Below, piece by piece: positions 1 through 64,000 of a stretch of 64,000 nt of DNA. The notes beneath the pieces were generated by a model. The model was not told the origin of the DNA, ran no database searches, and saw only the letters and a list, made by a program, of their open reading frames with translations. Every line of letters begins with the position of its first letter. Position 1 is the first letter of the stretch. The stretch covers positions 29,617 to 93,616 of the forward strand of contig CAOJRP010000001.1 of assembly GCA_948442015.1 (NCBI GenBank). The letters are read 5' to 3'. The stretch comes from an uncultured Erysipelotrichaceae bacterium (GTDB taxonomy: Bacteria; Bacillota_I; Bacilli_A; RF39; UBA660). A program made the translations under genes and the position numbers.

Positions 1-709
1 TCATGAATTAAATGCTAAAAGTGTTGCTCATCAAATAACCGTAATTAACTCGTTATATGAGTTTTTAATTAAAGATGGTTATATCGATTCTAACCCTTGT
101 GAAAATATTATAACTCCCAAGTTAGATAAACGTTTACCGAAGTTTTTGACAGAAGAAGAGATTGATAAGTTATTAGATGTATCTTTAAATACAGCTTATG
201 ACTATCGAAATAAAGCCATGCTAGAACTTTTATATGCGACAGGTTTAAGAATATCAGAATTATTAAATTTAGAACTTAAAGATATTGATTTAAAGAATGC
301 TTTTTTAAGAGTTATGGGTAAAGGTAAAAAGGAAAGAATTGTTCCAATAGGGGACGTAGCTATCAAATATATGGAGAAATATCTAAAAGATTATAGACCT
401 TCTTTATTAAAAAATAAGAATAGCGACTATGTCTTTATCTCTAATGCAACAACAAAAATGACAAGGCAAGGCTTTTTTAAAATTATTAAAACAGAGTGCC
501 AAAAGAAGAATATTAAAAAAGATATATCACCTCATACTATAAGACACTCATTTGCGACACATTTACTTAATCATGGCGCTGATTTAAGGGTTATTCAAGA
601 TTTATTAGGGCATGAAGATATTTCGACTACGCAAATCTATACTCATGTTGCTAATGAAAAACTAAAAGAAGAATATATGCTTCATCCAAGAAGTGAGATA
701 AAAAAATAG
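1..709 (+). CDS. xerD: Tyrosine site-specific recombinase, XerD/XerC family (5'-partial; the reading frame is open from base 2)
   Basis: The frame from base 2 translates as HELNAKSVAHQITVINSLYEFLIKDGYIDSNPCENI... upstream of the tracked ORF (SAM-like N-terminal domain). The C-terminus has the catalytic region HTIRHSFATHLL...LLGH...TQIYTHV with the RHRH/Y signature. It lies near spoIIM, as ripX does in Bacillus. Confidence 0.7.
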   Translation, partial: HELNAKSVAHQITVINSLYEFLIKDGYIDSNPCENIITPKLDKRLPKFLTEEEIDKLLDVSLNTAYDYRNKAMLELLYATGLRISELLNLELKDIDLKNAFLRVMGKGKKERIVPIGDVAIKYMEKYLKDYRPSLLKNKNSDYVFISNATTKMTRQGFFKIIKTECQKKNIKKDISPHTIRHSFATHLLNHGADLRVIQDLLGHEDISTTQIYTHVANEKLKEEYMLHPRSEIKK

Positions 710-1041
710 GAACTACATTAATCGTAGTCCCTACATTTCTAGCTAATATTACATATCTTTGTTAGCTTTGCTACAGTTGTTAGCTTTACTATTATTAGCT
801 CTTGAACTTCTTGAAGAACGAGAACTTCTAGATTCAGCTCTATTAGCTTTTGATGACTTATTAGTCTTTTGTTCTTTTTTCATAATTTTACCTCCTAATA
901 GTATTATGGATGTCTTATTCTTTTTAATACATTAATCTACTAGGAACAAATTACCAATTTTTGTTAATTACTACCAATTGGTTGTTTCATATTATAGTCT
1001 AATTTTTTTTAATTAAAATATAATTTATTAGGTGATTAATA

Positions 1042-1773
1042 ATGCCCATTTTAATAACTTTTATAGCAGGTTTATCAACTCTTTTAGGCAGTATCTTCAT
1101 TTTTGTAAATATTAAAGAAAAGAATATTAATAAATTTATTACTTTTAGTTTATCGCTATCTTTAATAATTATGATATTAATTAGTATAACAGAATTAATT
1201 CCCAGTGCTGTTATCGATATTTTTCGAAGTTATTCTTTTTTCTTAGCTTTAATTCTTGTTATATTTATTCCAATTATCGGCTACTACATGATTAATTTAA
1301 TAGATAAAATTAGTAAAAATACTAATAACTTATATAAACTTGGGATAATAAATATGATCGTTTTAATACTTCATAACATGCCTGAAGGAATTATTACATT
1401 CTTAAGTAGTAGTCAAGATACTTTTTTAGGAATAAAATTATGTATAGCTATAATGCTTCATAATATTCCTGAAGGAATTGCCATAGCTGTGCCAATATAT
1501 TATGGTACTAAATCAAAATTTAAAGCGATAATGATGACTTTAATATCTGGTTTATCAGAACCTCTAGGAGCAATTTTAACTTACTTTATTTTTAAAGATT
1601 ACATAACTCCTAATACTTTAAGTATCATTCTTTTATTAGTAGGTGCTATAATGATTACTTTATCAATTAATAAATTATTCCCCGAAGCAGAAAAATTAAA
1701 AGAGCCTAAATATATTATGATTGGTATTATTACAGGTTTTATTTTAATAACTTTACTAGAACTTGTCTTTTAA
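1042..1773 (+). CDS. zupT: ZIP-family zinc transporter ZupT
   Basis: Polytopic membrane protein with two HNxPEG motifs (HNMPEGIITF, HNIPEGIAIAV) typical of ZupT/ZIP. Confidence 0.7.
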   Translation: MPILITFIAGLSTLLGSIFIFVNIKEKNINKFITFSLSLSLIIMILISITELIPSAVIDIFRSYSFFLALILVIFIPIIGYYMINLIDKISKNTNNLYKLGIINMIVLILHNMPEGIITFLSSSQDTFLGIKLCIAIMLHNIPEGIAIAVPIYYGTKSKFKAIMMTLISGLSEPLGAILTYFIFKDYITPNTLSIILLLVGAIMITLSINKLFPEAEKLKEPKYIMIGIITGFILITLLELVF

Positions 1774-1842
1774 TTGTCATTAGGAATTTTTTTAAATATC
1801 TTTTTTATATTTTTAATGCTATAATTTTTATGTGATGAAGAT

Positions 1843-2235
1843 ATGAAAAGAAGATTAAAAAAACAAACTAAAATTATAATCGCGATTATAATTTTGTTAA
1901 TACTAGTATTAACAATTTTTAGAATTATTTTGCTATGCAAAAACAAAAATACTAACTTAACCAAAGAAACTAAAATAACTTTAATTGATAATTTAGATAT
2001 TGAAGTTTTTAGTGAAATAAATAATCTAGATTTAATCAAAGATATTAAAAATGGTGAGATTACAAGTGAAAAAGAATATATTGACACTAATACATTAGGA
2101 AAACAAGAAATTAATATTGTCTATTTAAATGAAAATAATGAAGAAAAGGATTATACTTTTACTATTGATATTGTTGACACTGAAAAACCTACTATTACTT
2201 TTGATAAGGAATTAACAACAACTATTGGTAAATGA
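1843..2235 (+). CDS. N-terminal part (signal/TM anchor plus Ig-like DUF5011-type segment) of a frameshifted VanY-like gene
   Basis: N-terminal TM (IIIAIIILLILVLTIF). The domain sequence runs on into the next ORF across a +1 frame change at an A-run (ggtaaatgag). Confidence 0.5.
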   Translation: MKRRLKKQTKIIIAIIILLILVLTIFRIILLCKNKNTNLTKETKITLIDNLDIEVFSEINNLDLIKDIKNGEITSEKEYIDTNTLGKQEINIVYLNENNEEKDYTFTIDIVDTEKPTITFDKELTTTIGK

Positions 2236-3040
2236 GATTAATTTGTTAAAAGGAGTATCAGCTAAAGATAATTATACAAAAGATATAAAAGTTAGTGTTG
2301 ATGGTGATTATGATTTTAATAAAGTAGGGGAGTATAAAATTTATTATACTGCTAAAGATAGTAGTAGTAATGAAACAAAAGAAGAAGCAACATTAATTGT
2401 TAAAGAAAAAAATAATGATTCTAATAGTAAAAAACCACCAGTAACTTCTAATAATGACAATGAATTTACGACATCAAAGGGGTTTAAAGGATATACAAAA
2501 AATGGTATCACATATATAGATGGAATATTAGTTGCAAATAAAACTTATAGTTTGCCACAAAGTTATGGTCCAGGATTAACTAAAGAAACTCAAGCTGCAA
2601 TCAATTCTATGGCGGCTGCGGCAGCAACAGATGGTATTAATGTCTATTGTCAAAGCGGGTTTAGAAGTTTTGAGACACAACAAAGATTATATAATAATTA
2701 TAGTAAAAGAGATGGAGTAGAGGCAGCTGACATTTATAGTGCTAGACCAGGATATTCCGAACACCAAAGTGGTCTTGCTTGTGATTTATGTAGTAAAGAT
2801 AATTCAGCTTGTATTAATAGTGACTTTGATAATTCAAATGAAGCTAAATGGTTATCTAATAATGCATATAAATTTGGTCTAATATTAAGATATCCAAAAG
2901 GTAAAACTAATGAAACGGGTTATAAATTTGAATCATGGCATTATCGTTATGTTGGAACAGAATTAGCTACTAAATTATATAATAATGGGAATTGGATTAC
3001 TTTAGAAGATTATTTTGGTATAACTAGCGAATATAAATAG
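2225..3040 (+). CDS. D-Ala-D-Ala carboxypeptidase, VanY/peptidase M15 family (C-terminal part of the frameshifted gene)
   Basis: M15 motifs: GFRSFETQQRLY, SARPGYSEHQSGLACDL, ESWHYRYVG. The tracked ORF begins with a TTG read as Met, and the frame is open from 2216. Confidence 0.6.
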   Translation: MVNEINLLKGVSAKDNYTKDIKVSVDGDYDFNKVGEYKIYYTAKDSSSNETKEEATLIVKEKNNDSNSKKPPVTSNNDNEFTTSKGFKGYTKNGITYIDGILVANKTYSLPQSYGPGLTKETQAAINSMAAAAATDGINVYCQSGFRSFETQQRLYNNYSKRDGVEAADIYSARPGYSEHQSGLACDLCSKDNSACINSDFDNSNEAKWLSNNAYKFGLILRYPKGKTNETGYKFESWHYRYVGTELATKLYNNGNWITLEDYFGITSEYK

Positions 3041-3049
3041 AAGAGTAGG

Positions 3050-3071
3050 GGTTCATATCAGTTCATATCAG
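3050..3071. repeat. Tandem direct duplication gttcatatca x2 in the convergent intergenic spacer
   Basis: gttcatatcagttcatatcagg is read directly in the sequence. Confidence 0.5.
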
Positions 3072-3433
3072 GTTACTTGCTCTTTTTCTAATTCTTTTAA
3101 TATTCTACTTATTATATAATCTTGTTCATTTGGATAACTAGTATAAAAAAAGATTAATTTTATTTTGGCGCTTTCACAGATTTCTTTAACTTTTAAATCT
3201 CTTTTATGACGAGTAGCTTCCTTATGAGAACTATCATTTAATTCAATTAAAAGTAATAGATTATAGTTACTATCAAAAAGACCAAAGTCAATATTTCGGA
3301 ATAGTTCAGTATTGTATCTATAATCAGATTTCTTAGTTATTACTGATGCAAGATTTATTTGAGGAATTACTATATATCCCAATGTTTCAATCTTTTTTAG
3401 TTTTTGATGAAATTTTTTTTCGCTTTCAGTCAT
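3068..3433 (-). CDS. DUF2726-domain protein (restriction-endonuclease-like fold)
   Basis: The pattern DFGLFDSNYNLLLLIELNDSSH...RHKRDLKVKEICESAKIKLIFF matches the DUF2726 core (D..L.D....LL.IEL..SSH....RD....AGI...R), as recalled from memory. Confidence 0.45.
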   Translation of the reverse strand: MTESEKKFHQKLKKIETLGYIVIPQINLASVITKKSDYRYNTELFRNIDFGLFDSNYNLLLLIELNDSSHKEATRHKRDLKVKEICESAKIKLIFFYTSYPNEQDYIISRILKELEKEQVT

Positions 3434-4074
3434 AAAGCTTTTTTTTTATATAAAATAGGTTATGATTTTTAGTATTATTAATTTCTTCATTACTAAAATC
3501 TCCAAAAATTAAATTATATAACCATTTAAAAAACGATTTAATAATATCCATATAAAACACCTCTTTAAAATATTTTATCACAATGGAGTAGTTAATTCTA
3601 TAAGTAAATCTTAAGTTTAATATTTTTATCGGTTTACATAATATATATTATAATAAGTTAATTATTTGATTAAAACAAAAAAATAAAATGCTTACTATAT
3701 ATAATTTATTTAATACTTATTTTAGCTAAATATTCTTTTCTGTTTCCTATTTATTATAATTAAAAATTTTTATGAAAATTAATTATAAATTTTATTAATC
3801 ATATAATTTTAACTTTAAATATATCTAATGATTTATAGTTTTATAATTATAGGTGTTATGAGACAAATCGACAAGATAAAAGATAGATAATTGTCCATCT
3901 CATTTCATTTAAATAACTGTTTAAATTTATACAAATCAAGTATTTATACATTATTTAGCTAATAATATAATCTAACTAATACTTAAGAATGATTAATTGG
4001 GATATTAACTCCCCACTACTCCTCTATCAGTAAATAATTAGTAGGGGACTTATTCATAGAAAAAAGACATAATT

Positions 4075-4857
4075 CTATATCTTTCTTGATTCAATATCAG
4101 CAATTTTTTCTAAAACTTCTGCAGCATTAGATTCATTCATACTAGTATAACCTAATTCTTTTAAAGCTTGAATTTTAATTGTATTTAATTGTTGAGTTCT
4201 TGATAACTTTTCTTCGTTTTTTTGTTCAATTTCCTTAACAAATCTCTTATGAGATTCACTAATTCTACTCTTACTTGCTCCCCCATTATTATATAAAGTC
4301 AAAGCTGAATATAAAATTCCTTCAAAAATAAATTGTTTATCTTCTTGAAACTTAAATTCCTCGGGATTAGTAAATCCCGTTGTCTTACTCATATAACCAA
4401 AAATATATTTAATTTCAGGAACATTATCAATCGATTGTAACATATGATATAAATATAAAATAGCATAATAATTTTCGCCATTACTATCTTCACTTAATTT
4501 TTCTTTTAAAAGATATGTAATATCACTTAATAGTACTTGGTTTTCTTTATTTAAGCCTTTAAAATCAAAATGAGTATCTAAATCAGAAGATAATTTCACA
4601 CCTTGATTAAGACGAGATTCAACAGCCATTAAATAATCAGTTGTAACTTTTATACCGCTAACAGCATCATCTGTACCTTCTTCAATATCCAATAATTTAA
4701 GTAATAATAGTTTCTTTTCTTTCGGCCATTTATTAATATCATCTAATTCGAGATAATTATAAACCATCTGTCTAGAAACACCTAAATATTTAGCCAACCT
4801 AACCTTTGAAATTCCCAATTCTTGAAATAATTCACTTAGTTTACTCATTATGTCCAC
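4075..4857 (-). CDS. XRE-family HTH transcriptional regulator with an approximately 200-aa C-terminal domain of unknown function
   Basis: N-terminal helix-turn-helix LSELFQELGISKVRLAKYLGVSRQMVYNYLE. Preceded by a 640-bp AT-rich intergenic region. Confidence 0.55.
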   Translation of the reverse strand: MDIMSKLSELFQELGISKVRLAKYLGVSRQMVYNYLELDDINKWPKEKKLLLLKLLDIEEGTDDAVSGIKVTTDYLMAVESRLNQGVKLSSDLDTHFDFKGLNKENQVLLSDITYLLKEKLSEDSNGENYYAILYLYHMLQSIDNVPEIKYIFGYMSKTTGFTNPEEFKFQEDKQFIFEGILYSALTLYNNGGASKSRISESHKRFVKEIEQKNEEKLSRTQQLNTIKIQALKELGYTSMNESNAAEVLEKIADIESRKI

Positions 4858-4935
4858 TCCTTTTGTATTTTCAAGTTAATTATATATCACTTAACACTAA
4901 AGTGTCAAGTGTAAACCACTGTAAAATGAAATTTC

Positions 4936-6045
4936 TTAATACATATACCAGATTTTTTCGTTGTTTTTTCGCACTTCATCAATAATTCCGCTACCTAAAC
5001 ATTCTTCACCAAGATATAAAACACATGCTTGCCCAGGTGTAACAGCTTTTGCCCTACCAACATATTTTACTTTTATTTGATTATCACTAAGATATTCTAA
5101 CTCTACTGGATGGTCTTCTCCACGATAACGAAATTTAGCTGTACAAAAAGTAGGTCTTGTGGCACTAATAAAGTTAATATTAGATATGATACATTCATCA
5201 CTCATTAAGTACTCATTATCTTCTCCAAAAGCAACATACAATATATTATTTTCGACATTCTTCCCACATACATAATGTTTTAAAACATCTCCTGATAAAC
5301 CAACATTCCTTCTTTGCCCAATTGTATAATTCATCAGCCCAGTATGAGTTCCTACTACTTCTTTTGTTGCCACATCAACAATATCGCCTGGATTAGGCTG
5401 TAAATAATTATGTAAAAACTTTTGATAGTTTCTTTCACCAATAAAACAAATACCTGTACTATCTTTTTTGGAAGCAGTTACTAAATCTAACTCGAGAGCT
5501 ATTTTACGTACTTCTTCTTTAACCATTCCACCAATAGGAAACAAAACATTACCAAATTCCTTTCTAGGTACTTGAGCTAAGAAATAAGTCTGGTCTTTAT
5601 TATTGTCAACTCCCCTTAATAATCTATTCCCACTAATCCTAGCATAATGACCTGTTGCTATGTAGTTAGCACCTAACTTTTCAGCTTCTTTCTTAAATAA
5701 ATCAAACTTAATATACTTATTACACATCAAATCAGGATTAGGAGTTCTTCCTTTTTTCAACTCATCTAAAAAGTAACTAAAAACATAATCCCAATACTCT
5801 TTAATAAAATCAACACGATATAAAGGTATATTTAGTTTTTCACAAACTTTTTTAGCGTCATTATAATCAATTTCTTGTGGGCAAATATCACCATTAAACG
5901 TTGGATTACCATCAATATCATTATTTAATGCAGCATCCCAATTACGCATGAATAGTCCTATTACTTCATACCCTTCTTTTTGTAATAAATAAGCTGCTAC
6001 TGAAGAGTCCACTCCCCCACTCATTCCAATTACGACTTTTTCCAT
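4936..6045 (-). CDS. mnmA: tRNA 2-thiouridine synthase (tRNA-specific 2-thiouridylase) MnmA
   Basis: PP-loop SGGVDSSVAAYLL at the N-terminus. Length and downstream motifs fit MnmA. Confidence 0.9.
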   Translation of the reverse strand: MEKVVIGMSGGVDSSVAAYLLQKEGYEVIGLFMRNWDAALNNDIDGNPTFNGDICPQEIDYNDAKKVCEKLNIPLYRVDFIKEYWDYVFSYFLDELKKGRTPNPDLMCNKYIKFDLFKKEAEKLGANYIATGHYARISGNRLLRGVDNNKDQTYFLAQVPRKEFGNVLFPIGGMVKEEVRKIALELDLVTASKKDSTGICFIGERNYQKFLHNYLQPNPGDIVDVATKEVVGTHTGLMNYTIGQRRNVGLSGDVLKHYVCGKNVENNILYVAFGEDNEYLMSDECIISNINFISATRPTFCTAKFRYRGEDHPVELEYLSDNQIKVKYVGRAKAVTPGQACVLYLGEECLGSGIIDEVRKNNEKIWYMY

Positions 6046-6081
6046 AATAAGTCACTTCCCTACTCCAAATTATATCATAAA

Positions 6082-6672
6082 TTAAAGAAAATTAATTAAT
6101 AGTTTATTTATTGTAGGACTAGCAAAGAAAATAGCAATATCATAGATAAAAATTAAAAGCAAAATAATAACTACTTTTCTAATATTAATAATAATATTTT
6201 TTTCTAAATCTGTACTTTTACGATAGATTATAAAACCTATAACATTTTTAGTTATTCTAATAGCTCTAATTACTAAATATGTAATTAAAACTAAGTAAAT
6301 AAATTTATATAGTAAAGAATATATTAAAAAGAAAAATATTCCTTTAAAACCGAAAGCATTAACAATTAAAGCAAAACTAAAACCAATACTTATCCCTTCA
6401 AAAAAGATGTAAAAGAATATTATTGGAACAGATATGATTGTAAAAGATAAAACTATTACAGCAATTCCAATTATTAAATGAATTACAATATTATTAATCC
6501 TGTTATTCACTAAGTTATTAGGAAGTTCTAAAATACTATTAATTAAAGTTTGTTTTACGACATCGTTTTGCTTAAAATAGTAGACAGCTCCAAAGAATAA
6601 TCCCATAATTAGAAGAATTATTGTAAATAATAATAATTTCTTGTACTTAATTAGCTTCAACCATTGCTTCAT
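6082..6672 (-). CDS. spoIIM: Stage II sporulation protein M-like membrane protein
   Basis: GLFFGAVYYF and GISIGFSFALIVNAFGFKGIFFFL align with B. subtilis SpoIIM (GVIFGAVVVN, GVVIGFTVGFLVNQMGWKGFLL). Multi-TM. Confidence 0.55.
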   Translation of the reverse strand: MKQWLKLIKYKKLLLFTIILLIMGLFFGAVYYFKQNDVVKQTLINSILELPNNLVNNRINNIVIHLIIGIAVIVLSFTIISVPIIFFYIFFEGISIGFSFALIVNAFGFKGIFFFLIYSLLYKFIYLVLITYLVIRAIRITKNVIGFIIYRKSTDLEKNIIINIRKVVIILLLIFIYDIAIFFASPTINKLLINFL

Positions 6673-6756
6673 TTAATCTTCACCTAGTTAAATATATTTA
6701 CATGAATTTAAAAATATGATAAATTATATATAGTTTAAATTAGAGGTGATGATACA

Positions 6757-6852
6757 TTGAATAAAAAAGTACAAAAAATAGCTACTTGGATTATGCTTTT
6801 AATCATGGTTGGTGGCGTTGTAGCTATGGTTTTAGCTTATCTAATAAGATAA
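6757..6852 (+). CDS. 31-aa small membrane protein (DUF4044-like), missing from the ORF track
   Basis: TTG start seven nt after the RBS AGAGGTGA. Translation: MNKKVQKIATWIMLLIMVGGVVAMVLAYLIR. Confidence 0.4.
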   Translation: MNKKVQKIATWIMLLIMVGGVVAMVLAYLIR

Positions 6853-6872
6853 AACTATTCCAGGAGGAAAAA

Positions 6873-7631
6873 ATGAGTATAAATAGAAGTAACGACTATG
6901 ATAAATTTGCCTCAAAAAGGCATTACGAAGTTACAAACGGAATAAAAAAATCATTACGATTTGTTGAAAAACCGATGATGATTTCAATGCTCCCTGATTT
7001 AAAAGATAAAAAAATTCTTATGCTTGGTTGTGGCACTGCAGAAGAAAGCGAATTATTAAGTAAATATGAACCTAAAAAATTAACTGGGATTGATATTTCA
7101 GAAAAATCTATAGCTATTGCTAGAAAAAGCTATCCAAATTGCAATTTTTATGTTGGTGATATGATAAAACTTCCATTTAAAGATAACGAATTTGATTTTA
7201 TTTTTAGTAGTTTAGCAATTAGTCACGTAGAAGATAAAGATAGAGTCTTTAAAGAATTGTATAGAGTTTTAAATAATGAAGGAGAATTGTTATTTTCTGT
7301 TGGTCACCCAATGAGGTTTGCTACAGAGAAAATCAACTATAATGATTCAACATATCATGTCATTGGGTTTGAAACTAGCGATAACGGAAAACAAATTTTA
7401 GGAAAATATATGTCTCACACAAAACAAATAAATTATTTTAAAGATGGAGAGATATTAAAAGAATATATAGCTCCACCATCATTCTTTTTTGAAGTTCTTA
7501 TAAATAATCATTTCAAAATTGAAAATTTTAAAGAATCAAGATGTATTGAAGATTGCAAAAAGATAGATATAAATTACTATAATAGATTTCATGAAATACC
7601 ACAATTTATGGCATTTTTAGTAAAAAAATAA
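6873..7631 (+). CDS. Class I SAM-dependent methyltransferase
   Basis: Motif I LMLGCGTAEES. RBS AGGAGGAAAAA before the ATG at 6873. The tracked ORF (6786) most likely overextends the N-terminus. Confidence 0.7.
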   Translation: MSINRSNDYDKFASKRHYEVTNGIKKSLRFVEKPMMISMLPDLKDKKILMLGCGTAEESELLSKYEPKKLTGIDISEKSIAIARKSYPNCNFYVGDMIKLPFKDNEFDFIFSSLAISHVEDKDRVFKELYRVLNNEGELLFSVGHPMRFATEKINYNDSTYHVIGFETSDNGKQILGKYMSHTKQINYFKDGEILKEYIAPPSFFFEVLINNHFKIENFKESRCIEDCKKIDINYYNRFHEIPQFMAFLVKK

Positions 7632-7639
7632 ACAGCTTG

Positions 7640-9244
7640 TCACTGTTTTATTTTTTTGATAATTCTTACATTATCTTCTTCTTCATAACATTCAATTTCT
7701 AAAATACTATCCTTTGTAATAAAAGGTGCTTGGTATTTAGCAATATTAATATCAAGAACATAGATATCTAATCCATCATGTAAACTATCAGTTAAGTAAT
7801 AATAAGTATTACCATTAATAATAGCTGTTTTTATCGTATTTACCTTTATTTTCTCTTCTATTAACTCTTTAGTAGTATCATTACTAAACTCTTTTAAATA
7901 TGCCTCTTTAGCAGCCATAATTCCTAATGAAGAATCACTAGTTTTAACTTTTTGATAATCTGTAACATCAACAAAGGCATACATCTTAACAAGTCCTGCA
8001 TTATCTTTTAAACTCATTAAATAAGTTGGCTTACCTTCTAAATTAATTAATAATGGGAATGACGCACTATAACCTTTTTCTTGAACCAATCCTTCGGCAC
8101 TAGACATAGCACTAAATTCTTCTGCTCCTGGAGCACTATAGAATATCGTTTCTTTTGTTCTTAAATTAGCTAGAATAAATCCTAAATTAGATTCATCATT
8201 ACTAACACTTGTAATACCAGTATATAAATAAATATCATTGTTATAAGATAAATAATTATATCCTTCTGTAGTATTAACGACATTTTTTTGACCAAAGATA
8301 CTATTAAAGAAACCATTTTTATATTCGCCCCAATTGTCGACCTCTTCAATTATTAAATCAGCACTATAGACATGGTCAACCCATTCGGGAACATCTTCTA
8401 CTTCATAGATATTAGAGTCTCCTGTAATAGGATTAAAGATAATTACTTCATCAACTTCTCTTTTTAACCCAATACCACTATATTTAATTGTTGGAACAAT
8501 ATAATAAGGATTGCCATCATTATCAATTTCAAAGCTGATTTCCCCAAAAATCTTCGTTGGATAACTAAATCTTAATTTTCTTTCCAATTTATCATTAAAA
8601 TAAGCACTTTCAGTATATTTAATTCCTTTATCTAAAGTTTTAATACTAGCATCCCCATTAACACTATTAACACTTATATAGCCTTTAATTCCATCTTTTC
8701 TATTTGTTATCCATTTAATAAAACTAGCATATTCAATAGGAGTAACTCTAATTATCTCATCATTATAAGTAATTTGGGTATATAAACTTGATACATAGAA
8801 TTGACTAACCCACTCATTTTTCTCACCCATTTTACGGTCTCCTAGTTTTTCACTAGAATCTTTATCAAGTAAAGGAATTCTATTAAAATCTACTTCACTT
8901 ATATCTTTACTAAAATCTCCTGTTTCATCGATACTAATTCGATTAGCATACTTATTTGCATTAAAAAATGGAGAACAAATAAGATTAACGACAATAAAAG
9001 CCACTACTATAAGAGAAACTAAGTAAACAATTCCTATACTACGAATATTAAGAGTTTTTCTCGTAGTTATGACACTTTGAATACTAAAACTAATATTATC
9101 AATAATTAAATAAAATATTAAAATAATTCCTATAAAAGCATAAAATCCTGGTGAACTAAAATTAAGCGCTGGTAATGTTAGATAGTATAAAACTACTGTA
9201 AATAATAAAGTTAAAGCAATACTAATTATTCTTTTTTTATCCAT
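7640..9244 (-). CDS. Membrane-anchored protein of unknown function (N-terminal TMs plus a large extracytoplasmic domain)
   Basis: Three N-terminal hydrophobic helices followed by a roughly 400-aa soluble domain. No motif recognised. Confidence 0.5.
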   Translation of the reverse strand: MDKKRIISIALTLLFTVVLYYLTLPALNFSSPGFYAFIGIILIFYLIIDNISFSIQSVITTRKTLNIRSIGIVYLVSLIVVAFIVVNLICSPFFNANKYANRISIDETGDFSKDISEVDFNRIPLLDKDSSEKLGDRKMGEKNEWVSQFYVSSLYTQITYNDEIIRVTPIEYASFIKWITNRKDGIKGYISVNSVNGDASIKTLDKGIKYTESAYFNDKLERKLRFSYPTKIFGEISFEIDNDGNPYYIVPTIKYSGIGLKREVDEVIIFNPITGDSNIYEVEDVPEWVDHVYSADLIIEEVDNWGEYKNGFFNSIFGQKNVVNTTEGYNYLSYNNDIYLYTGITSVSNDESNLGFILANLRTKETIFYSAPGAEEFSAMSSAEGLVQEKGYSASFPLLINLEGKPTYLMSLKDNAGLVKMYAFVDVTDYQKVKTSDSSLGIMAAKEAYLKEFSNDTTKELIEEKIKVNTIKTAIINGNTYYYLTDSLHDGLDIYVLDINIAKYQAPFITKDSILEIECYEEEDNVRIIKKIKQ

Positions 9245-9269
9245 AATTTTCCTTCTTTCTTAAGAGGTA

Positions 9270-9905
9270 TTATATCACACTTGTAGAATAATTGATATTT
9301 TCTTGCTTTAATATGGCAAAATCTTTATCAATATTTTTAAATTTATCATAGAACATATATTTAAACTCTGTTTTTAAACTAGGTTCCTTAATTTTTCCCT
9401 CAAAATTATCATAGTCGTCAATTAACATATTCATATATCTATTTTCAATTAAGGAATCCATAATAATACCACAAAGATAATTATTAGTAAGAACTAAAAT
9501 ATAAGCACTATATAAATCATTAAAAGCTGCATAAGCTAAAAGCTCACAAGCATAAGTTTCATCTAAACCATCACTTAACATTGGGTTTTGGCGATGTTTA
9601 GCATAATCAGTTTCCGTAACTGTGAAAGATACTCCTCTTTTAGCAAAGTTAGTTAAAGCATATTTTATTAAAATATGGGCAATATCATCAGTTTGGATTT
9701 TCTTTATTTTTTTTCTTCCATCATATTTATTACTAATTAAAAGCCATTTACTATAATCAATCATTTCTCCTTTTAAGACACTTGTATCATTAAGTAAGCA
9801 TAATTTTATTGCTTTTTTAGCATTATTATATCCTTGACTTTCCATTGTTCCTAAAAAAGCAGCATCTAAATAATCAATATGACTTTTTTCTAATTCTTTA
9901 TTCAT
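9270..9905 (-). CDS. Hypothetical protein
   Basis: Long ORF, co-directional and tightly spaced with its neighbours. Confidence 0.45.
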   Translation of the reverse strand: MNKELEKSHIDYLDAAFLGTMESQGYNNAKKAIKLCLLNDTSVLKGEMIDYSKWLLISNKYDGRKKIKKIQTDDIAHILIKYALTNFAKRGVSFTVTETDYAKHRQNPMLSDGLDETYACELLAYAAFNDLYSAYILVLTNNYLCGIIMDSLIENRYMNMLIDDYDNFEGKIKEPSLKTEFKYMFYDKFKNIDKDFAILKQENINYSTSVI

Positions 9906-9916
9906 GCATTCACCTA

Positions 9917-10168
9917 TTAACTATTAATAAAATTTTTTAAAATAATATTATAAAGGACTTCAATTAAACTATTGTCTTTAATTATTTTAATACTTTCTTT
10001 ATTATTAATACTCTCTTCTTTAAAAAAAGCATACTCATTTATTGGTTTATTTTTCTCTTTATCGGTTTTAACACAAAAGAAATACTTCTCATTTTCATGA
10101 AATATTTCTTCTAGTAATAAGTAATTAGTTGCATTATTTAGGGTAATTAAATCATTAACTTTCATCAA
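9917..10168 (-). CDS. Hypothetical small protein
   Basis: 83-aa ORF lying between two co-directional ORFs with 9-12 bp spacers. Confidence 0.35.
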   Translation of the reverse strand: MMKVNDLITLNNATNYLLLEEIFHENEKYFFCVKTDKEKNKPINEYAFFKEESINNKESIKIIKDNSLIEVLYNIILKNFINS

Positions 10169-10179
10169 ACATCATCTTT

Positions 10180-11478
10180 CTATTTAATTCTCATATTCTC
10201 TTCTGTGATTGCCTCTTCATTTTGAGGTGTCACTTCTTTATTAACTTCTAAAAAACTTTTAAGCATCATGTCATGGTAATGGGATAAAGCACTATCTTCA
10301 CTCATTAAACGGCGAAATTTACTAGCTATTTCATAAGCTATCCTTTTATCTTTAATCGTTCTTTTTGATAAAGCATTTCCTATTAAAATATCTTTAGGAA
10401 CCATTTTGTATAGGTAAAAACCATCTGTAACTCCTACTACATCAAAATATTCAGTAATTGCTTTAGCTAAGTTCTTAGTAAGCATATCTTTAGCTCGCCC
10501 AATTAATTTATTAGGAGATATAGAAACATCAATAACTTTATTATAATTATTAGATGGAAGCCTATCTAAAGCATTTTTTAAGTTTTCTGGGATATTAATA
10601 TCTACTTTTAAGTTAGGTTTTAATTCCTCTAATGGCTTTTTCTCAAATTTAGATTCATGTTCATTTAGTAGTATTTTTGCTTGCTCATGTAATGCCTTAA
10701 CTAAAGGACTATATTCTTTACTTGAAGAATTTGAACTTTTTTTCTTTCTAAAACGTTTTCTATCAATATTTAAAAATAAAGTAAATGATTCCGTATTAGT
10801 GACTTTTTTTCTTTTATTTATATCTTTTCCAATAGGCGGAAAAATCGTGAAATTTTCGATAGCATATAAGACAATTTTTTGATACTCTAAAGCTAATTTT
10901 TCTTCTAAATATTTTCGATATTCTTGATAATATTCATTATGATTGCCTAAAAAATCTTCATCATAAACAAAACCATTTTCGCTAGGATAATACATTTCAT
11001 GCGGATAAGGATTTCTAAGTACGGGTACTTTAGTGCCAGGATGGTAAGTTGTATTCTCAAAAACATATCCTAATTTTTTATAATAATTAAATAGATAATC
11101 TTCATATTCTTCGAAAGTTTCTTCGCTATTTTTTTGTCTTGGCATTTTATACTTAGTTCCAGGTAAAATATCCCCTAAATAATTAGGCATTGTAGCTAAA
11201 CCTATAACATTAACTCTCTTAAGCAATTCTTTAAACCTATTAACTTTACTTCTTTCAATACGCATTCCATCAACAACAATAAAAGCATTCTCATCATCTA
11301 TTTGATTAGCTCTAAATAAAAGATCTTTAAGCTCAAGTAAAGCGCTATACTCATCAATTAGCTCATCGCTTGATGGTAAATCTTTTTTTAGCAAAGTTTG
11401 GAGTTCATGAACTCTTTTGGATATTTTTTCTATCTCATCATTGTTAATCGTAAAATCTATTGTCTGCATCTTCATCAC
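10180..11478 (-). CDS. Hypothetical protein (432 aa, basic and Tyr-rich, no recognisable domain)
   Basis: Long ORF immediately downstream of the cpsB-like gene. Confidence 0.5.
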   Translation of the reverse strand: MMKMQTIDFTINNDEIEKISKRVHELQTLLKKDLPSSDELIDEYSALLELKDLLFRANQIDDENAFIVVDGMRIERSKVNRFKELLKRVNVIGLATMPNYLGDILPGTKYKMPRQKNSEETFEEYEDYLFNYYKKLGYVFENTTYHPGTKVPVLRNPYPHEMYYPSENGFVYDEDFLGNHNEYYQEYRKYLEEKLALEYQKIVLYAIENFTIFPPIGKDINKRKKVTNTESFTLFLNIDRKRFRKKKSSNSSSKEYSPLVKALHEQAKILLNEHESKFEKKPLEELKPNLKVDINIPENLKNALDRLPSNNYNKVIDVSISPNKLIGRAKDMLTKNLAKAITEYFDVVGVTDGFYLYKMVPKDILIGNALSKRTIKDKRIAYEIASKFRRLMSEDSALSHYHDMMLKSFLEVNKEVTPQNEEAITEENMRIK

Positions 11479-11529
11479 CCTACTATTAAAATTATAACAA
11501 AAAAAACTAAATAATAAAAGGTATTTAGC

Positions 11530-12297
11530 TTAGAAAAACTTTAGGAAGCTTTTAAAATTCTTAGGATTTTTAATTCTTATTTCTTGATTATATATTACTT
11601 TTAAAGGATTTTCGCTAATTAAGCTCTTGCTATCTTCTTTTCCCACTAGTTTGTCTAGTTCTTTAATTCCTTCATCTAAAAGAAGAATATTTTTAGAGTT
11701 ATGGTGATGAACATCTGTTGCCATAAATTGAATTAAATTATGTTTTATAAGCGTTTTTAAGCACTTTTTAGAACGTTTCCCATATAAACCAATTAAACTA
11801 CCCAGATTACCTTGGAATAAACATCCTTGTTCAATTAAAGATATTAATTCATCTGGTTTATTTTGAAAATAAGAATATCGCTCAGGATGAGCAAGAATAG
11901 GAACTAACCCCTTACTTCTTAAATCAAAAATAACTTCTTTTAAATTATTTATTTTGTTACTCATTGGTAATTCAAATAATATATATTTAGAATCATTTAA
12001 AGTCATTACCTCATCATTTTTAATAAGTCCTTCTAAGTCATAATCAAAATAAATTTCATTCCCTAAATATAACTCTACTTTTATATTCTTTTCTTTTGCT
12101 TGTTTTTGCAATTCTTTAAATAATTTTTTCTTTTCTTTATTATTACAAGAAAAATTACTCCCTTTAATGTAATGTGGTGTTAAGATGATTTTTTTTATCC
12201 CTTTAGATTCCATTTCTTGTAAAGTCTTTATAGAATCTTCAAAACTCTTACATCCATCATCTATTAAAGGAAGTAGATGACTATGAATATCAATCAT
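11530..12297 (-). CDS. cpsB: Capsular polysaccharide tyrosine-protein phosphatase (PHP family, CpsB/Wzh/YwqE-like)
   Basis: MIDIHSHLLPLIDDG...ILTPHY...AHPERY. The PHP-domain metal-binding His residues are present. Confidence 0.75.
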   Translation of the reverse strand: MIDIHSHLLPLIDDGCKSFEDSIKTLQEMESKGIKKIILTPHYIKGSNFSCNNKEKKKLFKELQKQAKEKNIKVELYLGNEIYFDYDLEGLIKNDEVMTLNDSKYILFELPMSNKINNLKEVIFDLRSKGLVPILAHPERYSYFQNKPDELISLIEQGCLFQGNLGSLIGLYGKRSKKCLKTLIKHNLIQFMATDVHHHNSKNILLLDEGIKELDKLVGKEDSKSLISENPLKVIYNQEIRIKNPKNFKSFLKFF

Positions 12298-12305
12298 TTA
12301 CTCAC

Positions 12306-12992
12306 CTACATATAATAATTTCCATAATTACCATAGTAATAGCCACCTTTTGTATTAGGTACTTTGTTAACTATTACACCCGCTATATTTGCTTCTACTG
12401 TCTCTAAAGTTTTCTTAGTTTGAGCAAGCAACTCAAGTGGAGTTTGTTTCATAGCCGATACAATAACTACTTCATCGACTAATTTACTCATAATTACGGA
12501 ATCAGTTAAACCATTTACTGGAACTCCATCAAAAATAATAAGATCATATTCTTTTTTTAAAACATCAATTAATGAACGCATATTGATAGAATTTAATAAT
12601 TCACTAGGATTTGGTGGAACAATACCCATCGTTAAAATATCTAAATTTTTAATTTCTGTTCTTTGGGTAAAATTTTTAATATTAGCTACATTGATAGGAC
12701 CTAATAAAAGAGTTGATAGTCCCCTTTCATTTTCAACATGAAATATTTTATGTTGTCGACCTTTTCGCATATCACAATCTACTAATAAAACTTTTTTCCC
12801 ATCTTGAACAAAAGCAACTGCTAAATTAGATGAAACAAAACTTTTACCTTCTCCTGGCATTGAACTAGTTACTAAAACAGTTTCTAATTTTTTCTCTATT
12901 GAAGAAAATTGTAAATTAGTTCTTATAGTTTTTATAGCTTCACTAATACTACTTTTAGGATTTGACTCAACAACTAATTCATTCATACTCAT
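12306..12992 (-). CDS. cpsD: BY-kinase (CpsD/Wze/YwqD-like tyrosine-protein kinase)
   Basis: Walker A SSMPGEGKSFVSSNLA, Walker B LIIFDGVP, C-terminal tyrosine cluster YYYGNYGNYYM. Confidence 0.8.
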   Translation of the reverse strand: MSMNELVVESNPKSSISEAIKTIRTNLQFSSIEKKLETVLVTSSMPGEGKSFVSSNLAVAFVQDGKKVLLVDCDMRKGRQHKIFHVENERGLSTLLLGPINVANIKNFTQRTEIKNLDILTMGIVPPNPSELLNSINMRSLIDVLKKEYDLIIFDGVPVNGLTDSVIMSKLVDEVVIVSAMKQTPLELLAQTKKTLETVEANIAGVIVNKVPNTKGGYYYGNYGNYYM

Positions 12993-13723
12993 TTTTTCCC
13001 AACTCCTTTTTTAGTATTCTTTTTAAAAGTTCTGCTAGGAATACTTCCTAATATAGGTAAACCAATTTTTTGTTCAACTTCTTCAATACTTTTAATTTTA
13101 TTATCAAAATAATACATTATAAACACAATAATAAAGGCTAGAACAAGTCCTACTGCTAAGTAAAGCCCAACTTGTTTTAAAATATTAATATTATAAGGTA
13201 CTAAAGCTGGTGTCGCTTTATCTATTACGGTAATATTTTGAATTTCATATATTTCCGAAATTTCTTGACTAAATTGATTAGCAATTTTATTGGCTATATT
13301 ACTTGATAAACTAGGATCAGGGGTGTTAACACTTATTTTGATTAATTCTGTATCACTGACATTCGTTACAGTAACAATTTTTTTTAGTTCATCAATTGTA
13401 TAATCTAAGTTTAAATCATTTATAACTTCTTGCATAATTCGACTACTTTTAATAATTTCACTATATGTTCCAACTAGTTTACTATTTATTGAAATATCGT
13501 TAGATAAATTTTGTGATGTGTTTTCATCACTTACTCTTGTAAGTACTAACGTCGTATAAGAATTATATAAAGGTTTTTGAATAAATATTGCATACATACA
13601 CCCTAGAATTCCTATTAATACGGTTATCATTGTCATTAAAGACAATTTATTTAAAAAATAAGAAAATAAATCCTTTAAGTTAATCTCTTCCACACTTTTT
13701 ACACCCTTCCATACTATAAACAA
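12989..13723 (-). CDS. cpsC: Polysaccharide chain-length determinant / kinase activator (CpsC/Wzd/Wzz-like)
   Basis: Two TM helices flank a periplasmic domain. Overlaps the kinase gene by 4 bp. Confidence 0.7.
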   Translation of the reverse strand: MFIVWKGVKSVEEINLKDLFSYFLNKLSLMTMITVLIGILGCMYAIFIQKPLYNSYTTLVLTRVSDENTSQNLSNDISINSKLVGTYSEIIKSSRIMQEVINDLNLDYTIDELKKIVTVTNVSDTELIKISVNTPDPSLSSNIANKIANQFSQEISEIYEIQNITVIDKATPALVPYNINILKQVGLYLAVGLVLAFIIVFIMYYFDNKIKSIEEVEQKIGLPILGSIPSRTFKKNTKKGVGKK

Positions 13724-13800
13724 TTATACATAATATTAGAGTGTTTAGCAAGAAAATTTTTAAGGCACAATTTCCTACTAATAGAAAAAAGCCCAAAGGC

Positions 13801-14640
13801 TTATTTTATTTCATATGTTTCATTTTCGATATTAGAAAAATTTAATATTCCTGTTTTACCAAAATCAATACCACTTGTATTTACGTTACTTTCATTAACT
13901 GTTTTTTCTAAATTAACATTTTTAATTGCGGGCAACTCAAATTCGTCTTCACTATCTTCTATTATAGTTTTAGATTCTTCTTTAATTTCTTCTACTGGAA
14001 CAGAAACTTTCGGTATGACACCTTCAATTTCATTAGAAACTGGTTTTGGTACTTCAATGTTTGGAACAATAGTTGAAACAGGGTCATTAACAATTTCTAC
14101 TTGAGGTTGTTTTTCTATAACTGATGGATTATCTATAATTTGTGGTGTTTCTTTAATTGGCATTTCCACTTCAGGAACAACGATATCCTGCTTTTGGGGA
14201 AGAGAATTTATTAAATCTGAACTGTTTTCTATTATTGATCCACTATTTGAAATACCGTTATTACTATCATCCTCAAATTCACTTAAAAGATTATTCATAG
14301 AGTTCTGTGTGGTCGGAGCAGTTAGAACAATATCCCTAGTTTTGCTTTCTTCATCTTCGTTTTTAAAAAACTCTAAAGGTGTTGCTTTACTTTCTTCTTT
14401 AAATGCCTCTGCTCCACCAAAAATCTCGTCATCATTTGACATAATGCTAGCTTTATCTTGTAAAGCGTTTATATTCTCTTTTTCTAACTTTTCTAATTCA
14501 CTTAGTTTTCTTTTTTTGGTATCTTTAATTGCTGCTAATAAAACTAAACCAAATAAAATTAGTAAAATAGCTATTGTAACAAATAAAATCAATGCAAAAT
14601 ACTGATTGCTATAAACTTTTTCATATAAAAATTTCATCAA
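13801..14640 (-). CDS. Membrane-anchored low-complexity (E/P/V/S-rich) protein
   Basis: N-terminal TM (FALILFVTIAILLILFGLVLLAAI), a coiled-coil stretch, then a Pro/Glu/Val-rich extended region. Confidence 0.45.
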   Translation of the reverse strand: MMKFLYEKVYSNQYFALILFVTIAILLILFGLVLLAAIKDTKKRKLSELEKLEKENINALQDKASIMSNDDEIFGGAEAFKEESKATPLEFFKNEDEESKTRDIVLTAPTTQNSMNNLLSEFEDDSNNGISNSGSIIENSSDLINSLPQKQDIVVPEVEMPIKETPQIIDNPSVIEKQPQVEIVNDPVSTIVPNIEVPKPVSNEIEGVIPKVSVPVEEIKEESKTIIEDSEDEFELPAIKNVNLEKTVNESNVNTSGIDFGKTGILNFSNIENETYEIK

Positions 14641-14785
14641 TTAACCACCTTTTATCTTATTTATAGAATATCACATATAAAAATCATGTGCAAGTAATTT
14701 GGTAGTTTACAAAAACAAATGTCAATATTCTTAGTAAATAATATGTCTAGTATAAAAAAATATTCTACCAAAAAAAGAGGATATA

Positions 14786-15367
14786 CTAAAATCTATATCT
14801 GCTATCCTTTATTTCTTTTACTAATACTTTATCTTTACTATAACCTATTCCTAAAGGTGTATATTTTTCAATCATATACATTGCAGGATCATAAAATTTT
14901 ATTCCCATATTATAATGATATCCCGATTCTTTATAACCGACACTTTTTTCTTTAGGAATGTTATTCTTTACATAAATATTTGTTCCCCAATCTTTGTCTT
15001 CATGCGAAAACTCTAAATACCCATTGCTTTCTATAGTTCCATCAAATAGCACTTCTGTATCTTTTAAATGATATCCTAAAACATTAGTTTTTAATTCACA
15101 AACTTGTTGAGGTAGAATATTTTCTCTTTCTAAGCATTCTATTGGAAAACAATTTTCACTTTCCTTAACATAAGCATTTATGGCATTATCTATTAATTCT
15201 AATCTCTTCTTTAATTTCATAAAAACGCTTTGATTAATATCTTTAGAATAGATCATTTCTCCAAAAACGTGCATTAAATCATCTTTCAAATATAAAACAG
15301 CCATTAATTGTTCATCATTTAATATTTCAAATTCCATTAATAAACCTCCCATACGACTAATTATCAC
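14786..15367 (-). CDS. Hypothetical protein
   Basis: ORF only; the true start may be the internal MEFEILND. Confidence 0.4.
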   Translation of the reverse strand: MIISRMGGLLMEFEILNDEQLMAVLYLKDDLMHVFGEMIYSKDINQSVFMKLKKRLELIDNAINAYVKESENCFPIECLERENILPQQVCELKTNVLGYHLKDTEVLFDGTIESNGYLEFSHEDKDWGTNIYVKNNIPKEKSVGYKESGYHYNMGIKFYDPAMYMIEKYTPLGIGYSKDKVLVKEIKDSRYRF

Positions 15368-15389
15368 AAGCCAAAAGAAAAAGATATAG

Positions 15390-15605
15390 TTATTTATATC
15401 TATTCATTTGTTGCATTACTTGTTTAACTTGCTTTTGACTTGGTTTTCTACCCATACTACTCATCATCGCTTCAATCATTTTCTCATTAATTGGCGGATT
15501 ATCATTAAGTTGTTTTGTAAATAACTTTTTAGCTACAAAAAAACCGATTATTAGTCCAATAACAAGTCCTACTACTATTAATAATATATCGTGTAACATA
15601 AACAT
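15390..15605 (-). CDS. yneF: UPF0154 small membrane protein YneF
   Basis: LLIVVGLVIGLIIGFFVAKK...NPPINEKMIEAMMSSMGRKPSQKQVKQVM matches the YneF family. Confidence 0.7.
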   Translation of the reverse strand: MFMLHDILLIVVGLVIGLIIGFFVAKKLFTKQLNDNPPINEKMIEAMMSSMGRKPSQKQVKQVMQQMNRYK

Positions 15606-15656
15606 TCTCCTTTACTTATTTCTTATTTTACTAAATTTTAAGTACCTATTTCAACC

Positions 15657-16070
15657 CTAAACTACTTGTTTTAACCAAAAATAATCTTTATTATTAAAAT
15701 CACAAACAAAAAGGGAATTTTCTTTTTTTAAATCTTTAAAGAAAGTTGGCTTTACTTTCGTTGTTTTTAAAACCAAAAAAGTCTTATTAATAATTAACTT
15801 ACTCTGTTCATCGGTATAGAAATTATTTAACATATGTCGATTACTATATTTTGTATAATGTTCATCATCTTGATATTTTTTGAAAAAATATTCGTTTAGA
15901 GAATTCTTATCAAAAGTTTTCGTAATTTCCTTAAACATACTATACCCTAAGTCTAAATCATCATTCTTTAAATGATATAAAGATTCCATTGTCTTATATA
16001 AAGTATAAGGATTCTTTTCGGTTAAAGTAATAAATTCTTTATTAATCTTAAAGATATAAAATGTTCTCAT
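15657..16070 (-). CDS. sirA: SirA (YneE)-like sporulation inhibitor of replication
   Basis: The C-terminal FVCDFNNKDYFWLKQV resembles B. subtilis SirA FLAMDFNSKRYGWLNPV. The N-terminal MRTFYIFKINKEF resembles MERHYYTYLIKEEF. It sits between tkt and yneF, exactly as in B. subtilis. Confidence 0.5.
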   Translation of the reverse strand: MRTFYIFKINKEFITLTEKNPYTLYKTMESLYHLKNDDLDLGYSMFKEITKTFDKNSLNEYFFKKYQDDEHYTKYSNRHMLNNFYTDEQSKLIINKTFLVLKTTKVKPTFFKDLKKENSLFVCDFNNKDYFWLKQVV

Positions 16071-16128
16071 ATAATATCACCACAATTATTGTAGCAATAA
16101 AACTTTAAATATTTTGTCAAATAATGTT

Positions 16129-18129
16129 TTATTTATTAATTAATTCCACTACTTTATTTTTAATTGTATTATAATCAAATTCCATCTTTTTTAAGACATC
16201 TTCACTATCACCACTAAGGCCAAAGTCAGATATTCCAAGGACATTCTCAGGTGTTGTAAATCTAAACCAAGGTGTTTTATCACTTGTTTCAATAGCAATT
16301 ACTTTAACATTTGGCGGAATAATTTCTTTTTGATATTCGGCTTGTTGTTCTAAAAAGATATTAATTGAAGGCATGGATACTACTCGGATATCTTTACCTA
16401 AAGCTTTTAATTCTTCTTTAATTAAACAACTAGTAGTTATATCTGTTCCAGAAGAAATTATTAAGGCATCAATTCTAGCTTGTTCACGACTTATTATATA
16501 AGCACCACGAGATACACTCAAACTACTAGTACCTGCTAAAATATGTTGCATTTGTTTACTAATAATTAAGCAAGTTGGTCTTTTATTTTTTAAAATATAT
16601 TCCCATGAACCAATTACTTCATTGATATCAGCTGGTCTTATAACATCAAGATTTGGGGTTGCCCTTAGAGAGGTAAGTTGTTCAACAGGCTCGTGTGTTG
16701 CTCCATCAGGTCCCACAGCTACCGAATCATGAGTAAAAATATAAGTTACAGGAAGACTCATTAAAGCACTCATTCTAATAGCAGGTTTTAAATAGTCAGA
16801 GAAAGCTAAGAATGTGGAACCAAAAACTTTCAAACCACACAAAGCCATACCATTTAAAATCGCTCCCATCGCATGTTCTCGAACTCCAAAGTAAATATTT
16901 TTTCCTAGTTGATATTGTTTAGTTAATTCAGCCTCTTTATAAAGATTTGTTTTACAAGATGAGGAAAGGTCTGCTGAACCTCCTAAAAAGAAAGGTGTTC
17001 TATCACTAATAACATTCATAATTTTGGAATTAGATTCTCTTAATTCTTCATTATAGTTAGGTTGGATTTGAAAATTTCTCGCATCAAAATTAGCACTAAT
17101 TTCGCCAAATTCTAAAAATCTAACTATTTTCATTATATCTGTATTACTACTAGTTTTAAACTTATTAAAATATTCGACCCAAGGTTTATATTCTTCTTTT
17201 ACCCTTTCCACGATTGGTTTACGCATGTTTTTTAAAGCCCGTTCTTCAATTTCCATTGTGTTAGTAGTTATACCCATTTTCATTCTTAAATTATCAATAT
17301 CATCTTTTGTTAAAGGCTTACCATGAGCAATATTCTTTCCTTCATTATAACTGCCTCGTCCAATAATAGTTTTAATTTCAATTAAGGAAGGTTTCCCTGT
17401 AACTTTCTTAGCTCTTATAATTGCTTTATCTATTTCTTTGGGGTCATTTCCTTCATTGACATAATCAACGTGCCATCCTAAAGCATCATATTTTTTCGTT
17501 ATATCTTCTTTACTTGATAAGTCTAATTCCCCATCTAGTGTTACGTCGTTAGAATCATATAAAACAATTAACTTACCTAATCCTTGAATTCCTGCTATCG
17601 CTGCTGCTTCTGTAGCTACTCCTTCCATTAAGTCCCCATCTGATGCTAAAACATAAGTATAATAATTAATAAGTTCTTGACGCTTTACTTTACTACCAAT
17701 ATATGATGCAATATAACGCTCTGCTAAAGCCATCCCTACTGCAGTAGCTAGTCCTTGACCAAGTGGCCCTGTTGTACAATCAACTCCTGGAGTTTTTCCT
17801 AATTCAGGATGTCCTGGACATTTCGAATCAATTTTTCTAAATGCTTGTAAATCATCTAAAGTAATTTCGAAACCAGCCATAAACAAACAAGAATAAAGAA
17901 GAGCTGAACCATGACCTGCTGATAAAACAAAACGATCTCGATTAACCCAATCAGGGTCAGCGGGATTTATCTTTAAATGATTTTGATATAAAGTATAGAT
18001 AATTGGTGCTGCTCCTAAGGCAATACCAGGATGTCCACTTCCTGCTACTCTTATCATATCAACACTTAAAAGTCTCAAACTATTTATTGCGTGATGTAAA
18101 TCTTGATCTATAACTGGCATTTTTATCAA
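16129..18129 (-). CDS. tkt: Transketolase
   Basis: TPP-binding region GSGHPG, with DGDLMEG and downstream motifs. 666 aa. Confidence 0.9.
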   Translation of the reverse strand: MIKMPVIDQDLHHAINSLRLLSVDMIRVAGSGHPGIALGAAPIIYTLYQNHLKINPADPDWVNRDRFVLSAGHGSALLYSCLFMAGFEITLDDLQAFRKIDSKCPGHPELGKTPGVDCTTGPLGQGLATAVGMALAERYIASYIGSKVKRQELINYYTYVLASDGDLMEGVATEAAAIAGIQGLGKLIVLYDSNDVTLDGELDLSSKEDITKKYDALGWHVDYVNEGNDPKEIDKAIIRAKKVTGKPSLIEIKTIIGRGSYNEGKNIAHGKPLTKDDIDNLRMKMGITTNTMEIEERALKNMRKPIVERVKEEYKPWVEYFNKFKTSSNTDIMKIVRFLEFGEISANFDARNFQIQPNYNEELRESNSKIMNVISDRTPFFLGGSADLSSSCKTNLYKEAELTKQYQLGKNIYFGVREHAMGAILNGMALCGLKVFGSTFLAFSDYLKPAIRMSALMSLPVTYIFTHDSVAVGPDGATHEPVEQLTSLRATPNLDVIRPADINEVIGSWEYILKNKRPTCLIISKQMQHILAGTSSLSVSRGAYIISREQARIDALIISSGTDITTSCLIKEELKALGKDIRVVSMPSINIFLEQQAEYQKEIIPPNVKVIAIETSDKTPWFRFTTPENVLGISDFGLSGDSEDVLKKMEFDYNTIKNKVVELINK

Positions 18130-18173
18130 CTCTTTCTATTTCTTTTATAAAGTATAGCAAAAAAAAAGAAGAA

Positions 18174-19256
18174 TTAAAAGTGCAATGAATTATTATTTTC
18201 TTCCTTCTCTTCTTCTAATTCATTTAGTATGGTTACCTTTTTACCTTCTTGTTCTAATTGTTTATAGAAAATCTTTAAATCTTCTTTTTTTAGTTCTTCT
18301 ATATTTTCAACTCTTTTTCGCATATTTTCAACTATATCTTTTTTAACAATTTTTGCCTTTTTCTTAGTTTGCTTGATTAAAGCACCATCTTTACTATAAT
18401 ACTTATTAACCATGTTAACTAATTCTTTATAATTTTCTTTACCTACACTTTGTACTAGATTATTTTTATTTAAAGTTATATAGGATTCTTTTATTATTTT
18501 TTTAAATTCTTTATAAAACTTTTTTATTAAATATAAATTTTTTTCATAAATACTTTTGTTATAAGCTAAAATAAGTGTACTCAAATCTCCACCACGTCTT
18601 TCAAAAATTTTTAAAATGTCAAGAGCAATACTTTCATTAATTAACTCATTAATTATCCTTTCCTCTTCTATTGTTTCAAAGCCCGATTTTTTATAAATGT
18701 CATTATGCAGAGCAATAAGAGGTATATCTGTTAAAGCATGATTAAGTTCATGAATTATAGTTGCTTTAGAAAATATAAATATTGGTAGACAAATTATTCT
18801 TTGCATTTTATTTTTTTTAAAGTGGTCAAAATATGTTGGAGTTTTATCATTTAAAACTTTTATTAAACTATTTCTAAACACATTATCAAACAATGCTTTT
18901 TTTAATACTTTTTTATTTGAAGATCCAACAAAACATTCTTTAATAACATCATTTGCTTTACTTCGATATTTAAAAAAATCTTGAAAATCTTGAAACATTT
19001 CTTGTTCCGATTCTGAAATCGCTTGTTTATTTTCACAATAAAAATTTTTTAGACGAGAAAAACTATGATTAAAAAAATTATTCCAATTTATAAAATAAAC
19101 AAAAACAATTTCATTAAATCTACTTATAATTTCATCACGATGTTGTTCTCCATAATATTCCACAAACGACTCAATTAAAATATCTTTATTTTCCTCTATT
19201 GTATCATTATATAATTTTTCATATTTTTTCTTTAATTTTTGATAATTAAACCCCAT
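18174..19256 (-). CDS. Hypothetical protein with an HExxH motif (IIHELNHALTD)
   Basis: Single zincin-like HExxH. Otherwise unrecognised. Confidence 0.45.
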   Translation of the reverse strand: MGFNYQKLKKKYEKLYNDTIEENKDILIESFVEYYGEQHRDEIISRFNEIVFVYFINWNNFFNHSFSRLKNFYCENKQAISESEQEMFQDFQDFFKYRSKANDVIKECFVGSSNKKVLKKALFDNVFRNSLIKVLNDKTPTYFDHFKKNKMQRIICLPIFIFSKATIIHELNHALTDIPLIALHNDIYKKSGFETIEEERIINELINESIALDILKIFERRGGDLSTLILAYNKSIYEKNLYLIKKFYKEFKKIIKESYITLNKNNLVQSVGKENYKELVNMVNKYYSKDGALIKQTKKKAKIVKKDIVENMRKRVENIEELKKEDLKIFYKQLEQEGKKVTILNELEEEKEENNNSLHF

Positions 19257-19267
19257 AAAGTCTTCTC

Positions 19268-20404
19268 CTAATCTTTTAAGATATTCATAGCAAGATCATA
19301 TAACTTTTTCATTGCTTGGTCATTTTTGCTTTTTAACATATTTTTCTTCATTATAGAAAGTAACTCTGGTTTTCGATTGATTTCTTCTAAATACTTAGAA
19401 AAAGTAAATACTGTCCGAAATCTCTTACCATAATTATTCTTCTCAAAATACTTGTAATTAGCTCGCTCTGGTCCCCCTGAACAGTTAATCATAAGTATTG
19501 GTCTTTTAAAATACAGACTCTCAGTTGTTTGAGCTCCACCTGGCTTAGAAATAACAAAGTCACATATTTGTAATAATTCAGGGACATTATTAACAAAACC
19601 AAATGTATGAATATTAGTAGCATTAAATTCCTTTATCCATCTGTCAACTTTATTCTTTGATACTTGATTTCTTCCAGCAACGAATAAAAAATCAATATCT
19701 AAATTCATTTTAATTATTTTTCTAATATATGGTAGTGATGCTTTAGAACCATTACCGCCACCACCAAAGAATAAACATATTGGACGATAACCAGAAATTT
19801 TTAATTTCTTTAATACTTTTTCTTTATCAAAATTTGGTTCTACTTTCGGACTTATTGGAATACCATAAGGTTTTATTTTTGAAGGATCTACGCCTCTTTT
19901 CTTTAAATATTTAACCTCATCTTTATCTCCAACAATAATAGCTTGTTCTTTTTTATAACCTTTAAGCCACATCTCATGAGCTTCGTAATCTGTTATAACA
20001 GTAATTAACTTACTATTTATAAGACCTTTTCTATTATACATATCAATTAAACTACTGCCATAAAAATGAGTAGAAATAGTTAAATCAGGTTTATAATCCG
20101 TAATTAATTTTTTCATTCTTTTATTATTAAATAATTGAACACTTAATTTATTCGAAATCGCTCCAGTTATTTTTGTATCAAACGAGTCATATACTAAAGA
20201 CCAAATAAAAGGATGTTTAAGCATTAAATAGTCACACCATTTTTGGCTTAATGTTCCAATAAAAGGAATCGAATACTTTAGTAAATCAAAACTAAGTATT
20301 TCTAACTCGCTATCTTGCTCGCTAAAATAATCAGATATATATTTAGCGATTGCTCTGTGACCATTTCCATACATACAATAAGGTATTAAAATTTTCTTTT
20401 TCAT
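19268..20404 (-). CDS. Diacylglycerol glycosyltransferase (MGDG-synthase / UgtP-YpfP-like, GT28)
   Basis: N-terminal MGDG-synthase motif YGNGHRAIAKYI, Gly-rich loop FFGGGGNGS, C-terminal GT-B domain. Confidence 0.65.
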   Translation of the reverse strand: MKKKILIPYCMYGNGHRAIAKYISDYFSEQDSELEILSFDLLKYSIPFIGTLSQKWCDYLMLKHPFIWSLVYDSFDTKITGAISNKLSVQLFNNKRMKKLITDYKPDLTISTHFYGSSLIDMYNRKGLINSKLITVITDYEAHEMWLKGYKKEQAIIVGDKDEVKYLKKRGVDPSKIKPYGIPISPKVEPNFDKEKVLKKLKISGYRPICLFFGGGGNGSKASLPYIRKIIKMNLDIDFLFVAGRNQVSKNKVDRWIKEFNATNIHTFGFVNNVPELLQICDFVISKPGGAQTTESLYFKRPILMINCSGGPERANYKYFEKNNYGKRFRTVFTFSKYLEEINRKPELLSIMKKNMLKSKNDQAMKKLYDLAMNILKD

Positions 20405-20452
20405 AATCTCTCACTATTTCATTATAAAACATTTTTAAAGAAAAAAAAAGAA

Positions 20453-20605
20453 TTAATAATTGATACACGAAGCAATATTACTTTCCTCGGCAATTGTATT
20501 TAATTCTTCATAACGATTTATAAATGCTAAAACTAAGATGATAAGTAACAAATAAAATAATCCTATTGTTACAATATTTTCTATCCTTTCTTTTTTGTTT
20601 TCCAT
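20453..20605 (-). CDS. 50-aa single-TM protein encoded divergently from lexA (possible SOS cell-division inhibitor)
   Basis: RBS AAGGAGTG seven nt before the ATG at 20605. Translation: MENKKERIENIVTIGLFYLLLIILVLAFINRYEELNTIAEESNIASCINY. The tracked 79-aa ORF probably overextends the N-terminus. Confidence 0.4.
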   Translation of the reverse strand: MENKKERIENIVTIGLFYLLLIILVLAFINRYEELNTIAEESNIASCINY

Positions 20606-20727
20606 AATATCACTCCTTCTTTCTATAATTATTTTATTATATACAATTGTTCGTGTCAACGATTTGATGTACATTTGTTTGACTTTTGACATTTTCTATG
20701 CTAAGATGTATTTGTAAGGAGGAAAAT

Positions 20728-21348
20728 ATGGCAAAAAATATTACAAAGAGACAAGCTGATGTCTTAACTTATATCAAAAAATACACTGTTGAACATGGAT
20801 ATCCACCTGCTACTAGAGAAATTGGTGCTGCTTTAGGTTTATCTTCCCCTGCTACTGTTCATACTCACTTAAAAAAATTAGAGGAAGCTGGATGTATTAG
20901 AAAAACCAATTCCAAGTTTAGAACAATTGAAGTGCTAGTGGAAAATGAATTTGAGAAAAAGGATAATGACATTGTAAAAGTACCACTTCTTGGTAAAATA
21001 ACATGTGGCAATCCAATTGAAGCGATTGAAACACCTGATGAATGGTTTTCCCTACCAGCTTCTATTATCCCTAAAAAAGAAACAGTATTTACTTTAAAAG
21101 CTAGTGGTGACTCAATGATCAACAAAGGTATATATGATAAAGACATCGTTATTGTTCAAAAGCAAAGTGTAGCTAAAAACGGCGATATAGTTGTTGCGAT
21201 GACACCTGATAATGAAGTTACTTTGAAAACTTTTTACAAAGAAAATGGGCATATTAGATTACAACCTGAAAACGATACTATGGAACCACTAATATTTGAT
21301 AATATTACTATATTAGGTATAGCAGTTGGCTTATATCGTGAACTTTAA
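20728..21348 (+). CDS. lexA: LexA repressor
   Basis: Winged HTH N-terminus. S24 peptidase core GDSMINKGIYDKDIVIVQ with Ser in the GDSM motif and the Lys dyad partner present (LKTF...). RBS AAGGAGGAAAAT before the ATG at 20728. Confidence 0.85.
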   Translation: MAKNITKRQADVLTYIKKYTVEHGYPPATREIGAALGLSSPATVHTHLKKLEEAGCIRKTNSKFRTIEVLVENEFEKKDNDIVKVPLLGKITCGNPIEAIETPDEWFSLPASIIPKKETVFTLKASGDSMINKGIYDKDIVIVQKQSVAKNGDIVVAMTPDNEVTLKTFYKENGHIRLQPENDTMEPLIFDNITILGIAVGLYREL

Positions 21349-21362
21349 GAAACATTTACTTC

Positions 21363-21880
21363 TCAGACTACTGACAAAAGGGTATTATTTTTGAATAATG
21401 CTCTTTTTATTATGATTATTAACAAGAAAATAGTATTTTTATTATCATTTTTGCTAGTTTTCCCTTTATTTTTATCTTTATTTGCTTTCCATATTGCCAT
21501 TTTTTTAAGATTATGACATGCAAAAATTAAGAGAACTTGATTAGAATTTTTTTCTAATCCTCTTATTCTTGTAAATCTTAATCCATGTTGTTCTTTACAA
21601 TCGGCAAATATTCGCTCAACTGTTTGCTTTCTTTTAGGATATTCCATTTTAAATATTTCTTCATATCTTCTTGTATTTATTTCATCTTTATAATCTTGCC
21701 ATATATGTCTTGTTATTACTTTTTGTACATTTTTCTTTTAATGGACATGTTTCACAACTTTTTCTATTTGACTTATATATTTTATATCCCTGCTTATCTA
21801 CTGTTTTTAATTCTAATATTTCTCCTGTTGGACATACATATACTTCTTTTTCTACAAAAAGGAAAGACCATTGACTTTGT
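21363..21880 (-). mobile_element. Truncated IS1182-family transposase remnant (C-terminal ~170 codons only, no start codon)
   Basis: The minus strand translates to ...VEKEVYVCPTGEILELKTVDKQGYKIYKSNRKSCETCPLKEKCTKS...VERIFADCKEQHGLRFTRIRGLEKNSNQVLLIFACHNLKKMA. This is the C-terminal zinc-finger and tail of IS1182/IS5-like transposases. The frame opens directly after a TGA. Confidence 0.6.
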
Positions 21881-21893
21881 CAATGGTCTGAGA
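21870..21893 (-). terminator. Rho-independent terminator of the 772-aa gene and locus
   Basis: Perfect 10-bp stem GACCATTGAC/GTCAATGGTC with a 3-nt loop. On the minus strand it is followed by CTTTCCTTTTTGT, 7 nt after the stop codon. Confidence 0.55.
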
Positions 21894-21899
21894 TGAGGA

Positions 21900-24218
21900 T
21901 TACTCATCTTCTGGTTTTATATAAATATATTTCTTTTCCTCACCTAATGTATTATCTTCTATAGAAGTTAATGGGTATGTTATAATTCCAATTTCATCTG
22001 TTGTTTGTTTATCACCATCAACAGCTGGATTAGTAGTTTCTTCTTGTTCTTCTTTTGTTTCTTCAGTAGTAGAAGTATCTTTTAAAAGTGGCGGATTACT
22101 ATCTTCTTCTAAAGAAACAGTTGGTATTTCAGTTGTTTCCTCTTCCTTTAATGGAGTATCAGAAACATCTGGTGTTGGTGCATCTTCAGTAGAACCACTT
22201 GTAACTGTTGTAATATTAATTTTAATATTTATACTATTTTCTCCAGCAATAGAAGTTATTTTAAGTTCAATATTATTTGTTCCACTAACAATTGTAGTTG
22301 TTGTATCAATTGTTGCATCTAATCCAGTAACAGAAATAATACTTTGGAAATTACTATCATTTATAATCGCATCAATAATAGTTATATCACTAATATTTTG
22401 TTCTAATTGTGTCTTTAATCTTTGTACTTTCCATTGTAATGGAAGAGATTTTTGTATTTCATAACTTTCACCATTTATTATTATGTCATATAATCTCGAA
22501 GTAATTTGTATTGCATGATTACTTTCATCATATCTAAAGTAATCACTATTAATCTTCTTAGCCAAATCTTTAACATTATCAATAGTACCATCAAATTGTG
22601 ACTCTAAATAATTTTTAATTGCTACATACTCATTTGATGTACTCTTATACATATAAGCATCTAAATATTTAAAGAATAAAGCATTTATTTCTCCACTACT
22701 TAAGTTTTCATTAAAGAAGTAGAAATTTTTAAGATTATTAGTCATGTTTTTATTATTATAATAAGTCTTAACATAACTTGTAAAATTAGCATCAATAGTA
22801 ATTACATCATGAGTATTTGTATCACTATAACTTAATCCTTCGATAGATGCATATTCACGAGGATTTTCTCTTTTAGCTTCTTCTAAATGTTCTCTTATAA
22901 AAATACTTATTTCTGATGAGTTAACATTACTACTATAAGAATCTAGTAAAGTAATAATTCTCTCTTCTATTGTTTCTGTATTTAATTTCGAAAGTTTAAT
23001 TTTATTTCCTTCAATATAATCTCTTAAATCAAAGTAACGTTTAAATTCGGTCTTAAATGTATCAGTAATAATAAGTTCATTGTATGAAGTATCACTACCA
23101 ATAGTTATACCACTAATTCTAGTTAAATCATTAACAGTTATATTATCTCTATCAGCAGTAAATATAGATATCATATATTCTTCCAATAGATTATCTATTG
23201 TCTTAGTATCATTTAAATAATCTTTTAATGCTTCATTGAAACTCACTTCATTATTATGGATATATTCTTTTAAATACTTAATAAAGCGATTATAAATAGC
23301 TGAATTATTAAATTTTGATAAATAGATACTATTATTTTGTAAAAAATCTTTTCTTAAATCAAAGTAACGTTTAAATTCAGTCTTAAATTCTTCATTAATA
23401 ACTAGCCTATTATATTTAACTAAGTTACTATTTAAAGTAATTCCACTTATCTTTTCTAGGTCATTAACATTTATATTTGTACTAGGAAATATTGAATTTA
23501 AATATTCATCTAATAAACTATCCAAAGTATTTGGAGCAATTAAATAATCTTTTAACGCCTCATTAAAGCTTGTTTCATTATTATGAATATACTCTTTTAA
23601 AAGTTTAACAAAACGATTATAAATATCATTTTGATTACTTTTTATTAAATAAATGTTATTATCTTCTAATTTATCTATTTTATCTTCTAAGTATTTATCA
23701 GTATTAACACTAAATAATCCTGTAGCATATTCATACTCTCTTTCATTAGTGAATTGTTGTTTAACATTGATTGATAAGTTAATAGCATCACCTTTTATTA
23801 CTTTATCAACTGGACAAGTTAAATTAACAATAATACTATTTCCCATCCCTGTTAATGTATTAAAAGAAATACTACTAGCATCAATATTGGCATTACCGTC
23901 AAAGAATGTACTATAGCAACTGGAATCAGGTAAAATTAAGGAATAAGTATCAACTTCATTCTCTTTCATTGAAGAACTACGAACAAAGTTAAACTTATAA
24001 TGAATATTTGTTGCAGTTGAATCATCTTGAACTCCCATACTAGATGATGTGTCGTCAATATAATATCCACCCATTTGATTAAACTTAGCTTTGTACAATA
24101 AAGCATTTTCTTCTTCCTTATAATACTTAGCATCAGATGGAGTATAAGTAAAACTAGCTAATAGACATATAACAAGTAAAGTATATAAAATAAGTTTTAT
24201 ACGTGTTTTATTTTTCAT
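21900..24218 (-). CDS. Large secreted repeat protein (772 aa) with an N-terminal signal peptide, internal ~100-aa duplication and an acidic Thr/Glu-rich C-terminus. Putative SipW-cognate substrate.
   Basis: Signal peptide MKNKTRIKLILYTLLVICLLASFTYTPSDAKYY. Duplicated blocks ...IYNRF(V/I)K(L/Y)LKEYIHNNE(T/V)SFNEALKDYL... and FKTEFKRYFDLR. No LPXTG. Confidence 0.6.
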   Translation of the reverse strand: MKNKTRIKLILYTLLVICLLASFTYTPSDAKYYKEEENALLYKAKFNQMGGYYIDDTSSSMGVQDDSTATNIHYKFNFVRSSSMKENEVDTYSLILPDSSCYSTFFDGNANIDASSISFNTLTGMGNSIIVNLTCPVDKVIKGDAINLSINVKQQFTNEREYEYATGLFSVNTDKYLEDKIDKLEDNNIYLIKSNQNDIYNRFVKLLKEYIHNNETSFNEALKDYLIAPNTLDSLLDEYLNSIFPSTNINVNDLEKISGITLNSNLVKYNRLVINEEFKTEFKRYFDLRKDFLQNNSIYLSKFNNSAIYNRFIKYLKEYIHNNEVSFNEALKDYLNDTKTIDNLLEEYMISIFTADRDNITVNDLTRISGITIGSDTSYNELIITDTFKTEFKRYFDLRDYIEGNKIKLSKLNTETIEERIITLLDSYSSNVNSSEISIFIREHLEEAKRENPREYASIEGLSYSDTNTHDVITIDANFTSYVKTYYNNKNMTNNLKNFYFFNENLSSGEINALFFKYLDAYMYKSTSNEYVAIKNYLESQFDGTIDNVKDLAKKINSDYFRYDESNHAIQITSRLYDIIINGESYEIQKSLPLQWKVQRLKTQLEQNISDITIIDAIINDSNFQSIISVTGLDATIDTTTTIVSGTNNIELKITSIAGENSINIKINITTVTSGSTEDAPTPDVSDTPLKEEETTEIPTVSLEEDSNPPLLKDTSTTEETKEEQEETTNPAVDGDKQTTDEIGIITYPLTSIEDNTLGEEKKYIYIKPEDE

Positions 24219-24229
24219 ATTATCCCTCC

Positions 24230-24772
24230 TTAATTACTATCTTGTGTAGCAGCATAATCTACTTTTAAAATACTATCATAATTAATTGCTGTTTTATAAG
24301 CATCTGTATTATATTCTTTATATCTTAATTTTATTTTATAAGTATTTATAGTTCCTTTTGGCATTGTTCCTTTAAATTCAATACCATTAGCTAAAAGAGT
24401 ATAACTCATATTATTGCCACTAACTGGTAGTAAAGAAACAAATTCAAAATTATCATCAATTGTAATATTAGCGACGACTAGTGTATCAACCTCGCTCTTT
24501 TTAGCATCGATATTAAAATCGTATTCTAAATATTCTTCTGGTCGCATTGAACCTAAATCACAAGCTGTTCCACTTTCTTGACCATCACATATTCTTTCAT
24601 AAGCAAAATCTAGAGCAAATTTGGCAGGTCTTGCAACATCAGTACTAGTATAAGTGGTGATAAATCTTGAATATGTTACTACCATAGTTAACATACCTAA
24701 AGAAATACTATACATTATTAACCACTTCAATAAATTCTTTTTAAACCTTCTACTATGTAGTAAACTATTCAT
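24230..24772 (-). CDS. Small secreted protein (180 aa), TasA/camelysin-like putative minor subunit
   Basis: N-terminal hydrophobic segment followed by TYSRFITTYTSTDVARPAKFALDF, which resembles SipW-cognate signal regions. The start codon abuts the sipW-2 stop (TAGATG). Confidence 0.45.
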   Translation of the reverse strand: MNSLLHSRRFKKNLLKWLIMYSISLGMLTMVVTYSRFITTYTSTDVARPAKFALDFAYERICDGQESGTACDLGSMRPEEYLEYDFNIDAKKSEVDTLVVANITIDDNFEFVSLLPVSGNNMSYTLLANGIEFKGTMPKGTINTYKIKLRYKEYNTDAYKTAINYDSILKVDYAATQDSN

Positions 24773-25366
24773 CTAATCACCTACTTTCAATCTATTTTTA
24801 TATTTTTCTATAAATAATATCTTTTCCCGATATTCTAAAAATCTTTTTTCTTCTTCCGTTATATCTTTAGGAACCCCATTTTTATCAGTACTAGCTAAAA
24901 TGCAAATAATAATTCCAATAATTAAGATTAATATTAAAGTTAAAGGGTTCTGTAAGGAGCTTACTAGAATTCCAAAATGTGGTACTTTAAAGATGTATTT
25001 CCCTATAACATTTTCCGACTTGACAATATCTTTATCTTTAGCGTTATTAGCATCTCCTTTAGTAATAAGTCCACTATCTAAATTTTCCATTACACGATGA
25101 GTTACAAAAGAGCCATCAGAACTCGAATATGTTATAACATCATTTTCATTTATTTCTTTATCTTTAGTGTTAATCACTACTAAATCTCCAACGTTTAAAA
25201 CAGGTTCCATTGAGCCGCTAGCAACTTCTAAAAATGCATAACCATTAATAGTCGCTATATTTTTATGAAGTATTTTAACTTGAATATAATTAGAAACATT
25301 TATAAACAAGGTCAATACTAATAAAAGCATTATTATTGTTTCAACAATTTTTTTAACAGCATTCAT
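24773..25366 (-). CDS. sipW: Signal peptidase I, SipW / archaeal-ER type (copy 2)
   Basis: N-terminal TM. Catalytic motif EVASGSMEPVLNVGDLVVIN with downstream His. C-terminal TM (LTLILILIIGIIICILAS) plus charged tail RFLEYREK. Confidence 0.7.
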   Translation of the reverse strand: MNAVKKIVETIIMLLLVLTLFINVSNYIQVKILHKNIATINGYAFLEVASGSMEPVLNVGDLVVINTKDKEINENDVITYSSSDGSFVTHRVMENLDSGLITKGDANNAKDKDIVKSENVIGKYIFKVPHFGILVSSLQNPLTLILILIIGIIICILASTDKNGVPKDITEEEKRFLEYREKILFIEKYKNRLKVGD

Positions 25367-25390
25367 AATGGCAACCTCCCTTTTATTCTC

Positions 25391-27280
25391 CTATTTACAA
25401 ACACTTTCTGTTACTTCATAATCTAAACTAACTAATAAGTCATATTGATTATTATTTCCTAAAGAACCAATAGCTGTATCTAATTCATCATTATCAAGCC
25501 ATTTCCAAAGTAAAGATACTTCTATTTTCTCCTTTGGTTTTAAACTAATACCAAAGTCAATATTTCTTTCTCTTCTACTTTCATTTATATTTATTATATT
25601 AGCATCTTCATTAAATGTTTGATATTTATTACTACTTCCATAATAATACGTATAGTTATTATCTTGTGGGTGCGAATATTTGATTATATAGCCCATATTT
25701 AAGCATCCTAAATTATCTTGGCAAATAGTTTTTTCTTCTAAATTAATCTTATTTATTTTTACTTCACTATCTAATGTATTTTCAATAGTTATTATATAGG
25801 AACCATAAGCTCCAGGATAAATAACTTTATCTTTGCCATATTTATTAAAGTATTCTTCATTATGGAAAATATCGACGTCAGTTAAATAGGCTGTCCCAGT
25901 CTTTGTAATTTCTTCTTTTGTACTAGTACTTGAATAAACCGCATATAAAGTTGTATCACTAGTAGCAATAAATTTAGAATCTTTTGAATACTTAGTTCCT
26001 AAACCATTTGGCATTGTATTAAAACTATCTAATGTGTAATATAAACAGTTTTGTTTGTCAGCTTCTTTATAAGCTATATATTTACTTAATTCTAACTCTT
26101 CAGTATTACTTAATAGAAAACTATATTCTTTGAGACTGTTTGCAAATACTCCATCTTGAGCATTCAATGTTACATAGTATTTAGCTGTAATATTAACATT
26201 TATTGTACGTGTAGGGAATGGATTGTTGTTAGCACTACCACTAATTGTAATTGAGGCATTACCACTATTTTTTGTTGTAACAAGATAAGATATATAATTT
26301 TTTATCTTCTCATTATCTTTAGGATTGTAACCTATTTCCAAAATATTTGGATTAGATGAAGTTATATCGATATATCCTAAATTGTTAGATAAACGAATAC
26401 CACCTAGAATATTTTGAACGTTTATTTTGCCTTCATTAAATAAATTGGTTTCTAGAATTAAATTTTTTCTATTATCTTTGCTTGTATAAGCTAGTTCATA
26501 TTTATTTGTAGTAATGTTGTAATAATAGTTATTGGAGTCATTATTTTCTGTACCACTAGGTCTTTCTTTTTTAACAGTTATAATACAACTTGTTTGATAT
26601 TCTTTACCATCTTTAGATACTGTAAGAGTAATTTTAACATTTCCTTCTTTAAATGCTTTTACTATTACTTCGTTATTTATTAGTTCTACTGTCGCAATAG
26701 AGGAATCACTACTAATAACACTTAAATCACCAGCAATATTAATTAATTTATAAGGTATTTTTAAAGTATTGTTTTCATTTAGATAAATAGTATTTTTTGT
26801 TCTAGTAAAGACTACTCCTTCACTAACTGGCTTACTTTCATCTTTAATAGTCAATTCATGAGTACCAATATATTTTTTATTATTAGTTTCAGTAATTATA
26901 GAGATTGTAACATTACCTTCTTTGATGGCATAAACTTCAACATAGTTACCTTTAACAATACACACAGCTATATCAGCATCAGATGTTGTACAAGTAAATT
27001 CTTTAGCATCTATTTTATCAAGTGTAAACTCGATACGATAAATACTTCCAATATAGGTTTCTCCAATAGGTGCAATAAATTGTAATTCATTATTTCTACT
27101 TTCTTTAAGATGTTTGTCATCATCTATTTCTAGTTCTGTAGAATTATTAAAGGGATTACCAATTTTTCCCCAAAACAAAGATGTACAACTAGTAATCATT
27201 AAGATAATTATAATAATTATTAGAATTGTCATAATGATTTTATTAGTTTTTATTTTTTCATTATAGTTTCTATAAGCCAT
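25391..27280 (-). CDS. Membrane-anchored surface protein with Big_2 (bacterial Ig-like) domains
   Basis: N-terminal TM (IIMTILIIIIIILMI). At least two Big_2-like segments (TSDADIAVCIVKGNYVEVYAIKEGNVTISI; SSDSSIATVELINNEVIVKAFKEGNVKITLTV). Confidence 0.55.
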   Translation of the reverse strand: MAYRNYNEKIKTNKIIMTILIIIIIILMITSCTSLFWGKIGNPFNNSTELEIDDDKHLKESRNNELQFIAPIGETYIGSIYRIEFTLDKIDAKEFTCTTSDADIAVCIVKGNYVEVYAIKEGNVTISIITETNNKKYIGTHELTIKDESKPVSEGVVFTRTKNTIYLNENNTLKIPYKLINIAGDLSVISSDSSIATVELINNEVIVKAFKEGNVKITLTVSKDGKEYQTSCIITVKKERPSGTENNDSNNYYYNITTNKYELAYTSKDNRKNLILETNLFNEGKINVQNILGGIRLSNNLGYIDITSSNPNILEIGYNPKDNEKIKNYISYLVTTKNSGNASITISGSANNNPFPTRTINVNITAKYYVTLNAQDGVFANSLKEYSFLLSNTEELELSKYIAYKEADKQNCLYYTLDSFNTMPNGLGTKYSKDSKFIATSDTTLYAVYSSTSTKEEITKTGTAYLTDVDIFHNEEYFNKYGKDKVIYPGAYGSYIITIENTLDSEVKINKINLEEKTICQDNLGCLNMGYIIKYSHPQDNNYTYYYGSSNKYQTFNEDANIININESRRERNIDFGISLKPKEKIEVSLLWKWLDNDELDTAIGSLGNNNQYDLLVSLDYEVTESVCK

Positions 27281-27308
27281 AGAATCACTTCCCCCTATAA
27301 TTTAATAC

Positions 27309-27343
27309 TATTTAGTTTCCAATTAAATCTATGAATTTCATAG
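27309..27343 (-). other. Strong hairpin (about 16-bp stem, 1 mismatch, 3-nt loop) just downstream of the small-subunit gene, with no U-tract
   Basis: ccaattaaatctatga-att-tcatagacttaattgg. Candidate mRNA stabiliser or partial terminator. Confidence 0.4.
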
Positions 27344-27377
27344 ACTTAATTGGAAGTTAAACACTTCCTAATAGTTA

Positions 27378-27968
27378 CTATGGTGTAGCAACTGGAGCAG
27401 CTTGAGTAGCTGTAATACTTAATGATAATTCGATTGATGGAATTCCACTTTCATCAGTAGCTAATGCAGCTGTTTTACCTAAATCAGTGTCTGTACCATC
27501 TTGGTCATCACTTACGTAGTAAGCCCATCTCCATTTAATTGCATCAGTTAAAGTTACAGTATCACCTTTAGCAATATTTCCTGTAATAGCTTCAACATCA
27601 TCAATACTATTCCAAGTAGTACCATTATCTGTAGAATATTCTAAAGGAATTCCTGATTCATTTTTTAATTCACTAAAAGTGATTGAATAAGTTGCATCAA
27701 CTTCAGAATTATTAGTAATTGTTGGAATAGTTGCTGAACCTTCACTACCTGGAGCAATGATATCATCTGTAAATAAAGCTACTGATAGGTTTGCTTCTGC
27801 ATCCCAAATCTTTTCACCACCAACTTCGATATCCCATTTAGCCACCTTAGCAGTATCAGATAAATCAGCAGTACTAGTATATTTAGCATAAGTATTAGCA
27901 ACTGAACCAAAACTTAATACTGCTAATAACATTAATGTTACAACTAATATGTTTCTAGCCTTTTTCAT
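27378..27968 (-). CDS. Putative major fibre/matrix subunit (196 aa), TasA/BsaA-like SipW-cognate secreted protein
   Basis: Strong RBS GGGGGAGGTGAG before the ATG at 27968. Signal MKKARNILVVTLMLLAVLSFGSVANTYA then KYTSTADLSDTAKVAKWDIEV (compare TasA/CalY GGGTFAFFSD...TFATGTLDL). Thr/Asp/Gly/Ser-rich with noticeably higher GC than its neighbours. Sits directly downstream of sipW. Confidence 0.55.
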   Translation of the reverse strand: MKKARNILVVTLMLLAVLSFGSVANTYAKYTSTADLSDTAKVAKWDIEVGGEKIWDAEANLSVALFTDDIIAPGSEGSATIPTITNNSEVDATYSITFSELKNESGIPLEYSTDNGTTWNSIDDVEAITGNIAKGDTVTLTDAIKWRWAYYVSDDQDGTDTDLGKTAALATDESGIPSIELSLSITATQAAPVATP

Positions 27969-28065
27969 TATCTCACCTCCCCCTAAATTGTAATTTTTGG
28001 TAAGAAGCATAAATTAATTATGCGAAAGGAAAATAATTTATTTAAAATTCATTTTTCCCTATATA

Positions 28066-28092
28066 TGTAACATTCTTTTTTGAATGGTTACA
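28066..28092 (-). promoter_or_regulatory. Inverted repeat / hairpin between sipW-1 and the small-subunit gene
   Basis: TGTAACATTC-tttttt-GAATGGTTACA (10-bp stem with a 1-nt bulge). There is no U-tract on the coding strand, so it may be an operator or a processing/stability element. Confidence 0.35.
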
Positions 28093-28138
28093 TCATTTTT
28101 CTTTACTGGCATCGCTTTTTTTTACTTCTTTTGATTGA

Positions 28139-28759
28139 CTACTTGTCATTTCCAGTGTTTTCTTCCTTAATTTTTTCTTGTAATTGTTTTTGTCTTTTAT
28201 ATTCTAAAAATTCTTGATGTTCAATATTTCTTTCTTTTTTAGTTGAAATATAAAAACCAATTCCAAATCCTAAAGTTACGATTAGAAATAGAATAATAAT
28301 ATTTGTTGGTTTAGCTAAAGAATTGAAAATATTTCCCAGTCCTGTTATTTTAGTAACATATAATCCTTCAACAGCACTAAGTTCTACTAAATTTTGGTCT
28401 TGAGAACTATTATTATCACCTTTAGTAACAAAGTAGATTTTTTCATCTTTTTCGATAATATCAATTATTCTATGAGTTGTAACGGTATTTTCTACATCTC
28501 GAAACGCTATAACATCATTAATTTTTAAATCTTTTGGATTAGTATCTTTTACTATAATCAAATCTCCTCTAAAAATTTCCGTTTCCATTGAACCTGATAA
28601 GACAATAAATGGTTTATATCCAAATACACTTGGTACAACATCTTCATTATTTTTAGCTTGAAGAATGATTGATAAATTAATTAATAGTAATGGTATTAAA
28701 ATAATGCAAACTAGAATTGATAACCAGTTACTAATTTTTTGGTACCATTTCTTTTCCAT
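28139..28759 (-). CDS. sipW: Signal peptidase I, SipW / archaeal-ER type (copy 1)
   Basis: N-terminal TM. VLSGSMETEIFRGDLIIVKD. C-terminal TM (IIILFLIVTLGFGIGFYI) plus charged tail EFLEYKRQ, shared with copy 2. Confidence 0.7.
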   Translation of the reverse strand: MEKKWYQKISNWLSILVCIILIPLLLINLSIILQAKNNEDVVPSVFGYKPFIVLSGSMETEIFRGDLIIVKDTNPKDLKINDVIAFRDVENTVTTHRIIDIIEKDEKIYFVTKGDNNSSQDQNLVELSAVEGLYVTKITGLGNIFNSLAKPTNIIILFLIVTLGFGIGFYISTKKERNIEHQEFLEYKRQKQLQEKIKEENTGNDK

Positions 28760-28784
28760 AATTTATCACCCCTTTTTTCTTTTT

Positions 28785-37374: not shown

Positions 37375-38225
37375 TTCATTCCCACCTTCATTCCAAGTAA
37401 CCTAGCTAGCATATCAAAAGGATATCTAAATAAAAGGAAAAATCTTTTTTCTTGCCATATTCTTTTGAAAATATAAAAAGCTAAGTCTTTACCGCTGTCT
37501 GTAGTACCATATCGATTTAAATAGCTATTTTCTTTAAAAAACTTACCGGTAAGTTTATATCTATCATAAATTTGCTTTAAAGTAAATTTATGAGAATGGA
37601 TGACTTCGGAATCAGCACAATATTTTATTTTATAACCAGCCATTATAACTTTGTAAGCAAAATACATATCTTCACTTATAGATAAATTTTTATTATCATA
37701 CCCTTTTAATTTTACAAAGACATCTTTTAAAATAGCCGAAGATGCATCGCTAAAAAAGAAAGTTCTCAATCCCAATTTTTCAATATCCTTTTTAGAAACA
37801 ACACTTGATTTATTAGGATAATTTTTTTCTCTGGTATATTTTTCTATATTATTATATTTTGGTAATTGCCTTGAATAACTTGCTACAACCTCTTCGTTAA
37901 GAGGTGAAACTAAATTATAAAGCCAGTCATCTCTTTTTATTATAACATCTTGGGTTACGAAGACTAATACATCTGCTTTACTTAAAAAAGCCTCTTTTTC
38001 TCTCACTAAGCTATGAGAAAAGTCTTTTTTAGCAATTTTTTTATATTTAATGTTATTTTTTATTAGTAAATTCTCCGTATTATCTGTACTTTCTGTTAAT
38101 ATATATCTAATATTTTCAAGAGTAACATTTTTTTGCCTAAGAAACGAATTATGTAAATTTATGATGTATTCTTCAGCATTATAAAGAGGACAAATAATAT
38201 CTATCGTTTTTTTCTTCATAAACAC
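37371..38225 (-). CDS. Glycosyltransferase family 2
   Basis: N-terminal IDIICPLYNAEEYI (GT-A Rossmann start). The likely true start is MKKKTIDII. Confidence 0.6.
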   Translation of the reverse strand: MFMKKKTIDIICPLYNAEEYIINLHNSFLRQKNVTLENIRYILTESTDNTENLLIKNNIKYKKIAKKDFSHSLVREKEAFLSKADVLVFVTQDVIIKRDDWLYNLVSPLNEEVVASYSRQLPKYNNIEKYTREKNYPNKSSVVSKKDIEKLGLRTFFFSDASSAILKDVFVKLKGYDNKNLSISEDMYFAYKVIMAGYKIKYCADSEVIHSHKFTLKQIYDRYKLTGKFFKENSYLNRYGTTDSGKDLAFYIFKRIWQEKRFFLLFRYPFDMLARLLGMKVGMK

Positions 38226-38294
38226 TCACATCTTTCGCTATCTTAATTATAACAAAAAAAATAACTCATGACACTAAAAAAGATAACTTTTAAG

Positions 38295-39272
38295 TTACCT
38301 TTCTCCCTCTTCTAACATAGTCACTATACTAATTCCGTATCCTTTTTTGACATCATCGACAATTACATGAGTAACTGCTCCGATAATTTTATCATCTTGA
38401 ATGATTGGACTTCCACTCATTCCTTGGACAACCCCACCTGTCGCATTTAACAGCTCTTCATCAATAATTTCAAAATAGAAATTTTTGATTTTACTATCTT
38501 TATCTATTTTAGAAATATTAATTTTATATTCCTTTTCAGCACTTCCATTTAAAACAGTATAAATACTAGCTTCTCCAAGTTCTACTTCGGAAATATTTGC
38601 CACTTTCTTAGAATCTTTTGAAGGTAAATTACTACTATAAAGTCCAAATATTCCCGAACTAGTGTTTTTAGTTACTGTACCTAGTTCCGTATTATAATCT
38701 ATTTTAGCTTTCTTAGAACCTGGAACTCCATCGGTACTTTTAACAATTTTTACCACTTCACTATCAAAAATATTCCCTGTTTTAACTTCAATTCTTTTAT
38801 TTGTATTACTTTCTAATATTTCATGGCCTAAAGCACCATATATTTTACTTTCTGGGTCAATATATGTAAGGGTACCTATTCCATTTAAGCTATCTTTAAC
38901 ATATAAACCTGTCTTATAAATTCCATCAAATAAAGATACTTCTAACTCTGTTTTATATTCTTTATTATCTTTTACAAAAGTTACTTCAACTATATTATTT
39001 TTAATATTTTTATCTATTGCAGTAACAAGTTCATTAACTGTATTAACACTCTCATTACCAATTTTAATAATACTATCTCCAGCTTCTAAATTAGTTTTTG
39101 GATATTCCCCATTAACTTTATAGAAACCGACAACCATAATACCTTTATTATATACCTCTATACCAATATTTTCGCCCCCAGGGATTATATAATTAGAATA
39201 AGCTAGTACTTGTAAAGGCATTAAAAATGTCAATAAACTAAATATTATAAATCTCTTTTTCATCATTACCAC
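38295..39272 (-). CDS. spoIVB: SpoIVB-like S55 serine peptidase (signal peptide + PDZ + peptidase)
   Basis: PDZ (GDSIIKIGNESVNTVNELV), then GTLTYIDPESKIYGALGHEI and catalytic GMSGSPII. Position after nusB-xseA-xseB mirrors the B. subtilis spoIVB neighbourhood. Confidence 0.65.
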   Translation of the reverse strand: MVMMKKRFIIFSLLTFLMPLQVLAYSNYIIPGGENIGIEVYNKGIMVVGFYKVNGEYPKTNLEAGDSIIKIGNESVNTVNELVTAIDKNIKNNIVEVTFVKDNKEYKTELEVSLFDGIYKTGLYVKDSLNGIGTLTYIDPESKIYGALGHEILESNTNKRIEVKTGNIFDSEVVKIVKSTDGVPGSKKAKIDYNTELGTVTKNTSSGIFGLYSSNLPSKDSKKVANISEVELGEASIYTVLNGSAEKEYKINISKIDKDSKIKNFYFEIIDEELLNATGGVVQGMSGSPIIQDDKIIGAVTHVIVDDVKKGYGISIVTMLEEGER

Positions 39273-39429
39273 CTAACTTTATTATGGCAATAATAAATAA
39301 TCTTATCACACCAAAAAATGGCAATTATTTGAGAAACATTGCCATCTATAATTTATTCCTAATTAAGATAAATTTACGACTTTTTCAAAGGAATATTTGC
39401 TATACATATATATTTTTTCAAAGGAATAA

Positions 39430-39729
39430 TTAATCCTCAATATTTTTAAGCTTTTTCTTAATTAATAAAATCAAATCATAAGGTGCATTCATTTTATGAA
39501 GGAGATACAAACTATCTTGTAATTTTCTTTTTAAAGGTAAATTTTCAACTTTTCGACATTCACTATCATAATCACATGAAAAAGATGGGTTAGCTTTAAT
39601 AAAATCTCTTATATAGTCCTCAATTTCTTTTAAAACATAAACTTTTGTCCCATATTCATCCATCTCTGCTACTCCATAATAAGCTCCCAAATAAATTCTT
39701 AATTCTTCAAGTAAAGTAATTTTATTCAT
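39430..39729 (-). CDS. Hypothetical protein
   Basis: 99-aa ORF overlapping the xseB end by 8 bp. Confidence 0.4.
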   Translation of the reverse strand: MNKITLLEELRIYLGAYYGVAEMDEYGTKVYVLKEIEDYIRDFIKANPSFSCDYDSECRKVENLPLKRKLQDSLYLLHKMNAPYDLILLIKKKLKNIED

Positions 39730-39958
39730 CTTTAATATCGAAATCTTCTAAAGTACCATCACTATTTAAGATTTTATTAACTCTATCTTGGGCACTTTTT
39801 AATTTTTCCCCACAATATTTAACTAATTTCATCGCTTCGCTGTATTTATCAATAGCTTCTTCTAAAGGTGTTTTCCCTTCTTCTAATTCTTTAACAATTA
39901 TTTCTAATTCTTTTAAAGCATCTTCAAAGCTTTTTTCTTCATTTTTCATTTTCATCAC
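39722..39958 (-). CDS. xseB: Exodeoxyribonuclease VII small subunit
   Basis: SFEDALKELEIIVKELEEGKTPLEEAIDKYSEAMKLVKYCGEKL. Overlaps xseA. Confidence 0.75.
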   Translation of the reverse strand: MMKMKNEEKSFEDALKELEIIVKELEEGKTPLEEAIDKYSEAMKLVKYCGEKLKSAQDRVNKILNSDGTLEDFDIKDE

Positions 39959-41216
39959 TCTTTTCTATAATTTTAGCTTTTAACGCACCTTGATGTAATC
40001 TTATATCTATTATATCATCTTTCTTTAAAGCTGTACTTTCTTTAATAACGTTATCATTAATAGACACAATACTATAACCTTTACTTAAGATATTTAAGGG
40101 ATTTACTAGTTTTAAAGTATTTACTAACATTGTATATTGATGTTCCATCTTTTCAAATAAACTCTGAGGATTTTTAATTACGTAATTATTTTTAATATTA
40201 TCTAATCTAATTGTATAGTTATCTAGCATATTCGTAATATTCTTATTTAAAACATCAATAAAGTTATCTAATTTTTGTTCTTTTACTTCATACATGGACA
40301 TCGGATTTTTAAGAACAAAACTATCTTTTAAACTATCATATTGGACATTCATTTTTTTGATATAGTTATTAATCCCTTCATTAGCTCTAATCTTATATTG
40401 ACTAAGTAGATTATTAATATCAGTTAGGTTAGGAACGGCCATCTCGGCTGCTCCAGTAGGAGTTGGAGCCCTTAAATCAGCAACAAAATCAGCAATTGTA
40501 AAATCGACTTCATGCCCAACAGCACTGATTATAGGAATGTTACAGGCGTAGATTTCTCTTGCTACACATTCTTCATTAAAAGCCCATAAGTCTTCAATAG
40601 AGCCACCACCTCGACCACAGATGATAACATCTAAATCATATTCCCGAGCTTTCTGTAGTTGTTTAACAATACTATCTTTGGCAGTTGCTCCTTGAACTAG
40701 TGCTGGAAATAAAATTGTTTTACAAATTGGGTATCTTCTTTTAATTGTACTCAAAATATCTCTTATTGCAGCACCTGTTGGGGCGGTAATTATCCCAATC
40801 GTTTTCGGAAATCTAGGAATTTCTTTTTTATGACTAGGGTCAAATAAACCTTCACTTTGCAATTTCTTTTTTAATTTTTCATATTCGAGGTAAAGATTTC
40901 CAATTCCATCTTCGCTCATTTCGGTAACATATATTTGATATCCACCATTTGCTTCATAGACTGCTACTCGACCATGAACTAGCACTTTCATTCCATCAAC
41001 AGGTTCAAAATTGATTTTAGAGGCATAGCTATTAAACATAACGGCCGCAATACGACTAGTTTCATCTTTTAAAGTAAAATAAAAATGTCCTCTTGTATGA
41101 TGTTTAAAATTACTTATTTCTCCTTTGATATAAATATCTAATAGAGCTGGTTCTCTTTCAAACATGTTTTTAATAGCTCGATTTAAAGCTGTAATACTAT
41201 AATATTTATTATCCAT
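39939..41216 (-). CDS. xseA: Exodeoxyribonuclease VII large subunit
   Basis: OB-fold N-terminus (YIKGEISNFKHHTRGHFYFTLKDE), catalytic core, 425 aa. Confidence 0.85.
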   Translation of the reverse strand: MDNKYYSITALNRAIKNMFEREPALLDIYIKGEISNFKHHTRGHFYFTLKDETSRIAAVMFNSYASKINFEPVDGMKVLVHGRVAVYEANGGYQIYVTEMSEDGIGNLYLEYEKLKKKLQSEGLFDPSHKKEIPRFPKTIGIITAPTGAAIRDILSTIKRRYPICKTILFPALVQGATAKDSIVKQLQKAREYDLDVIICGRGGGSIEDLWAFNEECVAREIYACNIPIISAVGHEVDFTIADFVADLRAPTPTGAAEMAVPNLTDINNLLSQYKIRANEGINNYIKKMNVQYDSLKDSFVLKNPMSMYEVKEQKLDNFIDVLNKNITNMLDNYTIRLDNIKNNYVIKNPQSLFEKMEHQYTMLVNTLKLVNPLNILSKGYSIVSINDNVIKESTALKKDDIIDIRLHQGALKAKIIEKSDENEK

Positions 41217-42140
41217 TTAATCACCTAGTTTCTTATTTTCTTGATAATTTTCTATAACTTCCTCTATTTCTTTTTTATTTTGATTGAATATTTGAAATAT
41301 TCTTTTGATATATTCTTCATTTGGTTTATGATTAGTTCTTTCTATTGCTTTTTTTATCGCATTACCTAATAATGCACCATCTATTTTATTAAATAGATGG
41401 TTAAATTCTAAGATAAATTCACTACTAGACAATCTCATATACTCTTCTAAATCTTCTTTAATAGTATTATCTTTACCATAAGTTGTTTGAAGTATTATAT
41501 CATCTGTCTCAAAAAATCTTGTATTATCAAAATAAGGACTTAAGGAAATTTCTTTAACATTCTCCATAATTTCCCAGTTATGAGCAAGGTCATCATTATT
41601 AAGGAGGATTAAATCAATATTTCTTTTTATTACTAAATCTTGCATTAATTTTTTAACAATTTCATAAACATTTTCTCTATCTCGATAATGATAATATAAG
41701 GCATCCCAAATTATATCTAAACGGCTATAAGCATCTTCATCATCCATAAAATCTATCTTCTCATCGGGTAATAAATCCTCAAATTTATCATTAGTTTCTA
41801 AATAGTCATAATATTCTTTTAATATCGTATAGCCTTTGATGTATTTCGTATCTTTTTCTTTATAATCATAAGAAATAACACCTTTAATTCCATTAAAGAT
41901 AGCTAAATCATAATGAGCACAAGGAATGCCCAATATGTTTAATATTTCTTCAGCGATAAGTTCATTAAACTCATTTCCCCCACAAAGCTTAAAGAAGACT
42001 GATTTGTTATTTTCTATTTCTAACCAAAATCTTAACTTTCCTTCTTTAACACCTTTTGAAGAACTTTGAAATTTTTCTGTTTCTCTTTCTTCTTCAGCAA
42101 TATAATCATCTAAAATGATATAACCATTAACTCTATTCAT
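41217..42140 (-). CDS. Hypothetical protein
   Basis: 307-aa ORF between nusB and xseA. Confidence 0.45.
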   Translation of the reverse strand: MNRVNGYIILDDYIAEEERETEKFQSSSKGVKEGKLRFWLEIENNKSVFFKLCGGNEFNELIAEEILNILGIPCAHYDLAIFNGIKGVISYDYKEKDTKYIKGYTILKEYYDYLETNDKFEDLLPDEKIDFMDDEDAYSRLDIIWDALYYHYRDRENVYEIVKKLMQDLVIKRNIDLILLNNDDLAHNWEIMENVKEISLSPYFDNTRFFETDDIILQTTYGKDNTIKEDLEEYMRLSSSEFILEFNHLFNKIDGALLGNAIKKAIERTNHKPNEEYIKRIFQIFNQNKKEIEEVIENYQENKKLGD

Positions 42141-42528
42141 TCACAATCTTATCCAATACGGCATTAATTATTTTTCGAACATTATCATCACTATATTTCT
42201 TAGCTAGTTCAATAGCTTCATTAATTGAGACAATAGAAGGTGTATCCGTATATTTAATTTCATAAATAGCAATACGAAGAATTGCCGCCCCAGTCTTATC
42301 GATTCTTGAAATATCCCACTCTTTCATATATTTATTAGCTAAATCATCTATAACACTTTGATAAGTAACTACACCATAAACTAAAGATTTAACAAATTCA
42401 TTATCTATTTCTAAATTATTATTAATATAGTCATCAACTGTCCAAGAAACATCACTTTTACTCATCGTATCTATTTGATATAAAATAACCATTGCTTTTT
42501 CTCTTAATTCACTTCTTGACTTACCCAT
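42133..42528 (-). CDS. nusB: Transcription antitermination factor NusB
   Basis: SRSELREKAMVILYQ...AILRIAIYEI. 131 aa. Confidence 0.85.
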   Translation of the reverse strand: MGKSRSELREKAMVILYQIDTMSKSDVSWTVDDYINNNLEIDNEFVKSLVYGVVTYQSVIDDLANKYMKEWDISRIDKTGAAILRIAIYEIKYTDTPSIVSINEAIELAKKYSDDNVRKIINAVLDKIVNE

Positions 42529-42604
42529 AAGTGTCTCACCTCACCTTTTTAATTATAACAAAAAAACTAGGCTTTAACTACCTAATTTTACTAAAATTTA
42601 TTTT

Positions 42605-43873
42605 TTATTTTTTATTTTTAATATTTTCAATGAAAGTATTTCCATCACCTGCAGAAACAAATTCTTTTAAATCATAATCTTTTATTGTTTGCTCTCCAAT
42701 CATAATGCGATGTAACTCAAATAGTGTCACCTCATCTATTTCTTCATCAAACAAATTTTCAAATAAGTCTTTAGTTCTTTCATAACTTTCATCAATAAAC
42801 TCCTTGGGACTTTCATCTTTAAATTGTTTTCCATATAATTTATAATAAACTTCATCTTGAATTTTAAATGGAGCTTTATCATCATAAGAATAAAGATTGG
42901 CGATATTTAAAAAAGTCTCACTATATAGTTTTTTATAAATATCTTTGGACAGAAATCTAGCATATTTCTTTTTAATCCTTTTTATACTTTTTAAATATCC
43001 AAAAGTATTAGCCCGATGTTCTAAATACATATCGCCGAGAAATGGTGATAGAGAAAAATGTATTCCTGTAATTATATCTATACATTTGATTGAATTAATA
43101 AAATAATTAAACTCTTTTATTTGTATTTGATGTTTATAAGATGGTGCTAATACATTATAAGAAGAACGAATTTTATGCATAAAGGCATGGTCGAGTTCAT
43201 GTTCAATTACTTGTAGTAACATTCTATTTTTTATCGTTACTGAACTTAAATTATTTTTTTTAAAATAATCATTCAAAGTATTATAAGATATATTAATCAG
43301 TTTCTTTTTAAAATAAAAGTATGCTAATCCACCTTCCTTTTTAAATTTTATTTCTTTAACAACATCATCAAGATTATCTTCTAAAACGGCATCAATAATA
43401 TAGAATTTAATCATACTTTTTGATAATACATCTAAAGAAAAATATTTACTTATTAAATCATAAATTAATTCTTTAATACTTTCCATATTATCATTTTTTA
43501 AACATAATTTAATAATTTCATCAGTAAATATCTTTAAAGATATAATGTCTAAACCTTTAAAAGGTTTATTTAATATTTCATAAATCTTATAAACATCATT
43601 TTCGTTAAATTCTTCATCTTGAGAAAGAATTTTATTTAATATTTCAAATAATTGCAAAGAGTAGAATGCTGTCTGTTTCTCTTTTTTTATAAATTTATCA
43701 AAGCAACTATTAGAAACAATTTTCTTACATATTTCTTCGTTTTCATAATATTTGTGAAGTAGTAAAACCAGTTCTTCGTACTCTAATATATCTAAATTTA
43801 TTTTACTAAATTGATTATTTTGAATTTTAATTTGAAGTAATTTTACCTTTTCTTTTAATTCGTTTATCCGCAT
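42605..43873 (-). CDS. Hypothetical protein with an HExxH motif (HELDHAFMH)
   Basis: Single zincin-like motif. Otherwise unrecognised. Confidence 0.45.
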   Translation of the reverse strand: MRINELKEKVKLLQIKIQNNQFSKINLDILEYEELVLLLHKYYENEEICKKIVSNSCFDKFIKKEKQTAFYSLQLFEILNKILSQDEEFNENDVYKIYEILNKPFKGLDIISLKIFTDEIIKLCLKNDNMESIKELIYDLISKYFSLDVLSKSMIKFYIIDAVLEDNLDDVVKEIKFKKEGGLAYFYFKKKLINISYNTLNDYFKKNNLSSVTIKNRMLLQVIEHELDHAFMHKIRSSYNVLAPSYKHQIQIKEFNYFINSIKCIDIITGIHFSLSPFLGDMYLEHRANTFGYLKSIKRIKKKYARFLSKDIYKKLYSETFLNIANLYSYDDKAPFKIQDEVYYKLYGKQFKDESPKEFIDESYERTKDLFENLFDEEIDEVTLFELHRIMIGEQTIKDYDLKEFVSAGDGNTFIENIKNKK

Positions 43874-43899
43874 TTTTTCGAAAATCCTTTCTAAAAATC

Positions 43900-44148
43900 C
43901 TAATTTTCATTATATATAGTAGCATTTTCAAAATCTTCATTATTTTTTATATCATTAATATTTTTTAATAAACCTTTAATACTATAAAGATAAAATGTCT
44001 CTTCTATACCATTCCACTTCTCTAAAGAAATTAAAACAGCATTTTTATCCTTATCGTTTACAATTGTAATAGAAGTATCTTTTTCATTTACCTCATCCAC
44101 AAGTTTATCCAAATTTCTTTTTGCTTTACTGATTTTAATATATTTCAT
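43900..44148 (-). CDS. Phd/YefM-like antitoxin-fold protein (orphan)
   Basis: AKRNLDKLVDEVNEKDTSITIVNDKDKNAVLISLEKWNGIEETFYL matches the YefM pattern (...AVLISxEEYESLEETLYL). Confidence 0.45.
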   Translation of the reverse strand: MKYIKISKAKRNLDKLVDEVNEKDTSITIVNDKDKNAVLISLEKWNGIEETFYLYSIKGLLKNINDIKNNEDFENATIYNEN

Positions 44149-44672
44149 TATGTTACCCCTTTTTCAATGCTACTAAAAGTCTTTTCTACTTCTTGAGGTT
44201 TTGTAAATCTAAGTCCTTTCGTAATTTCTAAAAATTTTAACTGTTTATCTTTTACTTCTTGACTTACATTACTATTTATTATTTCTTCTTCTGTAACTTT
44301 CTTTTTACGATAGAATATCTTTAAATCTTTATCTTCGGGATTAAAACCATCGATTTTAACTCGATACCAAGCACCAAGTCCTTCTACATACTCATAAACC
44401 ATATTAGGAAGTTCATAGCTACTAATGTACCTATCAAGAACTTTCACAAAAACTAAATCCATTTCTAAAATATCACTATTTTTATCAAGTCTTGTATCTT
44501 TTATTACCTCATTTTTTCCATTTACTACTTCCATAATAACTTCTTCTTCATCATACTTAAATATTTTAACAATAGCTCGTTCCCTCTTCGTTATATACTT
44601 ACTTAAAGCTAGTTCGTAAATATCATGGTGAAGTTTATCCGTTAGAAAATAAAACTCGTCTTCATAATACAT
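44148..44672 (-). CDS. Hypothetical protein
   Basis: 174-aa ORF whose start and stop overlap its neighbours by 1 nt each. Confidence 0.45.
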   Translation of the reverse strand: MYYEDEFYFLTDKLHHDIYELALSKYITKRERAIVKIFKYDEEEVIMEVVNGKNEVIKDTRLDKNSDILEMDLVFVKVLDRYISSYELPNMVYEYVEGLGAWYRVKIDGFNPEDKDLKIFYRKKKVTEEEIINSNVSQEVKDKQLKFLEITKGLRFTKPQEVEKTFSSIEKGVT

Positions 44673-47203
44673 TACTTATCTAGCTCCTTAAGTTCATAAA
44701 GTAAATTAATCGCCTCCATTGGAGTTATCTTTAATGGGTCAATATCTTTTAGTTTTGTCAAGACTTTATTTTCTTCCTCGACCTCAAAATCAAAAGATAC
44801 TTGAACACCACTACTTGTATTAATCTTGTCATTATCTTCATATATTTTTAATATTTCATTACTTCTTTTCAGTAAACTATCAGGCATTCCAGCAAGTCGT
44901 GCTACATGGATTCCATAGCTTTTGTCAACTGGGCCATCTTTTACTTGATGTAAAAAAGTAACTTTTCCATCTTGCTCTTTAGCTTCCACATGAACATTTT
45001 TAATACTCTTAAAGTTATCACTCAAACTCGTTAATTCATGGTAATGAGTACTAAACAAAGTCTTACATTTTATAAATGTATTAATATATTCCAAAATTGC
45101 TTGTGCAAGTGATATTCCATCATAAGTAGCAGTACCTCTTCCTAATTCATCAAATAAAATTAAACTTTTCTCTGTCGCATTACAAATTGCATTTTTAGCT
45201 TCTTTCATTTCCACCATAAAAGTGGATTCCCCAGAAACTAAATCATCTGATGCACCAATACGGGTAAATATTTGGTCAAATAAAGGCATTGTACATTTCT
45301 TCGCTGGAACAAAAGAACCTATTTGCGCCATAATAATTGTTATCGCTAACTGTCTCATATAAGTCGATTTACCACTCATATTAGGACCAGTTATTAAAAG
45401 GGTATTTACTTCTTCATTCATTATAATATCATTAGCAATATAATCATCTTTTATTACTTTTTCAACTACTGGATGTCTTCCTTCGATGATTTCTAGCTTT
45501 CTTTCTTTAATAATTTCTGGTCTAACTAAATTGTATTCCTCGGCACATACTGCTAAACTAGTAATAGCATCTAATTCACTAATTATTTCAGCTACTTCTT
45601 TAAGTTTAATAATTTTCTTTTTTATACTCTCTTTTACTTCGTTAAATAAATTAAATTCTAATTCAATAATCTTTTCTTCGGCATTTAAAATTAAAGCTTC
45701 TTTTTCTTTTAAAGCAGGACTAATAAATCTCTCATAATTAGTTAGAGTCTGTCTTCGCTCATATCCAAAAGATGGGTCAACTAAATGAGCTTGGCCTTTA
45801 CTAATTTCAATATAGTATCCAAATACTTTGGTATAACCAACTTTTAAAGTTTTAATACCTGTTCTTTTTCTTTCTTCCTCTTCTAAAGCCGCAATAAAGT
45901 CTTTGCCGCCACTGCGAATTTTTTTAAGTTCATCTAATTCACTATTATAGCCATCTTTAATTAAATATCCTTCTTTTAAGCCGATAGGAGGTTCTTCATA
46001 AATAGCATTATCAAGTAATTTGTATAAATCTTTAAATTCTTCAACTTCGTAAGGAAATCCTAACTTTTGAACATTTTTATTAATACTAGGTAAATAGATA
46101 AGAGATTTCTTTATTTGTAAGACGTCTCTTGCGTTTAGTACACCACATACTACTTTTCCACATAATCTTTCTAAATCGTATACTTCGTTTAAATCACTTC
46201 TTAACTCATCTAAAATAATAAACTCTTCATTAAGTTTCGTAATCATATCATATCTTTTAGTAATTGTTTGTTCATCTTTTAAGGGATTTAATATCCAATT
46301 TTTTAATTTTCTGCTTCCCATGGAAGTTTTACATTTATCTAAAAGCCAGACTAAACTATAGGTTCTTTCTTTGAGTCTTAATGTTTCAACTAATTCTAAA
46401 TTTCTAATAGTATGAATATCCATTCTTAAATAATCATCAGGATTAACGATAATTGCTTCTTTAATATGTTCTAATTCTTTTAATTGTTTAACTACTAAAT
46501 AATAAAGTAAATGTTTAATCCCAGTTATAAAACGATAGTCTTTAATATCCTTATAAATATTTTCGTACTTATTTTCTAAATATTCTCTATTTATTGATAC
46601 TTCTAAGCTATAGGCATTTTTTAAAAGACCTATGAGTTCTAAATCACCTTCGTCACTTAATACAACCTCTTTAATTCCTAAAGATAAGATTTTATTAATT
46701 AATTTTTCTTTATTATAAGTTAATTCCATTAAGAATAAGTCCCCTGTTGAAATATCCGCATAAGTTAAAATATAACTAGTTTTAAAATCTAGCACTGATG
46801 CTATGTAATTAGAGTCTTGGGAATTTAACATGTCATAATCAACTATTGTACCTTTACTATAAAGAGCTACAACGCCTCTTTTAACCATTCCCTTAGAATT
46901 TTTAGGATCTTCTAATTGCTCACATATAGCTACTTTATATCCCTTGCTTATTAATTTTTCAATATATGGCTTAACACTATGATAAGGAACTCCACACATT
47001 GGAACTTTTTCTTCTAATCCAGCATTTTTCCCAGTTAAAGTTAATTCTAATTCCCTACTACATAAAATTCCGTCTTCAAAAAATAACTCATAAAAATCTC
47101 CTAAACGATAAAATAATAATTCATCTTCATGTTCATCTTTAATTTCCATGTACTGCTTCATTCCAGGACTTAATTTTGTTCTATCTACTTCGTTTCTTTT
47201 CAT
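44672..47203 (-). CDS. mutS: DNA mismatch repair protein MutS
   Basis: Walker A GPNMSGKST, the mismatch-binding N-terminal domain, and the C-terminal HTH STHYHEL. 843 aa. Confidence 0.9.
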   Translation of the reverse strand: MKRNEVDRTKLSPGMKQYMEIKDEHEDELLFYRLGDFYELFFEDGILCSRELELTLTGKNAGLEEKVPMCGVPYHSVKPYIEKLISKGYKVAICEQLEDPKNSKGMVKRGVVALYSKGTIVDYDMLNSQDSNYIASVLDFKTSYILTYADISTGDLFLMELTYNKEKLINKILSLGIKEVVLSDEGDLELIGLLKNAYSLEVSINREYLENKYENIYKDIKDYRFITGIKHLLYYLVVKQLKELEHIKEAIIVNPDDYLRMDIHTIRNLELVETLRLKERTYSLVWLLDKCKTSMGSRKLKNWILNPLKDEQTITKRYDMITKLNEEFIILDELRSDLNEVYDLERLCGKVVCGVLNARDVLQIKKSLIYLPSINKNVQKLGFPYEVEEFKDLYKLLDNAIYEEPPIGLKEGYLIKDGYNSELDELKKIRSGGKDFIAALEEEERKRTGIKTLKVGYTKVFGYYIEISKGQAHLVDPSFGYERRQTLTNYERFISPALKEKEALILNAEEKIIELEFNLFNEVKESIKKKIIKLKEVAEIISELDAITSLAVCAEEYNLVRPEIIKERKLEIIEGRHPVVEKVIKDDYIANDIIMNEEVNTLLITGPNMSGKSTYMRQLAITIIMAQIGSFVPAKKCTMPLFDQIFTRIGASDDLVSGESTFMVEMKEAKNAICNATEKSLILFDELGRGTATYDGISLAQAILEYINTFIKCKTLFSTHYHELTSLSDNFKSIKNVHVEAKEQDGKVTFLHQVKDGPVDKSYGIHVARLAGMPDSLLKRSNEILKIYEDNDKINTSSGVQVSFDFEVEEENKVLTKLKDIDPLKITPMEAINLLYELKELDK

Positions 47204-47899
47204 AATACATCACTTTTACTATTATAACAGATTTAAAAAGAAAAAGTAGTTATTTTGTATTTATTGTTAATTTTGATAATGATATCCCATTTTAATATAA
47301 ATTTTGATTTGAATATCTAATTCTATTTTTTTTTATAATAATTACACATATTTGTTAATTGCCAATAGGTAATAATTGATATGCTTACTAGCAAATGGTT
47401 TCATTGTAATCCTTTGCAAGTCATATATCATATTATTAGGATCCTGTTGTCAATTGTAAATTCTTCTTAATGTTTTCAACAATTACTTAGTTATTTCAAA
47501 ACGGAATTTCCATTCGGGGATTTCCTCTTCAAAATTAACCTATTTTGTATTTATGCTACTGTTTCCTTGCTATATTCATCACATTTTTCTACTAACAATT
47601 TAAAATTACAACATCCTTCTAAAAACACTTGAATCAAGTGTTTTATCCATATATTTATCATATAATTTTTTATCACAATCACATAAAGTTTCTTTATTAC
47701 GATTTAACCAAATACATATAGTTATTAATTTCAAACAATACTCCAACAAAAGTTCTTATTCTTTTTTCCATAACATCAACTTTATTTTTGTATTAAATGT
47801 TAAGTAAAATTGTACCAATCTTTATATTTGTTTTTAAAAACAGCATTTAATAAAGTTTTTATACCATCATTCCCATATTGAAGAATATTTATTTATTAT

Positions 47900-48796
47900 C
47901 TATTCTATCTCATAAGCTGTACTTTCACTTTTGCCATCACCATTTTTTAGCTTAATATCTGATTTTAATGTTATTATTGGTCTTAAAGAAGCAAGACCAT
48001 TCATTTCAACTAAAGAACCATCATCATCGAATCTAAGCATTAGATATCCGCATTCTATACATGTGCTTCCTATTTCATTACCAATGCCAGCTATCCAATA
48101 CTGGCCCAAAGGTCCTTCCCGAAGACCTCCCCAGTATCTTAAATTTTTTCCTGATTTTGGATTAGTTAGATAAGTTCCAAAGACTTTATTTATGAGACTA
48201 AGATCCTCCGAAGGAAATTCATATTTTTGGCAATCTTCTTCTTGATAACTTTTACAATGTTCTTCCTGTCCCTGATAACTAATATATCTTGTTTTAAAAA
48301 CATATTTAGAGTTACTATAAGAAGATGCTAAGATTTTCAACGCACCAATATAGTTCGTGTAACCCACAACACCATAAAAATATATACCATCTTCCGAAGA
48401 ATAAACCGATACTGCATCTACCGTTCCATCTTCATTTTTCTTTATTACTCGCCATATATTAAGTTCACTTGGATTTATTGTTTGATCACTAGTATACCCT
48501 GTTAAATCTTTAGATATGGTATAACTTGTACTTGTTGGGGTCATTCTTATGTAATCTCCTAGTTCTACTTTATCTGATAAAGCTACTGGTGCTGTATAAC
48601 AATATTGTCCTTCTGGACATTTCCCTGTTTTATTATATAACTCATCTAGCGAATCTTTGACATTTGTTTTACTAGTCTTATCACTACTATATGTTATATC
48701 CTTACTATTAAATATTGTTGTTGCTCCCACTGTCGTACTTATTCCGATTATTATTCCTATTATTACTCCTATTATTTGCTTTATTCTTTTTTTCAT
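47900..48796 (-). CDS. Putative phase-variable surface protein, paralog A (298 aa)
   Basis: The N-terminal 60 aa are identical or near-identical to paralogs B and C (MKKRIKQIIGVIIGIIIGISTTVGATTIFNSKDITYSSDKT...KTGKCPEGQYC). Conserved C-terminal tail ...LKNGDGKSESTAYEIE. RBS GGAGG. Confidence 0.65.
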   Translation of the reverse strand: MKKRIKQIIGVIIGIIIGISTTVGATTIFNSKDITYSSDKTSKTNVKDSLDELYNKTGKCPEGQYCYTAPVALSDKVELGDYIRMTPTSTSYTISKDLTGYTSDQTINPSELNIWRVIKKNEDGTVDAVSVYSSEDGIYFYGVVGYTNYIGALKILASSYSNSKYVFKTRYISYQGQEEHCKSYQEEDCQKYEFPSEDLSLINKVFGTYLTNPKSGKNLRYWGGLREGPLGQYWIAGIGNEIGSTCIECGYLMLRFDDDGSLVEMNGLASLRPIITLKSDIKLKNGDGKSESTAYEIE

Positions 48797-48832
48797 ATAA
48801 TTCTATCCTCCATTTTTTCTATTGTTGATAAC

Positions 48833-48860
48833 ATTATACCCCCCCCGACCTTTCGGTCAA
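48833..48860 (-). promoter_or_regulatory. Promoter of paralog A with a G8 tract in the -35/-10 spacer
   Basis: Coding strand reads ccccTTGACCgaaaggtcGGGGGGGGTATAATg. Spacer 16 nt. Confidence 0.55.
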
Positions 48861-49109
48861 GGGGTAAGATAGAAAGTTAACGTCAAATGAAAAAAAGAAT
48901 TGGCGAACAATTAAATTCCTGATTATTCACCACTCTCTAAATTACCTTTTATTTAATTCTTTTGACTAAATTCTAAATAGTAAGATATAAAGTACTTGAT
49001 TTTTTTATTTCTAAATATTAATAAATATTTCTTTTTATCATTGCAATAATATGTTCTTAAAATTAGTCAAATCATAAAATTTTCACATATTGTAATGAAG
49101 AATAAACTT

Positions 49110-49328
49110 TTACTTTAAAGTTTCTAAAACATTATTAATTAAATCAATATTGTCAATAGCATCGCTTATCTTATCAGTTGCCCTTAAACGATACTTTTCT
49201 TTAACAAAATTAGTAAAAGATTTCAAATCATTATCCCTATTTATTTGTTTAATAAAGAAACTATTTTCTTTCAAATAATTATAGTAGTTTTTTTTACTTT
49301 TTAAATACAATAACAATTCTCTATTCAT
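49110..49328 (-). CDS. Hypothetical small protein
   Basis: 72-aa ORF. Confidence 0.35.
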   Translation of the reverse strand: MNRELLLYLKSKKNYYNYLKENSFFIKQINRDNDLKSFTNFVKEKYRLRATDKISDAIDNIDLINNVLETLK

Positions 49329-49330
49329 AA

Positions 49331-49669
49331 TTAATCCTTAAAAAAGTTCGTAATCGGTCTTGGTACTTTTGGAGTAGCAGCAGTAATATTTGTTGGTTCT
49401 TTTTTCGTTAATTCACTTATTACATCAATAGCTTTTTGGGCATTATCAATATGTCCTTTTAAAGCATCAACATCAATGCTTTTCAAATTTTCCATAATAC
49501 TAAGTTCTTTTTTATTTTTTTCCGGATATTTTTTCCAAACTTCATCATCTTCCCCATATATATCATACATTTCATAAAGTTGCTGCCACGTAGTCTCACC
49601 ACTATTAACATAATCAACTAAATTTCTATGATTTTTAGCAAACTCTTTAAATTCATCTTTTTTACTCAT
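49331..49669 (-). CDS. Hypothetical protein
   Basis: 112-aa ORF downstream of parC. Confidence 0.4.
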   Translation of the reverse strand: MSKKDEFKEFAKNHRNLVDYVNSGETTWQQLYEMYDIYGEDDEVWKKYPEKNKKELSIMENLKSIDVDALKGHIDNAQKAIDVISELTKKEPTNITAATPKVPRPITNFFKD

Positions 49670-49715
49670 AAAAAATCACCTATTATACTTTATGTTAAAT
49701 AGGTGTTTTTTAATA

Positions 49716-52256
49716 TTATAATTTAAAATCATCAATAAAGTCATCGATAGTCATTTCTTTAGGGTCTTCCTGTTTTTCATCCTGTTTTACTACTTTTTCT
49801 TCTTTTTTATTTAAATAACTTACTAAATCGACTTTCACAAAAGAGCCATCAATATCATATTTGGAAATAGAAGAACCATTACTTTGTAAATCCATTATTG
49901 GAAGTTCACTATTCTTTTCTTCTCTTATTTCACTATCAGCCTTGATACAAATTAATGATTTACCATTAGTAACATAAGCACTTAAGACATTATAATCATT
50001 AGTCTTAACTTTCTTCATAATTCTAGAACCTTTTTTTGCTCTTGAAGTTATTTCTAAGTCACTTATTTTAACTCTTTTAGCAGTTCTCAAATTTGTAAAA
50101 ATATTTAAATACTCATCCATTTCATCAATTACAACTCCACTAATTACTTCATCATCTTTTAAGTTAATTGCTTTAACTCCACTTGCTTTTATACCAACTA
50201 AAGGTATTTCACTACTATTAAATCTTAAGAAATAACCTGTCTTAGAAATACAAATAACTTCTTTTTTCTCAAGTGATACTGATACTACTTCATCATTTTC
50301 TTTTAGTTTAAAAGCAGTCATCGGCTTAGTATAACGACTTACTTCAAAGTCTTTTAACACACTTCTCTTAGCTAAACCATTCTTCGTAAATAAAACTACA
50401 TTATCTTCTTTATTTTTATAAACAATTGAAGCAATAATTTTTTCCTCAGGAGATATCCCTATAACGTTATTAATGTGTTTTCCAAGTTCTTTCCATTTAG
50501 CTTCAGGTATGGCATGAACTGGTACAAATAAGTATCGACCTAAATTTGTAAATAATAAAATTGTATCTAGGGTACTTAGTTCATATAAACCAATTAGATA
50601 ATCTCCTGGTTTTATAGTAGTTTCTTCTTCTTTTGATGCTTGATATGATTTTGAGCTAACTCTTTTAACATATCCTTCATTAGTTACTACGACAACAACA
50701 TTTTCACGTGGTATCATTGCTTCAGCATCAATCTTAATTTCTGTTATTTCTTCTTTAATCACTGACCTTCTTGGGTTACCATACTCTTTCTTAATTTTCT
50801 TTAGTTCATCTTTAAATACTTTAATTAAGACTGTTTCATCATTTAGAATACTTTCTAAGAAAGCGATAATCTTTTGTAAATCTTTCAATCTATTTTCTAA
50901 CTCGATAACATCAAAATTAGTTAAACGATAAAGTTGTAAATTAACAATAGCTTCCGCTTGTTCTTCCGTAAACTTAAATTCTTTAACCAAATTAACTTTA
51001 GCATCAGCTTTATTTTTACTTGCTCTAATTACTCTAATAACATCATCTAAAATAGATAAAGCTTTTACTAGTCCTTCTGTGATATGAAACTCTTTATTAG
51101 CTGTATCTAAATCAAACTTGGTTTTTCTTGTAATTACTTCTTTTTGATGAGCAATATAAGCATCTAACATTGGTAGAACACCAAGAAGTTTTGGCCTTCT
51201 ATTTACAATAGCTACCATATTAAAGTTATAAGAGATTTGCATATCCGTATTTTTAAGTAAATAATTTAAAATTAAATCAGCATTAGCCCCACTTTTTAAA
51301 TCAATAACAATCCTTAAACCATCAGCACCCGTTTCGTTTCTTGTCTCCGCTATACCATCAATCTTTTTATCAATCCTAATATCTTCGATTTTCTTGACTA
51401 TTTGAGAGATTGTCACTTCATAGGGAATTTCTGTGATGACTATTGATTGCTTTCCTTTATTTTTAACTATCTCATATTTAGAAACAATATTTATTTTACC
51501 TTTACCAGTCTCATAAGCTTGTTTAATTCCTGCTATTCCTTCAACAGTACCACCAGTTGGAAAATCAGGTCCTTTTAATATTTCCATAATGGTATCTAAT
51601 TTACAATTTGGACTATCAAGTCTTTTGATTGTTGCATCTATTACTTCTTCTAAATTGTGAGGTGGAATATTAGTAGCATAACCAGCACTAATTCCAGTAG
51701 TACCATTAACTAGTAAGTTAGGATATTTCGAAGGAAGTACTGTTGGTTCTAGCCTCGAATCATCAAATGTTGGTGCCATTTCAACAGCATTTTTTTCAAT
51801 ATCTTTTAAAAGTTCATTACTAATTTTCGAAAGTTTTGCTTCGGTATAACGATAAGCAGCAGCACAGTCCCCATCAATAGAACCATTATTACCTTGAATA
51901 ACAATATATGGCTCTCTTTGTTTCCAATTCTGACTCATACGAACCATCGCATCATAAACCGAAGTATCGCCATGAGGATGATATTTACCAATAACTTCTC
52001 CAACTGTTTGAGCAGATTTTACCGTCTTCTTTTCAAAAGTATTCTTATTTTTATACATTGCATATAAAATTCTTCTTTGAACTGGTTTTAAACCATCTCT
52101 TACATCAGGAATTGCTCGATCTTGAATAATATATTTAGAATATTTACCAAACCGATCTCCCATGATCTCTTCAAGACTATATTCTTGTATTCTTTTTATT
52201 ACATCTTCCATAGTGTTCACCATAAAAAGTATAACATAAAAAAAAGATGGAAACAA
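49716..52256 (-). CDS. parC: DNA topoisomerase IV subunit A (type IIA topoisomerase A subunit; no GyrA-box seen)
   Basis: PDVRDGLKPVQRRILYAMY plus the active-site Tyr region. No QRRGGKG GyrA-box is visible in the C-terminal domain. It lies downstream of a GyrB/ParE-type gene and is not in a dnaA-gyrB-gyrA context. Confidence 0.65.
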   Translation of the reverse strand: MFPSFFYVILFMVNTMEDVIKRIQEYSLEEIMGDRFGKYSKYIIQDRAIPDVRDGLKPVQRRILYAMYKNKNTFEKKTVKSAQTVGEVIGKYHPHGDTSVYDAMVRMSQNWKQREPYIVIQGNNGSIDGDCAAAYRYTEAKLSKISNELLKDIEKNAVEMAPTFDDSRLEPTVLPSKYPNLLVNGTTGISAGYATNIPPHNLEEVIDATIKRLDSPNCKLDTIMEILKGPDFPTGGTVEGIAGIKQAYETGKGKINIVSKYEIVKNKGKQSIVITEIPYEVTISQIVKKIEDIRIDKKIDGIAETRNETGADGLRIVIDLKSGANADLILNYLLKNTDMQISYNFNMVAIVNRRPKLLGVLPMLDAYIAHQKEVITRKTKFDLDTANKEFHITEGLVKALSILDDVIRVIRASKNKADAKVNLVKEFKFTEEQAEAIVNLQLYRLTNFDVIELENRLKDLQKIIAFLESILNDETVLIKVFKDELKKIKKEYGNPRRSVIKEEITEIKIDAEAMIPRENVVVVVTNEGYVKRVSSKSYQASKEEETTIKPGDYLIGLYELSTLDTILLFTNLGRYLFVPVHAIPEAKWKELGKHINNVIGISPEEKIIASIVYKNKEDNVVLFTKNGLAKRSVLKDFEVSRYTKPMTAFKLKENDEVVSVSLEKKEVICISKTGYFLRFNSSEIPLVGIKASGVKAINLKDDEVISGVVIDEMDEYLNIFTNLRTAKRVKISDLEITSRAKKGSRIMKKVKTNDYNVLSAYVTNGKSLICIKADSEIREEKNSELPIMDLQSNGSSISKYDIDGSFVKVDLVSYLNKKEEKVVKQDEKQEDPKEMTIDDFIDDFKL

Positions 52257-52286
52257 ATTTAGTTGACACCCTTTTAGTAAAATTTT

Positions 52287-53264
52287 TTACTTTTCAATTA
52301 CATACTTCCATATATTATTATGATAATCCATTATAAAAGTAAAGACATTATCTTTTGATACTAAAGTAATTGAAAGTTCGTATTTATCACGAAGAGTAAT
52401 AAAATCATCAACAGCATTAACTTCAATAATTTTTTTATTTTTAAAACTTGGAAACTCATAAACGACTTCAATTAATTCATCATAATCACGAAGTAATTTT
52501 ATAACTTTCTTATATTCTCGACGATAATTATTCTTAGTATTAGGATTTAAAAGAAAAACGATAAAAGCACAAATTAAAATGAAACCAGACAATGAAGTCA
52601 TGATGATTGCTAAAGCAAAAAGCTTTTTATTTTTAATTAAGTCTTCTTTTATTCCTATTAAAAAGTTTTTTTCTTTCAATTCACTTTTTGTAATAACAAT
52701 ATTATCAGCTAAAAGAGGTATTTTTACTTTAGAAGTACTATTAATCTTAAGTTTTTCGTTAAAATCATAAGATATAGTATTCGTATTTAAAGATATTTCT
52801 AAATAAGCATCTATTTTACTTAAATCTTGTTTATTTAGCTTTTCTTTAACTATTTTATTAAATTCTTCATAATTAACGTTTAAGGCTTCGTTTATTTCAT
52901 AAGTTGCTGTATCTACTTCCCCTATTTTCTTTGATGGCGTTAAAACAATTTGATTATAATACATATTTTTATCAGTCTCTTTATTTCTAGCTACTACTGC
53001 TGCTGTAATGTCATAATCATAGTCAAAAGAAATCTTTTTGGAACTAAGAAAATTATAATTAAAGTTAATATTAATATTGCTATCTTCCTTTATTTCATAA
53101 TTTATATAACTATTTTCTCGATATTCTAACAATTTTTCTTTTTTAGCAGTTACTTTTGAAGTACTAATTATAGCCATTATAATGGCAAATAAAAACAGTA
53201 TTATTGAAAAAGTAATCAGTATATCTCTTTTATTAGATTTTTGCTTTTTACTCATTTTAGCCAA
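52287..53264 (-). CDS. Membrane protein of unknown function, inserted between parE and parC
   Basis: N-terminal TM (ILITFSIILFLFAIIMAIIS) and a second TM near residue 220. Confidence 0.45.
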   Translation of the reverse strand: MAKMSKKQKSNKRDILITFSIILFLFAIIMAIISTSKVTAKKEKLLEYRENSYINYEIKEDSNININFNYNFLSSKKISFDYDYDITAAVVARNKETDKNMYYNQIVLTPSKKIGEVDTATYEINEALNVNYEEFNKIVKEKLNKQDLSKIDAYLEISLNTNTISYDFNEKLKINSTSKVKIPLLADNIVITKSELKEKNFLIGIKEDLIKNKKLFALAIIMTSLSGFILICAFIVFLLNPNTKNNYRREYKKVIKLLRDYDELIEVVYEFPSFKNKKIIEVNAVDDFITLRDKYELSITLVSKDNVFTFIMDYHNNIWKYVIEK

Positions 53265-53314
53265 CTCCTATAGTATAAATTATAGCATAGACATTTAAAA
53301 AGAAAAACTACGAA

Positions 53315-55249
53315 TTATATTTCGTAATCATCCTCTAAAGAAAACTCAACATTTTCATTAATCCATTCTTTTCTTGGTTCGACTTGTTCACCCATTAAAA
53401 TTTGAACTCTTTTTTCAGCTAAGGCCGCATCAGTAATATTTACTTTAATTAAAGTTCTATGTTCTGGGTCCATAGTAGTAATTTTTAGCTCTTCTGGATC
53501 CATTTCACCTAATCCTTTAAAACGTTTAATTTCATAACCACTTTTACCATTAGTAAACTCTTGCACTTCGGAAGTATCCCAAAAATAAGTTCTTTTTTTA
53601 TCTTTTTCTTCAACTAAAAATAATGGTGGCTGAGCAACAAAGAGTTTTCCAGCCTCAATCAAGCCTTTCATATAACGATAGAAAAAAGTTATAAGTAAAC
53701 ACTGAATATGAGCTCCATCTTGGTCAGCATCAGTAAGAATAATAACTTTATCAAAATTGGAGTCATTTGCATCAAAATCAGCACCATATCCGGCTCCAAC
53801 AATATGAATAATTGTATTTATTTCTTCGTTTTTTAAAACTTCACTAATATTTGTCTTTTCAGCATTTAATACTTTTCCTCTTAGTGGAAGTAAGGCTTGA
53901 AAGCGATAATCTCTTGCTTGTTTGGCACTTCCTAGTGCTGAATCCCCTTCAACTAAAAATAGTTCGTTAGTTTTCGGATTTTTATAACCTGCGGGGACAA
54001 ATTTACCAGACATATTCTTTTCTAAAGCTTTCTTTGATTTACCATTACGTGCTTCTTCTCGCGCTTTCCTTGCCGCTTCTCTAGCTACTTTACTTTTAGT
54101 GGCTTTATCAATAATATTTAAAGCAATCTCTTTATTTTCTTCTAAAAAGAATTGTAAGTTTTCATAAACAACTTGTTCTGTTACTGGTCTTGCTTCTGGG
54201 GTACCTAATTTTCCCTTCGTTTGTCCTTCAAATTGTAACAAAGCTTCTGGCACTTTCAAGTTGATAACTGCTGTTAAGCCTTCTCTTACATCACTTCCGT
54301 CAAAACCTTCTTTTCCTTTAATTAAGCCATTTGTTTTAGCATAATCATTGAAAGCTTTTGTCAATCCCGTTTTAAAACCAACTTCATGAGTACCACCATC
54401 ACTTGTTTTAACATTATTAACAAAAGATAAGATATTTTCACTATATCCTTCTTGATATTGGAGAGCTACAGAAACTTCTATTCCTTGTTTACCACCATTA
54501 AAATTAATTACTTTATGAAGCGGATTTTTACCTTCATTAATAAATTCAACAAAGCTCGTTAAGCCATTTTCATAATGAAATTTAGCACTTTTTCCATCTT
54601 CTTCATCAATTACTTCGATAGTTAAACCACTAAGTAAAAAGGCACTCTCTTGCATTCTTTCACAGATTGTTGTATAGGAAAAATGACATCCTTTAAAAAT
54701 ATCAAAGTTCGGCATAAAAGTAACAATCGTTCCAGTTTTAGTTGATTTACCAATCGTTTTTAAAGGGGATTCAACAACTCCACCATCTTTAAAGCGAATA
54801 TTACTAATTAATCCATCTCGATAGATAATAACATCCATACTTGTACTTAAGGCATTAACAACCGAACCACCAACACCATGAAGTCCTCCTGATACTTTAT
54901 AGTTACCTTCTTCAAATTTACCACCAGCATGGAGTACTGTATAAATTACTTCGGGAGCACTCTTACCACTTTTATGCATACCAATAGGTACACCACGACC
55001 ATTATCAGCAATTGTAATACTACCATTTTTATTTAATACAATTTTAATGTAATCTCCATAACCATTTATTACTTCATCAATTGAATTATCAACTATTTCC
55101 CAAACCAAATGATGGAGACCTCTTTTATCAGTTGAACCAATATACATACCTGGTCTTTTTCTTACTGCTTCTAAGCCTTCTAATATTGTTATTGCATCAG
55201 CATCATATTTTTTTGTTGCCATACTATTCACCTTATAAAAGTATATCAT
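53315..55249 (-). CDS. parE: DNA topoisomerase IV subunit B (GHKL ATPase plus TOPRIM)
   Basis: ILEGLEAVRKRPGMYIGSTD...LHHLVWEIVDNSIDE...EGDSA. About 640 aa. The true start is probably MATKKYD at 55222. Confidence 0.65.
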   Translation of the reverse strand: MIYFYKVNSMATKKYDADAITILEGLEAVRKRPGMYIGSTDKRGLHHLVWEIVDNSIDEVINGYGDYIKIVLNKNGSITIADNGRGVPIGMHKSGKSAPEVIYTVLHAGGKFEEGNYKVSGGLHGVGGSVVNALSTSMDVIIYRDGLISNIRFKDGGVVESPLKTIGKSTKTGTIVTFMPNFDIFKGCHFSYTTICERMQESAFLLSGLTIEVIDEEDGKSAKFHYENGLTSFVEFINEGKNPLHKVINFNGGKQGIEVSVALQYQEGYSENILSFVNNVKTSDGGTHEVGFKTGLTKAFNDYAKTNGLIKGKEGFDGSDVREGLTAVINLKVPEALLQFEGQTKGKLGTPEARPVTEQVVYENLQFFLEENKEIALNIIDKATKSKVAREAARKAREEARNGKSKKALEKNMSGKFVPAGYKNPKTNELFLVEGDSALGSAKQARDYRFQALLPLRGKVLNAEKTNISEVLKNEEINTIIHIVGAGYGADFDANDSNFDKVIILTDADQDGAHIQCLLITFFYRYMKGLIEAGKLFVAQPPLFLVEEKDKKRTYFWDTSEVQEFTNGKSGYEIKRFKGLGEMDPEELKITTMDPEHRTLIKVNITDAALAEKRVQILMGEQVEPRKEWINENVEFSLEDDYEI

Positions 55250-55284
55250 ATAAATTAAAAAGCAAGCAAGTCTTTACATTTGCT

Positions 55285-56181
55285 TTACTCTAAAGTGTAC
55301 GCAGTTTCCGCACTTTTTCCATCGCCACTTGCTATTTTTACACTTGATTTGATAGTTAGTATTGGACGATAAACCATATCGAGAAGACTTTCTGTACCAT
55401 TATATTGATTTTGTAAACTGTGAGTAACAGTGTATCTACCGCTAATATCAACAAATCTTACATCATACCCTGTCCATGGATCATCAGTTCTATATCCTCT
55501 AGAAGATATCATATAGTAATTGTTAGAGTTATTACCCCCACTAACCCTTTCAGCTTTTAGCGTTCCTAGAGCATTTTCTACTAAACTAACATCAGTTTCA
55601 GCTCCTGTGTCTACTGGACAAGCTGTATCAGAAAATTCGCTACAATACTCTATTTGATTACTATAACCAATATGTCTTGTACTTTGGATATATTTATCAT
55701 TTGTATGGGCTGCTGCTACTTTATTTAAAATTCCTATATAATTCATATAGCCAATTTTTCCATATATTTGAATTCCAACTCTTGATGTATAATGCGATAT
55801 CATTTCTACTGTTCCATTTTCATTCTTCTTTATTACTCGCCACAAATTTAGTTCACTTGGATTTATTGTTTGATCACTAGTATATCCCGTTAAACTCTTT
55901 GAAACTGTATAAATTGTACTTGTTGGGGTCATACTGATATAATCTCCTATTTCTACAATTGATAACGGCATACTTTTTCCGAAACAATATTGTCCTTCTG
56001 GACATTTCCCTGTTTTATTATATAACTCATCTAATGAATCTTTGACATTTGTTTTTGTTGTTTTATCACTACTATATGTTATATCCTTACTATTAAATAT
56101 TGTTGTTGCTCCCACTGTTGTACTTATTCCAATTATTATTCCTATTATTACTCCTATTATTTGCTTTATTCTTTTTTTCAT
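55285..56181 (-). CDS. Putative phase-variable surface protein, paralog B (298 aa)
   Basis: Same N-terminus and C-terminal tail (...IASGDGKSAETAYTLE) as A and C, with a divergent middle. Confidence 0.65.
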   Translation of the reverse strand: MKKRIKQIIGVIIGIIIGISTTVGATTIFNSKDITYSSDKTTKTNVKDSLDELYNKTGKCPEGQYCFGKSMPLSIVEIGDYISMTPTSTIYTVSKSLTGYTSDQTINPSELNLWRVIKKNENGTVEMISHYTSRVGIQIYGKIGYMNYIGILNKVAAAHTNDKYIQSTRHIGYSNQIEYCSEFSDTACPVDTGAETDVSLVENALGTLKAERVSGGNNSNNYYMISSRGYRTDDPWTGYDVRFVDISGRYTVTHSLQNQYNGTESLLDMVYRPILTIKSSVKIASGDGKSAETAYTLE

Positions 56182-56218
56182 ATAATTCTATCCTCCATTT
56201 TTTCTTATTGTTGATAAA

Positions 56219-56246
56219 ATTATACCCCCCCCAACCTTTCGGTCAA
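56219..56246 (-). promoter_or_regulatory. Promoter of paralog B with a G8 tract in the -35/-10 spacer
   Basis: Coding strand reads ccccTTGACCgaaaggttGGGGGGGGTATAATt. Spacer 16 nt. Confidence 0.55.
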
Positions 56247-56303
56247 GGGGTAAGATAGAAAATTAACGTCAAATGAAAAAAGCTCATATTTTTCTACCGA
56301 GCT

Positions 56304-57239
56304 CTAATCTAATATATAGGCTGTACTTTCACTTTTTCCATCACCATTCTTTAATTTTACGCTAGATTCCAATGTCAAAACGGGTCTTATACCACCTTCC
56401 ATCCTTCTGTCAACTAACTCACCATCTACCAACTTCATAGCCATATACCCACAATGAGTGCACGAAGAACCCCCATCGCCACCAAGAGTTTCGAGAGTGT
56501 AGGCGAATTGACCTGGTCCCCAATCATTTTCCCCAAGATAACCACGACGTATAGAGTGCCAATATCGTTGCATCGTTCCTGACATAGTCGTAGCAATTAC
56601 CGAACCAAATATTTTATTAACAAGTTTAAAGTCTTCTCCTTCTAGAGAGTCCTTTGGACATGAACTCTCTTCATAACTTGTACAATATTCCATTTGATTT
56701 TTATATCCTATATTTCTTGTTCTTGCTACATATTTTTCGTTTGTGTATTGTGCAGCTATTATATTTAATACTCCAATAGCATTTAAATATCCTACTTTTC
56801 CTCTTAAATATATCCTATTACTAGATGCATAAACTGATATTACATCTACTGTTCCATCTTCATTCTTTCTTATTACTCGCCATAAGTTTAGTTCACTTGG
56901 ATTGAGTGTATTTTGAGTACAATTGGCATCATTCATACACCCTGTTAATTCTCCTGGTGGTGTATAGCTTGTACTTGTTGGGGTCATTCTTATGTAATCT
57001 CCTAGTTCTACTTTATCTGATAAAGCTACTGGTGCTGTATAACAATATTGGCCTTTTGGACATTTCCCTGTTTTATTATATAACTCATCTAATGAATCTT
57101 TGACATTTGTTTTTGTTGTTTTATCACTACTATATGTTATATCCTTACTATTAAATATTGTTGTTGCTCCCACTGTTGTACTTATTCCAATTATTATTCC
57201 TATTATTACTCCTATTATTTGCTTTATTCTTTTTTTCAT
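56304..57239 (-). CDS. Putative phase-variable surface protein, paralog C (311 aa)
   Basis: Same N-terminus. The middle block is identical to A (YTAPVALSDKVELGDYIRMTPTSTSYT). The 3' end of the reading frame (5' region of the gene) is identical to B at DNA level. C-terminal tail ...LKNGDGKSESTAYILD. Confidence 0.65.
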   Translation of the reverse strand: MKKRIKQIIGVIIGIIIGISTTVGATTIFNSKDITYSSDKTTKTNVKDSLDELYNKTGKCPKGQYCYTAPVALSDKVELGDYIRMTPTSTSYTPPGELTGCMNDANCTQNTLNPSELNLWRVIRKNEDGTVDVISVYASSNRIYLRGKVGYLNAIGVLNIIAAQYTNEKYVARTRNIGYKNQMEYCTSYEESSCPKDSLEGEDFKLVNKIFGSVIATTMSGTMQRYWHSIRRGYLGENDWGPGQFAYTLETLGGDGGSSCTHCGYMAMKLVDGELVDRRMEGGIRPVLTLESSVKLKNGDGKSESTAYILD

Positions 57240-57276
57240 ATAATTCTATCCTCCATTTTTTCTTATTGTTGATAAA

Positions 57277-57303
57277 ATTATACCCCCCCGACCTTTCGGT
57301 CAA
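57277..57303 (-). promoter_or_regulatory. Promoter of paralog C with a G7 tract in the -35/-10 spacer
   Basis: Coding strand reads ccccTTGACCgaaaggtcGGGGGGGTATAATt. Spacer 15 nt. Confidence 0.55.
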
Positions 57304-57767
57304 GGGGTAAAAAAAGAATAGTGATGCTTGTCAAGATATAATTACAAAAAAGTATAAAGCAAAAAAGATTTTAAAGATAATCAAAAATTTAAAAAAATAA
57401 TAGCAAATAAAGTTTACCTTTATTTGTAGGAATATTATTATTTATAATAACATCTCTATGATTCGAAGTAATTTGAGGGTTTTCTTTTCATAAACACATT
57501 TCCTTTAAATCCCCCTGAAGTTAAGTTTTTTCCAAAACCCTTGAGTAATCAAAGGCAAAACTGATACACTGCTTGTGTCTTAGACCGTACTATAACACAT
57601 GAAAAATAGCTTGTAAAATCACTATTTTTAGATTATTGAGACAAAAAAAGACAATAATCTTATTATTGCTTAGCAAAAATACAATTATTGTTTTAATATT
57701 TTGAGAATAATCCGAAAATTGGCAAATTCACTAAATTTTTAATTTAATGTCAAAATGTGTAAATAAA

Positions 57768-58427
57768 TTATTTTATTGAACTTTTCCTTACTATATATAT
57801 TTTCTTACACTTATAAAAAGCATAAAAAACATCTTTAACATCTAAGCCCTTACTACTTAATTTAGATAGTAACCACATTTTACTTTTCTTAATATTTCTT
57901 AAAGTACTTGTTTGTATTTGTCCATCTAAAACTAAAGGCATAGGATAAGCACTTCTAATTCTAAAAGGGTTATATTTAAAAATAGATAGTTTTCCATTAG
58001 GTTCTAAAAAAGCATATTCCACTTCTTCTAAGCTTTTTACTTCTTTTTGTCTTAAACTCATTAATAAGTCATCCATATTATATCTTTGCTTCGTTATTTC
58101 ACTATAATTTATTTTTCCATTACAAATAATAAGTGATGGTTTACCGCCAAAGATAGTTCGAAACTTTCTTGACTTAACAGCAATAAAAGCTAGAATTAAT
58201 TCAAGTATTACTAAAAGAGCAATTGGTACTACTGTAAGTAATAGAGAATCATTGATATTTTCAATTGAAATAGCTACTAATTCAGCTATTAAAATACTAA
58301 CTATTAAATCAATAATTCCTAATTGGCCAATCTCTCTTTTACCCATAATTCGATAAGATAAAACAATAAAGAAGTAGAAAAACAAAGTTTTTAAAATTAC
58401 AACAATTAAATCATGCATATTATTCAC
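57768..58427 (-). CDS. DUF421 (YetF/YdfS-like) membrane protein
   Basis: YRIMGKREIGQLGIIDLIVSILIAELVAI plus the C-terminal soluble domain typical of DUF421. Confidence 0.6.
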   Translation of the reverse strand: MNNMHDLIVVILKTLFFYFFIVLSYRIMGKREIGQLGIIDLIVSILIAELVAISIENINDSLLLTVVPIALLVILELILAFIAVKSRKFRTIFGGKPSLIICNGKINYSEITKQRYNMDDLLMSLRQKEVKSLEEVEYAFLEPNGKLSIFKYNPFRIRSAYPMPLVLDGQIQTSTLRNIKKSKMWLLSKLSSKGLDVKDVFYAFYKCKKIYIVRKSSIK

Positions 58428-58492
58428 CTAGTATTATTATGAACATGTTCTTATTTTTTTAAACATACATATAATTTCTTAGGTGATATTTT

Positions 58493-58854
58493 ATGAATAA
58501 AGTGTTAAATATTTTTAAAAAAACAGGAATATATCTAGGTATCTTTTTATTAATAATCTTCTTACTTGCACTACTAAGTTATTTTACTAATATTAGTATG
58601 AAAGTAATAAACTCTTTTATCTTCATACTAATGCTTACTACCCTTTTTATAACAGGTTTAAAATTTGGGAAAGCAAAAGAAAATAAAGGTTTATTACGAG
58701 GATTATTAGTTAGTTTTATTATTGTTTTTATTTTTTACATAGTAAGTGGCTTTATCGATACGTTTAAAATAGATATGAGTAAGTTAATTTATTATTTAAC
58801 TCTCATCTTAGCTTGTACTTTAGGTAGTGTTATTGGAGTAAATAAAAAGAAAAA

Positions 58855-58858
<4 letters not shown>
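58493..58858 (+). CDS. Small polytopic membrane protein (YrzE/TIGR04086-like)
   Basis: 121 aa with four hydrophobic helices. Confidence 0.45.
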
Positions 58859-60298
<1,440 letters not shown>

Positions 60299-60332
60299 TT
60301 ACATAATATTATATCAAAGAAAAAATAGTATC

Positions 60333-63300
60333 TTAACTATTTTTTACAATTTCAATATATACTTCATGACCATTTAAGTCAGAAATATCATTATTTTTCT
60401 TTTCTTTAACAATATCTATAGCTAAAGTTTCTTTCTTAATATATTCTGTAAACTTACCAACAACATTATCAATTATTTCATCTCCGCTATAATAAAGTGT
60501 TATTCTATCTTCGACATTAAAGTCTTTCATTTTACGTAAGTTTTGCACTTTAGATACCATTTCCCTAGCGATACCTTCTAAAATCAAATCATCTGTTAGA
60601 GTTGTATCTAGAATAATGAAGTTATTATTTTCCATTCCAACATTAAATCCAACTTTTGAAGATATTCTAATTTCCACCATATCACTAGTTATTGTTTTAT
60701 CTTCCCCACCTATATTCAAAGTAATAGGATTACCTTTTTGTAATTCAGAAATTTTATCAATACTTAAGTTTTCTAACAAACTCGCAAATTCTTTAATAAG
60801 TGGTCCAAAGACTTTACCAACTTCTTTAAAATTCGGTTTTAAAGTAATATTCATATATTCATTTAAGTCATTAACAAAAATTACTTCTTTAATATTTAAT
60901 TCTTCCTTAATTAAAGGAACTAAATCTTTAATTAATTCTTCATTTTTGCCATCTAAATAGCACTTCGATAGTGGCTGGCGCACCTTTATTTTTGTTTCTT
61001 CTCTAACATATCGACCAATCGAAATTAAATTTCTTACCAAATCCATTTTTTCTTCAATAGGATCATTGATTAATGTTTCTTCACATACTGGATAATCTTC
61101 TAAATGAACTGATTCTTTATTCGTTAAATTACGATACAATTCTTCCGAGATAAATGGAGTTATTGGAGCGATTAACTTCGAAATTCCCACTAAAACTTCA
61201 TAAGTAGTAATATAAACACTTTTCTTCGAATTATCTAACTCACTTCCCCAAAAACGATTTCTATTTCTTCTAATATACCAATTAGATAAGTCTTCAGATA
61301 CAAAAGTAGATAGATAATGAACGGCTTTATTTAAGTCGTATTCATCGAAAGATGCACGAACATCTCTAACTAATTTATTATATTTTGATAATAACCATAA
61401 ATCAATTTCTTCTCGATTTTCATAAGATACCTCACAATTATCAGTATCAATATTATCAATATTGGCGTACATCGCAAAAAATGAGTATGTATTCTTTAAA
61501 GGATTAAAGAATTTAGAATAAACTTCTTTTAGACCATCCAAAGAAAACTTAAGTGGTGTCCATACAGGTGAAACATAAGGAAGATAAAATCTAACTGTAT
61601 CAGCACCATACTCTTTCATTGTTGTAAAAGGTTCCACAATATTACCACGACTCTTACTCATTTTTTTACCTTCACCATCTAGTAATAAGTCATTAACTAA
61701 AACATTTTTAAATGGTGAACAACCTTTAACAAAAGTTGAGATAACCATTAAAGTATAGAACCACCCTCTTGTTTGGTCAATTCCTTCACAAATGAAGTCG
61801 GCTGGGAATTGACTTTCCCATAACTCTTTATTTTCAAATGGATAGTGATATTGAGCGAAAGGCATTGAACCAGAATCAAACCAACAATCTAAAACATCAG
61901 GTATTCGTGTCATCTCTTTACCACATTTTGGACATTTTAGGTGAACTTCATCAATATATGGTTTATGTAAATCAAGATTATCATCAAGTTTAGTAGTAGC
62001 CATACTTCTTAATTCCTCAATACTTCCCACCATATGGTTGTATCCGCATTCACATTTAAAGTATGGTATTGGACTACCCCAATAACGGCTTCTTGAAACG
62101 TTCCAATCTCTTGCATTAGCAAGCCAGTTAGCAAATCTTTTTTCGCCGACATATGCTGGATACCAATTAACTTGTTCATTAGCTTTAACTAAATCACTAG
62201 TCATCGCACTAACTTTAACATAATAACTAGGCATTGAGTAATATAAAAGTGGTGTATCACATCGCCAGCAATGCGGATATTCATGAGCAAGTTTTTGTTT
62301 TTTAAATAGTTTATCATTTTCTTTTAAATATAAAACAACTTCTTCATTAACATCGTGAACGAATTTTTTATCCCATAAGCCTCCAACATAACAGCCATCT
62401 TTACCTACTGGGTTTAGATAAGGTAAGTCATACTTTTTCCCAACATTCGCGTCATCTTCACCAAATGCAGGAGCAATATGGACAATACCTGTTCCATCTT
62501 CCATTGTGACATAATCATCTACTGTCACATAAAATGCTTTCTTATCTACCTCAAATGAAGGTATTAATTGTTCATACTCCATATATTCTAAATCTTTTCC
62601 TTGGTAAGTTTTCAATGTTGTAACTTCTTCACCTAAGACAGCATTTACTAATTTACTAGCTAGGATAAATTTTGTTCCTTTAGATTCAACTAAAGAGTAT
62701 TCTTCTGTAGGGTTAACACATAGCGCAACATTCGCAATTAATGTCCAAGGAGTTGTTGTCCAAACTAAAAAGTAAACATCTTCATCTTTTTTCTTAAATG
62801 GTACATAAACAGTAATTGCTGTATCAGTTTGATAGTTTTGAGCAACCTCGTGAGTAGCAAGACCTGTTCCACAATGTGGGCAGTAAGGTACTACTCTTGT
62901 TCCTTCATAGAACATATCTTTTTCATACATCTGTTTTAAAATCCACCATTCAGTTTCAATATATTCATTTTTATATGTTAGGTAAGGATTTTCTACATCA
63001 AAGAACTGTCCCATTTTTGCTGTTAAATCAGTAAAAGCAGATTCATTTTCTCGGACACTTTTACGGCATTCTTCGTTAAACTTGGCTACTCCTAATTCTT
63101 CAATCTCTTTTTTTGAAGTTATTCCAAGTTTCTTTTCCACATGATTTTCAATTGGAAGTCCATGAGTATCCCAACCTATTTTACGAATTACTTTTTCACC
63201 ATTCATTACATGATACTTTGTTACTGTATCTTTTAAGTTTTTGGCAACCATATGATGAAGTCCTGGAAAACCATTAGCAAATGCTGGGCCATCATAAAAG

Positions 63301-63431
63301 ACAAATGTGTTACCATTACTCCTTAGCTTAACTTGTTTATCATGCATAACATTAATACTTTTCCAAGAAGCTAATATTGATTCTTCCACCTCACTTACTG
63401 GTCTTTTGTCTAATTCTTTAAAATTTTTCAT
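60333..63431 (-). CDS. ileS: Isoleucyl-tRNA synthetase (long, ~1030-aa form)
   Basis: FYDGPAFANG..., KMSKS (KKMSKSRGN), editing domain. Translationally abutted by the upstream CYTH gene. Confidence 0.9.
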   Translation of the reverse strand: MKNFKELDKRPVSEVEESILASWKSINVMHDKQVKLRSNGNTFVFYDGPAFANGFPGLHHMVAKNLKDTVTKYHVMNGEKVIRKIGWDTHGLPIENHVEKKLGITSKKEIEELGVAKFNEECRKSVRENESAFTDLTAKMGQFFDVENPYLTYKNEYIETEWWILKQMYEKDMFYEGTRVVPYCPHCGTGLATHEVAQNYQTDTAITVYVPFKKKDEDVYFLVWTTTPWTLIANVALCVNPTEEYSLVESKGTKFILASKLVNAVLGEEVTTLKTYQGKDLEYMEYEQLIPSFEVDKKAFYVTVDDYVTMEDGTGIVHIAPAFGEDDANVGKKYDLPYLNPVGKDGCYVGGLWDKKFVHDVNEEVVLYLKENDKLFKKQKLAHEYPHCWRCDTPLLYYSMPSYYVKVSAMTSDLVKANEQVNWYPAYVGEKRFANWLANARDWNVSRSRYWGSPIPYFKCECGYNHMVGSIEELRSMATTKLDDNLDLHKPYIDEVHLKCPKCGKEMTRIPDVLDCWFDSGSMPFAQYHYPFENKELWESQFPADFICEGIDQTRGWFYTLMVISTFVKGCSPFKNVLVNDLLLDGEGKKMSKSRGNIVEPFTTMKEYGADTVRFYLPYVSPVWTPLKFSLDGLKEVYSKFFNPLKNTYSFFAMYANIDNIDTDNCEVSYENREEIDLWLLSKYNKLVRDVRASFDEYDLNKAVHYLSTFVSEDLSNWYIRRNRNRFWGSELDNSKKSVYITTYEVLVGISKLIAPITPFISEELYRNLTNKESVHLEDYPVCEETLINDPIEEKMDLVRNLISIGRYVREETKIKVRQPLSKCYLDGKNEELIKDLVPLIKEELNIKEVIFVNDLNEYMNITLKPNFKEVGKVFGPLIKEFASLLENLSIDKISELQKGNPITLNIGGEDKTITSDMVEIRISSKVGFNVGMENNNFIILDTTLTDDLILEGIAREMVSKVQNLRKMKDFNVEDRITLYYSGDEIIDNVVGKFTEYIKKETLAIDIVKEKKNNDISDLNGHEVYIEIVKNS

Positions 63432-63971
63432 CTATTTTTCCTCCATTTCAAAATTTAAATCGTGCATTGCGTCATAGCCATATTTATTATAGATACTTGA
63501 CACATCTAATGTTACTATTTTATCTTTTTCAATTCCTAACTTTTCTAAAGTTTTATAAACAGATTCTTCATCTTTTCCTTCTATTTCCATATATTCAGGT
63601 ATTAAAGGCCATTTATCTAAATCTATTTCTACTCCATCAAGAATGTATTGCGTTCTTTTATTTTCTTGATAGCCTCTATTTTTATAACCTAATTTTTCTA
63701 AGATTAAATTAGTCTTATCAAAGTCATCAACTACTATTTCTAATTCTTTAGTTCCATCAACTGTTTTTGCTTCAATATCTTTAATTGTTAAAGTTGTCTC
63801 TTTTCCGTTACTTCTTAGCCTTATCCAACTACTTTCTTTAACGGGAATAAAATCATAAACGTACCTTCTTTGTAAAGCAGAAAACTTTTTTAAAGCTTTT
63901 AAACCTTCCAGTTTTTTAACCATCTCATCATGATCAATTTCTAATATTCTCACTTCATATTCAGTATGCAT
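63432..63971 (-). CDS. CYTH-domain protein (CyaB/thiamine-triphosphatase-like)
   Basis: N-terminal EYEVRILEID (the ExExK-type start of CYTH). 179 aa. Confidence 0.55.
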   Translation of the reverse strand: MHTEYEVRILEIDHDEMVKKLEGLKALKKFSALQRRYVYDFIPVKESSWIRLRSNGKETTLTIKDIEAKTVDGTKELEIVVDDFDKTNLILEKLGYKNRGYQENKRTQYILDGVEIDLDKWPLIPEYMEIEGKDEESVYKTLEKLGIEKDKIVTLDVSSIYNKYGYDAMHDLNFEMEEK

Positions 63972-64000
63972 AACACTCCTTCTTTCTAATAAAAAAGTCC

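Follow-up and report, generated by a model that had tools for sequence, protein, structure and literature searches.

The window, a 64,000-nt stretch of DNA, carries three paralogous minus-strand genes (A, B and C; Table 1), and each has a candidate promoter with a run of seven or eight G in the -35/-10 spacer. The data as a whole are best explained by slippage in these poly-G spacers, which probably causes phase variation of lectin-like proteins gene by gene. Each gene would have its own sigma-A-type promoter, with the poly-G tract forming the 3' half of the spacer. Slipped-strand mispairing at replication would add or remove one G, so that the spacer alternates between 15 nt with G7 and 16 nt with G8, and the promoter would go from poorly active to functional and back. 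G8 probably corresponds to ON, or higher expression, and G7 to OFF, or lower expression; this assignment is a guess because 15 and 16 nt both fall short of the optimal 17 nt and no G9 was observed. Each paralog would switch independently, and a population would thus show varied combinations of exported or membrane-anchored proteins, the N-terminal stalk being constant and the enlarged C-type-lectin-like, ligand-binding domain variable in its C-terminal half. Recombination between the 5' cassettes of the genes (~275 nt) could add gene loss, gain, and exchange. The proteins are presumably surface-exposed and may bind ligands, and host antibody, phage, or niche adhesion could be the selective agent.

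Table 1. Positions of genes, cassettes, promoters, G tracts, and hairpins in the window.
Feature	Position	Strand	Description and basis
Gene A	47900-48796	minus	ORF, 298 aa; paralog alignment, homologs
Gene B (= P0019)	55285-56181	minus	ORF, 298 aa; paralog alignment
Gene C (= P0001)	56304-57239	minus	ORF, 311 aa; paralog alignment; AlphaFold2 model
Constant 5' cassette, gene A	48622-48896	minus	~-100 to +175 relative to ATG; repeat families D1, D4, D6
Constant 5' cassette, gene B	~56007-56281	minus	equivalent block
Constant 5' cassette, gene C	~57065-57303	minus	equivalent block
Candidate promoter A	48833-48860	minus	-35 TTGACC 48860-48855; spacer gaaaggtc + G8 (16 nt); -10 TATAAT 48838-48833
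Candidate promoter B	56219-56246	minus	TTGACC; gaaaggtt + G8 (16 nt); TATAAT
Candidate promoter C	57277-57303	minus	TTGACC 57303-57298; gaaaggtc + G7 (15 nt); TATAAT 57282-57277
G8 tract, promoter A	48839-48846	minus	homopolymer count
G8 tract, promoter B	56225-56232	minus	polymorphic between assemblies
G7 tract, promoter C	57283-57289	minus	G7 in 5/5 assemblies with matching upstream context
Hairpin CCCCTTGACC-GAAA-GGTCGGGGGG, gene A	48841-48864	minus	overlaps -35 box and G tract
Equivalent hairpin, gene B	56227-56250	minus	terminator-like match
Equivalent hairpin, gene C	57284-57307	minus	terminator-like match

The upstream modules of all three genes read ccccTTGACCgaaaggt(c/t)-Gn-TATAAT, with n of 8 (A), 8 (B), and 7 (C), and TTGACC/TATAAT is the putative sigma-A-type promoter of the genes, with a candidate transcription start. 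The coordinates, the G8, G8, and G7 tracts, and the spacers of 16, 16, and 15 nt are as an earlier note on this DNA had given them. Promoters A and B are the top sigma-70-like matches in the 10.5 kb of 47500-58000, at 11 of 12 consensus positions; the scan took spacers of 16-18 nt, which leaves out promoter C with its 15 nt. The ATG follows the -10 box by 36-37 nt in the three genes, as claimed, whereas GGAGG, placed by the earlier note at the same 36 nt, starts after 21-22 nt. The G-run was also held to be the only length difference between the modules. This is incorrect, since the 5'UTR of gene A is 1 nt shorter (AATAG against AATAAG). The common upstream block, previously put at ~100 bp, extends to ~-105 in A and B but to ~-65 in C.

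The genome, at ~27% GC, strongly disfavours G runs, and the counts bear out the rarity of G7-8 runs. Tracts of G7 or longer give six overlapping matches at four loci of the window against 0.39 expected from shuffles, and none of 100 shuffles reaches six. Three of the four loci sit at the promoter position of the three genes, and the fourth (32112-32118) is inside a flippase-like ORF, outside the promoter module.

Tract lengths were read from the consensus sequences of independent metagenome assemblies of different samples, and the differences are between populations. The length heterogeneity that had been predicted is present: the promoters compared have identical flanks and identical proteins, yet carry G7 in some assemblies and G8 in others. 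Of the six sequences for promoter B, four (the window, ERZ14864791, ERZ14865205, and ERZ14864790) have G8 and two (ERZ14865628 and ERZ14864800) have G7, and this tract is the sole variable column in ~3,000 aligned nt. The adjoining promoters of P0021 (G7, G8, G8, G7, G8, G7) and P0002 (G8, G8, G7, G8, G7, G8) differ in their series over the same six samples and therefore vary independently; their alignment of 1,130 nt from 6 assemblies has five variable columns, two of which are the G tracts. G7 and G8 both occur at four of six orthologous promoters in the window lineage and at one promoter in a second lineage. Only these two lengths were found in ~40 observations. In the same alignments all three G tracts vary, against one among 16 runs of A or T of 6-7 nt, and the three other assemblies read likewise have G7 at the coding tract of the flippase gene. 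An exact-protein look-up of gene A found no second assembly with an identical gene; among the window genes the tract comparison covers B and C. Two assemblies have lost gene C, and in both of them gene B stands behind the upstream region of gene C. The tract thus behaves as a hypermutable simple repeat, differing in length between otherwise identical sequences. Such between-sample differences in consensus sequences are the expected signature of a reversible switch and support the phase-variation reading of the earlier note, by which switching would also take place within a clonal population. Tract length would then set the level of transcription, one length being ON and the other OFF.

The module also occurs in related genomes, as the earlier note had predicted, including the BATT21 lineage, where the flanks have diverged. 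The BATT21 modules are TTGACG-aaaaaatc-G8/G7/G7/G8/G8-TAATAT and TTGACA-aaaaaatc-G7-TATGAT, and the G7/G8 polymorphism recurs in them. More distant relatives have G9-G11 immediately 5' of TATAAT or TATGAT. In four of these (L015, L018, L026, and L181) the same geometry gives spacers of 19-20 nt, which do not fit a simple shared optimum. Across 78 distant loci, 5 out of 93 ORFs of the family have G7 or longer within 150 nt upstream, compared with 2 out of 365 ORFs outside it. The family members P0025 and L011 have ordinary promoters and no G tract. An AACAATA motif is conserved 3' of the -10 box. A metagenome scan with the 17-mer CCCCTTGACCGAAAGGT returned 67 stretches, of which 65 are unrelated, match by chance, and have a GC of at least 0.37, and L127 and L128 are the only relevant ones. 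A few of the chance matches are ordinary terminators that bear the perfect palindrome.

Each gene is best described as constant in its 5' part and variable in its 3' part. Pairwise identity of the three genes is 92-100% in the 5' cassette and 16-50% in the 3' half. In gene A, the cassette spans the promoter, the 5'UTR with the Shine-Dalgarno sequence GGAGG (48811-48807), and about the first 58 codons. The N-terminus of the proteins is MKKRIKQIIGVIIGIIIGISTTVGATT. In the paralog alignment, residues 1-61 are the same in all three apart from single substitutions. Cys60, Cys66, Cys181, Cys189, and the tail GDGKS..TAY are common to the three, in agreement with the conserved cysteines and shared C-terminal tail noticed before. 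The earliest cysteine is residue 60, and a lipobox with an acylated cysteine of the Mycoplasma lipoprotein type is absent from the three proteins.

Pfam, NCBIfam, and PHROGs contain no family for the three proteins. The family searches gave a sub-threshold match of DUF2613 on the transmembrane helix, and one distant relative has a weak tail-fibre match (E 0.008). PF07963 (N_methyl, type IV pilin-like) has no Pfam match in the three window proteins, and it is present in a few distant relatives (P0088, P0118). Profile and single-sequence searches of the PDB gave no meaningful match, and a Foldseek search of the PDB had no match with an E-value under 0.7. A scan of viral contigs found no relatives, and the family is therefore not phage-borne in that collection. 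The earlier statement that no characterised homolog exists is thus correct at the sequence level, but a fold was obtained by the structure prediction that the note had proposed. The globular domain of the AlphaFold2 model of paralog C is structurally similar to a C-type-lectin-like domain of the IgAse N-terminal-domain type, and the predicted fold of the family is an enlarged C-type-lectin-like domain. By extension from this model, the protein of gene A is predicted to start with a signal or membrane-anchor helix at its N-terminus, with the same domain after it. The family comprises 3,542 cluster representatives and has no Pfam model.

The palindrome abutting the G-run is present but longer than had been described, with 10 pairs, G-T included, and with GGTT in place of GGTC at gene B. 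The hairpin CCCCUUGACC-GAAA-GGUCGGGGGG with its U-rich tail could be an intrinsic terminator or insulator with the G tract as its 3' arm, or a 5' leader structure together with the upstream anti-SD-like TTTCTATCTT. The RNA folds of -26 to -29 kcal/mol (z ~-4), the pairing of TTTCTATCTT with GGAGGATAGAA, and the terminator pattern satisfied at genes B and C favour such a role, which is nevertheless distinctly unlikely to explain the tracts. The tail of gene A fails the terminator rule, Rfam has no family anywhere in the window, and six of the seven or eight G's are paired, so that gain or loss of a single G hardly affects the stem. The BATT21 module and the more distant G-tract promoters lack the hairpin but keep the -35 box, the G tract, and the -10 box. 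The hairpin is lineage-specific and the palindrome is therefore outside the core of the switch device, although it may co-exist with it and insulate against read-through. A protein-binding or DNA-structure element beside the -10 box, whose length tunes regulation by a route other than spacing, is highly improbable. It would agree with a G run that always abuts the -10 box while its distance to TTGAC varies (15-16 against 19-20 nt), and with the AACAATA motif; but no regulator is known, none is encoded beside the three genes, and the spacing model accounts for the data without an extra component.

It is also unlikely that the G tracts are mutational hot spots without a regulatory role, their length drifting between strains while the genes are expressed, whatever the length, from this or another promoter. 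Differences seen between samples only, and lengths that give suboptimal spacers or 19-20 nt in distant relatives, are consistent with neutrality. Against it, G runs are kept at the same promoter position despite their disfavour at this base composition and the diverged flanks, and neutral drift would spread the lengths or erode the tract where two adjacent lengths are found. Homopolymer sequencing or assembly errors are an extremely improbable source of the G7/G8 differences, even though homopolymers are error-prone and some contigs have 4-15x coverage. The coding G7 of the same genome is constant, as are the A/T runs in 15 of 16 cases, both tract lengths recur in contigs of 12-47x coverage, and adjacent tracts of one contig differ in state. 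Two further mechanisms were considered and rejected. An inverton is discounted by the lack of inverted repeats of at least 30 nt between positions 44000 and 60000, and a diversity-generating retroelement-like mechanism by the lack of a template or other extra direct repeat near the three genes.

Poly-G spacer switching by slippage has a wider reading, for which the chances appear evenly balanced. It may be the ancestral and conserved control of a very large, undescribed, lectin-like surface family in several genera of uncultured, spore-forming, low-GC gut Bacilli, with at least seven independently switching paralogs per genome and recombination of the 5' cassettes. If true, a "phasome" in the style of Mycoplasma or Neisseria would exist in commensal Firmicutes and be readable from existing metagenomes. 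Phase variation in gut commensals and in commensal Firmicutes has so far been ascribed mostly to DNA inversions and invertible promoters, and most of the documented homopolymer-based switches belong to Gram-negative pathogens and mycoplasmas. An uncultured gut lineage would here apply the same logic to a large family whose predicted fold points to ligand binding. The literature consulted describes neither this protein family nor poly-G promoter switching in bacteria of this kind. The putative switch state is a single-base length and is therefore scorable in any metagenome, and tract states could be compared, without culture, with host, IgA coating, phage load, and time series. Assemblies of these genomes break at the 5' cassettes because the cassettes are repeated.

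The proposed mechanism is the textbook one of porA, opc, and vlp; the lineage and the protein family are new to it. The vlp genes of Mycoplasma hyorhinis encode a lipoprotein family with conserved 5' regions and poly-A in each -35/-10 spacer, and their independent switching gives combinatorial expression. The window genes resemble them as a multigene family with highly conserved 5' regions and a homopolymer in each gene's own putative spacer. In contrast, the homopolymer is poly-G and not poly-A, and the proteins lack a lipobox and have a predicted globular lectin-like domain where vlp products have tandem repeats. The host lineage also carries sporulation genes (SpoIVA, YunB) and is therefore not a mollicute. 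A review lists combinatorial lipoprotein phase variation for mycoplasmas and ascribes the shuffling there to site-specific recombination. A simple sequence repeat between or next to core promoter elements alters their spacing and hence transcription (PMC5084427, with citations of the opc and hif work).

Neisseria meningitidis porA (poly-G) and opc (poly-C) and Haemophilus influenzae hifA/B ((TA)n) have a promoter repeat that changes element spacing, as those of the window would. These are single loci of Gram-negative pathogens; their tracts are longer (9-14) and their expression is graded, whereas the window has a paralogous family of an uncultured low-GC Gram-positive-type gut bacterium and two lengths only. 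For the lectin-like fold, the N-terminal domain of the Thomasclavelia ramosa IgA peptidase (PDB 9qa6) is a close known system. C-type-lectin-fold variable proteins of diversity-generating retroelements include Mtd, TvpA, and TaqVP; the window genes differ in having no template repeat nearby. Their diversity would instead come from paralogs and recombination, and their expression would be governed by a simple-repeat switch.

Upstream of each of the three minus-strand paralogs A, B (P0019) and C (P0001), which encode predicted exported lectin-like proteins, the coding strand reads ccccTTGACCgaaaggt(c/t)-Gn-TATAAT, with the poly-G run in the putative -35/-10 spacer. From the -10 box it is 21-22 nt to the start of GGAGG and 36-37 nt to the ATG; the 36 nt proposed in the earlier note thus fits the ATG and not the GGAGG. 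Modules A and B are the top two sigma-70-type matches of a promoter scan of 47500-58000, at 11/12 positions, and module C, with its 15-nt spacer, is missing from that list for this reason alone. The claimed rarity of such runs is borne out: runs of G7 or longer occupy four loci in the window (~25-30% GC), shuffles expect 0.39 matches, and 0/100 shuffles reach the observed count. The window's only other G7 codes for ..RIGGEK.. in a 481-aa protein resembling polysaccharide flippases (its orthologue has PF01943), where a one-G change would shift the reading frame.

Positions of the genes, tracts and neighbouring features (window unless a contig is named)
Feature	Position	Strand	Description
Gene A	47900-48796	minus	ORF, 298 aa
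Gene B	55285-56181	minus	ORF, 298 aa
Gene C	56304-57239	minus	ORF, 311 aa
Gene A tract	48839-48846	minus	G8, spacer 16 nt
Gene B tract	56225-56232	minus	G8, spacer 16 nt
Gene C tract	57283-57289	minus	G7, spacer 15 nt
Gene A, TTTCTATCTT and its complement GGAGGATAGAA	48866-48875; 48801-48811	minus	GGAGGATAGAA in Shine-Dalgarno region; same at gene B
Flippase-like ORF	30877-32322		481 aa
Coding G7	32112-32118	minus	in flippase-like ORF
676-aa protein	28785-30815	minus	N-terminal anchor
Contig L127	324-1397	minus	IS-type transposase-like ORF
Contig L128 (WFLX011301824)	400-1295		longer family member, G7
Contig L148	1642-1890	minus	82-aa ORF
Contig L169	~2500-2560		second-lineage gene with A9 run

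The DNA of the paralogs is 92-100% identical from ~-100 to +175 around the ATG (the 5' cassette, which includes A7 runs), turns mosaic between +175 and +275, and keeps only 16-50% identity over the 3' half. A common upstream module of ~100 bp holds for genes A and B, but gene C shares only ~65 nt. The tract lengths do differ as the earlier note described, but they are not the sole length difference, the 5'UTR of gene A being 1 nt shorter. That description was right apart from these small details, since the ORFs, runs, 16/16/15-nt spacers, and protein and DNA alignments agree with it.

The three proteins have nearly identical residues 1-61, four common Cys, a GDGKS..TAY tail, and a divergent middle. 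The N-terminus has no lipobox; it may be a signal peptide cleaved at VGA|T, or it may stay on as an anchor. The AlphaFold2 model of the gene C product (pLDDT 82) comprises a helix at 6-21, a flexible linker that includes a short helix, and, from ~residue 70, a globular domain modelled with confidence. As the earlier note had supposed, no characterised homolog emerged: Pfam, NCBIfam, and PHROGs gave no match for the family proteins, and Foldseek none in PDB. An initial search returned 136 relatives, every one from a metagenome or MAG; fibronectin-type-III or prepilin-type N-termini occur in some of them. Among 1.84 billion cluster representatives searched with a profile, 3,542 matched at E <=0.001 and 432 at E <=1e-30; the proteins are 300-2,000 aa long, and the domain usually lies at their C-terminal end. 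No relatives were found on viral contigs.

Independent metagenome assemblies with the same genes were retrieved by exact-protein look-up, and the tracts differ between them in length. A protein identical to that of gene A was found in no other assembly by this look-up. Across ~40 observations only G7 and G8 were seen.

Tract length in independent assemblies
Promoter	G7	G8
Gene B	ERZ14865628, ERZ14864800	window, ERZ14864791, ERZ14865205, ERZ14864790
P0021 (285-aa gene)	ERZ14864788, ERZ14864797, ERZ14864786	ERZ14889340, ERZ14865628, ERZ14889263
P0002 (308-aa gene, adjoins P0021)	ERZ14865628, ERZ14889263	ERZ14864788, ERZ14889340, ERZ14864797, ERZ14864786
332-aa gene	2 assemblies	1 assembly
Gene C upstream context	5/5 assemblies	none

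At the gene B locus, alignment columns 488-3510 of the five spanning assemblies vary solely at the tract indel. The P0021 and P0002 promoters, neighbours near dnaB/dnaI, change independently of each other; their states in six samples are (7,8), (8,8), (8,7), (7,8), (8,7), and (7,8). Over the 1,130 nt aligned there, five columns vary: the two tracts, and three in the 5'UTR that directly follows the second promoter. The G tracts emerge as local mutation hot spots.

Differences of a single G could also arise as sequencing errors. In the same alignments, 1/16 control A/T runs of 6-7 nt is variable versus 3/3 G tracts, and the coding G7 of the flippase gene is G7 in 3/3 other assemblies read. The control runs are stable, and sequencing error is therefore unlikely. 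The absence of inverted repeats >=30 nt flanking the promoters speaks against an invertible promoter. Variation between assemblies at what is nearly the sole variable site thus supports slipped-strand phase variation, as first proposed, and the promoters of genes A-C as candidate contingency loci in which a homopolymer occupies the promoter spacer.

The palindrome reported beside the G-run is present but longer than described. It has the form CCCCTTGACC-GAAA-GGTCGGGGGG, with a 10-pair stem (G-U pairs counted) that is closed by a GNRA-type loop and followed by a U-rich tail. At genes B and C a scan scored it as terminator-like, its folds reach -26 to -29 kcal/mol (z ~-4), and the module has no Rfam family match. 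The minimum-energy fold has the upstream TTTCTATCTT paired to the Shine-Dalgarno region, an arrangement that could hide the ribosome-binding site in read-through transcripts. The hairpin could block or silence upstream read-through, and a transcript beginning 3' of TATAAT would be without it. The second lineage's G7/8 promoters lack the C-run and keep the putative switch, so the hairpin is an accessory and not the core of the device.

The search for the module in other genomes found poly-G promoters in several lineages. In the second lineage (BATT21 scaffolds, a different cohort), the relative P0026 has TTGACA-aaaaaatc-G7-TATGAT-tttatcaacaatag, and the next gene has TTGACG-aaaaaatc-Gn-TAATAT with G8, G7, G7, G8, and G8 in five assemblies. 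The flanks and the spacer half without G are unlike those of the window, while the spacer geometry (8 nt, then G7/8), the hexamers, and AACAATA after the -10 box are kept. The gene behind this lineage's G7/8 promoter (L169, also L170-L173) has an ATG after the Shine-Dalgarno sequence and a stop after nine codons. Its stretch contains an A9 run in 5/5 assemblies; with A8 the reading would be MNKETKKICKNIKVVLGIIIMIFILII.., which could plausibly serve as signal or anchor, and the run may thus act as a further poly-A switch at the level of translation.

On the JGI metagenome contigs L127 and L128 the module is exactly that of the window, here with a TAAAAT -10 box, and it precedes other anchored proteins. 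The L128 gene occupies gene A's slot by synteny, 3' of the same 72-aa gene, and encodes an extra N-terminal domain before the conserved VELGDYISMTPTSTSY domain. On L127, which has many ambiguous bases, the transposase-like ORF lies directly upstream of the poly-G module.

In distant MAGs, G9-G11 abut TATAAT/TATGAT 5' of family genes (L015, L018, L021, twice in L026, and L181/L182); L018 has G10, and its relatives L181 and L182 have G9. A TTGAC-like hexamer lies 19-20 nt from these -10 boxes, a spacing that is hard to reconcile with one single spacer optimum. In L023, L036, L042, and L057, G9-G11 abut the 5' side of a -10-like box and a recognisable -35 is absent; in L057, a run of N (assembly gap) abuts the G11 tract. 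The recurring length of 10 may partly reflect a read-trimming or assembly limit. Over ~430 kb of distant loci, G7 or longer occurs <=150 nt upstream of 5/93 family ORFs versus 2/365 other ORFs. P0025 and the L011 gene have ordinary upstream regions, so not all family members are switched.

The nearest labelled genomes are gut MAGs under the name 'uncultured Tenericutes/Bacilli bacterium', each with many paralogs. The organism of the window is also present in sequencing runs of the SRR176846xx series. SpoIVA and YunB are present on contigs of the window's lineage, and the organism is therefore a spore-former and not a mollicute. This lineage has at least seven putatively switched promoters, and family genes sit at housekeeping sites: the mutS-parC gap, the gap between parE and a DUF421 gene, and beside dnaB/dnaI. 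A conserved 82-aa ORF without Pfam match lies on the opposite strand between the second and third genes of a four-gene array near dnaB/dnaI (L148; also L150, L152-L154, L161, and L162). In the window, the 676-aa protein adjoins a polysaccharide gene cluster; it combines acidic, low-complexity stretches with recurring modules rich in Cys and His, KQLHP..GEW.DNGD..C..C and PDDDYIDESLTEYVPHDLPDTPEDVLGDEGLF.C.TCGM.

Two assemblies without gene C have gene B behind gene C's upstream region, with G7 (L155 1937-2897 and L160 35-995 versus window 55285-57303), and in another array the first gene is replaced. Both changes are as expected from recombination between identical 5' cassettes. The absence of gene C points to deletion or recombination between these cassettes, hence to copy-number variation.

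The closest parallel in overall logic is the Mycoplasma hyorhinis vlp family. Meningococcal porA and opc are closest in tract chemistry. References for opc and hif, and the general principle of a repeat in promoter spacing, are given in PMC5084427. The proposed mechanism is already known; what is new is the lineage, the protein family, and how widely the pattern extends.

Follow-up and report, generated by a model that had tools for sequence, protein, structure and literature searches.

Three paralogous genes and their products

The window analysed here, i.e., the whole 64-kb stretch of DNA, comes from an uncultured gut-type bacterium and contains three complete genes of one family, all on the (-) strand and each with its own promoter. 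These genes, delimited as open reading frames, are paralog A (47900..48796, (-) strand, 298 aa), paralog B (55285..56181, (-) strand, 298 aa), and paralog C (56304..57239, (-) strand, 311 aa). A tblastn search with 59 family members as queries detected these three genes and zero fragments in the window. The neighboring genes are parE, parC, ylbD, mutS, and a DUF421 gene, among which no recombinase was found, and the host possesses both mutS and sporulation genes (SpoIVA, SpoIVB, and YlbD). Rfam and tRNA scans of the whole window were empty. Promoter modules and the 5' third of the genes are near-identical among the three paralogs, and the 3' two-thirds are only 35-60% identical.

Paralog A is composed of an N-terminal signal/anchor, a Cys-loop linker, and an uncharacterised extracellular domain of ~230 aa. 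No match to the core domain was found in Pfam or NCBIfam for A, B, C, and longer relatives, and a sequence-profile search of PDB with the domain did not return any match either. An AlphaFold2 model, built for paralog C only, has pLDDT >90 over residues 70-311; when the ~230-aa domain was compared with PDB and BFVD by Foldseek, nothing significant emerged, and the weak C-type-lectin matches (probability <=0.1) were not relied on. The domain is widespread (>3,000 cluster representatives, unannotated). Elsewhere it occurs in fusions with dockerin, LRR, FN3, Listeria-Bacteroides repeats, and the N-termini of pilins, which indicates that it is extracellular. The A, B, and C proteins lack a lipobox and have a globular C-terminal domain. 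A, B, and C are paralogs in a previously undescribed family of exported ~300-aa proteins, whose products may be surface-exposed binding proteins.

Promoter modules with a variable poly-G tract

Upstream of each of the three genes lies the arrangement TTGACC-GAAAGGT[C/T]-G7/8-TATAAT, in which the homopolymer is located between the -35 and -10 boxes. The promoter/5'UTR module of A (48797..48895, (-) strand, repeat family D6) contains a -35 box (TTGACC, 48860-48855), a poly-G8 tract (48846-48839), a -10 box (TATAAT, 48838-48833), a GGAGG ribosome-binding site, and a 10-bp hairpin (CCCCTTGACC-GAAA-GGTCGGGGGG). The corresponding elements in the B module (56182..56281, (-) strand) are found at 56246-56241 (-35), 56232-56225 (poly-G8), and 56224-56219 (-10), and those in the C module (57240..57310, (-) strand) at 57303-57298 (-35), 57289-57283 (poly-G7), and 57282-57277 (-10), position 57310 being the limit of C homology to A and B. 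Immediately after the stop codon of C, an intrinsic-terminator-like hairpin followed by a T-run (AGCTCGG...GAGCT TTTTTT, 56275..56303, (-) strand) is overlapped by the upstream edge of the B module, and the same junction is observed between the tandem paralogs of locus L003 (L-numbered loci are contigs, and all sequences compared are short-read metagenome assemblies).

The G8 copies (TTGACC-16-TATAAT) agree with 11 of the 12 consensus positions and represent the best promoter match within 10 kb. With G8 the spacer is 16 nt and with G7, as in C, 15 nt, the optimum being 17 nt. All modules have seven or eight G residues, and the number differs between assemblies at four genes in the assembly consensus, with identical flanks in every case: for B, the window shares G8 with L001 and L008, and both L009 and L010 have G7; the A tract is G8/G7/G8 across assemblies; gene 3 of L003 has G7 versus G8 in L004; and the tract at L014:15819 is G8/G8/G7. 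Judging from spacer length, a change between G8 and G7 may alter transcription, and either length could be the ON state. A metagenome scan for the promoter module returned three contigs. A more far-reaching idea, which we regard as tentative and rather doubtful, is that the ~50-bp hairpin/poly-G element (CCCCTTGACC-GAAA-GGTC-Gn-TATAAT) might be a portable element with two roles, its terminator-like hairpin acting on the upstream gene and its promoter, controlled by slippage, acting on the downstream gene. In this lineage it might have reached several surface-protein genes of differing architecture and, together with recombination in the conserved 5' region next to it, might allow plug-and-play swapping and switching of a large repertoire of a structurally new binding domain.

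Mosaic blocks shared among A, B, and C

Paralogs B and C are exactly identical over 233 bp (55999..56231 in B and 57057..57289 in C, both (-) strand), a block that spans the poly-G tract, the -10 box, the 5'UTR, and codons 1-61. An initial sequence-only reading had already recognised this block, whose length it underestimated at ~180 bp, and had rightly described A as differing from both B and C in this stretch; the number of differences is 10, including eight coding substitutions, one UTR substitution, and one UTR indel. Further downstream the pairing changes: over codons 63-90, A and C share an exact 83-bp run (48525..48607 in A and 56968..57050 in C, both (-) strand) encoding CYTAPVALSDKVELGDYIRMTPTSTS, across which B is only 72-74% identical. 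When this run is extended in the 5' direction to 48648/57091, A-C identity is 122/124. The A-C block proposed in that reading at 48490-48610 is hence real, but its 3' limit overshoots by ~35 bp, reaching into sequence that differs between A and C.

Two additional mosaic segments were observed beyond those previously described. In the 28-29 bp immediately upstream of the module, A and B are matched (28/29) and C is 48% identical. Codons 93-112 show 80% identity between A and B and 55-64% between either of these and C, which has a 15-nt insertion (PPGELTGCMNDANCTQN); this segment III of A (ISKDLTGYTSDQ, 48475..48518, (-) strand) shows 80% identity to B 55863-55906 and 64% to C 56903-56961. The mosaic zone reaches its 3' limit at a conserved island (NPSELN.WRVIKKNEDGT, 48415..48474, (-) strand) that is 87-88% identical in all three pairs and is likely to be a recombination anchor. 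The pairing along the genes therefore runs, in order, A=B (upstream of the module), B=C, A=C, and A~B.

These results refine the view of conserved ends with a patchwork middle. Conservation holds for the 5' end but not for the 3' end, the last 75 nt of which are 61-73% identical, and the patchwork is indeed present but is confined to the 5' third (from the promoter to approximately codon 125), with no piecewise mosaic in the 3' variable domain.

Statistical evidence for recombination between paralogs

Uniform divergence along the genes, which would be inconsistent with gene conversion, was not observed, as the exact runs of 83 and 233 bp adjoin regions of 55-74% identity. The 79 informative sites among A, B, and C form 25 runs of site patterns, the longest containing 20 sites, and none of 20,000 permutations of site order reached either the run count or the longest run (p<5e-5). 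Synonymous divergence between B and C rises from 0.025 over codons 1-66 to 0.54 over codons 67-93 and >1.7 beyond codon 131, i.e., it varies >50-fold along one gene pair; the A-C value in codons 67-93 is 0.11, and after codon 131 all pairs range from 1.3 to saturation.

It could be argued that a recent triplication without any recombination was followed by rapid, positively selected divergence of the 3' part, the promoter, the signal peptide, or the mRNA being under purifying selection that kept the 5' end constant. The clear functional elements at the 5' end and the strain differences in the 3' part (16 non-synonymous, 0 synonymous) are compatible with such a history. However, synonymous sites within the same gene pair are saturated in the 3' part and almost unchanged in the 5' part, the successive 5' segments have incompatible pairings that are impossible under a single history, and four-gamete violations are found throughout the family; we consider this the least probable of the alternatives, with hardly any chance of being correct. 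Incompatible pairings combined with synonymous divergence from 0.025 to saturation imply that simple duplication or purifying selection is insufficient, and recombination between paralogs is the sole explanation that fits. The recombination between gene copies put forward in the sequence-only reading is thereby supported.

Family members in other assemblies

At least eight further distinct paralogs carrying the same promoter module were identified at two or more other loci (L003 and L014-L017) in the same strain or in close relatives of it, and the blocks of A, B, and C are reassorted among them. For 11 paralogs drawn from these strains, 86 informative sites require a minimum of 27 recombination events (Rm=27), and a PHI-like test was significant (p<2e-4). 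When these 11 paralogs are divided into blocks, blocks 1-4 reassort in all combinations and each gene has a block 5 of its own. The block pattern of the family is present in ~30 proteins from many samples.

Of the 38 variable columns seen when orthologous loci from other samples are compared, 37 lie in the paralog genes, which make up 3.05 kb, and one lies in the flanking 9.15 kb (Fisher p=1e-21), indicating that strain differences are concentrated in the paralog genes. The B protein is identical in four independent assemblies (the window, L008, L009, and L010), and the C protein recurs with 100% identity in both L001 and L002, three partial copies being near-identical to it. Near-identical A alleles are present in L008 and L009. 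Among assemblies from other samples in which the flanking genes do not differ over 9 kb, A is present as two alleles: the allele of the window and L009 matches paralog L014:8458 exactly across 249 bp, and the L008 allele differs from L014:8458 at eight sites within 166 bp, seven of them synonymous (both comparisons being between assemblies of different samples). No sampled paralog contains all variant bases of the L008 allele, and all of these bases but one occur somewhere among the paralogs. The occurrence of two A alleles in identical flanks, one of them matching another paralog over 249 bp, supports the idea that recombination with other copies may be ongoing.

Repeats of 80-330 bp are sites where assemblers can switch copies, and the mosaic might accordingly be an artefact in which chimeric genes were produced by switching between paralogs inside shared repeats. 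Five contigs (L001, L008, L009, L010, and L015) end in or beside family genes, implying that the repeats do disturb assembly, and the L015 gene is the same as a gene on another contig of the same sample. However, A, B, and C have the same structures when assembled independently from other samples, and the block pattern extends to the ~30 family proteins, making an artefact very improbable as the source of the mosaic.

A second possibility is that blocks were exchanged mainly with DNA imported from other strains (by transformation or phage) rather than by intragenomic conversion. The same block haplotypes exist in family members of related metagenome-assembled genomes (MAGs) and of other samples, copy number and gene type vary at the same sites between related genomes, and mixed strains occur within one sample (coverage 40 versus 64), all of which might be expected under import. 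Nevertheless, exact blocks are common to copies located 1 kb and 7.4 kb apart on one contig, flanks are identical over 9 kb between strains with different alleles, and imported tracts would need precise within-gene ends every time. Predominant import thus appears unlikely, albeit less so than an assembly artefact, and the exchange between copies is probably intragenomic and of the RecA type.

Strain-level change in the 3' variable domain

Variation between strains in the 3' domain has a different character. In C, the strain-variable part (56398..56653, (-) strand) shows 10 non-synonymous nucleotide changes, a 9-bp in-frame deletion, and zero synonymous changes across five assemblies. In A, the strain-variable part (48072..48220, (-) strand) shows six nucleotide changes in five codons, all non-synonymous (window versus L008/L009). 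The total of 16 non-synonymous and 0 synonymous changes with one in-frame deletion suggests that positive selection acts on the 3' domain, and strain-level change here looks like positively selected point mutation or whole-cassette replacement. The clearest apparent case of whole-cassette replacement is seen between L014 and L015; as both contigs come from one sample, it could be a chimera.

Proposed mode of variation and comparison with known systems

We consider it quite likely that the three genes are members of a contingency family with many copies, in which complete copies have their own poly-G promoters, recombination between paralogs overwrites the promoter and 5' region, and the C-terminal domain is gene-specific. 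Homologous recombination between copies would repeatedly overwrite the promoter and the first ~125 codons, in the form of gene conversion and probably also of unequal exchange in tandem arrays, with the ends of conversion tracts located in short conserved islands. Such exchange would keep the expression/export module uniform across copies and at the same time reshuffle two short segments that are polymorphic (approximately residues 62-85 and 93-112), and the gene-specific C-terminal two-thirds would evolve by selected substitutions and indels and possibly by whole-cassette replacement.

Several other types of system were considered and rejected. A silent-cassette model is not consistent with the 64-kb window, which has no promoterless partial donors and in which all three genes have promoters. 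An inversion shufflon (of the vsa, vsp, or vpma type) does not agree with the common strand, the separate promoters, and the lack of a neighboring recombinase. Targets of diversity-generating retroelements have YW..SR...RP motifs; this type was rejected on the grounds that the window has neither a template-like repeat nor a second copy of the 3' region and that the substitutions between strains span all base types instead of being adenine-specific.

In the vlp system of Mycoplasma hyorhinis, complete surface-protein genes are clustered, their promoter and signal-peptide regions are highly conserved and their 3' coding regions divergent, and a poly-A tract between the -35 and -10 boxes switches every gene independently. 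The A/B/C family likewise has a conserved promoter and 5' end, a divergent 3' part, and a homopolymer in the promoter spacer. However, vlp products are lipoproteins with tandem-repeat C-termini, unlike the A/B/C proteins with their globular domain and no lipobox; the A/B/C tract is poly-G and embedded in a 10-bp hairpin; and the A/B/C host, unlike mycoplasmas, has mutS and sporulation genes. Segmental gene conversion that generates mosaics between conserved anchors is also shared with pilE/pilS, vlsE, msp2, and tprK, but these rely on one expression site and promoterless partial donors, whereas the A/B/C copies are full-length with promoters.

The opa genes of Neisseria exist as several complete copies, scattered and in tandem, each independently phase-variable, and have a conserved framework with short variable segments that are found in many combinations via recombination between loci and strains (PMC4534519). 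The A/B/C family similarly comprises multiple full-length copies with their own promoters and segments with incongruent histories. The differences are that opa has CTCTT repeats in the coding leader and translational control instead of poly-G in the promoter spacer; that Opa is a beta-barrel outer-membrane protein and the A/B/C products carry an unrelated exported ~230-aa domain in a Gram-positive-type spore-former; and that the largest variable domain of A/B/C is not reassorted piecewise. In the tpr family of Treponema pallidum, a variable G tract in or beside a sigma-70 promoter (between -35 and -10 in tprL) controls phase variation, and gene conversion has been documented for tprK (PMC3656149). 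Paralogs with conserved ends and a promoter G tract are thus common to A/B/C and to tprL and the subfamily II tprE/G/J operons, but the tpr products are unrelated spirochaete outer-membrane proteins, and tprK uses silent donor cassettes, none of which was found in the A/B/C window. Taken together, A, B, and C resemble opa, tpr, and vlp-like contingency families: the mode of variation is already known and the protein family is new.

Significance

Independent ON/OFF switching of complete copies together with recombination is textbook knowledge for Neisseria, Treponema, and Mycoplasma pathogens; to our knowledge, the same combination is hardly documented in uncultured, spore-forming, low-GC bacteria of the commensal type. 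Caution is needed with family loci of this kind, at which MAG contigs terminate and could be chimeric. The A/B/C genes are nearly the sole places that differ between otherwise identical strains (the above 37 of the 38 variable columns, across 12 kb). That strain differences cluster in this family, and that all of those in the variable domain are amino acid-changing, suggests that the family is the main interface of the organism with a selective agent, for which host immunity, phage, or a binding target are candidates. Considering that the domain is widespread, unannotated, and without a detected fold relative, the A/B/C loci may offer a handle on its function.

Mosaic structure of the three paralogs

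Three paralogous genes for exported proteins lie on the minus strand of the window, namely paralog A (47900-48796, 298 aa), paralog B (55285-56181, 298 aa), and paralog C (56304-57239, 311 aa). B and C form a tandem pair; A is located 6.5 kb off, past parE, a membrane-protein gene, parC, and ylbD, and is followed by mutS. With 59 family members as queries, tblastn detected only A, B, and C and no further copies or fragments in the 64-kb window, in agreement with a repeat scan.

Based on a MAFFT alignment with per-site pattern coding, the genes and the promoter/5'UTR module preceding each of them were divided into segments (identities are matches over aligned positions). A and B are closest in the 29 bp upstream of the module (28/29, vs. 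48% for both A-C and B-C), B and C across the module and codons 1-66 (195/197; A-B 189/197, A-C 187/197), A and C across codons 67-93 (78/79; A-B 74%, B-C 72%), and approximately A and B across codons 93-112 (80%; A-C 64%, B-C 55%), within which C carries a 15-nt insertion. No closest pair is evident in the conserved island NPSELN.WRVI (A-B 87%, A-C and B-C 88%), the remaining gene (A-B 41-52%, A-C 51-56%, B-C 35-59%), or the final 75 nt (A-B 61%, A-C 73%, B-C 65%). The A-C and B-C shared blocks proposed by a sequence-only reading do exist, as exact runs of 83 bp (A 48525-48607 = C 56968-57050) and 233 bp (B 55999-56231 = C 57057-57289), although their coordinates had been placed slightly off and two additional mosaic segments were found. 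A differs from both B and C at 10 positions over the module and codons 1-61. The 79 informative sites form 25 runs, the longest of 20 sites, and neither value was reached in 20,000 order shuffles.

Synonymous divergence (Nei-Gojobori dS) also varies by segment: 0.18 (A-B), 0.21 (A-C), and 0.025 (B-C) in codons 1-66; 0.54, 0.11, and 0.54 in codons 67-93; and 1.27, saturated, and 1.77 from codon 131 to the end. Purifying selection on the protein is unable to erase synonymous differences and so does not explain the 5' identity, and a single duplication history cannot give B and C, then A and C, then A and B as the nearest pair along the gene. Because the synonymous pattern and the successive pairings fit neither explanation, adjacent segments with separate histories, i.e., exchange between copies, are required, which supports the earlier interpretation of gene conversion among the paralogs, refined here to recombination working on their 5' third. 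Every sequence is a consensus short-read metagenome assembly and contigs end at these paralog repeats; the window mosaic recurs in independent assemblies from different samples.

Reassortment across the family

Contigs of the same strain or of closely related ones revealed two additional tandem-paralog loci, with four genes (contigs L003/L004) and at least three genes (L014-L016). Every gene there has the poly-G module of the window genes, which is also present on a single-gene contig (L017). An alignment over the initial 480 nt covered 15 gene copies, comprising 11 distinct paralogs and additional strain alleles. Segment II (residues about 62-85) occurs as four haplotypes (YTAPVAL, FGKSMPL, YTEPLGL, and CVNLKLN) and segment III (residues about 93-112) as two types (PPGELTGCMNDANC and [IV]SK[DS]LTGYTSDQ), which are DNA-identical across copies and present in nearly all combinations. 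For 11 genes (one allele per paralog, 86 informative biallelic sites), the Hudson-Kaplan minimum is 27 recombination events, a value possibly inflated by recurrent mutation in more diverged columns, and a PHI-like permutation test of the same genes gave p<2e-4. Since blocks 1-4 (residues 1-185) reassort among ~30 proteins and block 5 (residues 186-285) differs in each gene, conversion evens out and reshuffles the 5' part, with the C-terminal domain kept gene-specific.

Differences between strains

Window 45801-58000 was compared with its orthologous contigs in four further samples (L001, L008, L009, and L010). Of 38 variable columns, 37 lie in the paralog genes and their modules, which take up 3.05 kb (Fisher p=1e-21), the other is in mutS, and the 7.3-kb parE-ylbD stretch has none; the adjoining ~9 kb of housekeeping genes thus shows one strain difference. 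The A allele of L008 differs from that of the window and L009 at 8 sites (7 synonymous) in a 166-bp part of the conserved 5' region. The window/L009 allele equals a paralog at another locus (L014:8458) over 249 bp, whereas the L008 allele is not identical there. This pattern is the signature of a putative conversion tract, in either direction, and supports the suggestion that conversion is ongoing.

The 3' domains vary differently. C (56398-56653) shows 10 non-synonymous nucleotide changes plus a 9-bp in-frame deletion, and A (48072-48220) 6 changes in 5 codons, neither with a synonymous change. The non-synonymous/synonymous ratio of 16/0 in the 3' domains vs. 1/8 in the 5' third (Fisher p=8e-6) speaks for point changes under positive selection, in place of conversion, and for these as the main route by which the 3' domain diversifies.

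At a third locus (L014:15819-16751 vs. L015:7086-8015), two assemblies agree at 100% identity over 7 kb, after which the 3' two-thirds of a paralog differ; the L015 cassette equals a locus-2 gene (L003:6274-7203). This may reflect whole-cassette replacement or, given that the two contigs share a source sample, an assembly chimera. In a closely related MAG (CAOJBM01), the position held by C and B in the window, between a DUF421 gene and parE, is taken by one family member (L005:5150-6882). This copy lacks the poly-G module, is preceded by a small ORF whose anchor motif is similar, and has an apparent frameshift at a T-run near its start. Considering this single module-less copy at the C/B site and a gene of different architecture at the A site (L012, described below), copy number and gene content turn over at paralog sites.

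The poly-G promoter module

A, B, and C are alike upstream: ACCCCTTGACCGAAAGGT[C/T]-G7/8-TATAAT, ~36 nt, GGAGG, and ATG. The interval from the -35 box (TTGACC) to the -10 box (TATAAT), with the poly-G inside, is at 48833-48860 in A (G8), 56219-56246 in B (G8), and 57277-57303 in C (G7). The G8 modules (TTGACC-16 nt-TATAAT) match 11/12 consensus positions and are the top promoter match in a 10-kb stretch; G7 shortens the spacer of C to 15 nt. Only 7 or 8 Gs occur across all ~25 modules seen, and at four genes the length differs between assemblies from different samples with identical flanks, these lengths being those of the assembly consensus.

The -35 box and G-run pair into a 10-bp stem capped by a GAAA tetraloop (CCCCUUGACC GAAA GGUCGGGGGG; C 57284-57307, B 56227-56250, A 48841-48864). 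This hairpin is flagged by a terminator scan in B and C and predicted by RNA folding for A, and it may act as terminator and promoter at once. An unrelated contig (L013) carries it with a T-run after it. The hairpin/poly-G module, with TAAAAT as -10 box, also precedes architecturally different family members with another ~190-aa N-terminal domain in two JGI contigs (L012:404-1295 and L011:1490-2044), the L012 gene being syntenic with paralog A, downstream of ylbD and a 72-aa ORF.

Protein family and host lineage

No Pfam or NCBIfam domain was found in the family proteins. A word-indexed search gave 136 relatives, all metagenome or MAG sequences, and a full profile search 3,367 cluster representatives (E<1e-3), 466 of them at E<1e-30. 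The shared ~230-aa domain is mostly C-terminal, in proteins reaching 2,000 aa in length (family set P0121-P0246), and is predicted to be extracellular because its partners include pilin N-methyl signals, FN3, Listeria-Bacteroides repeats, LRR, and dockerin. The AF2 model of C is confident over residues 70-311, and Foldseek found nothing significant for it in PDB or BFVD.

The label given to related MAGs is 'uncultured Tenericutes bacterium'. The presence of SpoIVB peptidase (window 38295-39272), YlbD coat protein (window 49331-49669), and SpoIVA (L003:2219-3697, second locus) speaks for a low-GC Bacillota lineage that forms spores, and that label is probably misleading. Elsewhere in the window, 30877-38225 has very low GC (20-22%) and encodes a polysaccharide flippase-like protein, DUF1919, and three glycosyltransferases, probably a surface-polysaccharide island. 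Internal direct repeats in two large ORFs, 21900-24218 (at 22997-23693; 198-210 nt, 73-88% identity) and 28785-30815 (at 29250-30038; 82-89 nt, 76-82% identity), suggest repeat-domain proteins.

Comparison with known systems

A silent-cassette system was rejected since tblastn found only complete genes in the window; an inversion shufflon was rejected for A, B, and C, and a DGR within the window by the repeat scan and strain substitutions. In M. hyorhinis, the vlp genes likewise have conserved 5' ends and a homopolymer within the promoter spacer. A family of complete copies with reassorted variable segments is also seen in Neisseria opa, whose complete copies switch independently (PMC4534519), and promoter poly-G, paralogs, and gene conversion within the family are shared with T. 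pallidum tpr (PMC3656149). The mechanism class is already known; the novelty lies in the protein domain, in the poly-G module with its hairpin, and in the host lineage.
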